Source: Bugula neritina (lineage: Eukaryota > Animalia > Bryozoa). From it: a DNA stretch of 64,000 nt. The stretch lies in contig OZ037767.1 in NCBI GenBank assembly GCA_964035545.1, positions 15,256,998 to 15,320,997 of the forward strand, read 5' to 3'. The notes under the pieces were generated by a model. The model searched no databases, had not been told where the DNA came from, and saw only the letters and a list, made by a program, of their open reading frames with translations. The position numbers and the translations under genes were made by a program. Below, in pieces: positions 1 through 64,000 of this stretch (its first letter is position 1; every line of letters starts with the position of its first letter).

Positions 1-974
1 TCTATAGGTATTCTTTCTGCATGGTTTGATATATTGAAAAGTTTTAGCTGCTGCTCTGTTGTCAGCTGACTCATCAAAAGAGTGAGAATCTCTGTTTGGT
101 TAGTCTTAGCTGCTTCCTGTATCACTGTATTACCATCTCTATTCTGTATCTTGAGTAGCTCCACCTTCTGTTCTACTGACACACCATCTAGTAGACATTT
201 GATGGTGTCAGTATGTCCTCTCCATGCTGCACAGTGTATAGCTGTCTCATCCTCACTGCTCTGTATCTTGAGTAGCTCTACCTTCTGTTCTACTGATACA
301 CCATCTAGTAGACATTTGATGGTGTCAGTATGTCCTTCGCATGCTGCAATGTTTATAGCATAAGACTCAGTTGTCTTGAGTAGCTCTACCTTCTGTTCTA
401 CTGATACACCATCTAGTAGACATTTGATGGTGTCAGTATGTCCTCTCCATGCTGCACTGTGTATAGCTGTCTTATTAAGGGAACTCTGAGTCTGTATCTT
501 GAGTAGCTCTACCTTCTGTTCTACTGATACACCATCTAGTACACATTTGATGGTGTCAGTATGTCCTTCCCATGCTGCACAGTGTATAGCTGTCTCATCG
601 TCACTGTCCTGTATCTTGAGTAGCTCTACCTTCAGTTCTACTGATACACCATCTAGTAGACATTTAATGGTGTCAGTATGACCTCTCCATGCTGCACTGT
701 GTATAGCTGTCTCATCTTCACTGTCCTGTATCTTGAGTAGCTCTACCTTCTGTTCTACTGATACATCATCTAGTAGACATTTGATGATGTCAGTATGTCC
801 TCCGCATGCTGCCCTGTGTATTGCATCACACTCCTCACATAATAGTCTATATCTCTCTTCTAATGATATGAAAGGAAGGCACTTCTTCAGCTCAATCAGA
901 ATATTTCCCTCTTTATCTCCACCTCTAATACTAGTGAGTATTTGAGTAAACTTTAGCACTTCATTCTGATTCAT
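1..974 (-). CDS. Intronless ankyrin-repeat protein, 3'-partial (>=324 aa; N-cap plus ~7 ankyrin-like units)
   Basis: Manual translation from ATG at 974 stays open to position 1: MNQNEVLKF...CDAIHRAACGGHTDIIKCLLDDVSVEQKVELLKIQDSEDETAIHSAAWRGHTDTIKCLLDG...SNHAERIPI. TAIHxAAxxGHxDxIKxLL matches the ankyrin consensus. It is absent from the ORF track because it has no stop inside the window. Confidence 0.93.
   Translation of the reverse strand, partial: MNQNEVLKFTQILTSIRGGDKEGNILIELKKCLPFISLEERYRLLCEECDAIHRAACGGHTDIIKCLLDDVSVEQKVELLKIQDSEDETAIHSAAWRGHTDTIKCLLDGVSVELKVELLKIQDSDDETAIHCAAWEGHTDTIKCVLDGVSVEQKVELLKIQTQSSLNKTAIHSAAWRGHTDTIKCLLDGVSVEQKVELLKTTESYAINIAACEGHTDTIKCLLDGVSVEQKVELLKIQSSEDETAIHCAAWRGHTDTIKCLLDGVSVEQKVELLKIQNRDGNTVIQEAAKTNQTEILTLLMSQLTTEQQLKLFNISNHAERIPI
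117..826 (-). repeat. Coding tandem repeat of ankyrin units (spacings 117,117,123,108,117 bp)
   Basis: The anchor AGTA(G/C)ACAT ends at 780, 663, 546, 423, 315 and 198. All spacings are multiples of 3. Confidence 0.95.
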
Positions 975-1293
975 CTCAACTGACCTTTTAGTAAGAACTC
1001 TCCATCTTTAGCAGCTCTTCAAATAGACTAATATTAATAATAATATGCTAGACTAGAAAACTCCACGATACACAATGACAATGTCTATCCTCAGACTATA
1101 TATAATATTATTACTAAATTATAACTTATTTTTTCATTTTAAGCTCTAAACTTTCACACGTGTATAACAGTAGTCGTTAACTTTCTGTAAATTACTAACC
1201 AGAATCTTCTCAATATGGCGTGCCTACTTGTGTAGCGCTTATCTATCAACTATAACTATAACTAGCCTGTACAATATGCAGTTCCGTAGTACA

Positions 1294-1325
1294 GGGAATT
1301 CACGACGAAATAGATGGGAAATTCC
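1294..1325. promoter_or_regulatory. Paired NF-kB (kB)-type sites ~320-350 bp upstream of the ankyrin ATG (duplicated at 23243-23274)
   Basis: GGGAATTCAC at 1294-1303 and GGGAAATTCC at 1316-1325. The latter fits the GGGRNWYYCC consensus exactly. Function is inferred from motif only. Confidence 0.5.
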
Positions 1326-1790
1326 ATTCACTCCCATTACTCATTTTAAATCGGCCTGTCAACAAACAATTGCGTTAGGTAACGCGTCAAAGTGGAGAAT
1401 ACTCATAGAAACTATTATAATTAATAGAATAAGACAACACAACTCATATTACTCAGCCTGTAGCATTCTGTAAATAATACGGCCTGACGCATCCGATGTA
1501 CTAACTACCAGGCAGTGGTTGTAGACAGTCATGCTATACAAAATTATAACATGATTACATAAGCTGTTCATAATATTATAATATTTGGAGTAATATAAAC
1601 TTTCAACTTCTTATATCTGAACTTTTGTACCATAAATGTAATTCTACATAAAATTAGGCTTAAGTGTTATAAAAATCCAATTGAAGTCAGTTATTGTCTT
1701 GACGCTAAATAAAAAGCAATAATTAATGGAAGACTTATAGAATGTTTACAGCCTTATGTTATTTGTACTATTGTGATATTTATGTTTCAG

Positions 1791-1965
1791 ACTATTATAT
1801 AATATATGGTGCAAATGTTAATCGGTAATTTAATTTTGCAAATGCGAGCAAACAAGCATGTGTAAGAGTAGTTTTCTCTCAAATCTACTCTTACACATGC
1901 TTGTTTGCTCGCATTTGCAAAATTATATTACAGATTAACATTCGCATCATATATTATATAATAGT
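1791..1965. repeat. Long palindrome/hairpin (81-bp arms, 13-nt loop)
   Basis: 1791-1871 is the reverse complement of 1885-1965 with 4 mismatches. The inner ~40 bp are perfect. Confidence 0.95.
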
Positions 1966-2151
1966 TTTGCGGTGGCTTATAATATGTTAGCTTCATTCAA
2001 AATATCTGGCAAAAAGTTTACCATGAGCTAAATGATATGATCTCTAATGATCATCATAATTTTAACTCAATATATATTTATAAAATAATTGCTTCCAATA
2101 AAAAATGAAAACTTCCATATGCATAAAACACTTGCATGACATAAAAGATGA

Positions 2152-2282
2152 AATGAAATACCCGGCTAAGCTAAGCACAGACACCACGATGTTTGTGGGA
2201 GCTCTGCATGGCATGCTGAACCCGGAAGGCTTAGCCTGTGTTATGGAAGAACTGTTTGGCCCAGTCATCTATGCCAGCATTG
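2152..2282 (+). pseudogene. CPEB1: CPEB1/orb pseudogene: 5' part of the RRM2 exon (5'-truncated, interrupted by the giant insertion)
   Basis: [32 protein letters not shown] matches CPEB1 RRM2 ([31 protein letters not shown]). No RRM1 exon or splice acceptor is seen upstream. Confidence 0.9.
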
Positions 2283-5200
2283 CAGTATATATTTTCCTAG
2301 AATGTTGTTTAGAGACATAAAAAAACTGCCTATGCACAACATACTTTGCATCTGTTTAGTATCTCGTAATTAGACATAAAAAAATCAAAGCCAATTATAA
2401 GGCAAAAGACCATAATACTGTACTATCATTGGATAGTTCTTCATCAATAAACAGGTAGTCGCCAGTGGTGGATATGAACCCCTCCTAGATGTTTCTCGTA
2501 CTTCTTCCTCAAAAAACATTTTCATTAAGCCAAAAAGAAATAACAATACACCTTTTTAGTTGACAGTTTTTAATTTCTGACTGATATTTCACCTTATTTC
2601 CAATTATAATTAACTTTTAACCGGCACTTTTCTTTGTAGTAATTCCTACCCTTTAGACTGTGTACTTTGAAATGAGTCTGTTTTACTCGTTACATAAAGT
2701 ATAGTTGCACTGGCTACAGGTTGACACAAAAGCAAGCCTATCTTGATAAAATCATGCGCAAATGTAGAAACTACCGAGGAGTTTGTTCCTCATAATTAGA
2801 AATTGACAAATTATTTTTAATCCGTTTAAAAGCATCTGGTTAGGGAAGCATATGCCGTGTTCAATTTGTTATTCTAGCATTAACAATAACAGAATGCAAT
2901 AATTATAAGTTTATGAAAGTAATTTGTTTTCTTTCTAATTACAAATATAATATTTTAGTATATATTGTAAATTTATAAGGCTTGCATTAGGAATAACGCA
3001 GCTAAAACATCATTTTCCTTAAAGTCTTAAAAATATATAAGTATAACATAATACACTATGCCAATAAACTTATTAAAGTACCAAGCAAGCTTAGCTAGTT
3101 TAAGAAAAATTACACTAGGTAAATTCCCATTATTTATAGAATGCTTGCTGATATTAGCTTTTGATGTAATTAAAGTAAATTATTATTTATCTTTCTAGCT
3201 AAGGATTTCTTGCCGTAAGTTTTGCTTTTATGCATGGAGAAATGTCGTAACAAACGAGTTAAATTTTTATAGCACATAAAAATGTAATCTATAAGTCGAA
3301 GATATTTAAACTTAGCCATTAACTCATTTTAATTAGCAATGTAGCCTAAATCTAATACAATACAAAATATATACCAGTATATATAATATATTTTTACCAT
3401 GCTGTTAATTACAGTATTTGTAAAACAAATTTTATGCTCATTAATTAAATGCAACAAATATTTATAAAATACTAATAATGTTGAATAAATAAATTCAATA
3501 ATTCCTTTTCTATTTAAATGGCTGCATAATTTCTTGCAAGGTTGTATAAAGGAGTTGTGGCCTACAACTTATCATGTGTTCAATTGCCACATATGTCTTA
3601 GGAAGAAGAAAACTCCCCAAAAATTCTTGGTTTGAAAATTCTAGTATAATTAAAATCACTTAATATATGTCTTTGAAATGCATTTTGCCACTCTGCAAAA
3701 TTGCAGGAACAAATATTGCATGAAGTAATAAATGATTTATGAAGTAATTAACAAACCAATGTAAAAACTGTTGTTGAATATAGAACACAACATATTGATT
3801 TTCTTCAATTTCCACATCAAATCTATATATTCAATTATATCTAACCAATGCTAATAAACTAAACATGCATGCATACAAATATTTGCATCATATGCAAGTA
3901 ATATTAGCTAATTAGCAACTATAGCATTTTTTTCATTATCTTTATTGCTTGCATATGTCTAAGTATTATTAAAATAAGGTTTTTATTTGCAACTTTGCAC
4001 CACAAATTACATAAAATCTAAAAACTTGAGTTGTGACATGCATTAGGGCTACCTATACACAGATAGACCTTCATAAAACTCTCAATGATTTTATTCAACT
4101 CATGTATGCAAAAGTTTTGCATTAAAACAATTCTTCTAAATCACCCTAGAGCAGGAAATTATTACAAAAACAGCTTCTCATATATAATCTTTCTCCAGAT
4201 TAATTTTTTTTCCTGTATTTAAACTAACTTAGCAAGTGAAGATTGTGATATCACTCAGGTAATCACATATATATTATTCATAGCTGTAATACTTTAACAA
4301 TGAATAGATCATGTTTAATTTCCACTCTACCTATAGCAGTTTTTCAGAATTATAGAGCTATGTATATCGTGAAATTGAAATAGCCTAATAGTTTTACATG
4401 TGTTTATAGCTAGACAAATTAACTTAAAAAGCTTACAATAATTAGATGATATTTGCATTCTTTTGAAGGTTATGGTGAAGCTACTGCAAAACTGGCCATT
4501 AGTTTAGCATAATATGCAATGCCACGCAAAAGCATGCCAAACAAGCAATGTTTATTTACCTTACCAGTGCAATTTTATCACCTTAAACACAAAATCAAGT
4601 ATAAAATACACATCCATATTAGATTAACTGTCAAGTTAAAAAAAGACAACATATATTCATGAGCTGGTTCTGTTTGCACAAGTACAATTTAGACCAGCTT
4701 ATTATTTAGATTGCCACAAAAATATGACCTAAAATATGTCTTTAATCATTATTTTGATATTCACTGGTTGAAGATATTTTTTATATCCTAATATGTAAAT
4801 ATTGTACATGAATCTTAAAAATTAACTAGGTGAATAAGGAAAACTGCTAATTTTATGAAACTGTTATGTTAATAAAGACAATGGCTATCAACAAATCCCA
4901 CCAGACCACAAACTAATTGTAAATACTAAAGCAATTATATAGTGCTATGTGTTGATCTAGCCTAGTCAATACACCACAAATATGTATTATGACATACCGC
5001 ATTTTAAGTACTGGGTTACCATTTATTCTAATGGGTATTTGTTTAAACTGTTATATACAGCTTTTTGCACTACCAATATACAAGCCAGTTGTTATTCTGT
5101 CACTTTTTATCTACATCTCTTTTTAATGCCAGTTACTTGTTAGCTTCAGTACAAACAGCTAAACATTCTACTCTACAGCCAATCTTACTGTTAACTCTTG

Positions 5201-7295
5201 TTTAACAATATTACAAGAATCTAAAAATTTGAGTGTGTTTTAAGTATAATATTCTATCATTATAACTTTTAACTGAAACAATAATATGATAAATGCATTA
5301 TAACTTTCTGAAAAGTTTTTTTGCAAAGTAGATGTTTTTGGAAAATAGTTTTACAACATTTGCTAGGAGCATTATATTTATTCCTATCTAAAATAATTTT
5401 GTTTGAACTGCTATGTTTGTAATCATGTAATCAGAAGTAAAGCATCAGTAAAATGAGTATAAGTAGAAGCTTGACAGCTACATTAGGCATTGCTACATAG
5501 TACATAAATATATGGCCGTATTAAATACTTAGCTGCATTCACAGATAAATGCATGGCTTGGAATTACAATACCATGAATACATTATTTATTTAGCTGGGT
5601 AACTATACAATTATGCCAAAGTGAAAAGCTTTTGGTTATTAATGCCTGAAATGTCTAACAATCTACTTGGGAGACCACCTTGTTGTTACAGAGTGAATGA
5701 GTTATTTGTTTGGCATTTGGATGATGGCACAAAGAAAGGCTATTTGGTTTGTTACTTGAGACTAGTAGCAAACTGCTACAGTCATAGCATCTTAGAAGAT
5801 TTTGCATCACTTGCTAGAATTGTACATTATTTTAATGTAGCTATTGAAATTAATATCTCACTGAAAACACAGTATTGCAAAATCTTAAGCTGTACATAAT
5901 TATATTATGCATCAAAAAGTACTTCTGCTATTCGACTATCCCAGGTTTATTTTAAACTAGCACTGCCAAAGTGCCTTGACTCTATTACAGTGTTTACTAG
6001 CTAATTTTGTTCTTCTCAATAGTGAAATAGATCTATTGCAAGAAATTAATGACTAGATATAACAATAATGATTTTTAGGCAAGACTTTCGCATCTATATT
6101 GCTCATCTGCTAGCTTGAAATACCCCTCTCCTTGGACTAATCTCAGGCTTTTCATTGTTGTTTAAACAGTTTTTAAACTCCTATTTCAATAAATCATTAC
6201 CAACACTGCCTGCATGTATTAATATTCATTAGTGCCATCAATGCACTGTGGAGACAGCACCTGATGTTCTGTATATTACATTATAGTACAGAGATACTAA
6301 ATCCAAAACATCTAAAATAATTGATGCTTCTACCAGATTTTTAGCACACCTATAATATGTATTCCTGTAGTAAATATTAATAAGATGTTTTAACTGATAG
6401 TTTTTATGCCATTATAATAGTTTGATACTATAACTACAACTTGAAACTCTTTAACCAGCACATTGGTTAGTAATATTGCTTCTTGATATTTAATTGCTGG
6501 TTCACAAACTATCAATAATAGGGATGCATATCAAAACTTGACTGCATTCATAATATGATTTTAATGCTAGGTAATGACTAAGCATGTCTGGCTGATATGA
6601 GGTGACTATTTTGTACACTGTTTAACAACATCAGCTTTTTGGGTTCATTTAAAGCATCTGCAAATCTGTATTATACATAATTACTGTTAGGGCCAATTAA
6701 TTAAATTGTTAACCCTGAAATGCTTTTTACACTGTAATACTAAGTAGTAAAAGATATGTATATATATATATATATATAAACTGATTGTAATTTATACGTT
6801 TTGTAGGTAGTGGGTTAATGTCAATAAAGTAGAATCCGGGAAGTTGAGTAGCTTTATTCAAGAGGAAGGCTCTCCAACAGTTCTACCAAAGCCTAAATAA
6901 CATGTATAAAATAAAGGTTATATGCACAATTTTTTCTCCAAAACAGCCTGCAACTGTTTTGCTATTGCATATGCCCTATGCCATTCATCAAGTAGAACAA
7001 TTTTAACCAGGATATCTAGAAAAGTTGACACAAGGGCTTTATAAACTATGTAACAGTAAAACTGTGAGTAGAAACTAATTGACACTAATGAATAATGCTT
7101 TAGGTGCTGGCAACAACCATAAAAGAAAAGTTATATAACAAACAAATAGAAAAAGCACTAAACAAATCAACAGCATTATATACAATTGGGGCACATACAT
7201 GAAAACAGCAGCTAGTGTCATTTTCTTAAGACAGCACTATTTTAGGTATAAATTTAAGAAGTATTAGAAAATGCAGAAATTTACTGCAATTGGTT

Positions 7296-7681
7296 CATTT
7301 TATTTAAGTTAGTACATACTGAAGATCTCAAGTTTTTGCTAATGAACATGAGTTTTGGCCCGAAACTAAAAAAATATCAATAAATACACCTAAATAATCA
7401 AGGCTCTTTTTAATTTTCTTTGATTTCCTATGCTTTTTTTTAATTACAGCAACTTCTGACTGGGGATCGCCACGGTTAGTTTGTAACAGTAGGCAATCCA
7501 AATGAAATGAATAAACAGGAAAAAACATGAGAAATCATGCAAAATTAAGAAGAACCTTGATTATTTAGGTGTATTTCTTGATGTCTCACTAATTTTAAGC
7601 AAAAAGCATTGTTCATTAGCAGCTAAAATGTAAAAATGGCTAAAAACTGCAGATTTCCAGTGTGTACTAAATTAAATAAAA
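7296..7681. mobile_element. Old foldback/MITE-like element with long imperfect inverted arms (copy 2 ~29305-29690)
   Basis: TTTTATTTAAGTTAGTACATACTG...AAATACACCTAAATAATCAAGG on the left pairs with CCTTGATTATTTAGGTGTATTT...CAGTGTGTACTAAATTAAATAAAA on the right. TSD not resolved. Confidence 0.7.
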
Positions 7682-9749
7682 GGGCTCAATCACCTTTGCA
7701 ACATAATTCAATAATTGCATGGTCAAGCAGAATAAACTACAATTAACAGCAACAACAGTGTAATAGTTGCGTAGAAAAGTTGTACTGCAAAAAACTAAAA
7801 GAATGCAAAATCTATAAATGTGTGCTACCAAGTAAATGCTGAACAGACATCATGAAATAGTGTACGAAATACAAACTATTGAACTTACCTGTTGATCTAA
7901 TGCAGCCAAAACCTTAAGCTTAGAGTAGTGGAATGGTGCTGTTCGATGTTGATATGCTACAAGTAGCTAAGATGACTCAAATTCTTGCCTTTAGGAGTAA
8001 GAGGCCTCAGCTCAGTTTCAACAAAACTTCCAATAATCTCAACGGATGCGCTCAATTAGGAGCCACAACAAAGCACACCCATGTCATTTTAGTAAACTCT
8101 AAAAAATGAACGGAAATAAAACTGTTAGAGAGTAAACAGAGAAACATATAGTGATGGGGGAAAAACCTGTCAGCAAAGGTTATATACACTCATAGCCATA
8201 ACACGAAGAAAAAGATAATGAATAACAACCTATTCAAGATGACACAAGAAACCAAACAAATTTCTTTGACTAAAAAATATTATTAAATACTATATTACTT
8301 GGCAAAAAATATTTGTTTTGAACAACGTATTATTGGGAAGAATTGCCAGTGTCTTAAATTTTGAGATTAAAATTTCTGCCTTATAGCGGAAATAGAGAGG
8401 CAATCAATAGTGTACAAAACATGTTTTCAGTCATTGGCTGTTGACTAAATTGACAAAGTTAAAGAAAGCTTCCATATCATTATTTATTTTGTTCTCAAGT
8501 GTGTGGTTACAGTTTCATGAGTCAGAAATATAATTATTTGAGATATGAAATCAAATGTAGTCAAAAGAGTGTCATACAATTTAAAATGTAGTAATAGAGC
8601 TTTGACAATAATTTCTTCTGCTAAGTAAAACAGGTACCATTATGTGCTACTTATCTTTTAGAGATGAACATCAAGGATGTTGAAAACAAAATAGTTGTAA
8701 ATTACAGCAAATACCTTTCTACTTACCTAACCAGAGAAAATAAGTTTTCAACCTTGCATGCACTCAGCTGGTTTTCAATGTTTGGATCAGTGACATCTTT
8801 ATAACTGATAGCAGCATTATGTGATAGCTTTAGGAATTGTTACCTTAAATCTAAATTATATAGAACAAGAAGTGCAAAAATATGGCATTAGTACTCATTG
8901 CACAATACACACTTGCTAGAGTAGCTAATCTAGCATCACATTAATTTAAGAAAGACAAAATTTTATTACTGTTCACAAATGATGAATATTAAAATTTGAA
9001 TAATTAGACAAATTAACAATGATATTGATGTTACTTCAAACATTACTAATGGTAAACACCAAAATACTAATAGGAATAGTCATGTTAACATCAATTAGAA
9101 AAGTAAAGATAATTTGAAAATGAGACAGTTTATAGGTCTAACTCTTATAGTTGACAAGCAATTACAGGGCAGTCATATTGATGTAGGCTACCCTCAAAAT
9201 GTAGCACTTTAAAAATATTAAAAAGACAGCACATATAAGAACATAATCTTAAAAATAGGCATATGTGACACCTATATTTTGATTAACAAAGAAATCTTCT
9301 TTACTTTATTAATCTAGCTCATATAATGGTATTCTGTCTTAGTATGTTATTTTAATACTTGAAATCTAATCAGCTACAGAAAAGTACTTCAATTCAAAGG
9401 CCTTCATAATTATTCTTTAGTTTGCTATTTAAATAGACAGTAAGGTTGATGAATAAAATAAAAGTTAGTAAAGTAAAAACTAAATAAATTGAGAATAATA
9501 TCTCCACTCTAAGGTTATAATCCGTATAAATTAACATTTTAATACTCCTGTTATCCTTAGGTATAGTTGTTAGCAATTTAACTATGAGCTCAAAGCCAAA
9601 TTTCAGTATCAGCATCCCCATTACATTGACTAAGACTGACTTTATAACCCTCAAGCTGTGGCACTCAATTTCTATAAGTAGTAACTAATAACAAATATAA
9701 AATTATTTATTTGCTACTGATAGTGATAATAATAATAATTAAAAATAAT

Positions 9750-12716
9750 AATATGATCCATTAAAATAGAACTAATAAAGCCAACGACGTTAATGGTATG
9801 TCTAACTAAACATGGCATGTCTCGTCTGGCAGTGGGTATGTGGAGGGCCAGGCAACCTACGGCCGTCAACCCGTTAATGGCACAACTAAAAGAAGATACT
9901 CAAGAGAAGACAACAAAGTTGTCATGAAATGCTGCTTCAAAAGTACACCCAAATTGAGAGGTTATAGAAAAACAATGTATGAGCTCTGTAGACCCGGATC
10001 AAAGAATTATTTAAAAAGAATGTGCAAATGCTGGAAAACAGAGGAGAGTTTAACATCAGCGAATAGAGACTAGCGGATTAAGCAAGAACTATGAAGAAAC
10101 ACAAGCATTTTATGGAAGAAGAACTCCATAAGATTGAAGAAGGAACCTTGCAAGAACTAGGCACATCAATTGGTGAAGAAGATAATGAAGAGCTAAATTT
10201 GCAAATAGAGGATGTTATAGTACAACATGAGATAGCATATAAATCAGCCATGAGAATTTTAAGAGTACCTAGTTCAGAGGTAGAAAAAGTGTTAGTAGAA
10301 AAATTATAAATGAGCATAACAAACTATCTAATGATCGACCAACACTAAGAGCCCTTAGGCACATTGAGAGGGTCAAATTACTACAGGCAGTAAAACAGAT
10401 TAATGATGTGCTAAACTGTGTTGAGATTATTAATACCATTGAGCTTAATAACACCACCATGGCTTGTGCAAAAAATAGTAACAGAACAAGTGTGTAACAA
10501 AAAGGAAAAAGAAAAACTGACAATGTACAAGTATGGAAAATACGACTGCAGAAGAAATAAAAAGAAATTAGATCAGACTTAAGTAAAATAGCAGAGTGAA
10601 AAAGTAGAGCTTACAATGATTCATTGAGAAGAATGGTTGAAGAAAAATATAGGATAAAGAACAAAGAGTGTGGTGTGGTGATTGAAAAACTGAAGCAAAA
10701 CCTGAGAGCTGTAAGCCAGAAGATAAACATATATACAGAATGAGTTGATCAATATAATCAGAACACAATGTTTACAATGATAAGCGCTTTTATCAAGAAT
10801 TACGAGGAAATGAATACGTACATCTAAAGAGGCACCTGACAAGGAAATCAAAAGCATTCTGATAAAATATATGGGGTCAGCCAACTAAAAATAATACCAA
10901 TGCAGAATGACTAAATAAAGTTAGCAACAAATTGGAGCATATGTAAAGACAAGGAAATTAGATCTTAGAAACGATGCAAACAACTGGAATAGCAATTAAT
11001 GTCATAAGGTTGATAAGAAAAAGCATGAAACCTGGAAAACACAACTGAAATACCTGGAAGAAAAGATAGGAGAAATAAAGATCAAACTAAGAATTTTCCA
11101 AGGAGACTCTTTATCTCTATCCCTTTTCTCCAACTACCGATTCGCATGACAGAAGCGGCTCAATGATGCAAATTTCGACGAGACAGAAAACAAACCATCT
11201 CCTATATGTGGATGACCTGAAGGTAAATAGGAAATCAAAGTGGGAACTGGAAGCTTTGGTAAACACTGCCGGGATCTTCACAAGGAATATAGAAATGAAA
11301 TTTGGATTAAAAAATGTGCCACACTGGTTATGAGAAAGGGAAAGAAAATTAAGGACACAGGAATCAGTTTGCCTGATGAACAGGTAATCAAAGATCTGGG
11401 TGAGAAGCCGTATAAATATCTAGGAGTTCTTGAGATTGATGGAATACAAATATATGAAATGAAAAATAAGATCAAGGAGTACTACAAACAAATAAGAAAA
11501 GTTCTGGATTCAAAACTGAATGGTGAGAACACAATCAAAGCAATAAACACATGGGCAGTAACAGCAGTGCATTACACAGCTAGAATACTTGACTGAACTG
11601 TTTCATGAGCTAAAAAATATAGACTGAAAGACAAGGAAGCTAATGACAACAAACCGTGCACCCTATCCGAGAGCAGTTGTAGGCCGGCTGTATTTTAGCA
11701 GAAGGGAAGGCGGTAGAAGAATGTTGTCAACTGAAAAATGCATAAAGACTGAAAACTGCAGCATGTCAGACTACATAAATATAACATAGACTGATAGAAA
11801 CACCACACTGAATACCTTCCTAAAAGACAGAACAGCGGTAGAACTAAATAATGATAAAGTGATAGAAAGAACTGATGAGTGTAAAGAAAAGCTTCACGTG
11901 GTCAATACATCAAAATGGTGGAAGACATGAAAGCATTTTCCTGGAACTGATTGAAGTATGGTTGGCTGAAAAAAGAAACAGAAGGACTGCTGACAGCTGC
12001 GCAAAATCAACTATTCACTACTAGAAATTATAAAGTGGCTATGATGAGAGAACAGGGTAGCAAGAAGTGTGGAATGTGTAACGCAAGAGATAAAACTTCG
12101 ATGCACGTATTGAGTGAGTTTGAGAAGGTAGCAGAAGGAGAATATAAGAAAAAACACAACCTTTTGGCATTGATAATTTCAATAGTAGTTGTGTGAACTT
12201 CGTGGGTTTCAGAAAAGTAAGAATTGGTACGGCCATCAAGCAGAATAAGTACTGGAAAATGATAATGTGAAAACCTTGTAAGATTTTAACATACACACTG
12301 ACGTAGTCATCAAAGTTAGGAGACCCGATATATTAGTAGTTGACAAGCATAATGCTGAAACAACGATAATTGATATCACAGTCCCTGTTAACTACAGAGT
12401 AAAAGAAAAAAATTCGAAAAGTTAGGAAAATATCAGAATTTAGCACTAGAATAAACCCGCCTTTGGAAAACATCAAAAAAGTCATCCCGTTGTAACTGGA
12501 GCCTTTGGAGCTTTATACAAGATTGTAGACTGGCTGACACTACTTGGAGTAGCTGAAAACAAATGCTCATTAATTCAGCAGACACCCTTACTAGGATCAG
12601 GATAAGCTCACATCCTGAGGAAAGTTTTAGCCATTTCAGCCTAGTATAACTAGGCCAATGGTAAAAGGTTACACCAGCTAAAAAACTACGGTCAATCAAC
12701 AATAATAATAATAATA
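9750..12716 (+). mobile_element. Decayed R4/Dong-clade non-LTR retrotransposon (RT + restriction-like endonuclease), copy 1
   Basis: N-terminal RRYSREDNKVVMKCCFKSTPKLRGYRKTM; RT motifs IFQGDSLS (~11093) and HLLYVDDLK (~11196-11222); YKYLG; KAINTWAV; LKKETEGLLTAAQ; CxxC..H; RLE RPDILVVDK..IIDITVP (~12321). (TAA)n flanks both ends. Many stops and frameshifts. Confidence 0.9.
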
Positions 12717-12799
12717 GTGCAGTTGGTTCTATTATTAGATTAGCATATCGATTATGACTTTTCGATTGCCACCCTGATACTATGAGTAAAATGTACAAG

Positions 12800-13814
12800 C
12801 ATACGTGAAAGTATAGATATGATCATAAGTATAAAAATAGGTATAAGTATAAATATAAATATAGGTACAAGTATAAAACGAATGATTATATTATTAATAA
12901 TATTAGTCAGTGATACCTATAACCGTAATGGTTTTTAGACTTACAGTTATCATTAACATTAGCTGAGTAATATGATTAGTTAAAATAATGGTATTCATTA
13001 TTATATCATAGTTATAAGTTATAACTCTAGTCTCTAAAGAGCAACAGCAAGTGTAATTGGGATATCCATATTAAATTTCATATTCACATAGTGAAATGTT
13101 TATGTTATGAACTAATTTATTTCTTTAACATTTAACTATAAATATGATTAACACTAACTTTGACCAGCAGTATTACTAAAAGAAGCGTATTACAAATATA
13201 AGATAATAAAATTCTAGTAGTAGGACTAATAGTATTACTAGGTCCAGTATTATTCTTGTTATCTTATTCATCATTCATGAGTTATCAAATTTAAAATTAT
13301 TACTTATTAGCATCAGCATATAAAAAGTAAGATCATTAGGAATAATTATCATGAGGTATGATCTATGATTTGCATTATCCATATATAGTTTAATATCAAT
13401 ATGATATATTTTTATTGCTGATAGTCTATGTTATAGTTAAATTTATACTTATCTTTACAGTTACCTATAGTAGCACTTATTAGTTATTTGTGGTAGCCAA
13501 ACTAATGTTTAATATTAATAAATTAAACTGAGTATCATAAAAGTGTTACTAAGAATTTCAATTATAATCGTAATGGTGATCATATTACTTTATTATAATT
13601 ATTATATTTTATCATTAATGCTAAACTGAGTTAATGTATATACTTTGAGTTTTACTATTACTCATTATATTTACACTTATAGTAAAACTAAATATGTAAA
13701 AGTTATACTTATACTATTATTATTCGTATTTCATTAGACTTACATCTAAGATCGCAGTCCTATTACTACTACCACTGATACTAGTACTACAACTAGTACT
13801 AGTACTGCTACTAG

Positions 13815-13846
<32 letters not shown>

Positions 13847-16800
13847 ATAGTACTGTTACTACTACTACTACTAGTACTACTACTAGGTCTACTACTGTAC
13901 CAGTACAACTACAAACTTTGAAAATAACTGCAAGAAAGGTATGACTTAGTCTTTTTCTTAGTCTTACTGTGACTCTCAGTCGTAATGTAAAATAAAATTG
14001 TGAACTGTAAAGTTAAACCCAAGGCTGAAATTTATTTAATTAAATTTAGACAATCTGAATCATTGGCTCAATCCTTGAGTTTGACTATTACTATTATTAT
14101 TAGTGTTACGATTGTGATTATCATTGGCATTATGCCATTATGATTATCATTATGATTGTAATTGTGGTAATTCTAACATTAATTATAATCATAAATTAAA
14201 AGGTAATGATTAATGATAATTATTTTCATTTTGTAATCATAATGATAATCATAATGATGTAAATTTTGATGTAAAACCAAAATACTAAAACTAAAAGTAA
14301 AAGTTATAAAATTAAATGATAAAATATTATAATGATAATTATTATATTTATTATATTATTATTGAATATATTATTTCATTAGAAAATAGGTTGCAGCTTA
14401 GCATGATTAAAATTCAGTAAAAATTAGTTTACCAACAGCAAACATGCATGCGTCTTGTCAACATTCAATTCGTAGTGTCATAGCGAAGCCAGATTACTGG
14501 TAGTACGACTACTAGAACTACTACTACTACTAGTGATGGATTACAGATCCTTGGCGATTTTAGCTGTGAGTGACCTTCACCTCACATTCTCGTCATGTGC
14601 GCGGCATTAGACTAAGTAGAGGGTATGAAGCACTGAGCTGGAAAAGAAAGAATATATTTTAATTATAGGTAATACTAATAGTAATATAATTTATGGTAAT
14701 ATATAGGTAATATTGAGTTCATTGGTATGGAGTATAGACCTATCACTGATAGTATCAGTATCAACTACCACTTACGTACTACTTCAACTTATAACTTACC
14801 TTCAACTCAAACTCAAACTGAAACTGCTTGGAATCATTTGTCTTTGATCATATTGGCATTGTCATTGTGATTGTAATAACTATTAATATTTTTAGTTCAA
14901 CATCAATGCCGAACATATTGTAATAACTAATAAGATAATCATAAGGTTAATATATTTTGCTAATACTAATACTAATACTAATAGTTATAGTAATAGTTAT
15001 AGTAATTCAGTGTCACTCTGACTCTCACTCTGGTGGAGTGAGACTCAGACTTAGAGTTAGAGACAGAGTGAGTCCGAGTAAGTCTGAGTGTTGGTAATAG
15101 TAATAGTCATATCAATTTAAATTATATTTACTTATTTCTAGCAATCACAATGGCAATAGTTATAGTAACTTTCACTTACTCTTAAATCATTGAACCTGAA
15201 CTAAAAGTAAAATTAAGCATTATGATTATCATTATGATTATACCTATGATTTTATTATGTTTAAATTAAAAATCAATATTATGATAATATCATAGTGATA
15301 GACATATTATTGATAAATGATAATATGAAAGTAATTTGATAAATTATACATTGATTTTGAATTAAGGTGATACTGATACTAGACCGGTACTGAAAGTGAT
15401 AGTAATACTAATAGTAATAGTAATAGTCATATAAATTTAAGTTATATTTACTCATTACCGGCAATCACAATGGCAATAGTAACTTAAACTGTAACAGTAA
15501 TGGTATGGGTATGTTTGAAATTGTCACTATCAGTATTGCTATGAATCAAAATATAATGCTATCATACCAATAATTTAAAATAATATTACAAAGCTTCAGT
15601 AGCAACTTTTACTTGTACCAGTTTGGAATTTTGACTTATACATATTCTTAGTTAAAGTCTTCAAGTTTATTGTCAAAATGAACTTGAAATTAAAGACTTA
15701 GTAGTAAAAATTAAACTAAGACTGACTGTAAGTGACTAAGATTAAAAATAAGTAATTTTAAATATCGATTTAGTATTTTTCTTACTCTTTGTCTTAAAAT
15801 TGACTTTTATTTTGCACCTACTCCTGGTCAATGATTCTTTTTTCTATTTATATTACTATTGCTATTAGTATAATTGACTTAAATTTAATAATAGATATGA
15901 TTATATCTTTATAAATGTGATATTTGATTTTATGAATAGTAATTCGAAAACTTTTTGGTATTATTTATTTTTGATCATTGTAGTTATTATCATTATATTT
16001 GTATAATAATTATGATTATCAAATTCAATATCGATATTTGTATTATGGTATGGATATCTGCCTCCATCCCATGTTCTGTTTTGCAGTGCCTTTTTACATT
16101 CACGTCTAGGTTCACATTGCGATGGTCATACTGATAGCACTTGGGGACAGTGATGAGCATAATGATTATCACTAATATTAGGATTATCGTTATTAGGATT
16201 TAGAATAATTTAATAAACAAGCAACTTAAAACAAATGTTTTTACTAATATACATATTAATTACTAATATAAATATACTACTATGAATATTATAATTATTA
16301 TACTTTACAATTCAAAGTAAGATAATCATAATACGAACTGGTAAAACTAAATATAAAGTAAATGTAATAATACTAATAGTAGTTATCCATTCCCCTTTGG
16401 TTTCACATACTAATAATTGGAAACCTCTGTCCTAATATTATTTCTATTAATATTGCTCAAAGTTTGATCCCTATTTAATTTTATAGTTCACTCACCAGCT
16501 ACATAATTTTATTAAAATACATGTGGTATTGGTTATAGTACTAGTGAAACTTGAAGTTGAATAGCATGCTTATTACTCACTGCTCTTTGCTTACATTATT
16601 AGGGTTACTCTTTAGTCTTAGAGATACCCTAACATAAACTTGAAAGCTGGAGGTAGTACTAGTCTAGTGCTGTGGTAATCCTACACTGTTGACTTATCAA
16701 CACTGTGACTATAATTATGACTCCTAAGTCAAAGTCATTTTCATATAGTAGTAATCACTACGACAGACTGAAAGTCAGGAAGACTAAATATAATGGTAAA

Positions 16801-17560
16801 GTGTGTAAGAATAAATCATACTTAATCAATTACTTTTAGTTTTGTTACCAGTGTTGGGTCAACTTTCAGAATAAAGAATAAATATAATTATAAAGATAAA
16901 TGGATAAAAATTCCAATCATGGTTTAATGTGCCTATTTTAAGCTGTTAATTTAATTACTATAATATAAGTGCTCAAAATACAACTTTTGATTTTCATAAT
17001 TGTGTTTTAATTTAATACAGATACCATAGTATCATATACAGTAGAATCAGTTGTATCTTATTTAATAATGAAGTAACTTATTGGAGCTTTCACAGTTATT
17101 AATCATTTACTTGTTAGTCTTTGAACTGGGACAATGTTTGAAACTTGAAGTAGAACAAAGTTTGATTTCAGTTACCGCAATGGTATCTGCAGTCACAATA
17201 GGAATACGCATATAACTATGTTTATATTTGTGAAAAATATATAGTCAAAACTAGATAAGGTAAAAGTAATTATAATTGGTTTCACTTTTAATATATTCCT
17301 ATAAACTGGAAAATAGACAGAAGCATTTAATCATGAAAGTAAACCTAGTGGAAGTAAATCAATTCACTAAGTATAGTAAAATATTTACTATTCAGTAAGT
17401 TTATTTACTTTAGTTAATTGTACTTGATTATTTCTGTCGGTTTTTCAGTTGATTTTTCTACCTTTTGCTATAGCATATCAAACTACCACAAAGTCATGCT
17501 TCCGTATTACAATTATAAACATAGTGTTACTGTGTAATGTTATAGTAATGTAATAGTAAT
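12800..17560. repeat. Low-complexity tract with pervasive 3/6-bp periodicity (copy 2 ~34820-39555)
   Basis: Successive patches of imperfect hexamers: TATAAG/TATAAA, ATTATG/ATTATC, ACTCAA, ACTCTG, AGTAAT, AGACTC/AGAGTT. Confidence 0.75.
13763..13910. repeat. (TAC)n / TAGTAC compound microsatellite (copy 2 ~35782-35935)
   Basis: Directly visible. It explains the spurious poly-Ser ORF at 13720-13908. Confidence 0.95.
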
Positions 17561-18460
17561 ATTTGGATCATTGTAAGTATTTCTGTTGTTGTACTGATTG
17601 ATAAATATTTTTTAGCTTGCATGGATATTTGCATCGATCAAGATGTCATTTGAACCTGGACTGGAATAAAGATGGGAAATCGAGAAGCTAGCTACAATTA
17701 TTCTGCAGAAAGAAACTTGGTAAGCAAAAATAAGCTGCAGCATTAAGCAGTAAGCAATATGACGATGAACTTTGCTTGATTTTGATTGACCTTAAAATAT
17801 CTGGTCACCTTTCACCAACGTGGTCCTGCGCGGGTGGCGGGTGACCTTAAAATGTCTGTTGCACGTAAAATAAATTTTGTGACAGTCAAAAGTATGCTGA
17901 TCTTTTTCGTATTTCAGTGCATCGGTGTCTTAGCTTAAGAGCTGAACCCAACAATTATGATCTAAAGCTGTTTTTTACTAGAAAGTGATTTTACTGTCTT
18001 TCTGATTATTCTTGGTTTTTCAGCTTGATGAATTGAATAAATGGATTTGATTTCGGGTATTATGTAATGGATGAAAGAAATTTTTCTTAAATTTGTACTG
18101 AGCAATTTTTGCTATTGCTATGATGTTTAGTGATAAAATTGCACCCTTAATAACCCTGAAAACTTTCATTACTAGCATTTGTTTATGTTCATTTTTAGGA
18201 AATTAAAATGAAGACACAACTCACCGATGCTATCTCACTGTGCCTGCATGCAGTTTATCTAAAAAGGTACTCCTATTAGCTGGCTCTTGCCCAATACCTG
18301 GTTGTCTCTGTAACTATTTTTTGCTAGCAGATGAGTTTTTTGAACTTGATATTTTATTCATTTTGAAAGTTATAGTGAGCTTTGAACTTGCTAGCATCGT
18401 TTTTAAAGACTTGCAGCAGTTTTTATCAACATTTTTTAAGTCAATGGTGTTAGTTTGGAA

Positions 18461-18767
18461 GCTCTCTCACTCCTCTCTCTGTCTCTTTCTCCCACACCTT
18501 CCACTCAATCTCTCTCTCTTTCTCCCCCTCTCTCCCACCCTCCCTCTCTCCCACCCTCCCTCTCTCCCACCCTCTGTCTCTCCCACCTTCTCTCTCTCCC
18601 ACTCTCCGTCTCTCCCACCTTCTCTCTCTCTCCTAACCTTTCTCTCTTCCCTTTTCCACTATCTCTCTGACTCTCTCCCTTTCTCTCTTCTACCCCATCT
18701 CTCTTCCATCCTCTCTCCTAACCTTTCTCTCCCACCCCCCCCCCTCTCCCACTCTCTTTCTCTCTCT
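18461..18767 (+). repeat. ~300 bp polypyrimidine (CT-rich) tract with CTCTCTCCCACC-like subunits (copy 2 ~40458-40751)
   Basis: Almost purely C/T on the plus strand. Subunit number differs between the copies. Confidence 0.95.
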
Positions 18768-21700
18768 AGTTTGCATGGCTTTACCCAATTTTGGTTTATT
18801 TTTTTATTTTGTTTCAGAGTATCCAAAAGGAAAGCTAAAATTTATTTAATATATATTATACCAACTTGAGCTTTACATATAATATCAAATAAATGCTGTG
18901 TTTTGTTAAAACAATGTTTGCAACTTGGTAGTATATTCAAATTCATAATTTATTTGTAGAGTCACACAACAAGACACTACTCTGACACACTCACAAGTTG
19001 CCACTGATCCAGCAGTATAGATGATTGTTTTCTCCACTGGCTATGCTGTCACGCTTTACTGTTGTGGTGTTTGAAACAAACCAATTGTTTGCCTACGCAG
19101 ATTAGGGTGAGAAAAAAAGTGAGAAATGAAAGCTGTTTTTAATACCAACTACACTTAGTTTTTATTGAATGAAAAACAAAGTGAAATCATTAGTTATCCG
19201 TTAAATGACTAAATCATTGTTTATAAAGATGAAACACAAATAATCTTATAATATGCTAATGAAATTTGGCTTTCAAATAGCTTTTTTCTGTATATTTGTT
19301 GAGGAAGTTTATCTTCAACAAAACTTCGTAGCTGTTGAATATGTGGAGAGTATTTTATATTGCATAAATTTATAGAGTAAAAGGTTCTCATCAAACTTTT
19401 ACAACTTAGCTCATCGACGGTTTAAAAGTGTGAGTCACCCTTCACACTAGAGTTTTATAAAGTTTTAATGAATGTGCAGTATTTTATAAAATATTGTGTG
19501 TCTCGTAAATTTAGCTATTTCTACCTTTTCAGTGAGATTGGAGTAAACACACCTCAAAATTCACATCTGGTATCACATTGATTTATCGCAAGTCAAAGTA
19601 CACCTACTAACTCTTCCTTCCTTAATACCTGCTTGCTTTTGCACTTCTACTCATTTCATATACCTAACATTTCTCTTGCAGATGAATTACATCTTTTAAG
19701 TTGTAAAAGCCTTAAATAGCATGAAATTAATGAGGTTTAAACCGTGGCCACACTAACTATTGATGCGTTTATTGATGGGTTAAATTACACGAAAATATTG
19801 TCTCTTTCTTTTTAGTTTCACCTAAAGTATTACATACTATTGATGGAGGCTTTGCTGAAGTTTTTGGGTGATGATTTGTCAATAATTTTCCAGAGAAGAT
19901 GATGCCACGGTGGCTGGCATCATTATGCAGTTTCCAAATTTCTTTCGGCTTTGCTCTAGTGAAAATGTTGGAAAACAATCAACAAAAAGGTTTGTACCAT
20001 AAACGAAGTTATTGTGTGCGTGTTGTCAAAGCATAAAGTGTGCTGGAAATTTTTGGGTTTCTGTTGAGATGCGTTTTTGCTTTTCCTGCATGAAAAAAGT
20101 TCCAGTTTCAGTTAATATCACTAGCGGAGTGCCCACCTATATTTTAAATCATATTGATGCATAAGTTCTTTTTGTAATATTAAAAGTATAACTTGCTTAA
20201 TTGCTATTCAATGCCCTTTGAAGTTTCCAACTGTAATTAATTAGTTGATTTGGCAGCATAGTATCGATGATTGATGAAGGCAGCCGATATAATTATAAGC
20301 ATAAATATCTATATCTACATGAAGATGTCATTCCCAATGATTGTTATTCTGAAATCAGCTGATTAAGTTATCACAAACTAAACATTTTGACCAGCGGCTT
20401 GCAATGCAACTCGGTGAAATTTCAGACCTAGATAAATTGAATTTCTTACTGAAAATCGTGAAGGTATTAAAGTTTAAAGTGAAAGTTTAAAGGGTCATCT
20501 CTCTGCGAATTCTAATAGCATGGTGCCAATTAGACTTGAAAAAATTTCAAGGCACTACAAAGCACTAAGCCCATTCTTACAAGTAGTTTCAAAGTGCACT
20601 GGAATTTCAGTTTACTTGTCATTGTATAGAATCCTGATCTACACTATATAGCATTCACTATTGCCTGCTTCTTCTAAGCATCTATAATGTATTAACTACA
20701 GTTTGCTTTGAGAAGTGAATTTCTACTTGGTATTTTTTCCTTATCGTTCCGTTGTTTGCCAGTAGTCTTAATTTAATGGATTTTCCCTTTTCAAAAGTGG
20801 TTGTGACAATCAAAACACATCATGCAGCCTGCAACTACACAATCAGTCAGTAATTTCTTCCATTAAAGTAGCTCTTCTGGTTACTCTTGCTCACCTAAAA
20901 GCCTGAGCCTCATTCAAATTGCAATTTTTTAGAGTTGTTAGTTTTTCATGCAGTCTTTCATTTTCTTTTGTTAGGCACAAAATTAGTATTCACTAGACCT
21001 AATCGTTCATCTGCATGTATGCCTATTGTTTGTTCATTAAAGAAAAACCTCTGCTGAATATTGAACTAATAATGAAAATAAATTCCCTAAACTAAAAGTA
21101 GCAGTGTGATTTTGGTATTACAATTAGTTGTTAGCATAGAGTCAAGTTATTGACAGGAATTTTCAAATTGAAATGAATGAATTTCATTGTAAGTCAGCAA
21201 GATTTAGTCTAAGTAAACATTGCATTACATCGTGTTTTATTTAGCATTTGCAGAAGGCAACATATATTTTAAGGATTATTGTAAACTTAAATGTAATTTT
21301 AAGTACTTTCCATGTTTGTTATTGTAGATGGTCTTGTTCTTTGGAATGGATGTGACAACTCCTTGTGTCAAACTTAACTGATTGACTACTGAATCCCAAT
21401 CATATGTTTTGCCAAAAAATGTGAAAATGGAGTGCATGTCTACTTTATTTGAGAAAATATTAAAAATACTTTTGAAACTTCATCTAGCCAAACAATACAA
21501 CAGTTTCATTTTATTAAAAAATATCATTTGCCCAAAATGTATTATGTAATCGAACAATTTCTAGAAAAAAAGTGCTTTCCTCCAGTTTTGCTAATGAATT
21601 ACATATTTCATTACATGCTTGTCTTTATAATTTTATTAATTGTTTTTTCTGGTGAGTCAATTAAAGTCAATTCAACCTAGAAAAGTCTGAATTTCAGACT

Positions 21701-22140
21701 TAATTTCAAGCTAGAATATTCACATTTTTAGGTCTGCGTTTGCAAACATTGTTGTGTTACTTTACTTTTTATATTTTTTGAAATAAATATCTTTTTAGCT
21801 TGTGCCTATTCATGGTTAGAATAGTATAATAATATTTAACTTTTCTTCAATTTTAATAGATGAAAATGTTGATCAGTTGGAGTATTCAGTTTAGCTGAAT
21901 TTTACTTGTTTCTGCCAGAACAATCTTTTGGAGTTGTCTGCCCTTTCCTTAGGTATATTTTGACCTATGGTAAACGCAATAATTATAACTTTTTAAAGAT
22001 GCTTGTGAACCTAACAATATAGCATAACTATCAAACCACATTATTTATTCAATATATGCATAAAATTTAGCCGATAATCTGCCACCCAATGAGCTCGAAA
22101 AGATATTAGAATTCTAGCTCAGTGCTGCCATCAATGTAGA

Positions 22141-22200
22141 TATTTATAATGATATAAAGCCAAAACTCATTATTTATAATGATATAAAGCCAAAACTCAT
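22141..22200. repeat. 30-bp tandem repeat x2 (x3 in copy 2 at 44123-44212)
   Basis: TATTTATAATGATATAAAGCCAAAACTCAT repeated exactly. Confidence 0.95.
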
Positions 22201-22677
22201 TTTTTCATGAAATTATCTAACCATTCCTGACAAAGAATAGAGATAATAACTCCAAAGTTGGTCAGTTGAAACCACAGCAATAATACTTTAATCTTTATAA
22301 TTGTCAGGTTTAATTTTATACCAAGCCCCAATAAGTACATATCACTATGACAACACAGCCTAAGCACCTCCAATGCAAGAAATTTAGTATTGTGGTGCTA
22401 CAAATCCTCCAGTTACAAATGAGTAGAGCTTTCATGATTATTGGTCTACCGTAATGTTTATTTAGTTTTAAGGACTAGCATAGATGCTATTATATGTGGG
22501 AGGTATTTGAAAAGCTTCCAACTCCATCTTCAACTATGGGCTATTATAAATATGCCGATAAACGAGATACTACACTCAGACTGCCCTGTTATAGTACTGT
22601 GATTGGCTACTGCAAAATTTTTGCCAATAGACAACATTTAATTATGATGTAATGTATCTCGTATTGGTACATAAGTG

Positions 22678-22923
22678 TTATGTCTGAGGACGAGATACTG
22701 TGAAATTATGCCCTGCATCTAGTAGACATTTGATGATGTCAGTATGTCCTCCGCATGCTGCCCTGTGTATTGCATCACACTCCTCACATAATAGTCTATA
22801 TCTCTCTTCTAATGATATGAAAGGAAGGCACTTCTTCAGCTCAATCAGAATATTTCCCTCTTTATCTCCACCTCTAATACTAGTGAGTATTTGAGTAAAC
22901 TTTAGCACTTCATTCTGATTCAT
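22678..22923 (-). pseudogene. Truncated duplicate of the ankyrin gene 5' end fused to the transposon terminus (81 aa)
   Basis: The first 69 codons are identical to the gene at 974. They are followed by AGHNFTVSRPQT*, read from the element's right TIR. Confidence 0.9.
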
Positions 22924-23739
22924 CTCAACTGACCTTTTAGTAAAAACTCTCCATCTTTAGCAGCTCTTCAAATAGACTAATATTAATAATAATATGCTAG
23001 ACTAGAAAACTCCACGATACACAATGACAATGTCTATCCTCAGACTATATATAATATTATTACTAAATTATAACTTATTTTTTCATTTTAAGCTCTAAAC
23101 TTTCACACGTGTATAACAGTAGTCGTTAACTTTCTGTAAATTACTAACCAGAATCTTCTCAATATGGCGTGCCTACTTGTGTAGCGCTTATCTATCAACT
23201 ATAACTATAACTAGCCTGTACAATATGCAGTTCCGTAGTACAGGGAATTCACGACGAAATAGATGGGAAATTCCATTCACTCCCATTACTCATTTTAAAT
23301 CGGCCTGTCAACAAACAATTGCGTTAGGTAACGCGTCAAAGTGGAGAATACTCATAGAAACTATTATAATTAATAGAATAAGACAACACAACTCATATTA
23401 CTCAGCCTGTAGCATTCTGTAAATAATACGGCCTGACGCATCCGATGTACTAACTACCAGGCAGTGGTTGTAGACAGTCATGCTATACAAAATTATAACA
23501 TGATTACATAAGCTGTTCATAATATTATAATATTTGGAGTAATATAAACTTTCAACTTCTTATATCTGAACTTTTGTACCATAAATGTAATTCTACATAA
23601 AATTAGGCTTAAGTGTTATAAAAATCCAATTGAAGTCAGTTATTGTCTTGACGCTAAATAAAAAGCAATAATTAATGGAAGACTTATAGAATGTTTACAG
23701 CCTTATGTTATTTGTACTATTGTGATATTTATGTTTCAG

Positions 23740-23914
23740 ACTATTATATAATATATGGTGCAAATGTTAATCGGTAATTTAATTTTGCAAATGCGAGCAA
23801 ACAAGCATGTGTAAGAGTAGTTTTCTCTCAAATCTACTCTTACACATGCTTGTTTGCTCGCATTTGCAAAATTATATTACAGATTAACATTCGCATCATA
23901 TATTATATAATAGT
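23740..23914. repeat. Second copy of the 81-bp-arm hairpin
   Basis: Identical to 1791-1965. Confidence 0.95.
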
Positions 23915-24100
23915 TTTGCGGTGGCTTATAATATGTTAGCTTCATTCAAAATATCTGGCAAAAAGTTTACCATGAGCTAAATGATATGATCTCTAATGAT
24001 CATCATAATTTTAACTCAATATATATTTATAAAATAATTGCTTCCAATAAAAAATGAAAACTTCCATATGCATAAAACACTTGCATGACATAAAAGATGA

Positions 24101-24231
24101 AATGAAATACCCGGCTAAGCTAAGCACAGACACCACGATGTTTGTGGGAGCTCTGCATGGCATGCTGAACCCGGAAGGCTTAGCCTGTGTTATGGAAGAA
24201 CTGTTTGGCCCAGTCATCTATGCCAGCATTG
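24101..24231 (+). pseudogene. CPEB1: Duplicate of the CPEB1 RRM2 exon 5' part
   Basis: Identical to 2152-2282 and ends in the TSD CAGCATTG (24224-24231). Confidence 0.9.
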
Positions 24232-27200
24232 CAGTATATATTTTCCTAGAATGTTGTTTAGAGACATAAAAAAACTGCCTATGCACAACATACTTTGCAT
24301 CTGTTTAGTATCTCGTAATTAAACATAAAAAAATCAAAGCCAATTATAAGGCAAAAGACCATAATACTGTACTATCATTGGATAGTTCTTCATCAATAAA
24401 CAGGTAGTCGCCAGTGGTGGATATGAACCCCTCCTAGATGTTTCTCGTACTTCTTCCTCAAAAAACATTTTCATTAAGCCAAAAAGAAATAACAATACAC
24501 CTTTTTAGTTGACAGTTTTTAATTTCTGACTGATATTTCACCTTATTTCCAATTATAATTAACTTTTAACCGGCACTTTTCTTTGTAGTAATTCCTACCC
24601 TTTAGACTGTGTACTTTGAAATGAGTCTGTTTTACTCGTTACATAAAGTATAGTTGCACTGGCTACAGGTTGACACAAAAGCAAGCCTATCTTGATAAAA
24701 TCATGCGCAAATGTAGAAACTACCGAGGAGTTTGTTCCTCATAATTAGAAATTGACAAATTATTTTTAATCCGTTTAAAAGCATCTGGTTAGGGAAGCAT
24801 ATGCCGTGTTCAATTTGTTATTCTAGCATTAACAATAACAGAATGCAATAATTATAAGTTTATGAAAGTAATTTGTTTTCTTTCTAATTACAAATATAAT
24901 ATTTTAGTATATATTGTAAATTTATAAGGCTTGCATTAGGAATAACGCAGCTAAAACATCATTTTCCTTAAAGTCTAAAAATATATAAGTATAACATAAT
25001 ACACTATGCCAATAAACTTATTAAAGTACCAAGCAAGCTTAGCTAGTTTAAAAAAAATTACACTAGGTAAATTCCCATTATTTATAGAATGCTTGCTGAT
25101 ATTAGCTTTTGATGTAATTAAAGTAAATTATTATTTATCTTTCTATAAGCTAAGGATTTCTTGCCGTAAGTTTTGCTTTTATGCATGGAGAAATGTCGTA
25201 ACAAACGAGTTAAATTTTTATAGCACATAAAAATGTAATCTATAAGACGAAGATATTTAAACTTAGCCATTAACTCATTTTAATTAGCAATGTAGCCTAA
25301 ATCTAATACAATACAAAATATATACCAGTATATATAATATATTTTTACCATGCTGTTAATTACAGTATTTGTAAAACAAATTTTATGCTCATTAATTAAA
25401 TGCAACAAATATTTATAAAATACTAATAATGTTGAATAAATAAATTCAATAATTCCTTTTCTATTTAAATGGCTGCATAATTTCTTGCAAGGTTGTATAA
25501 AGGAGTTGTGGCCTACAACTTATTATGTGTTCAATTGCCACATATATCTTAGGAAGAAGAAAACTCCCCAAAAATTCTTGGTTTGAAAATTCTAGTATAA
25601 TTAAAATCACTTAATATATGTCTTTGAAATGCATTTTGCCACTCTGCAAAATTGCAGGAACAAATATTGCATGAAGTAATAAATGATTTATGAAGTAATT
25701 AACAAACCAATGTAAAAACTGTTGTTGTATATAGAACACAACATTTTGATTTTCTTCAATTTCCACATCAAATCTATATATTCAATTATATCTAACCAAT
25801 GCTAATAAACTAAACATGCATGCATACAAATATTTGCATCATATGCAAGTAATATTAGCTAATTAGCAACTACAGCATTTTTTTCATTATCTTTATTGCT
25901 TGCATAATTATGTCTAAGTATTATTAAAATAAGGTTTTTATTTGCAACTTTGCACCACAAATTACATATAATCTAAAAACTTGAGTTGTGACATAGGGCT
26001 ACCTATACACAAATAGACCTTCATAAAACTCTCAATGATTTTATTCAACTCATGTATGCAAAAGTTTTACTTTAAAACAATTCTTCTAAATCACCCTAGA
26101 GCAGGAAATTATTACAAAAACAGCTTCTCATATATAATCTTTCCCCAGATTAATTTTTTTTCCTGTATTTAAACTAACTTAGCAAGTGAAGATTGTGATA
26201 TCACTCAGGTATAAATCACATATATATTATTCATAGCTGTAATACTTTAGCAATGAATAGATCATGTTTAATTTCCACTGTACCTATAGCAGTTTTTCAG
26301 AATTATAGAGCTATGTATATCGTGAAATTGGAATAGCCTAATAGTTTTACATGTGTTTATAGCTAGACAAATTAACTTAAGAGGCTTACAATAATTAAAT
26401 GATATTTGCATTCTTTTGAAGGTTATGGCGAAGCTACTGCAAAACTGGCCATTAGTTTAGCATAATATGCAATGCCACGCAAAAGCATGCCAAACAAGCA
26501 ATGTTTATTTACCTTACCAGTGCAATTTTATCACCTTAAACACAAAAGCAAGTATAAAATACACATCCATATTAGATTAACTGACAAGTTAAAAAAAGAC
26601 AACATATTTTCATGAGCTGGTTCTGTTTGCACAAGTACAATTTAGACCAGCTTATTATTTAGATTGCCACAAAAATATGACATAAAATATGTCTTTAATC
26701 ATTATTTTGATATTCACTGGTTGAAGATATTTTTTATATCCTAATATGTAAATATTGTACATAAATCTTAAGAATTAACTAGGTGAATAAGGAAAACTGC
26801 TAATTTTATGAAACTGTTATGTTAATAAAGACAATGGCTATCAACAAATCCCACCAGACCACAAACTAATTGTAAATACTAAAGCAATTATATAGTGCTA
26901 TATATTGATCTAGCCTAATCAATACACCACAAAGATGTATTATGACATACCACATTTTAAGTACTGGGTTACCATTTATTTTAATGGGTATTTGTTTAAA
27001 CTGTTATATACAGCTTTTTGCACTACTAATATACAAGCCAGTTGTTATTCTGTCACTTTTTATCTACATCTCTTTTTAATGCCAGTTACTTGTTAGCTTC
27101 AGTACAAACAGCTAAACATTCTACTCTACAGCCAATCTTACTGTTAACTCTTGTTTAACAATATTACAAGAATCTAAAAATTTGAGTGTGTTTTAAGTAT

Positions 27201-30200
27201 AATATTCTATCATTATAACTTTTAAATGAAACAATAATATGATAAATGCATTATAACTTTCTGAAAAGTTTGTTTGCAAAGTATATGTTTTTCGAAAATA
27301 GTTTTACAAAATTTGCTAGGAGCATTATATTTATTTCTATCTAAAATAATTTTGTTTGAACTGCTGTGTTTGTAATCATGTAATCAGAAGTAAAGCATCA
27401 GTAAAATGAGTATAAGTAGAAGCTTGACAGCTACATTAGGCATTGCTACATAGTACATAAATACATGGCCGTATTAAATACTTAGCTGCATTCACAGATA
27501 AATGCATGGCTTGGAATTACAATACCATGAATACATTATTTATTTAGCTGGGTAACTATACAATTATGCCAAAGTGAAAAGCCTTTGGTTATTAATGCCT
27601 GAAACGTCTAACAATCTACTTGGGAGACCACCTTGTTGTTACAGAGTGAATGAGTTATTTGTTTGGCATTTGGATGATGGCACAAAGAAAGGCTATTTGG
27701 TTTGTTACTTGAGACTAGTAGCAAACTGCTACAGTCATAGCATCTTAGAAGATTTTGCATCACTTGCTAGAATTGTACATTATTTTAATGTAGCTATTGA
27801 AATTAATATCTCACTGAAAACAGAGTATTGCAAAATCTTAAGCTGTACATAATTATATTATGCATCAAAAAGTACTTCTGCTATTTGACTATCCCAGGTT
27901 TATTTTAAACTAGCACTGCCAAAGTACCTTGACTCTAATACAGTGTTTACTAGCTAATTTTGTTCTTCTCAATAGTGAAATAGATCTATTGCAAGAAATT
28001 AATGACTAGATATAACAATAATGATTTTTAGGCAAGACTTTCGCATCTATATTGCTCATCTGCTAGCTTGAAATACCCCTCTCCTTGGACTAATCTCAGG
28101 CTTTTCATTGTTGTTTAAACAGTTTTCAAACTCCTATTTCAATAAATCATTACCAACACTGCCTGCATGTATTAATATTCATTAGTGCCATCAATGCACT
28201 GTGGAGACAGCACCTGATGTTCTGTATATTACATTATAGTACAGAGATACTAAATCCAAAACATCTAAAATAATTGATGCTTCTACCAGATTTTTAGCAC
28301 ACCTATAATATGTATTCCTGTAGTAAATATTAATAAGATGTTTTAACTGATAGTTTTTATGCCATTATAATAGTTTGATACTATAACTACAACTTGAAAC
28401 TCTTTAACCAGCACATTGGTTAGTAATATTGCTTCTTGATATTTAATTGCTGGTTCACAAACTATCAATAATAGGGATGCATATCAAAACTTGACTGCAA
28501 TCATAATATGATTTTAATGCTAGGTAATGACTAAGCATGTCTGGCTGATATGAGGTGACTATTTTGTACACTGTTTAACAACATCAGTTTTTTGGGTTCA
28601 TTTAAAGCATCTGCAAATCTGTATTATACATAATTACTGTTAGGGCCAATAAATTAAATTGTTAACCCTGAAATGCTTTTTACACTGTAATACTAAGTAG
28701 TAAAAGACATGTATATATGTATATAAACTGATTGTAATTTATACATAACATTGTACATTTAAAAAAAAATCACAAAATACATAATTTATTAGCTAAATTT
28801 CAAGGCGTTTTGTAGGTAGTGGGTTAATGTCAATAAAGTAGAATCCGGGAAGTTGAGTAGCTTTATTCAAGAGGAAGGCTCTCCAACAGTTCTACCAAAG
28901 CCTAAATAACATGTATAAAATAAAGGTTATATGTACAATTTTTTTTCCAAAACAGCCTGCAACTGTTTTGCTATTGCATATGCCCTATGCCATTCATCAA
29001 GTGGAACAATTTTAACCAGGATATCTAGAAAAGTTGACACAAGGGCTTTATAAACTATGTAACAGTAAAACTGTGAGTAGAAATTAATTGACACTAATGA
29101 ATAATGCTTTAGGTGCTGGCAACAACCATAAAAGAAAAGTTATATAACAAACAAATAGAAAAAGCACTAAACAAATCAACAGCATTATATACAATTGGGG
29201 CACATACATGAAAACAGCAGCTAGTGTCATTTTCTTAAGACAGCACTATTTTAGGTGTAAATTTAAGAAGTATTAGAAAATGCAGAAATTTACTGCAATT
29301 GGTTCATTTTATTTAAGTTAGTACATACTGAAGATCTCAAGTTTTTGCTAATGAACATGAGTTTTGGCCCGAAACTAAAAAAATATCAATAAATACACCT
29401 AAATAATCAAGGCTCTTTTTAATTTTCTTTGATTTCCTATGCTTTTTTCTAATTACAGCAACTTCTGACTGCGGATCGCCACGGTTAGTTTGTAACAGTA
29501 GGCAATCCAAATGAAATGAATAAATAGGAAAAAACATGAGAAATCATGCAAAATTAAGAAGAACCTTGATTATTTAGGTGTATTTCTTGATGTCTCACTA
29601 ATTTTAAGCAAAAAGCATTGTTCATTAGCAGCTAAATTGTAAAAATGGCTAAAAACTGCAGATTTCCAGTGTGTACTAAATTAAATAAAAGGACTCAATC
29701 ACCTTTGCAACATAATTCAATAATTGCATGGTCAAGCAGAATAAACTACAATTAACAGCAACAACAGTGTAATAGTTGCGTAGAAAAGTTGTACTGCAAA
29801 AAACTAAAAGAATGCAAAATCTATAAATGTGTGCTACTAAGTAAATGCTGAACAGACATCATGAAATAGTGTACGAAATACAAACTATTAAACTTACCTG
29901 TTGATCTAATGCAGCCAAAACCTTAAGCTTAGAGTAGTGGAATGGTGCTGTTCGATGTTGATATGCTACAAGTAGCTAAGATGACTCAAATTCTTGCCTT
30001 TAGGAGTAAGAGGCCTCAGCTCAGTTTCAACAAAACTTCTAATAATCTCAACGGATGCGCTCAATTAGGAGCCACAACAAAGCACACCCATGTCATTTTA
30101 CTAAACTCTAAAAAATGAACGGAAATAAAACTGTTAGAGAGTAAACAGAGAAACATATAGTGATGGGGGAAAAACCTGTCAGCAAAGGTTATATACACTC

Positions 30201-33200
30201 ATAGTCATAATACGGAGAAAAAGATAATGAATAACAAGCTATTCAAGATTACACAAGAAACCAAACAAATTTCTTTGACTAAAAAATATAATTAAATACT
30301 ATATTACTTGGCAAAAAATATTTGTTTTGAACACCGTATTATTGGGAAGAATTGCCAGTGTCTTAAATTTTGAGATTAAAGTTTCTGCCTTATAGCGGAA
30401 ATAGAGAGGCAATCAATAGCGTACAAAACATGTTTTCAGTCATTGGCTGTTGACTAAATTGACAAAGTTAAAGAAAGCTTCCATATCATTATTTATTTTG
30501 TTCTCAAGTGTGTGGTTACAGTTTCATGAGTCAGAAATATAATTATTTGAGATATGAAATCAAATGTAGTCAAAAGAGTGTCATACAATTTAAAATGTAG
30601 TAATAGAGCTTTGACAATAATTTCTTCTGCTAAGTAAAACAGGTACCATTATGTGCTACTTATCTTTTAGAGATGAACATCAAGGATGTTGAAAACAAAA
30701 TAGTTGTAAATTACAGCAAATACCTTTCTACTTACCTAACCAGAGAAAAAAAGTTTTCAGCCTTGCATGCACTCAGCTGGTTTTCAATGTTTGGACCAGT
30801 GACATCTTTATAACTGATAGCAGCATTATGTGATAGCTTTAGGAATTGTTACCTTAAATCTAAATTATATAGAACAAGAAATGCAAAAATATGGCATTAG
30901 TACTCATTGCACAATACACATTTGCTAGAGTAGCTAATCTAGCATCACATTAATTTAAGAAAGACAAAATTTTATTACTGTTCACAATTAATGATGAATA
31001 TTAAAATTTGAATAATTAGACAAATTAACAATGATATTGATGTTAGTTCAAACATTACTAATGGTAAACACCAAAATACTAATAGGAATAGTCATGTTAA
31101 CATCAATTAGAAAAGTAAAGATAATTTGAAAATGAGACAGTTTATAGGTCTAACTCTTATAGTTGACAAGCAATTACAGGGCAGTCATATTGATGTACCC
31201 TCAAAATGTAGCACTTTAAAAATATTAAAAAGACAGCACATATAAGAACATAATCTTAAAAATAGGCATATGTGACACCTATATTTTGATTAACAAAGAA
31301 ATCTTCTTTACTTTATTAATCTAGCTCATATAATGGTATTCTGTCTTAGTATGTTATTTTAATACTTGAAATCTAATCAGCTACAGAAAAGTACTTCAAT
31401 TCAAAGGCCTTCATAATTATTCTTTAGTTTGCTATTTAAATAGACAGTAAGGTTGATGAATAAAATAAAAGTTAGTAAAGTAAAAACTAAATAAATTGAG
31501 AATAATATCTCCACTCTAAGGTTATAATCATTATAAATTGATATTTTAATACTCCTGTTATCCTTAGGTATAGTTGTTAGCAATTCAACTATGAGCTCGA
31601 AGCCAAATGTCAGTATCAGCATCCCCATTACATTGACTAAGACTGACTTTATAACCCTCAAGCTGTGGCACTCAATTTATATAAGTAGTAACTAATAACA
31701 AATATAAAATTATTTATTTGCTACTGATAGTGATAATAACAATAATTAAAAATAATAATATGATCAATTAAAATAGAACTAATAAAGCCAACGACGTTAA
31801 TGGTATGTCTAACTAAACATGGCATGTCTCGTCTGGCAGTGGGTATGTGGAGGACCAGGCAACCTACGGCCGTCAACCCGTTACTGGCACAACTAGAAGA
31901 AGATACTCAAGAGAAGACAACAAAGTTGTCATGAAATGCTGCTTCAAAAGTACACCCAAATTGAGAGGTTATAGAAAAACAATGTATGAGCTCTGTAGAC
32001 CCGGATCAAAGAATTATTTAAAAAGAATGTGCAAACGCTGGAAAACAGAGGAGAGTTTAACATCAGCGAATAGAGACTAGCGGATTAAGCAAGAACTATG
32101 AAGAAACACAAGCATTTTATGGAAGAAGAACTCCATAAGATTGAAGAAGGAACCTTGCAAGAACTAGGCACATCAATTGGTGAAGAAGATAATGAAGAGC
32201 TAAATTTGCAAATAGAGGATGTTATAGTACAACATGAGATAGCATATAAATCAGCCATGAGAATTTTAAGAGTACCTAGTTCAGAGGTAGAAAAAGTGTT
32301 ATAGTAGAAAAATTATAAATGAGCATAACAAACTATCTAATGATCGACCAACACTAAGAGCCCTTAGGCACATTGAGAGGGTCAAATTACTACAGGCAGT
32401 AAAACAGATTAATGATGTGCTAAACTGTGTTGAGATTATTAATACCATTGAGCTTAATAACACCACCATGGCTTGTGCGAAAAATAGTAACAGAACAAGT
32501 GTGTAACAAAAAGGAAAAAGAAAAACTGACAATGTACAAGTATGGAAAATACGACTGCAGAAGAAATAAAAAAAAATTAGATCAGACTTAAGTAAAATAG
32601 CAGAGTGAAAAAGTAGAGCTTACAATGATTCATTGAGAAGAATGGTTGAAGAAAAATATAGGATAAAAAACAAAGAGTGTGGTGAAGTGATTGAAAAACT
32701 GAAGCAAAACCTGAGAGCTGTAAGCCAGAAGATAAACAGATATACATAATGAGTTGATCAATATAATCAGAACACAATGTTTACAATGATAAGCGCTTTT
32801 ATCAAGAATTACGAGGAAATGAATGTACATCTAAAGAGGCACTTGACAAGGAAATCAAAAGCATTCTGATAAAATATATGGGGTCAGCCAACTAAAAATA
32901 ATACCAATGCAGAATGACTAAATAAAGTTAGCAACAAATTGGAGCATATGTAAAGACAAGGAAATTAGATCTTAAAAACGATGCAAACAACTGGAATAGC
33001 AATTAATGTCATAAGGTTGATAAGAAAAAGCATGAAATCTGGAAAACACAACTGAAATACCTGGAAGAAAAGATAGGAGAAATAAAGATCAAACTAAGAA
33101 TTTTCCGAGGAGACTCTTTATCTTTATCCCTTTTCTCCAACTACCGATTCGCATGACAGAAGCGGCTCAATGATGCAAATTTCGACGAGACAGAAAACAA

Positions 33201-36200
33201 ACCATCTCCTATATGTGGATGACCTGAAGGTAAATAGGAAATCAAAGTCAGAACTGGAAGCTTTGGTAAACACTGCCGGGATCTTCACAAGGAATATAGA
33301 AATGAAATTTGGATTAAAAAATGTGCCACACTGGTTATGAGAAAGGGAAAGAAAATCAAGGACACAGGAATCAGTTTGCCTGATGAACGGGTAATCAAAG
33401 ATCTGGGTGAGAAGCCGTATAAATATCTAGAAGTTCTTGAGATTGATAGAATACAAATATATGAAATGAAAAATAAGATCAAGGAGTACTACAAACAAAT
33501 AAGAAAGGTTTTGGATTCAAAACTGAATGGTGAGAACACAATCAAAGCAATAAACACATGGGCAGTAACAGCAGTGCATTACACAGCTAGAATACTTGAC
33601 TGAACTGTTTCATGAGCTAAAAAATATGGACTGAAAGACAAGGAAGCTAATGACAACAAACCGTGCACCCTATCCGAGAGCAGATGTAGGCAGGCTGTAT
33701 TTTAGCAGAAGGGAAGGCGGTAGAAGAATGTTGTCAACTGAAAAATGCATAAAGATTGAAAACTGCAGCATGTCAGACTACATAAATATAACATAGACTG
33801 ATAGAAACACCACACTGAATACCTTTCTAAAAGACAAAACAGCGGTAGAACTAAATAATGATAAAGTGATAGAAAGAATTGATGAGTGTAAAGAAAAAGC
33901 TTCACGTGGTCAATACATCAAAATGGTGGAAGACATGAAAGCATTTTCCTGGAACTGGTTGAAGTATGGTTGGCTGAAAAAGGAAACAGAAGGACTGCTG
34001 ACAGCTGCGCAAGATCAACTATTCATTACTAGAAATTATAAAGTGGCTATGGTGAGAGAACAGGGTAGCAAGAAGTGTGGAATGTGTAACGCAAGAGACA
34101 AAACTTCGATGCACGTATTGAGTGAGTTTGAGAAGGTAGCAGAAGGAGAATATAAGAAAAAACACAACCTTTTGGCATTGATAATTTCAATAGTAGTTGT
34201 GTGAACTTCGTGGGTTTCAGAAAAGTAAGAATTGGTACGGCCATCAAGCAGAATCAGTACTGGAAAATGATAATGTAAAAACCTTGTAAGATTTTAACAT
34301 ACACACTGACGTAGTCATCAAAGTTAGGAGACCCGATATATTAGTAGTTGACAAGCATAATGCTGAAACAACGATAATTGATATCACAGTCCCTGTTAAC
34401 TACAGAGTAAAAGAAAAAAAATTCGAAAAGTTAGGAAAATATCAGAATTTAGCACTAGAATAAACCCGCCTTTGGAAAACATCAAAAAAGTCATCCCGTT
34501 GTAACTGGAGCCTTTGGAGCTTTATACAAGATTGTAGACTGGCTGACACTACTTGGAGTAGCTGAAAACAAATGCTCATTAATTCAGCAGACACCCTTAC
34601 TAGGATCAGGATAAGCTCACATCCTGAGGAAAGTTCTATCCATTTCAGCCTAGTATAACTAGGCCAATGGTAAAAGGTTACACCAGCTAAAAAACTACGG
34701 TCAATCAACAATAATAATAATATACAACTATATTAGTGCAGTTGGTTCTATTATTAGATTAGCATATCGATTATGACTTTTCGATTGCCACCCTGATACT
34801 ATGAGTAAAATGTACAAGCATACGTGAAAGTATAGATATGATCATAAGTATAAAAATAGGTATAAGTATAAATATAAATATAGGTACAAGTATAAAACGA
34901 ATGATTATATTATTAATAATATTAGTCAGTGATACCTATAACCGTAATGGTTTTTAGACTTACAGTTATCATTAACATTAGCTGAGTAATATGATTAGTT
35001 AAAATAATGGTATTCATTATTATATCATAGTTATAAGTTATAACTCTAGTCTCTAAAGAGCAACAGCAAGTGTAATTGGGATATTCATATTAAACTTCAT
35101 ATTCACATAGTGCAATGTTTATGTTATGAACTAATTTATTCCTTCAACATTTAACTATAAATATGATTAACACTAACTTTGACCAGCAGTATTACTAAAA
35201 GAAGCGTATTACACATATAAGATAATAAAATTCTAGTAGTAGGACTAATAGTATTACTAGGTCCAGTATTATTCTTGTTATCTTATTCATCATTCATGAG
35301 TTATCAAATTTAAAATTACTACTTATTAGCATCAGCATATAAAAAGTAAGATCATTAGGAATAATTATCATGAGGTATGATCTATGATTTGCATTATTCA
35401 GATATAGTTTAATATCAATATGATATATTATTATTGCTGATAGTCTATGTTATAGTTAAATTTATACTTATCTTTACAGTTACCTATAGTAGCACTTCTT
35501 AGTTATTTGTGGTAGCCAAACTAATGTTTAATATTAATAAATTAAACTGAGTATCATAAAAGTGTTACTAAGAATTTTAATTATAATCGTAATGGTGATC
35601 ATATTACTTTATTATAATTATTATATTTAATCATTAATGCTCAACTGAGTTAATGTATACACTTTGAGTTTTACTATTACTCATTATATTTACACTTATA
35701 GTAAAACTAAATATGTAAAAGTTATACTTATACTATTATTATTCGTATTTCATTAGACTTACATCTAAGATCGCAGTCCTATTACTACTACCACTGATAC
35801 TAGTACTACAACTAGTACTAGTACTGCTACTAGTACTAGTACTACTACTACTACTACTACTACTAATAGTACTGTTACTACTACTACTACTACTAGTACT
35901 ACTACTAGGTCTACTACTGTACTAGTACAACTACAAACTTTGAAAATAACTGCAAGAAAGGTATGACTTACTCTTTTTCTTAGTCTTACTGTGACTCTCA
36001 GTCGTAAAGTAAAATAAAATTGTGAACTGTAAAGTTAAACCCAAGGCTGAAATTTATTTAATTAAATTTAGACAATCTGAATCATTGGCTCAATCCTTGA
36101 GTTTGACTATTACTATTATTATTAGTGTTACGATTGTGATTATCATTGGCATTATGCCATTATCATTATGATTGTAATTGTGGTAATTCTAACATTAATT

Positions 36201-39200
36201 ATAATCATAAATTAAAAGGTAATGATTAATGATAATTATTTTTATTTTGTAATCATAATGATAATCATAATGATGTAAATTTTGATGTAAATTTTGATGT
36301 AAAACCAAAATACTAAAACTAAAAGTAAAAGTTATAAAATTAAATGATAAAATATCATAATGATAATTATTATATTTATTATATTATTATTGAATATATT
36401 ATTTCATTAGAAAATAGGTTGCAGCTTAGCATGATTAAAATTCAGTAAAAATTAGTTTACCAACAGCAAACATGCATGCGTCTTGTCAACATTCAATTCG
36501 TAGTGCCATAGCGAAGCCAGATTACTGGTAGTACGACTACTAGAACTACTACTACTAGTGATGGATCCTTGGCGATTTTAGCTGTGAGTGACCTTCACCT
36601 CACATTCTCGTCATGTGCGCGGCATTAGACTAAGTAGAGGGTATAAAGCACTGAGCTGGAAAATAAATAATATATTTTAATTATAGGTAATACTAATAGT
36701 AATATAATTTATTGTAATATATAGGTAATATTATTGAGTTCATTGGTATGGAGTATAAACCTATCACTGATAGTATCAGTATCAACTACCACTTACGTAC
36801 TACTTCAACTTATAACTTACCTTCAACTCAAACTGCTTAGAATCATTTGTCTTTGATCATATTGGCATTGTCATTGTGATTGTAATAACTATTAATATTT
36901 TTAGTTCAACATCAATGCCGAACATATTGTAATAACTAATAAGATAATCATAAGGTTGATATATTTTGCTAATACTAATACTAATAGTAATAGTTATAGT
37001 AATTCAGTGTCACTCTCACTCTGGTGGAGTGAGACTCAGACTTAGAGTTAGAGACCGAGTGAGTCCGAGTAAGTCTGAGTGTTGGTAATAGTAATAGTCA
37101 TATAAATTTAAATTATATTTACTTATTTCTAGCAATCACAATGGCAATAGTTATAGTAACTTTCACTTACTCTTAAATCATTGAACCTGAACTAAAAGTA
37201 AAATTAAGCATTATGATTATGATTATCATTATGATTATACCTATGATTTTATTATGTTTAAATTAAAAATCAATATCATGATAATATCATAGTGATAGAC
37301 ATATTATTGATAAATGATAATATAAAAGTAATTTGATAAATTATACATTGATTTTGAATTAAGGTGATACTGATACTAGACCGGTACTGAAAGTGATAGT
37401 AATACTAATAGTAATAGTAATAGTCATATAAATTTAAGTTATATTTACTCATTACCGGCAATCACAATGGCAATAGTAACTTAAACTGTAACAGTAATGG
37501 TATGGGTATGTTTGAAATTGTCACTATCAATATTGCTATGAATCAAAATATAATGCTATCATACCAATAATTTAAAATAGTATTACAAAGCTTCAGTAGC
37601 AACTTTTACTTGTACCAGTTTGGAATTTTGAATTATACATATTCTTAGTTAAAGTCTTCAAGTTTATTGTCAAAATGAACTTGAAATTAAAGACTTAGTA
37701 GTAAAAATTAAACTAAGACTGACTGTAAGTGACTAAGAAAAAAAATAAGTAATTTTAAATATCGATTTAGTATTTTTCTTACTCTTTGTCTTAAAATTGA
37801 CTTTTATTTTGCACCTACTCCTGGTCAATGATTCTTTTTTCTATTTATATTACTATTGCTATTAGTATAATTGACTTAAATTTAATAATAGATATGATTA
37901 TATCTTTATAAATGTGATATTTGATTTTACGAATAGTAATTCGAAAACTCTTTGGTATTATTTATTTTTGATCATTGTAGTTATTATCATTATATTTGTA
38001 TAATAATTATGATTATCAAATTCAATATCGATATTTGTATTATGGTATGGATATCTGCCTCCATCCCATATTCTATTTTGCAGTGCCTTTTTACATTCAC
38101 GTCTAGGTTCGCATTGCGATGGTCATACTGATAGCACTTGGGGACAGTGATGAGCATAATGATTATCACTAATATTAAGATTATCGTTATTAGGATTTAG
38201 AATTATTTAATAAACAAGCAACTTAAAACAAATGTTCTTACTAATATACATATTAATTACTAATATAAATATACTACTATGAATATCATAATTATTATAC
38301 TTTACAATTCAAAGTAGGATAATCATAATACGAACTGGTAAAACTAAATATAAAGTAAATGTAATAATACTAATAGTAGTTATCCATTCCCCTTTGGTTT
38401 CACATACTAATAATTGGAAACCTCTGTCGTAATATTATTTCTATTAATATTGCTCAAAGTTTGATCCCTATTTAATTTTATAGTTCACTCACCAGCTACA
38501 TAATTTTATTAAAATACATGTAGTATTGGTTATAGTACTAGTGAAACTTGAAGTTGAATAGCATGCTTATTACTCACTGCTCTTTGCTTACATTATTAGG
38601 GTTACTCTTTAGTCTTAGAGATACCCTAACATAAACTTGAAAGCTGGAGGTAGTACTAGTCTAGTGCTGTGGTAATCCTACACTGTTGACTTATCAACAC
38701 TGTGACTATAATTATGACTCCTAAGTCAAAGTCATTTTCATATAGTAGTAATCACTATGACAGACTGAAAGTCAGGAAGACTAAATATAATGGTAAAGTG
38801 TGTAAGAATAAATCATACTTAATCAATTACTTTTAGTTTTGTTACCAGTGTTGGGTCAACTTTCAGAATAAAGAATAAATATAATTATAAAGATAAATGG
38901 ATAAAAATTCCAATCATGGTTTAATGTGCCTATTTTAAGCTGTTAATTTAATTACTATAATATAAGTGCTCAAAATACAACTTTTGATTTTCATAATTAT
39001 GTTTTAATTTAATACAGATACCATAGTATCATATACAGTAGAATCAGTTGTATCTTATTTAATAATGAAGTAACTTATTAGAGCTTTCACAGTTATTAAT
39101 TATTCACTTGTTAGTCTTTGAACTAGGACAATGTTTGAAACTTGAAGTAGAATGAAGTTTGATTTCAGTTACCGCAATGGTATCTGCAGTCACAATAGGA

Positions 39201-42200
39201 ATACGCATATAACTATGTTTATATTTGTGAAAAATATATAGTCAAAACTAGATAAGGTAATAGTAATTATAATTGGTTTCACTTTTAATATATTCCTATA
39301 AACTGGAAAATAGACAGAAGCATTTAATCATGAAAGTAAACCTAGTGGAAGTAAATCAATTCACTAAGTATAGTAAAATATTTACTATTCAGTAAGTTTA
39401 TTTACTTTAGTTAATTGTACTTGATTATTTCTGTCGGTTTTTCAGTTGATTTTTCTACCTTTTGCTATAGCATATCAAACTACCACAAAGTCATGCTTCC
39501 ATATTACAATTATAAACATAGTGTTACTGTGTAATGTTATAGTAATGTAATAGTAATATTTGGATCATTGTAAGTATTTCTGTTGTTGTACTGATTGATA
39601 AATATTTTTTAGCTTGCATGGATATTTGCAACGATCAAGATGTCATTTGAACCTGGACTGGAATAAAGATGGCAAATCGAGAAGCTAGCTACAATTATTC
39701 TGCAGAAAGAAACTTGGTAAGCAAAATTAAGCTGCAGCATTGAGCAGTAAGCAATATGACGATGAACTTTGCTTGATTTTGATTGACCTTAAAATATCTG
39801 GTCACCTTTCACCAACGTGGTCCTGCGCGGGTGGCGGGTGACCTTAAAATGTCTGTTGCGCGTAAAATAAATTTTGTGACAGTCAAAAGTATGCTGATCT
39901 TTTTCGTATTTCAGTGCATCGGTGTCTTAGCTTAAGAGCTGAACCCAACAATTATGATCTAAAGCTGTTTTTTACTAGAAAGTGATTTTACTGTCTTTCT
40001 GATTATTCTTGGTTTTTCAGCTTGATGAATTGAATAAATGGATTTGATTTCGGGTATTATGTAATGGATGAAAGAAATTTTTCTTAAATTTGTACTGAGC
40101 AATTTTTGCTATTGCTATGATGTTTAGTGATAAAATTGCACCCTTAATAACCCTGAAAACTTTCATTACTAGCATTTGTTTATGTTCATTTTTAGGAAAT
40201 TAAAATGAAGACACAACTCACCGATGCTATCTCACTGTGCCTGCATGCAGTTTATCTAAAAAGGTACTCCTATTAGCTGGCTCTTGCCCAATACCTGGTT
40301 GTCTCTGTAACTATTTTTTGCTCGCAGATAAGTTTTTTGAACTTGACATTTTATTGATTTTGAAAGTTATAGTGAGATTTGAACTTGCTAGCATCGTTTT
40401 TAAAGACTTGCTGCAGTTTTTATCAACATTTTTTAAGTCAATGGTGTTAGTTTGGAAGCTCTCTCACTCCTCTCTCTGTCTCTTTTTCCCACACCTTCCA
40501 CTCAACCTCTTTCTCTCCTTCTCTCCCTCTCTCCCACCCTCCCTCTCTCCCACCCTCTGTCTCTTCCACCTTCTCCCTCTCTCTCCCACTCTCCGTCTCT
40601 CCCACCTTCTCTCTCTCCTAACCTTTCTCTCTTCCCTTTTCCACTATCTCTCTGACTCTCTCCCTTTCTCTCTTCTACCCCATCTCTCTTCCATCCTCTC
40701 TCCTAACCTTTCTCTCCCACCCCCCCCCTCTCCCACTCTCTTTCTCTCTCTAGTTTGCATGGCTTTACCCAATTTTGGTTTATTTTTTTATTTTGTTTCA
40801 GAGTATCCAAAAGGAAAGCTAAAATTTATTTAATATATATTATACCAACTTGAGCTTTACATATAATATCAAATAAATGCTGTGTTTTGTTAAAACAATG
40901 TTTGCAACTTTGTAGTATATTCAAATTCATAATTTATTTGTAGAGTCACACAACAAGACACTACTCTGACACACTCACAAGTTGCCACTGATCCAGCAGT
41001 ATAGATGATTGTTTTCTCCACTGGCTATGCTGTCACGCTTTACTGTTGTGGTGTTTGAAACAAACCAATTGTTTGCCTACGCAGATTAGGGTGAGAAAAA
41101 AAGTGAGAAATGAAAGCTGTTTTTAATACCAACTACACTTAGTTTTTATTGAATGAAAAACAAAGTGAAATCATTAGTTATCCGTTAAATGACTAAATCA
41201 TTGTTTATAAAGATGAAACACAAATAATCTTATAATATGCTAATGAAATTTGGCTTTCAAATAGCTTTTTTCTGTATATTTGTTGAGGAAGTTTATCTTC
41301 AACAAAACTTCGTATAGCTGTTGAATATGTGGAGAGTATTTTATATTGCATAAATTTATAGAGTAAAAGGTTCTCATCAAACTTTTACAACTTAGCTCAT
41401 CTACGGTTTAAAAGTGTGAGTCACCCTTCACACTAGAGTTTTATAAAGTTTTAATGAATGTGCAGTATTTTATAAAATATTGTGTGTCTCGTAAATTTAG
41501 CTATTTCTACCTTTTCAGTGAGATTGGAGTAAACACACCTCAAAATTCCCATCTGGTATCACATTGATTTATCGCAAGTCAAAGTACACCTACTAACTCG
41601 TCCTTCCTTAATACCTGCTTGCTTTTGCACTTCTACTCATTTCATGTACCTAACATTTCTCTTGCAGATGAATTACATCTTTTAAGTTGTAAAAGCCTTA
41701 AATAGCATGAAATTAATGAGGTTTAAACCGTGGCCACACTAACTATTGATGCGTTTATTGATGGGTTAAATTACACGAAAATATTGTCTTTCTTTTTAGT
41801 TTCACCTAAAGTATTACATACTATTGATGGAGGCTTTGCTGAAGTTTTTGGGTGATGATTTGTCAATAATTTTCCAGAGAAGATGATGCCACGGTGGCTG
41901 GCATCATTATGCAGTTTCCAAATTTCTTTCGGCTTTGCTCTAGTGAAAATTTTGGAAAACAATCAACAAAAAGGTTTGTACCATAAACGAAGTTATTGTG
42001 TGCGTGTTGCCAAAGCATAAAGTGTGCTGGACATTTTTAGGTTTCTGTTGAGATGCGTTTTTGCTTTTCCTGCATGAAAAAAGTTCCAGTTTCAGTTGAT
42101 ATCACTAGCGGAGTGCCCACCTATATTTTAAATCATATTGATGCATAAGTTCTTTTTGTAATATTAAAAGTATAACTTGCTTAATTGCTATTCAATGCCC

Positions 42201-44727
42201 TTTGAAGTTTCCAACTGTAATTAATTAGTTGATTTGGCAGCATAGTATCGATGATTGATGAAGGCAGCCGATATAATTATAAGCATAAATATCTATATCT
42301 ACATGAAGATGTCATTCCCAATGATTGTTATTCTGAAATCAGCTGATTAAGTTATCACAAACTAAACATTTTGACCAGCGGCTTGCAATGCAACTCGGTA
42401 AAATTTCAGACCTAGATGAATTGAATTTCTTACTGAAAATCATGAAGGTATTAAAGTTTAAAGTGAAAGTTTAAAGGGTCATCTCTCTGCGAATTCTAAT
42501 AGCATGGTGCCAATTAGACTTGAAAAAATTTCAAGGCACTATAAAGCACTAAGCCCATTCTTACAAGTAGTTTCAAAGTGCACTGGAATTTCAGTTTACT
42601 TGTCATTGTATAGAATCCTGATCTACACTATATAGCATTCACTATTGCCTGCTTTTTCTAAGCATCTATAATGTATTAACTACAGTTTGCTTTGAGAAGT
42701 GAATTTCTACTTGGTATTTTTTCCTTATCGTTCTGTTGTTTGCCAGTAGTCTTAATTTAATGGATTTTCCCTTTTCAAAAGTGGTTGTGAGAATCAAAAC
42801 GCATCATGCAGCCTGCAACTACACAATCAGTCAGTAATTTCTTCCATTAAAGTAGCTCTTCTGGTTACCCTTGCTCACCTAAAAGCCTGAGCCTCATTCA
42901 AATTGCAAGTTTTTAGAGTTGTTAATTTTTCATGCAATCTTTCATTTTTTTGTTAGGCACAAAATTAGTATTCACTAGACCTAATCTTTCATCTGCATGT
43001 ATGCCTATTGTTTGTTCATTAAAGAAAAACCTCTGCTGAATATTGAACTAATAATGAAAACGAATTCCCTAAACTAAAAGTAGCAGTGTGATTTTGGTAT
43101 TACAATCAGTTGTTAGCATAGAGTCAAGTTATTGACAGGAATTTTCAAATTGAAATGAATGAATTTCATTGTAAGTCAGCAAGATTTAGTCTAAGTAAAC
43201 ATAGCATTACATCATGTTCTTATTTAACATTGGTAGAAGGCAACATTTATTTTAAGGACTGTTGTAAACTTAAATGTAATTTTAGGTACTTTCCATGTTT
43301 GTTATTGTAGATGGTCTTGTTCTTTGGAATGGATGTGACAACTCCTTGTGTCAAACTTAACTGATTGACTACTGAATCCCAATCATGTTTTGCCAAAAAA
43401 TGTGAAAATGGAGTGCATGTCTACTTTATTTGAGAAAATATTAAAAATACTTTTGAAACTTCATCTAGCCAAACAATACAACAGTTTCATTTTATTAAAA
43501 AACATCATTTGCCCAAAATGTATTATGTAATCGAACAATTTCTAGAAAAAAAGTGCTTTCCTCCAGTTTTGCTAATGAATTACATATTTCATTACATGCT
43601 TGTCTTTATAATTTTATTAATTGTTTTTTCTGGTGAGTCAATTAAAGTCAATTCAACCTAGAAAAGTCTGAATTTCAGACTTAATTTCAAGCTAGAATAT
43701 TCACATTTTTAGGTCTGCGTTTGCAAACATTGTTGTGTTACTTTACTTTTTATATTTTTTGAAATAAATATTTTTTTAGCTTGTGCCTATTCATGATTAG
43801 AATAGTATAATAATATTTAACTTTTCTTCAATTTTAATAGATGAAAATGTTGATCAGTTGGAGTATTCAGTATAGCTGAATTTTACTTGCTTCTGCTAGA
43901 ACAATCTTTTGGAGTTGTCTGCCCTTTCTTTAGGTAATATTTTGACCTATGGTAAACGCAATAATTATAACTTTTTAAAGATGCTTGTGAACCTAACAAT
44001 ATAGCACAACTATCAAACCACATTATTTATTCAATATCTGCATAAAATTTAGCCAATAATCTGCCACCCAATGAGCTTGAAAAGATATTAGAATTCTAGC
44101 TCAGTGCTGCCATCAATGTAGATATTTATAATGATATAAAGCCAAAACTCATTATTTATAATGATATAAAGCCAAAACTCATTATTTATAATGATATAAA
44201 GCCAAAACTCATTATTGCATGAAATTATCTAACCATTCCTGACGAAGAATCGAGATAATAACTCCAAAGTTGGTCAGTTGAAACCACAGCAATAATACTT
44301 TAATCCTTATAATTATCAGGTTTAATTTTATACCAAGCCCCAATAAGTACATATCACTATGACAACACAGCCTAAGCACCTCCAATGCAAGAAATTTAGT
44401 ATTGTGGTGCTACAAATCCTCCAGTTACAAATGAGTAGAGCTTTCATGATTATTGGTCTACCATAATGTTTATTTAGCTGTAGGGACTAGCATAAATGCT
44501 ATTATATGCGGGAGGTATTTGAAAAGCTTCCAACTCCATCTTCAACTACGGGCTATTATAATTATGCTGATAAACGAGATACTACACTCAGACTGCCCTG
44601 TTATAGTACTATGATTGGCTACTGCAAAATTTTTGCCGATAGACAACATTTATTTATGATGTAATGTATCTCGTATTGGCACATAAGTGTTATGTCTGAA
44701 GACAAGATACTGTGAAATTATGCCCTG
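24232..44727. mobile_element. Giant (~20.5 kb) non-autonomous TIR DNA transposon-like unit, copy 2, with intact 8-bp TSD
   Basis: Flanked by CAGCATTG at 24224-24231 and 44728-44735. Removing the element and one TSD restores GCC AGC ATT GAC ACT GAC AAA CAC (VIYASIDTDKHKYPIG), colinear with CPEB1. Confidence 0.88.
31757..34720 (+). mobile_element. Decayed R4/Dong-clade non-LTR retrotransposon, copy 2
   Basis: Same motifs, same internal deletion and same position as 9750-12716. Confidence 0.9.
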
Positions 44728-44762
44728 CAGCATTGACACTGACAAACACAAATACCCAATTG
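44728..44762 (+). pseudogene. CPEB1: CPEB1 pseudogene: 3' part of the split RRM2 exon
   Basis: SIDTDKHKYPIG followed by the donor G|GTAGGA at 44763. Confidence 0.9.
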
Positions 44763-45004
44763 GTAGGAGCTTAGTCTATGTTCTGACACAGCTATGCAAC
44801 TTCCTGAAACAGTTTGTGCTAATAATATATATTATAACGGAAAAAATTATTTCTGTGAACTCATTTACAATTCCTCTATTTTATTATTATCACCTTTACA
44901 TAACTCTACTATAATAACACACAATTGTGTACTATATATACAGTTCCATTGTTTTCCTATAACTATACATTGATATATATGCTATCTCTACTATCTATAT
45001 ACTG

Positions 45005-48000
45005 CACAGAGAGAAATATTAGTGTTAGAGTGAACATTAGCTGACAACTAAAACAGCTCGTTTTTTGGATCCCTAAATTGACCAGCAGTGAATAGAAATT
45101 AGTGTCAGGTACTGTTCACAGTGAATAGTATGTTAGATCAATGTTGATATAAAGAGTTGTGAAGTTGATTCTTAGTATTTATCACAATGAGCCAAGTTAT
45201 GTTCAATGGTGATCTTATATATGTTCAATGGTGAGCTTAAATATTTTCGATGGTGATCTTATTTATGCTCAATAGTGATATTATATATGTTTAATAGTGA
45301 TCTTATTTATGCTCAATAGTGATATTATATATGTTTAATGATGATCTTATTTCTGTTCAATGATGATCTTAGATATGCTCAATGCTGAACTAAGTTATAT
45401 TCAAAGCTGAACTTATAAATGTTCCATGCTGCTCTAATGTTTGTTGGAAATAAGCTTCTGCAAAAATTATTACTGATCACTCTGAACTAACTTGTCATAA
45501 CTTCTAACCAGTAGAAGAGTATAGTAATGTGGATTTTATTGTATATGATAGTTGAATATAAGAAATGCAACAAAAAATAACTTCTAAATATTAAAATAAG
45601 AAAAAAAAACATGAAAATAAGCATTTGCAGAATTTTTCTACGACTGTAAATTCAGTTAACTTTTCTCAATATTAGCAGAACCTGCTAAAACCATAGTGTG
45701 TGTCATTACATTCTTGCTCTGTAGTGTAGCGATAACCAAGTCCGAGGTCTGTGATAGTAACCCAAGTACGGGAGGGGGGGAGGGGGAAGTTTTATAACTA
45801 ATTCTAGCGGTTAGTAAAGTGTGGTAGAACTCCGAGAAGAGTTGAGCGGTCAGGGAAGCTTGAAGGAGTAGTATAAAAAAGGCAGCTGAGTTCTTGAAAA
45901 GTGGGTAAGGTGTAGTGTCGAGAGCACCCAGTGACGATTGTAATGTAGTGGTGAGTGCGTCTGCTTGCAGGCTGAAGGTCTCAGCATGACTCAAAGTTTT
46001 GTAGTGGTCAAATTATTTTTTGTGCTCCTATTCAGCATCTTTGAGTGTATGTTCTTAAAAAATGTTATGGGATCTACAACAAAAGATAAAATTTGGGTAA
46101 TATTTAAACTGTATTAACATGAACAGTAAACATTTGGTTAAGATATACAATCACAAGCAGCTTATAAATTAAGTTCAACTTTGAAGAAGCTGAAGTCTAA
46201 GGCCAAAACTAATAGTATCAATGATGATAGCTATGAATCTTTCAGCATATTTTCAGCACCATCGTACCAATCGTTTGATTCTGAATAACCATACAGGCTT
46301 TGGCAAACTTATGATCATTATGTTTCGTAGTGGGTTAGTTTGGGTTAGTTTGAGCTTATCAAAATTAAGTAACAATTTTGGCCATCATTTTATTTTATTT
46401 CTTTCTTAATTACAAATGCAAGAGCTGTTGGGCATAATTAGTTCAGTTAATAGAAGCTTCTCTGCATTAAAATTATCTCAAAATGTCAGTGAACCACAAT
46501 TTAAGCTGGAGTCAGCATTTTATATGGACCCCTCATATCGAGATAACAGATATTGATAAGTTTCAGTATGTCTATAAATTGAAAAACAAATAAAGTACTA
46601 CCAAGAAAAATATTGCTACTTAAACATGTTTTTATATTTCATTGTGCTGTGCAAAGATAAATAAAAGAATAAACTGGTAGCACGGAAGTTAATAAAAAAA
46701 TTTGCCAACTCACCACTAATATTGGCATTTTGGTACTTAGCTATAAAACAAGAAGCTAGCTTGGCAGCTGCTTAAGGCTAATAACTACTTGTAGGCTGCT
46801 AAACTGCATTATTAACAATATGAATACTTCTACAATGGGGGGGGGGGAATTCAAATTAATGAATTTAGCACAAATTGCTAAAAGGTGAAGTGGAAATAAA
46901 ACGCTACATTTTTTGAAAATATATTGTTACAGGAAAACTTGTATCAAATTGATATAGGAATAGAGTAGTTTGGGAAATACAAGTTAATGTGGTCTCTTAA
47001 AAGTTATAGTTGCACAAATTCAATTATCTGTCTACAGCAATAGTCATACTGTCATTGTGATTGTGATATAAAATCAAAATGACAACGTTAAGCAAATGAT
47101 TGAGCTTACCTTTTGCTGCAATGACAACTTCAGTTCCTAACTCTGAAAGAAAGTGATCATCTTCTATCTCTGAAAGGTAGCTGCAATCTTTACCCATGTG
47201 ATGAAATGATTCAATGTTTTCCATGTTGTGAGGTTGTTTGGAAGCACAAATTCACTGAATCTCAAAGCACAACCTCTTAGTCTGAGCCTCTGGTGTTCAC
47301 TATGCCGGCAGAATATTTCTTCCGTCAATAGCAGTGAATGAAAACTATGTGCTGTTATGTAATAACCTTTGTTTTGCTCTTTCGATGCTTGGTAAGCCAG
47401 TTTCTTGCCTTTGAATTACAATTTAAATATTTCCTTACTATAGCTCTGTTATGCAACATCTTCTTTTGTTCCACCAGGTAGTTTACACAAGTTTACACAA
47501 GGCTTTTGAAGTGGTTCACCTGATCCACAATTGACTATTCAGTAGCTTGTTTCATTGTTAATTCTAAGCTTCTTGTTTGAAACACATTTGCTGATAACTG
47601 AGTACATTGGAGTTTAAAAGTGCATCTCCCTGATTTCTCTTTTACGCACATTTTAAATTAGTTGGCTTTCCTTTCCATGGATGAAATTGACTAGTGAAGC
47701 CTAAACTACCCATGCAAGAGATATGTGCAGTTGAAATTTTTTGTTGATAAATTCAACCTAAGTCTTTGATAAACGGAGTGGGGCAATGTTTAATAGTAGT
47801 CTGGTAACAAGCTATTTGAAAATGTCTTGGGTTCAAAAAAATTTCGAAATCATAAACAGCTAGTAGGTTGAAGGAGTTTCATTCCACTTATATGCTCCCC
47901 AGTTAGGTTGTATTTTTTGTTTTGGTACTAAGTATTATATACCTATATACCCTTATATAACTTTCATATCAATTGCTAAACATAAAATAACCATTAATAT

Positions 48001-48709
48001 GATATATTTGCAATAATATTTAAATTTTTCCAAATTTGTGTTGAAAAAAAGCATTAAATGCATTAATAATAACATTTTTTCAAAAAACAAAAAATATAGA
48101 AAATGCAAAATTAATAGGTTTATGCAGAGCAAAGAAATTTATTTGTGTGCCAATTATAAAAAGCAATTGACTCTAATTTATTTAAATGCACATATATTTC
48201 AATAGTATTCAAATAAATTGCACGTAAAATGTATAAATAGCATCTAACTGGGAAGCACCAATTGAAATGACCCAAATGTAGGGTTCAACTCTATCCTAGC
48301 TTCCTATAAAGGTTTGTGATCATCATTAGTGCACATGTGAACGAATAATGTTGTTAGGTGAACAACTGCCGATTGTTCCATAATTCTTATGTAAATAAAA
48401 TTTTGCTTGAACATATGTAGTTGTAGCAATGATCTCACTTTCTGCTCCTATCAACTACTGTTTAGCTTCATTAAGACCTAGGGATGATAATTACGTAATA
48501 CTTGTGAAAAGTAGCGTTGACTTAACAACTAAGTGGTTTCAGAGCTACTACAAAATATTTTTCAGCTTACACTAATCGGATTAATTTTCAATTTCATCAA
48601 AATAAGTGCAGGTCTAACAACTATTAGAGGTGTGGTGCAGGCTATACCGACAATAAAAGGCTCTTTGAACAACTTTAGTGCAAGCACTGCACTAATATTT
48701 CTCTCTGTG
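45005..48709. mobile_element. Non-autonomous CACTA/EnSpm (CMC)-like DNA transposon, copy A, in a CPEB1 intron
   Basis: Perfect 20-bp TIR CACAGAGAGAAATATTAGTG...CACTAATATTTCTCTCTGTG; 2-bp TSD TG (45003-45004, 48710-48711); subterminal tandem repeats. Confidence 0.88.
45185..45430 (+). repeat. 22-bp subterminal minisatellite, ~11 units (copy B ~50117-50362)
   Basis: CAATGGTGATCTTATATATGTT-like units, with an alternating 44-bp pattern in the middle. Confidence 0.92.
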
Positions 48710-48791
48710 TGCAGTCAACACTCCAAGGATACATTGATATATTACATAGTATAAATAATTTAGTAGCAGAACATGGCTGTATCTGTTGTAG

Positions 48792-48890
48792 GTTCTGACC
48801 GTGTGACTTTCAGCTGCCATGACAGCTACAGGAATGCACTTGACACTGCTTTTGTGGAAATAGAAATCCCAAAATTTACTGAGAATTAAA
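48792..48890 (+). pseudogene. CPEB1: CPEB1 pseudogene exon (end of RRM2) with premature stop
   Basis: TTGTAG|...|GTATTT boundaries. GSDRVTFSCHDSYRNALDTAFVEIEIPKFTEN* compares with CPEB1 [32 protein letters not shown]. The exon is 4 nt too long and has TAA at 48887-48889. Confidence 0.9.
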
Positions 48891-49061
48891 GTATTTGTGC
48901 TCTGCAACTATTATAGTTTTTAAAATCATGTTTTTATGTAAATTGATATAATATATTTCATTACCTTTTTTGGTTTAAATTACTATATTATATTTGAATT
49001 TTTGCAAACTTGTAGTGAAATTATGGAGCTAAACTGTGTATTTTACTCAAATAATTTGCAG

Positions 49062-49154
49062 GTACAACTAGACCCTTACTTGGAGGAATCTACCTGTTAC
49101 GTGTGCAGGATCAGTTTAGGGCCATCATTTTGCAGACATCCAATGTGCTCCAAG
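49062..49154 (+). pseudogene. CPEB1: CPEB1 pseudogene exon (ZZ zinc finger, N-half)
   Basis: TTTGCAG|...AAG|GTAACA; VQLDPYLEESTCYVCRISLGPSFCRHPMCSK. Confidence 0.92.
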
Positions 49155-49754
49155 GTAACACAATTCCTTGATTATCTTGAGGAAAATTAGCTTTGCTTCT
49201 AAACCAAGAGAAAATATATTTGACAAGTATAAGTATTTAATTATTTAATTTAGGTTTTTATCTAATTTAATTATTTATTGCTATAAATTTTTATAAAACT
49301 TTTAGCAGCTCAAGATTTGCACATAAAATTAATTTGATAATCTTGAAAGTGTAACTGCTACAATTGTTACCATAATTTATGTAATTATGATACATTATCT
49401 GTTGGTAAGAATAGACTTTTTCATTAAGAAAATCTTTTGGCATGTCACTTTTCCAAGTTTACTGCAAACATGGTTATGAAAAATGTTTGCTGCATGAGAG
49501 CTATTAGAATCCCACTTAGTTTAAGTTGTTGAATAGTTTATAAAGAATAATTTTTAATATACTGTAAAAACATTAATATAAGGTACAAGATTATTAATAG
49601 TAAATTAACATATAAATGCATTATTAATAATAAAAAATCTTCAACATATCAGACTTTGAAAAAGCAATACACTGCATGGCAATTATTTATTTGTCTGACT
49701 CCGCTAACTTTCAATTCAATTTTTAATACAGTTGTTCTGGTTTTATTCTCCCAG

Positions 49755-49895
49755 TACTTCTGTGAACTCTGTTGGCGCTGGCAGCACGCTGACTTGGGAG
49801 AAGGAGCCCAGGCTCATCATCCTCTTACCAGAAACTCTAAAAAGTGTCGTGGTTTCTCAGAAGGAGGCTCTAGACACGCTAGAAATGGCATTTAA
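49755..49895 (+). pseudogene. CPEB1: CPEB1 pseudogene last coding exon (ZZ zinc finger, C-half)
   Basis: TTCTCCCAG|; YFCELCWRWQHADLGEGAQAHHPLTRNSKK...NGI* matches CPEB1 YFCxxCWxWxH...HxPLxRN. Confidence 0.92.
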
Positions 49896-49937
49896 ATACG
49901 AAGTTGTTGCATATATCTTATATGGAAGTTATGTTTA

Positions 49938-52900
49938 CACAGAGAGAAATATTAGTGTTAGAGTGAACATTAGCTGACAACTAAAACAGCTCGTTTTTTG
50001 GCTCCTAAATTGACCAGCAGTGAATAGAAATTAGTGTCAGGTACTGTTCACAGTGAATAGTATGTTAGATCAATGTTGATATAAAGAGTTGTGAAGTTGA
50101 TTCTTTGTATTTATCACAATGAGTCAAGTTATTTTCAATGGTGATCTTATATATGTTCAATGGTGAGCTTATATATTTTCAATGGTGATCTTATTTATGC
50201 TCAATAGTGATATTATATATATTCAATGGTGATCTCATTTATGCTCAATAGTGATATTATATATGTTTAATGATGATCTTATTTCTGTTCAATGATGATC
50301 TTAGATATGCTCAATGCTGAACTAAGTTATATTCAAAGCTGAACTTATAAATGTTCTATGCTGCTCTAATTTTTGTTGGAAATAAGCTTCTGCAAAAATT
50401 ATTACTGATCACTCTGAACTAACTTGTCATAACTTCTAACCAGTATGAGAGTATAGTAATGTGGATTTTATTGTATATGATAGTTTAATATAAGAAATGC
50501 AACAAAAAATAACTTCTAAAGATTAAAATAAGAAAAAAAAAACATGAAAATAAACATTTGCAGAATTTTTCTACGACTGTAAATTCAGTTAACTTTTCTC
50601 AATATTATCAGAACCTGCTATGACCATAGTGTCATTACATTCTTGCTCTGTAGTGTAGCGATAACCAAGCAGTTGTGGTGTGTAATGGTTAGCACACCTG
50701 TGTGCAAGTTCGAGGTCTATGATAGTAACCCAAATACGGGAGGGGGGGGGAAGTTTTATAACTAATTCCAGCGGTTAGTAAAGTGTGGTAGTACTCCGAG
50801 AGAAGTTGAGTGGTCAGGGAAGCTTGAAGGAGTAGCATAAAAAAGGCAGCTGAGTTCTTGAAAAGTGGGTCAGGTGTAGTGTCGAGAGCACCCAGTGATG
50901 TAATGTAGTGGTGAGTGCGCCTGCTTGCAGGCTGAAGGTCTCAGCATGATTCAAAGTTTTGTAGCGGTCAAATTCTTTTTTGTGCTCCTATTCAGCATCT
51001 TTGAGTGCATGTTCTTAAAAAATGTTATGGGATCTACAACAAAAGATAAAAGTTGGGTAATATTTAAACTGTATTAGTATGAACAGTAAACATTTGGTTA
51101 AGATACACAATCACAAGCAGCGTAAATAAATTAAGTTCAACTTTGAAGAAGCTGAAGTCTAAGGCCAAAACTAATAGTATCAATGATGTTAGCTATGAAT
51201 CTTTCAGCATATTTTCAGCACCATCGTACCAATCGTTTGATTCTGAATAACCATACAGGCTTTGGCAAACTTATGATCATTATGTTGGGTAGTGTTTGGG
51301 TTAGTTTGAGCTTATCAAAATTTAGTAACAATTTTGGCCATCATTTTATTTTACTTCTTTCTTAATTACAAATGCAAGAGCTGTTGGGCATAATTAGTTT
51401 AGTTAATAGAAGCTTCTCTGTATTAAAATTATATCAAAATGTCAGTGAACCACAATTTAAGCTAGAGTCAGCATTTTATATGGACCCCTCATATCGAGAT
51501 AACAGATATTGATAAGTTTCAGTATGTCTATAAATTGAAATACAAATAAAGTACTACCAAGAAAAATATTGCTACTTAAACATGTTTTTATATTAAATTG
51601 TGCTGTGCAAAGATAAATAAAAGAATAAACTGGTAGCACGGAAGTTTATAAAAAGTTTTGCCAACTTTGCCAATTCACCACTAATATTGGCATTTTGGTA
51701 CTTAGCTATAAAACAAGAAGCTAGCTTGGCAGCTGTTTAAGGCTAATAACTACTTGTAGGCTGCTAAACTGCATTATTAACAATACAGATACTTCTACAA
51801 TGGGAGGGAATTCAAATTAATGAATTTAGCACAAATTGCTAGAAGGTGAAGTGGAAATAAAACGCTAAATTTTTTGAAAATAGATTGTTACAGGAAAACT
51901 CGTATCAAATTGATATAGGAATAGAGTAGTTTGGGAAATATCAGTCAATGTGGTCTCTTAAAAGTTATAGTTGCACAAATTCAATTATCTGTCTACAGCA
52001 ATAGTCATACTGTCATTGTGATATAAAATGACAACGTTAAGCAAATGATTGAGCTTACCTTTTGCTGCAATGACAACTTCAGTTCCTAACTCTGAAAGAA
52101 AGTGATCATCTTGTATCTCTGAGAGGTAGCTGCAATCTTTACCCATGTGATGAAATGATTCAATGTTTTCCATGTTGTGAGGTTGTTTGGAAGCACAAAT
52201 TCACTGAATCTCAAAGCACAACTTCTTAGTCTGAGCCTCTGGTGTTCACTATGCCGGCAGAATATTTCTTCTGCGAATAGCGTGAATGAAAACTATGTGC
52301 TGTTATGTAATAACCTTTGTTTTGCTCTTTCGATGCTTGGTAAGCCAGTTTCTTGCCTTTGAATTACAATTTAAATATTTCCTTACTATAGCTCTGTTAT
52401 GCAACATCTTCTTTTGTTCCACCAGGTAGTTTACACAAGTTACTTAGGCTTTTGAAGTGGTTCACCTGATCCACAATTGACTATTCAGTAGCTTGTTTCA
52501 TTGTTAATTTCAAGCTTCTTGTTTGAAACACCTTTGCTGATAACTGAGTACATTGGTGTTTAATTGTGCATCTCCCTGATCTCTCTTTTACACACATTTT
52601 AAATTAGTTGGCTTTCCCTTCCATGAATGAAATTGACTAGTGAAGCCTAAACTACCCATGCAAGAGATATGTGCAGTTAAAATTCAATTTAAGTCTTTGA
52701 TAAACGGAGTGGGGCAATGTTTAATAGTAGTCTGGTAACAAGCTATTCGAAAATGTCTTGGGTTCAAAAATTTTTCGAAATTATAAACAGCTAGTAGATT
52801 GAAGAAGTTTCATTCCACTTATATGCTCCCCAGTTGGGTTGTATTTTTTGTTTTGGTACCAAGTATTATATACCTATATACCCTTATATAACTTTCATAT

Positions 52901-53619
52901 CAATTGCTAAACATATTTGCAATAATATTTAAATTTTCCCAAATTTGTGTTGAAAAAAAGCATTAAATGCATTAATAATAATATTTTTTCAAAAAAACAA
53001 AATATATAGAAAATGCAAAATTAATAGGCTTATGCAGAGCGAAGAAATTTATTTGTGTGCCAATTATAAAAAGCAATTGACTCAAATTTATTTAAATACA
53101 CATATATTTCAATAGTATTCAAATAAATTGCGCGTAAAATGTATAAATAGCATCTAACTGGGAAGCACCAATTGAAATGACCCAAATGTAGGGTTCAACT
53201 CTATCCTAGCTTCCTATAAAGGTTTGTGATCATTATTAGTGCACATGTGAACGAATAATATTGTTAGGTGAACAACTGCCGATTGTTCCATAATTCTTAT
53301 GTAAATAAAATTTTGCTTGAACATATGTAGTTGTAGCATTGATCTCACTTTCTGCTCCTATCAACTACTGTTTAGCTTCATTCAGACCTAGGGATGATTA
53401 TTACGTAATACTTGGGAAAAGTAGTGTTGACTTAACAACTAAGTGGTTTCAGAGCTACTACAAAATATTTTTCAGCTTACACTAATCGGATTAATTTTCA
53501 ATTTCATCAAAATAAGTGCAGGTCTAACAACTATTAGAGGTGTGGTGCAGGCTATACCAACAATAAAAGGCTCTTTGAACAACTTTAGTGCAAGCGCTGC
53601 ACTAATATTTTTCTCTGTG
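49938..53619. mobile_element. Non-autonomous CACTA/EnSpm-like DNA transposon, copy B, in the CPEB1 3'UTR
   Basis: Same TIRs (1 mismatch on the right) but a different 2-bp TSD, TA (49936-49937, 53620-53621). Same orientation as copy A. Confidence 0.88.
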
Positions 53620-54414
53620 TAGTGTCTCATTGTTGCTTACTCTTGTTCTGTTTATTTTGCTGTTTTGTTTGCTGCTATATTTTTCCAAGCTTTATTTTTT
53701 TAAGCCAGTGGTTTTAAGTAAAACTTCCTTTATTTCATGTTTTAAATCCTTGCTTAGTAAACATCAAAAACAAACAAAAAAATGATTAAAGGCTCCCTAT
53801 AGTAAAGTGTGTAGATTTTAATAATTTAGTGAAGGATGTTTAAAGGTATTAGAGCTGTTTATTTGCTAGTCTTAGGGGTGTAGTTTTGTATTTTGTAGAA
53901 TAATATTAGCTGTTATATTATATTAAACATAAATAAAAAATCTCGCACATGATTTATTCGCCAACAATTAAATCTGCACCCAATACTTGAATAAGATCAT
54001 AAGGAACTATATATTATAGTGTGATATATAGGTACACTGTTAAACCAAAGGTGCTTCATTGTTACTCAAACAAATTTATTTGTGGTTTTTTAATGAAAAT
54101 GATTAGTAGAAAATATTCAGATAGTTTACAAAAAGCAGCAAAGCTCAGAAAACAGAATAATATACATATTCCATGCCAGATGCATTACATAACACTGTTT
54201 ATTGAATATGCATGTTGTATGTCGAGTGTTGATTACCAATATAGCTGGAATACAAAATCAGATTTATATATCATATAGCTAAATATTTAGAGTTATATAC
54301 AGTTAGCTCAAATGTATATAAAAAGATAATATTACAGAAGAATAAAATGAAACTTTTGTGTAAAGAAATTAAAAAGAACATTTCAATATTTTAGGTTCAA
54401 ATTTAAAGAAAATT

Positions 54415-55659
54415 CTAAATGAGCGCATAGCAAGTAGAACTTGAAGAATGTTCAAACATAACTGAAACCTCATTATGAATATAACATTTAGCTGTAGAGG
54501 TTATTGAAAAAGCTGCACAATTTTCATATTGCACACTGCAAGCGTAGGCACATGATTCTATTGAGAGCTGTTTGAAAACCCCAACAGATTTACTGCTACA
54601 CATGCGATCAGATAACGTTGAGAATTTTTATGCTTTGGATGACTCATGTAGTAAAAAGTTTGAGAAGTTCTGCTGTAGACAATGAAATTATTCTCAGTTG
54701 ATGTGGCGGATATGAGGTCAAGGTCAGTGTTCAGACCAGTCACCACAACATCTACTAATCCAACATGGCCGCTACTCACTTTAAATCTCTTCAGTTTTCC
54801 TTTGTTTACAAACAACTGTTGTCCATCCACAACAACAGGTATGCAATTGTTGCTGCACTCAAAGCTGACAGTGTTGGTGTTTCTGTGAACAAGAGATTTA
54901 GCTTCGCAGGTTTTAATTCCACTTGTAAGTGAAACAACTCCAAATGATTGGACTGTTAGATAATAAAAGTTGTTGGAAAAACTAGTTACAAAACCAAACT
55001 GAAGACCGTAGTAGCCATGTATGATAAAATATGAGGGATAGATGCTTAAAATTACGGAGTAGACATTATCGTGTTTTACACAATTTATGATTAGCCGTGC
55101 AACGTCTGCAAAGTATAAAATTGCCATGTGAGTTGGTGAATCAAGTCTAATATCAGAGATTCGAGAGTATGTTTGATATGCAATGAGGGTACCTGCTTCA
55201 CCGCATTTACCAATCATAGCATAGTTTAAATTTAGTAGGTCATCAAGATTTACTGCTTTTATACAGTGCTCTGATTGGTCGGCTACAAAAATAAACTGAT
55301 TCTTGTGAGATTCTAAAAGGCTGAGTTTTGAGAGGTTTGCAAAAATAATATGACTAATTAAGGTGAATGTGTAGGAATTTGGCAGATAGGCACAACCTTG
55401 TAGCTGCACACCAGCTACTACAGTACAGTCTCCATGGTGATTGATCTCTACAAGTTGTTTTGATGTAGCTGCTATTATTTTAGTAGAATCAGCCGGATGT
55501 TCGATAAAAGGTATGATGTCATGGTTAGTCATTTTCTTGACCTCAATGTGACTAGTGGCCTGGTAAGGAGTGCTGATTGGACCATCTGCCGAATCAGTTA
55601 TTAACCTTTGACCTACAAAAAGGTGCACATTGTATAAAACTCAGGTGGGTTTTATATAT
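54415..55659 (-). pseudogene. NHL-repeat/beta-propeller protein with C-terminal PAN/apple domain, apparently disrupted
   Basis: The 356-aa ORF has VVAG, IFVADQSEHCIKAV, GKCGEAG and RLDSPTHMAI motifs. The overlapping ORF 54415-54603 has apple-like Cys spacing (SIESCAYACS..NCAAFS...KCYIH). The two join by a frameshift near T5 at 54625-54629. Acceptor TTCTTACAG at ~55660, with an in-frame TGA at 55641-55643. Confidence 0.65.
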
Positions 55660-55808
55660 CTGTAAGAACTACTGATGGAAAGGTTTTTTAAACGGACTAA
55701 GGATTTGCTTTTTAATAGGGCACAAGGGCAATCATGACTAAGATTACCAATACGGCATTTATAACAGAAAATTGCTGTTTAACCCATATATAAAATATAG
55801 TATTATAT

Positions 55809-56083
55809 TGTAATGGGGCGTGGTTTACGCGTCAAGCGCACGCCCTGCCAATCACAGAGAGTGATAGATGACAATTGTATTAAGCCAAGCAGAACAGTAG
55901 TAGTTAGTTAGCGTGTACTTGCAGCAATGTAAAGTAGCAATTACAGTGATACTTATAGAGATTTTCATGTTCTATTTTATGGTTTATAATAAAATTTACA
56001 AACGAAACTACAGTCGCATTGCCTGTGACTAAATGCTAATTGCTCACTAGAAAGCCCACATAATCATTGTGCATCGCACAACA
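55809..56083 (+). repeat. 5' LTR
   Basis: TGTAATGGGG...CGCACAACA; 4 substitutions relative to the 3' LTR. Confidence 0.97.
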
Positions 56084-56084
56084 G

Positions 56085-56100
56085 TGGTGGCAGCAGTGGG
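56085..56100 (+). promoter_or_regulatory. Primer-binding site, tRNA-Leu-like
   Basis: TGGTGGCAGCAGTGGG lies 1 nt after the LTR. It is one mismatch from the complement of the eukaryotic tRNA-Leu(AAG) 3' end (TGGTGGCAGCGGTGGG). Confidence 0.8.
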
Positions 56101-56135
56101 GTTATTCTAGCTGAGACAATGAAAAGACGGGGAAC

Positions 56136-59100
56136 ATGACAGAACACACAACAAAACACCCGGGAGGTAAGCCAGCCAATTTCTTGCATATGGAGGAGGT
56201 GTATAGAGATAAACTGACCGCTCCCACCTGTACGGGTGTAGAAGATGTAGAGCAATTCATCGAGGAATTCCACGATGTGGCAGACGTCGCTCAATGGCCG
56301 CCACAAGTAGCCCTCGTCAAGCTGCGGGAGGTATTGACGGAGCGCGCTAGACCGTTCGGACAAGGACGGAGCGTGGCGGAGATATTCACTGCACTACGGA
56401 GCCGTTTTGGCATCTCCGCCCAGGAAGCCAGAGCCGTCTACAAGTGCTACCCCAGGCGGAAGACACTCCGCTCCGCGACCACGTTGCCTTAGTGAAGAGA
56501 CTGGCACGGAGCGCGTACAGCGACCTGTCAGAAGCACACCGACGGAGCTTTACTCTCATTGACTTCATGCAGTCCCTAAAAGATGTGGGTCTCTGCCATC
56601 AACTACAGGCGAAAGGAGTGACCACCCTAGAAAGTGCCCTACAAGTCGGGGAAGACTACCTCCGGGCCGAGCAGCTATACACGGAGAAAACAGAAGGCAC
56701 ACGAGTCACCGCGGAGGTAGCCCAATTACTCGGGGAGAAGATGGGCCGGCTGAGCGTCAGACTGAAGCAGATGGCAAAGACCCTTACCAATGCCGGGCCC
56801 CCTAACCGAGGACAAAAGGGAGAGACCTCAGAGAAGACTACCCGGAGTAGGAAAAGCGGCAAGCCAGGGCCTCCCCGCTCCAGAGACCCCCAACCCAGAA
56901 AGAGGCCTCACGGGCCGAAGAGAGAGCAACCACGGGACGTACCCCGTGAATGGCAGATACCACGACAGACCATCCGCCCTACCGGGCGACAGGAACCGTT
57001 CGTGCTACCAATCACCAACCGCTTCAGCCAGCTACCGGAGATGGAGCTGGCCGGCAAGGTCCCTCGGGACATCGGAGGGGAACTAAACACCCCTCCGCCA
57101 AAGAAGCGGCACCAGCAGACCACCAAACGGACACCACGCCGTTTGACCAAGACTACGCATGCTGGGGAAGTAAGGTTGCAACCTCATGGAGAGAGCTACT
57201 TCCTGCCCGGGAAGGTAGCCGGCAAGGCCGTCACGTTGTTGCTAGATTCCGGTTGCAACACGAATCTCCTCAGCAGACGAGTCTTAGATGCCCTCCCTCT
57301 CCAGGTGAGGAAGGAGTTAGCTCCCTACACCGGGGAACCTGGCACCCTTGCAGACGGGTCGCGTATCCCCTTCTACGGTGTTGTAAAGCTGCCTGGCAGC
57401 GTCCGCGACCAGGCCATCCAGGAAACCTTTATCCTCAGCCAGCTAGAAGAGGATGCCATCCTGGGGACGCTGTTCTTGAAGCGACACCAATGCCACATGG
57501 ACTTCCATAAGTCCGCCATACTAATGGCCGGCCGGGAGCTTTCCTGTGTCGAAAAGCTCGGCCGTCCCCTGGTCGGGGGTGTGCAGGTGGTACGTAACTG
57601 TACAGTGCCCGGCCGCTCCCGGGCGACCATTCACTGCAGAGTGAATGACCGTCAACTCTCTGGATTAGGGGTCGTTGAAGAAACGCACAAGAGAATCCAA
57701 CTCGCCAGCAGCTTGAACCGGCTGACTGACCGAGGGGAGATCTTGGTGCAGTGTGTCAACCCATTTTCAGAGTCGGTGACACTACCATCTGGATCCCTAT
57801 TGGGCCGTTTCCACGCGGTCCAAGAAGGAGACATAGGACCGTCGCTGGGCGAGGCGACGGAGGGTCCCCAAGAGCGCCCGTCTGTACGACGGGGGACCGT
57901 CCCGGAACACGTCCAAGAACTATACCAGTCAGCCTGTGAAGGCTGTGCGCGCAACAAGGAGTGCCAAGCTATGGCCCAGTTGCTGCGCCAGTATGGGGAC
58001 GTGTTCAGCAGCGGAGACCAGGACGTGGGCCTGACTAGAGCCGTCCGTCACGAGATACCGCTAGCTGCCGGGACTCTGCCTATCCGCCAACCCACTAGGA
58101 GACTGGGGCCAGAGAAGGAGAAGGAGGTCAGCCGACAAGTCCGGAATCTTCTGAACCGCGGCCTCATAGAGCCTGCACATAGTGCGTAGAGCTCGCTGGT
58201 CGTTCTGGTCCGGAAGAAAGACGGCAGTTGGCGGTTCTGTGTGGATTACCGCAAACTTAATAGTGTAACCATACAGGACGCCTACCCTCTACCTCGGATC
58301 GACGAGTCCCTGGACGCCTTAGCCGGCAGCAAGTACTTCAGTACTTTAGACTTGCTGAGTGGCTACTGGCAAGTCCCCCTCAGTCCCGACGCCCAGGAAA
58401 AAGCGGCGTTCATCACCAAAGATGGGCTGTGGAAGTGGAAGGTACTGCCCTTCGGGTTAACTTCCGCTCCTGCTACCTTCCAGCGGCTCATGGAACAGGT
58501 TCTCAGCGGCCTCCACTGGAAGACGCTGCTCGTCTACCTCGATGATGTCATTGTCATCTCCCCAGACTTCACGACCCATGTCAGTCTTCTGCGTGAGGTC
58601 TTCGAGCGACTCCGAGGTGCCGGTCTCAAGCTCAAACCTTCCAAATGCCCTCTTTTGCAGCCGGAGGTGAAGTACCTGGGGCACGTAGTCGGCCGTAATG
58701 GCGTGGCGACGGACCCCGATAAGGTGCGAGCTGTGGCTGACTGGGTCACCCCCCAGGACTTGACCGGACTCCGGGCTTTCCTGGGGCTGGTAGGGTATTA
58801 CAGACAATACATACCAGACTTTGCGGGGGTTGCACAGCCGTTAAATCGGCTCACTGCAAAGGGAGTGGCCTGGCAGTGGACATCCGTCGAACAAAGGGCA
58901 TTCGACAGTCTCAAGAACCGCTTGCTAGAGGCTCCAATTCTGGCCTACCCAGACCCCGCTCTGGAGTACGTCCTTGACACAGACGCCAGTGACCAGAACG
59001 TTGGTGCTGTGCTGTCGCAAGTGCAAGAGGGCCGTGAAGTAGTCGTAGCTTACTATAGCAAATCACTCTCACCCCCTGAGCGCAATTACTTCACTACCCG

Positions 59101-61340
59101 CAAGGAGTTACTGGCAGTAAGCAAGTCCGTTAAACACTTCCGGCCTTATCTCTACGGTAGGCCGTTCCGCTTGCGGACGGACCACGCCTCCTTGATCTGG
59201 CTGTGTAAGAGAGCTGAACCGTCCAGTCAAGTCGCCTGATGGCTCGAAGTCCTAGCCGAATTTTCATACCAAATTGAACATCGGCCCGGTAGGAAACACG
59301 GCAATGCAGACGGACTGAGTCGGCGGCCGGACGAGGGGTGTAAACAGTGTCACAACATCGAGAGAAGGGATGGGAGTCCCCCAAGATTCGAGTTGGCGAG
59401 TTGGGACCACCCTGGAGTAAGCTACAACTGGGACCAAGGTCAACTCAAACCAAGGAGTCCCAACCCACCGGAGGCTGTCAACAACCTCCGCGCCAACCCT
59501 GTCTTAGCTCGCAATGTCAGGGAGCTGCAGAAACTCCAGGAGGACCTCCCTGGGGTGGTAGCCGACATATAACAAGCCAAACGGAAAGGGCGACGACCCA
59601 GCGAAGAACAGCTGCGGCAGGGGTGCGCCGAACTACGGCTGTACTGCCAACGCTGGGACTCTCTGCGGATCGGGCCAGATAGTCTGCTGACCATCACCTT
59701 GGCCGCCGATCAGGGACACCCTGGTCGAGAAAGGGTGATCTGCCCAGCCGCCATGCTCCGGGAGCTAGTATGGGACACTCATCGGCAGGCTCACGCCGGA
59801 GTTCGGAGGGTGCTTACCAAGCTAAGGCTCCAGTGGTATTAGCCCAACATGGAGCGTGATGTCCGACTAAGGATCAAAAAATGCGAAGTCTGCCAGGCCA
59901 GCAAGCATGGCCATCTCCCCAGAGAGGCGGGACGGCGTAGGCTATATGCCGGTAGGCCTTGGCAGGTGGTAGCTGTTGACTTAGTCGGACCCATGCCCAT
60001 CACCCCCAGAGGAAACAGTTGGATTCTAGTGCTGACCGACCACTTCACTAGGTGGGCCGACGCGCTGGCCATCCCGGATGCGTCTGCCCCGACAGTGGCC
60101 AGCACACTAGACCAGCGTGTATTCTGTTACTTTGGGCTGCCCGAGCAACTACACTCGGACCAGGGGTCGCAATTCCAGTCTCAACTGATGAGCGACCTCT
60201 GTCGCCTCTGGGGAGTAAATCAAAGTAGGACCACTCCATACCACCCTCAGTGTAACGGAGTGGTCGAACGCAACAACCGGATGCTGGGCGACGCACTCCG
60301 CAGTCTACTACTCGGCCGAGGCCAGGAGGAGTGGGATCTCGTGTTGCCGCAGGTCATGCGGGCCTACCGCAGCACGCCACATATCAGCACCGGCGAGACC
60401 CCCAACCTCTTGACACTCGGTCGTGAGACACGAGTGCCCGACCACCTCACCTATCATATTCCAGAGCCAGAATACTCTGTCCACGAGTACGCCGGGGAAT
60501 TGATAGAGCGTCTGAAAGTCGCACACGAAATACTGCGGAATAAGCAGTGGCAGGTGCAACAGGAAGACGCTGACGAGCCACCCCTCTACCAGACTGGAGA
60601 CTGGGTCTGGATGATCAACTACCGTAGGCGTCGAGGACAGGCGGCTAAACTACAGCCTAAGTTCGTAGGACCCTACGTAGTAGTTGAGGTGATGCCCAAT
60701 CATACTTACAAGCTGGAGCGGTCTGGACAGATATCTGTCCAGAATGAAGCCCGCTTGAAACCCTATTGGGCTAGCCCAGGTGCGGCAGGGGGTGCCCCCC
60801 GTTGTTAGAACCCAGGAGGCAGACAACGATGCGCGGGCGGCGGCGGCATAAACCCAATGATGAGTGGGTCATGCCACAGACAGAAGACTTGGCAAGGCAA
60901 GAGAGGCCACCCCCTCCATTGGAGATGCGCCCTCTGCCCCCAGAGCCAAGCCGTCCGGCCCCAGGGCTACCACCACCACTTCCGGAACTAAATATACTTC
61001 CGGAAGTGCAAAACCCCCACACGGGAGAGGCTCCGTCCGGAGAGAACAGAGGGGAAGAGGAAATGACAGCCGACGGGAGGCAGGAAACACCACCAGTGGA
61101 GTGTAACAACCCACTGGTGAGTACACCACCTCCCTCATCAGCTACCCCACCTTCCCCGGCGTCTACCACTAGTACATCTCCTCCCCTTGAAAGGGGACAA
61201 CGTACTAGATGACCCCCAGCTTATCTCCAAGACTTCGTATGCGACCGCGTTGCAAGCGGCAGGTATGAGAGTCTAGCTGGGCGCCGTACGGAAAGACTGG
61301 CAGCAAAGCGTGGGAGTTATGAACACCACGGAAAAACCAA
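56136..61340 (+). pseudogene. Gypsy gag-pol (gag, aspartic protease, RT, RNase H, integrase, Pro-rich tail), disrupted
   Basis: LLDSG, DYRKLN, YLDD, DTDAS, TDH, VDLVGP/HSDQG/VERNNR and GPY motifs. Stops at 58187, 59237, 59839 and 61210; frameshifts near 56440, ~59400 and ~60790. The 3' end is approximate. Confidence 0.95.
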
Positions 61341-61553
61341 GTTTTTCGAAAATGGAATAGCGAGTGGAATTACCACTCCCCGGGCACACAGTTCCGGTCT
61401 CGCACAACAAACACGCTGCCCAGCCTTTTCCTACGCCGACGCGGTCAATAGTAGACGTGCTTTTTAATCCATCCACATCCAAGCTTGAACGTCGAGTATG
61501 AGTATAAATACCGAGTTCCAAGGTAAGCTTGCCTAGATCTAACACCTCCACTA

Positions 61554-62648
61554 ATGGAAATAGATCTCACCTCAGTCAACTCTGATTTAATCGATCTAAT
61601 TGAATCACAGTTACTGGAGACAGAGTCACACGTGAATGACGACGAGGACATAGTAGTGGCGGACGATCTACTAGATCTGGAGCTTGATACTATGTCTCTC
61701 AGTCAGTTTACACGTTCTGACACAGTCTCTTGAGTGCCGTATAAAAAGATGTATGACTCTCGGACTAGTAACAGTCGATTGTTATCAGAATTATGCTGTA
61801 AATATCAACTTCGATCTAACAATAATTCTGCTCTTTTAGACGCCACTCGCTCTCCCAACTACGGAGACATGCCACCACTAGAGCTAGCCTGGAACGGCGA
61901 GACACCTCCCACCTCTCTACCAGACGTGCTACTCCAACAGCATAGCTGGGTCGCACAAGAAACGGAAGAGCAGATCCAGATACACCGCGGCCATGATGAA
62001 TGCACCACCTGCAGGCTGTGTCAGCAGCACTTCTCTACTCATCGCCGTTTGCGCGTCCATGTACCGCAACACTTCCTAACCACCCTCTGTCCCTGTGGTG
62101 AATTCAGTTACCACAGGGACTACATCCTCAGACACCAGCGCACCATGGAATGACACGTGGGGCACCTATATGATGTGGATCAATACAACTTCCACACCTT
62201 CCTCAACCTAATAATGCCTTTCATTAAAGACCTCCCCCGTTTCGAGCGACTGAAACAAGGATTCCCATCCCCTCGCCTCATCACTCATGTACCGTGTCCG
62301 AAACCCCCCAGACACAGGAAATCTGCAAAGCCACCCCACTCTCCTCCAGCACAAACTGTACCTCGACCCACCACCCTACCATGAGTCCTGCTCCAAAGAG
62401 TCGAGATACCTCGAAAACGACGCTCCTCCTCTCCCGTTTCTGTACAACCTTCTACTAAACGCCGCTGGCATTCATCCTTCCCAAAACGGCATGCTTCCAC
62501 TGCTCGCAATTTAAAAGAAGTTGAACTCCGCATATATGACTTGGAGGCTGAGGTTCAACGATTAACCCCCAGAGTGGATGCCGCCGCCTCAGAGCTTAAA
62601 ACTCTCAAAGCCTCCATGGCTCTACTCAAGCGAGGTGACCAGGATTGA
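61554..62648 (+). pseudogene. Accessory ORF of the Gypsy element: acidic N-terminus, two C2H2-type zinc fingers, basic patch, C-terminal coiled coil (365 codons, 3 internal TGA)
   Basis: One frame from ATG 61554 to TGA 62646-62648 links ORFs 61734-62153 and 62157-62384. Motifs: CRLCQQHFSTHRRLRVHVPQH, CPCGEFSYHRDYILRHQRT, LKEVELRIYDLEAEVQRL. Confidence 0.8.
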
Positions 62649-62978
62649 ACCCTTGACAACAGTATTCCCCTTCTCCACTTCTTCCGACCATCCACACCTG
62701 CAGGTGGTGACAATCTCTCTCTCTCCACGCTCACCCCTCTCCCGGCCGTATCTGATCTCGGTGCTACATGATCTCCGTATGTGGATATTGTTTATATTTT
62801 TTATTTCTTATATCAACACGTAGTTTAGCTCAATAATGTGTAAATTCCTTTTGAGAATATGTCCACCTTACGTTATATTTCTGATGTTCAGATCTTATAT
62901 TTTTGGTTTTTTTATTATTTTGTTTTATGTTTTTTTTTTTTGTTGTTGGGTAAATATCAGGAAGGTATGCTTCCTGCT

Positions 62979-62989
62979 GGGGGGGGCGG
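62979..62989 (+). other. Polypurine tract
   Basis: GGGGGGGGCGG immediately before the 3' LTR. Confidence 0.85.
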
Positions 62990-63264
62990 TGTAATGGGGC
63001 GTGGTTTACGCGTCAAGCGCACGCCCTGCCAATCACAGAGAGTGATAGATGACAATTGTATTAAGCCAAGCAGAACAGTAGTAGTTAGTTAGCGTGTACT
63101 TGCAGCGATGTAAAGTAGCAATTACAGTGATACTTATAGATATTTTCATGTTCTATTTTATGGTTTATAATAAAGTTTACAAACGAAACTACAGTCGAAT
63201 TGCCTGTGACTAAATGCTAATTGCTCACTAGAAAGCCCACATAATCATTGTGCATCGCACAACA
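62990..63264 (+). repeat. 3' LTR
   Basis: 275-bp direct repeat of 55809-56083, followed by the TSD ATAT. Confidence 0.97.
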
Positions 63265-64000
63265 ATATTCAACAATCTTAGCAATTTATGAAACTGTTCA
63301 TGTAAAATCTAAATTTAAAATTTTTTTTCAGTATTGCTGTAATTCTCCGTATAAGTTTTGTTAGTTTGTTGAAAATTCATCTTTTTGTATACCTATAATA
63401 CTTTAAACAAACATTACATATGACTTGAATATTGATTAGTGCTACATGAATTAGCTTAGGACTTGTTTGACAAAGATCAAATTCAATAATTAAATTATGT
63501 GGTGAATATTGGACTATGATATGTTCAAATTTGTTTTATTATTTTAAAACTTGTTTGATTTCATGCAAGTCCAACATTTTGGCCTATAATGTAAACGAAC
63601 GGTTTTTATCATATCAACAAAGCGCTTAATGCAATAATTACATTCTTAGCAAAATGGCAACATGTGTTAATTTGATTTTTAAAAAACTGTAACAATAAAC
63701 ATTTCCTTGATAGCACTTTTGCAATATAGAATATTTAGTTTAAATTGCGGTACCTTGTATGAACTGCGGTAGACATTATATGAATTAGGTTTTGTTTATA
63801 CCTTAATGATTTCCAGTCAGAAATTTAATTTGGCAGCGTTGAAATTTTTCCATTAGGTTGCATTGCATTATTAAAGTCACTCGTAAACATTTTTGTACTG
63901 TGATAACTTAATCGGCCGAGTTCAAAATAACAATCAAAAGGATTAATAACTCTTTGTAAACATCATTATTTAGTTATGACTTGAGTGACTATAGATGACA

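Follow-up and report, generated by a model that had tools for sequence, protein, structure and literature searches.

Variable recognition by solenoid repeats is known from the VLRs of jawless vertebrates, from the LRR receptors of plants and animals and from fungal NLRs. The VLRs of lampreys and hagfishes are LRR proteins which are assembled somatically from donor cassettes and are either displayed on the cell surface or secreted. In ankyrin repeats the target-binding surface is formed by the β-turn together with helix 1, and these are the positions that are randomised in DARPins. The closest described analogue of the gene family considered here is the class of ankyrin repeats with high internal conservation that occurs in fungal NLRs, although the family is not a member of that group. 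The repeat units of these fungal proteins are at least 85% identical over 100 residues or more, their number is polymorphic, and they are reshuffled within and between genes (PMC4986451, 2014). Positive selection acts there on a few positions per unit, which lie on the concave face built from the inner helix and the hairpin loop, and such highly conserved repeats were found in only 0.8% of metazoan repeat proteins (PMC4986451).

The family of the bryozoan Bugula neritina has much in common with the fungal ankyrin repeats: unit identity of at least 85%, a variable number of repeats (3-21 units among paralogues, as compared with polymorphism in the fungal case), reshuffling, and selection on the concave face; the fungal proteins are intracellular. 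Unlike the fungal NLRs, the Bugula gene has neither a NACHT or NB-ARC domain nor HET, HeLo or a similar effector, as judged by Pfam searches of exons 2-8. The array is N-terminal in Bugula and C-terminal in the fungal NLRs, a LEAFY-like helical tail makes up the constant part, and the host is an animal. The protein would work like the fungal-type NLRs but, lacking a nucleotide-binding domain, is not one of them. With DARPins the family shares a fixed consensus scaffold and variation at positions 2, 3 and 5 of the β-turn and 13 and 14 of helix 1. In contrast to DARPins it is natural, has 39-residue units with three helices in place of 33-residue ones, and carries a long linker and a tail fused to the array; moreover, position 10 and the length of the loop also vary, whereas position 33 is nearly fixed. 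The resemblance to VLRs lies in the repeat solenoid, the variable concave face and the constant frame. The difference from them is that the repeats are of the ANK type, the germline arrays are complete, donor cassettes were not found in the genome, and there is no signal peptide.

Gene structure and the ankyrin head

The window, that is the whole analysed stretch of 64,000 nucleotides, corresponds to positions 15,256,998 to 15,320,997 of contig OZ037767.1 (C3 below). On its minus strand an open frame begins with an ATG at window position 974 and extends beyond the left window edge (translation of window 3-974). The full open frame of exon 1, read from the wider locus, comprises 358 codons (L001:1396-2472). 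The exon passes the left edge by ~82 nt and has its donor, CCAG/GTAGAA, near C3:15256915. The gene is composed of the following parts.

Window 1..974, minus strand: in-window part of exon 1, the ankyrin head (translation, full open frame, splice sites)
Window 825..974, minus strand: N-terminal cap, residues 1-50, helical and non-repeated (AlphaFold helices 3-15, 22-35 and 38-47)
Window 150..824, minus strand: six ankyrin units, residues 51-275 (Tandem Repeats Finder period, unit table, model, Foldseek)
Window 30..149, minus strand: C-terminal capping ankyrin unit, from residue 276 (AlphaFold helices 284-290, 294-301 and 306-314)
C3:15252357-15256003 (L044 258-3904), minus strand: exons 2-8, to the left of the window (collinear with KAF6025908.1, stop-free)

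The whole 8-exon gene spans C3:15252357-15257971 on the minus strand and has ~900 codons. Window 1-974 is most of its exon 1, so the window holds the head only. The donor of exon 1 and the acceptor of exon 2 give the junction QVP/DFWKEQTH, which is also used in the NCBI paralogue models P0001 and P0042 (KAF6025908.1, 1,298 residues). All eight exons are collinear with KAF6025908.1, none of the 8 exon translations contains a stop, and the top protein database matches are hypothetical proteins of Bugula neritina. The NCBI models of this species are AUGUSTUS predictions with transcriptome hints (PMC7576161). Taken together, the splice signals, the conservation and these models lend support, short of proof, to a single 8-exon transcript in which head and tail are joined. 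A single sequencing run spans the locus, in short contigs, and its even coverage of introns and exons identifies it as DNA. A preliminary description of the window had regarded the gene as intronless. This view has to be abandoned: the gene has 8 exons, of which the array forms the first, and conserved tail exons follow downstream on the same strand.

The array itself was delineated by Tandem Repeats Finder at window 142-821, with a period of 117 bp, 5.8 copies and 86% matches. The head scores 161 bits against Pfam Ank_2 (cut-off 27.3, E 1e-47) and 119.7 bits against Pfam Ank (cut-off 21.1); it belongs to the ankyrin repeat superfamily (PF00023 / PF12796) as a length variant. Each unit comprises a finger loop, which is 5, 8 or 10 residues long, helix 1 with 8 residues, and a scaffold of 23 residues formed by helix 2 and an extra third helix. 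The unit is 39 residues (117 bp) long and not the canonical 33 with two helices and a β-hairpin. In the single-sequence AlphaFold model of the head (pLDDT 83, exceeding 90 across most of the array; pTM 0.79) three helices are seen in every unit, the third being built from the six residues by which 39 exceeds 33. The best Foldseek matches of this model are AnkB, DARPins and FEM1B, with a probability of 1.00. The C-terminal cap is a diverged ankyrin unit without the family scaffold.

Much of what had been read from the letters of the repeats holds good. The loops IQDSEDET, IQDSDDET, IQTQSSLNKT, TTESY, IQSSEDET and IQNRDGNT and the helix-1 forms HRAACG, HSAAWR, HCAAWE, NIAACE and HCAAWR are all present in the translation, the loops of this gene do change length in frame (5, 8 and 10 residues), and the estimate of ~39 residues per unit agrees with both the 117-bp period and the unit table. 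Variation is concentrated in the loop and helix 1, as had been stated: within the gene the 69-nt scaffolds differ by 3.9% and the 24-nt helix-1 segments by 14.7%. The mean identity of the units is 88-90% over ~225 residues, and units 3 and 4 have no scaffold differences and five differences in helix 1. The variable positions were also said to be those of the binding face that are randomised in DARPins, and this is borne out by the alignment of residues 243-269 to positions 3-30 of the Pfam Ank profile; the predicted clustering of the variable sites on one surface is based here on alignment to the ankyrin consensus and not on the coordinates of the model. The scaffold had been described as almost identical even at synonymous sites. 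It is indeed near-constant, but its synonymous difference (pS 0.16) is close to that of the non-repeat caps (0.12-0.18) and of the tail (0.19), so no special synonymous invariance exists. The scaffold is merely as young as the gene family, and its likeness from unit to unit reflects youth and conversion, not special constraint.

Paralogues, array turnover and selection on the groove

The Darwin Tree of Life assembly of B. neritina has a size of 216.00 Mb (PMC11480708), and 216,009,554 bases were searched for family members. The head gives 154 matches in a protein search of its own genome. Tail exon 7 gives 24, which define about 19 genes; each of the main ones is preceded on its strand, 3.5-4.7 kb upstream, by an ankyrin exon. 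The copies are distributed as follows.

C3 15.17-15.88 Mb (9 to 10 genes), plus C2 32.26 Mb: close subfamily, heads 76-87% identical
C3 17.26-17.40 Mb: sister cluster of 8 genes, heads 55-70% identical
C8 and C2: more distant family copies (exon 7 matches)

The sister cluster, situated ~2 Mb away, has the 8-exon layout, the 39-residue unit and the selection pattern of the 15-Mb subfamily. Its tail blocks are 55-85% identical in protein to those of this gene, with 78-81% for exon 7. Judging from these sequences, a single 8-exon family comprises both the 15-Mb genes and the 17.3-Mb cluster; the 15-Mb genes form a separate subfamily, from which the sister cluster differs in its cap sequences and in scaffold variants (Y for C, D for E). 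The arrays of the nine close paralogues contain 3, 5, 6 (this gene), 8, 9, 14, 14, 17 and 18 units, 94 in total, and the longest array of all, with 21 units, is found in the sister cluster. All nine close paralogues have intact frames and complete capped arrays. The gene is accordingly one member of a multigene repertoire, as had been supposed, with about 19 family genes and nine close paralogues. When one 117-bp unit was compared with the genome, all 145 matches fell within family genes or one truncated duplicate. The search for orphan cassettes thus came back empty, and the comparison with a VLR-like cassette system, which had been part of the preliminary description, cannot be upheld.

The truncated duplicate belongs to a duplication inside the window.

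Window 767-22716 and 22716-44729, no strand assigned: tandem duplication of ~22 kb (self-BLAST, 98-99% identical; mirrored Tandem Repeats Finder rows)
Window 22717..22923 (C3:15279714-15279920), minus strand: truncated second gene copy, first 69 codons (protein 100% identical)

The left breakpoint of the duplication falls inside the first scaffold of the array. The truncated copy, with an open frame of 92 codons, is a product of this duplication according to the genome protein search and self-BLAST. The duplication itself may be either real and young or a haplotype duplicated in the assembly.

The turnover of the arrays has left clear traces. Three paralogues contain blocks repeated at 97-100% nucleotide identity, with offsets of 4 units in the 15.17-Mb gene and of 8 units in the 15.41-Mb gene (100% identical in both) and of 3, 6 and 9 units in the 17.27-Mb gene; such multi-unit blocks bear the signature of recent tandem block duplication. 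No pair of units reaches 97% identity in the present gene. Along it, however, the nearest paralogue switches, and tracts of 98-100% identity adjoin tracts of 80-90%. At the 5' end the 15.88-Mb gene is nearest (98% identity), in the C-terminal cap, intron 1 and exon 2 the 15.44- and 15.17-Mb genes (98-100%), in the middle of the gene the 15.71-, 15.41- and 15.36-Mb genes, and in the last exon the 15.41-Mb gene (99%). This mosaic of nearest paralogues points to gene conversion or ectopic recombination. Together with the 100%-identical block duplications it substantiates the earlier view of a recombination-shuffled gene. Mixed combinations of loops and helix-1 forms, which had likewise been reported, are abundant: 85 units show 53 loops, 52 helix-1 forms and 70 combinations, and the TTESY loop is paired with seven different helix-1 forms. 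At sites which change this fast, recurrent substitution and recombination are indistinguishable as sources of such combinations.

For the analysis of selection the positions were set in advance from DARPin design (33, 2, 3, 5, 13 and 14). Among 51 unique units, pN is 0.395 and pS 0.309 at the chosen positions, as against 0.057 and 0.162 in the 23-codon scaffold. For the non-repeated parts the values are pN 0.084 and pS 0.18 (N-terminal cap, 8 paralogues aligned), pN 0.066 and pS 0.116 (C-terminal cap, 9 paralogues aligned), and pN 0.027 and pS 0.19 (tail exons, ratio 0.14). To limit saturation and pseudo-replication, contrasts were taken along a minimum spanning tree with 50 edges. On these contrasts pN at the chosen positions is 0.181 and the pooled pS 0.081, a 2.2-fold excess whose direction is robust and whose exact ratio is not, the counting methods being applied to recombining sequences, where they are open to bias from gene conversion and from comparing units that are not independent. 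The excess amounts to 139 nonsynonymous changes observed against 62 expected (Poisson P 3e-17). Relative to the local pS of the chosen positions themselves the ratio is a modest 1.68 (binomial P 0.026), while pN/pS of the scaffold is 0.36, and the split into nonsynonymous and synonymous changes differs between chosen positions and scaffold with a Fisher P of 3e-14. A tree-free lower bound, counted as states minus one, gives 37:9 versus 27:21 (P 0.015). The pattern recurs in the sister cluster, where the local ratio is 2.58. In this gene alone, helix-1 positions 10, 13 and 14 have pN 0.366 and pS 0, and the scaffold pS 0.079 and pN 0.026. A nonsynonymous excess at the positions of the binding face, which the earlier reading implied, is therefore present in both clusters, where pN lies above the scaffold or pooled pS.

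Linker, β domain and helical tail

The products of exons 2 and 3 are rich in P, Q and S and have no family match; a P/Q-rich linker of ~350 residues follows the head and is probably disordered. Exons 4 and 5 encode a small β domain, which is poorly modelled and for which Pfam gives only a weak, sub-threshold OTU1 UBX-like hint. Exons 7 and 8 encode a helical domain of ~105 residues; in P0007, a natural protein that consists of the tail only, it is modelled with pLDDT 94-98. For the fold and for searches that call for joined exons, natural models served, the full-length P0042 (KAF6025908.1) and the tail-only P0007.

Among 48,161 representative PDB chains, the best match of the helical domain is the DNA-binding domain of moss LEAFY on DNA (4bhk_A; Z 7.3, rmsd 3.4, 107 residues, 13% identity). 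This match spans the whole domain. The next ones have Z of at most 4.1 and are mostly helix-turn-helix DNA binders (TetR, KorB, Spo0J, SopB). Foldseek returned five LEAFY structures for the tail, with E of only 0.1-0.5. The DNA-binding domain of plant LEAFY/FLORICAULA, a seven-helix fold with a helix-turn-helix, is thus the best structural match of the helical tail domain, but it has no detectable sequence similarity to it, and the Bugula protein does not contain the SAM oligomerisation domain. Neither tail exons 2-8 taken one by one nor the full-length and tail models gave a Pfam match above threshold; LEAFY/FLO was matched by none of 37 tail homologues. The PDB profile search with the tail yielded no LEAFY chain and only chance-level rows, and feature-based as well as shape-based searches of the ESM Atlas brought nothing of use. 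A weak match to CCDC106 (E 0.0048, below the Pfam cut-off) is seen in a tail homologue from Watersipora. A helix-turn-helix type fold, closest to LEAFY, is probable for the modelled domain, the match being a middling one, and that the tail may bind DNA is a reasonable suggestion from the model.

Exon 7, used as the query of an exhaustive profile search, retrieved 36 representative proteins. One of these, from Watersipora, possesses the same β and helical tail without an ankyrin head, so that the tail must be older than its fusion to the head. A hydropathy scan predicted no signal peptide or membrane helix in any exon, the Kyte-Doolittle mean over any 19-residue window being below 1.6 in each of them. 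For this reason the predicted protein is probably soluble and intracellular, and an intracellular role would fit better than that of a cell-surface allorecognition receptor, for which such a protein is poorly suited.

Interpretation and possible function

We regard the family, with reasonable though far from complete confidence, as an inherited repertoire that diversifies, its members being intracellular ankyrin binders which share a constant output tail; it is produced by block duplication, gene conversion and selection for change on the groove. The predicted protein consists of three parts: the ankyrin solenoid, the P/Q-rich linker, and the small β domain with the LEAFY-like helical domain. 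Blocks of units duplicate in tandem, probably through unequal crossing-over, which gives arrays of 3 to 21 units, and paralogues exchange tracts by gene conversion. Selection favours the replacement of amino acids in the finger loop as well as at positions 10, 13 and 14 of helix 1, all of them lining the concave groove, and the scaffold and the tail are held by purifying selection. Each paralogue may bind in its groove a protein ligand that is its own or that changes fast, and the constant tail may couple this binding to an output shared by all, DNA or chromatin being the likeliest. The diversity would be inherited through the germline, not built in body cells. The analysis shows the structure of the gene, the size of the family, its block duplications and mosaicism, the pattern of selection and the matches in fold, and from these the binding of a ligand or of DNA, the place of the protein in the cell and any immune role are inferred.

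Two other readings bear on whether the repeats reflect recognition, and of what kind. In a process of neutral turnover the loop and helix 1 would be unconstrained surface, and conversion with recent duplication would keep everything else alike, so that neither selection nor recognition would be needed. The pervasive gene conversion, the very young block duplications and the low local pN/pS at the chosen positions (1.68, P 0.026) suit this reading, as does the fact that surface positions of ankyrin repeats are generally the least conserved, which is the established basis of DARPin consensus design. Nevertheless, neutral sites cannot exceed the synonymous rate, and here two independent clusters both have a pN that is 2.2 to 3 times as high as the pooled or scaffold pS. 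Conversion would also homogenise the variable codons, yet these differ even where the scaffolds are identical, as in units 3 and 4; and intact frames in nine of nine genes and the tail ratio of 0.14 are hardly what neutral turnover would leave. We consider it unlikely. An equally unlikely candidate is intragenomic conflict. The fast-evolving tandem family would then be locked into an arms race, selfish elements being the adversary, or into reproductive conflict (transposon control, meiotic drive, gamete function), and would serve neither to ward off pathogens nor to recognise other colonies. Families for drive or transposon control typically show the same tandem clusters, copy-number change, conversion and positive selection; repeats and a retroelement lie around the family loci, and a tail resembling DNA-binding domains would suit targeting to chromatin. 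On the other hand, the variable part is a protein-binding groove and not the DNA-binding part, unlike in KRAB zinc-finger genes. Nothing in the analysis separates such conflict from an immune role, and the partner in an arms race, be it pathogens, a heritable symbiont or selfish elements, cannot be told from the sequence.

Two further explanations concern the origin of the arrays. They could stem from mis-assembly, that is, from a collapsed or expanded repeat which falsifies the array or the copy number. The adjoining 22-kb duplication, 98-99% identical, could after all be a duplicated haplotype. Long reads, however, are easily long enough for the array, which measures less than 1 kb here and, in the largest paralogue, less than 3 kb; and its units can be told apart, none being 97% or more identical in this gene. 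In addition, an independent older assembly carries genes of the same kind and an independent DNA run covers the whole locus, which makes an artefact very improbable. Still harder to sustain is a somatic system of the VLR type, with an incomplete germline gene completed by copying ankyrin cassettes from donor arrays. The cassette-like units and their mixed combinations (70 in 85 units) are what such a system would display. But every family gene has a complete, open and capped array, no donor cassette fields exist among the 145 genomic unit matches, all of which lie in genes or the truncated duplicate, and no signal peptide is predicted for the protein; we give this explanation hardly any credence.

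Within the favoured reading of an inherited repertoire, a bolder version is possible but doubtful, and we put it forward tentatively. The family would then be an animal counterpart of the fungal hypervariable-repeat receptors, an inherited set of ~19 intracellular sensors in which the fast-evolving ankyrin groove captures a protein of a pathogen, a symbiont or a selfish element and the constant LEAFY-like tail signals directly to DNA.

Bryozoans are colonial animals with heritable bacterial symbionts, and we know of almost nothing that has been established about their immune or self-recognition genes. A literature search found no description of this family; an ankyrin-based, positively selected repertoire in an animal is likewise not described in the literature searched, and the Bugula genome papers, PMC7576161 included, do not mention ankyrin. 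New here are the placement of the 15-Mb subfamily, the absence of orphan cassettes and the finding that the synonymous divergence of the scaffold equals the neutral level of the family, as well as the recognition that the gene is a conversion mosaic and that its closest described analogue is fungal.

The family can be viewed as a natural experiment in DARPin-like design, from which the positions, loop lengths and unit numbers used by selection can be read, and its array comes together with an output domain of an uncommon kind, possibly a DNA binder. If the ligands of the groove were found, the recognition of intracellular non-self in a lophotrochozoan would become directly testable. If the sensor reading is true, the family would represent a one-chain immune design leading from sensor to chromatin without a nucleotide-binding switch, which is undescribed in any animal.

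Duplications in and beside the ankyrin gene

A tandem duplication of ~22 kb has its left breakpoint within the gene's first ankyrin scaffold, so that a promoter-bearing stub comprising codons 1–69 was left behind. The elements in question are as follows:

Window 767–22716 and 22716–44729: ~22-kb tandem duplication, copies 98–99% identical
Window 22717–22923: promoter-bearing stub of the gene (codons 1–69), open frame of 92 codons
Chromosome 3, 15256100–15256499 (4001–4400 of L044, the local stretch holding exons 2–8): word-depth peak in intron 1, immediately left of the window

The duplication could be young and real, or else it could represent a haplotype duplicated in the assembly. Another local duplication, of ~3.7 kb, occupies window positions 45005–48710 and 49938–53620 (94–96% identity) and contains an array of a 22-bp tandem repeat (~10.8 copies; 45198–45435 and 50130–50367).

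Repetitive elements

At the intron 1 peak the word depth in the independent DNA run X1 rises from a few hundred to 25,000–35,000, so the first intron of the gene carries a very high-copy short repeat. At window 56444–60808 (+) the G+C content is 54–58% (the genome has ~30%). Open frames of this block encode aspartyl protease, reverse transcriptase, RNase H and integrase domains, which identifies it as an LTR retroelement of the Ty3/gypsy type, one whose base composition is strikingly foreign.

Family members and origin of the fusion

Outside the window, at 15486798–15487045 of chromosome 3, a copy of tail exon 7 is split into two overlapping matches and contains a stop. Since, in addition, no ankyrin exon is found upstream of it among the protein search matches listed, this copy probably represents a tenth gene of the 15-Mb subfamily, now broken.

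In the bryozoan Watersipora subatra (proteins P0037 and P0005) the beta-plus-helical tail is a stand-alone protein of 286 residues, and a separate short ankyrin protein is built of the same long unit type with the third helix present. The head-tail fusion may thus be restricted to the Bugula lineage.
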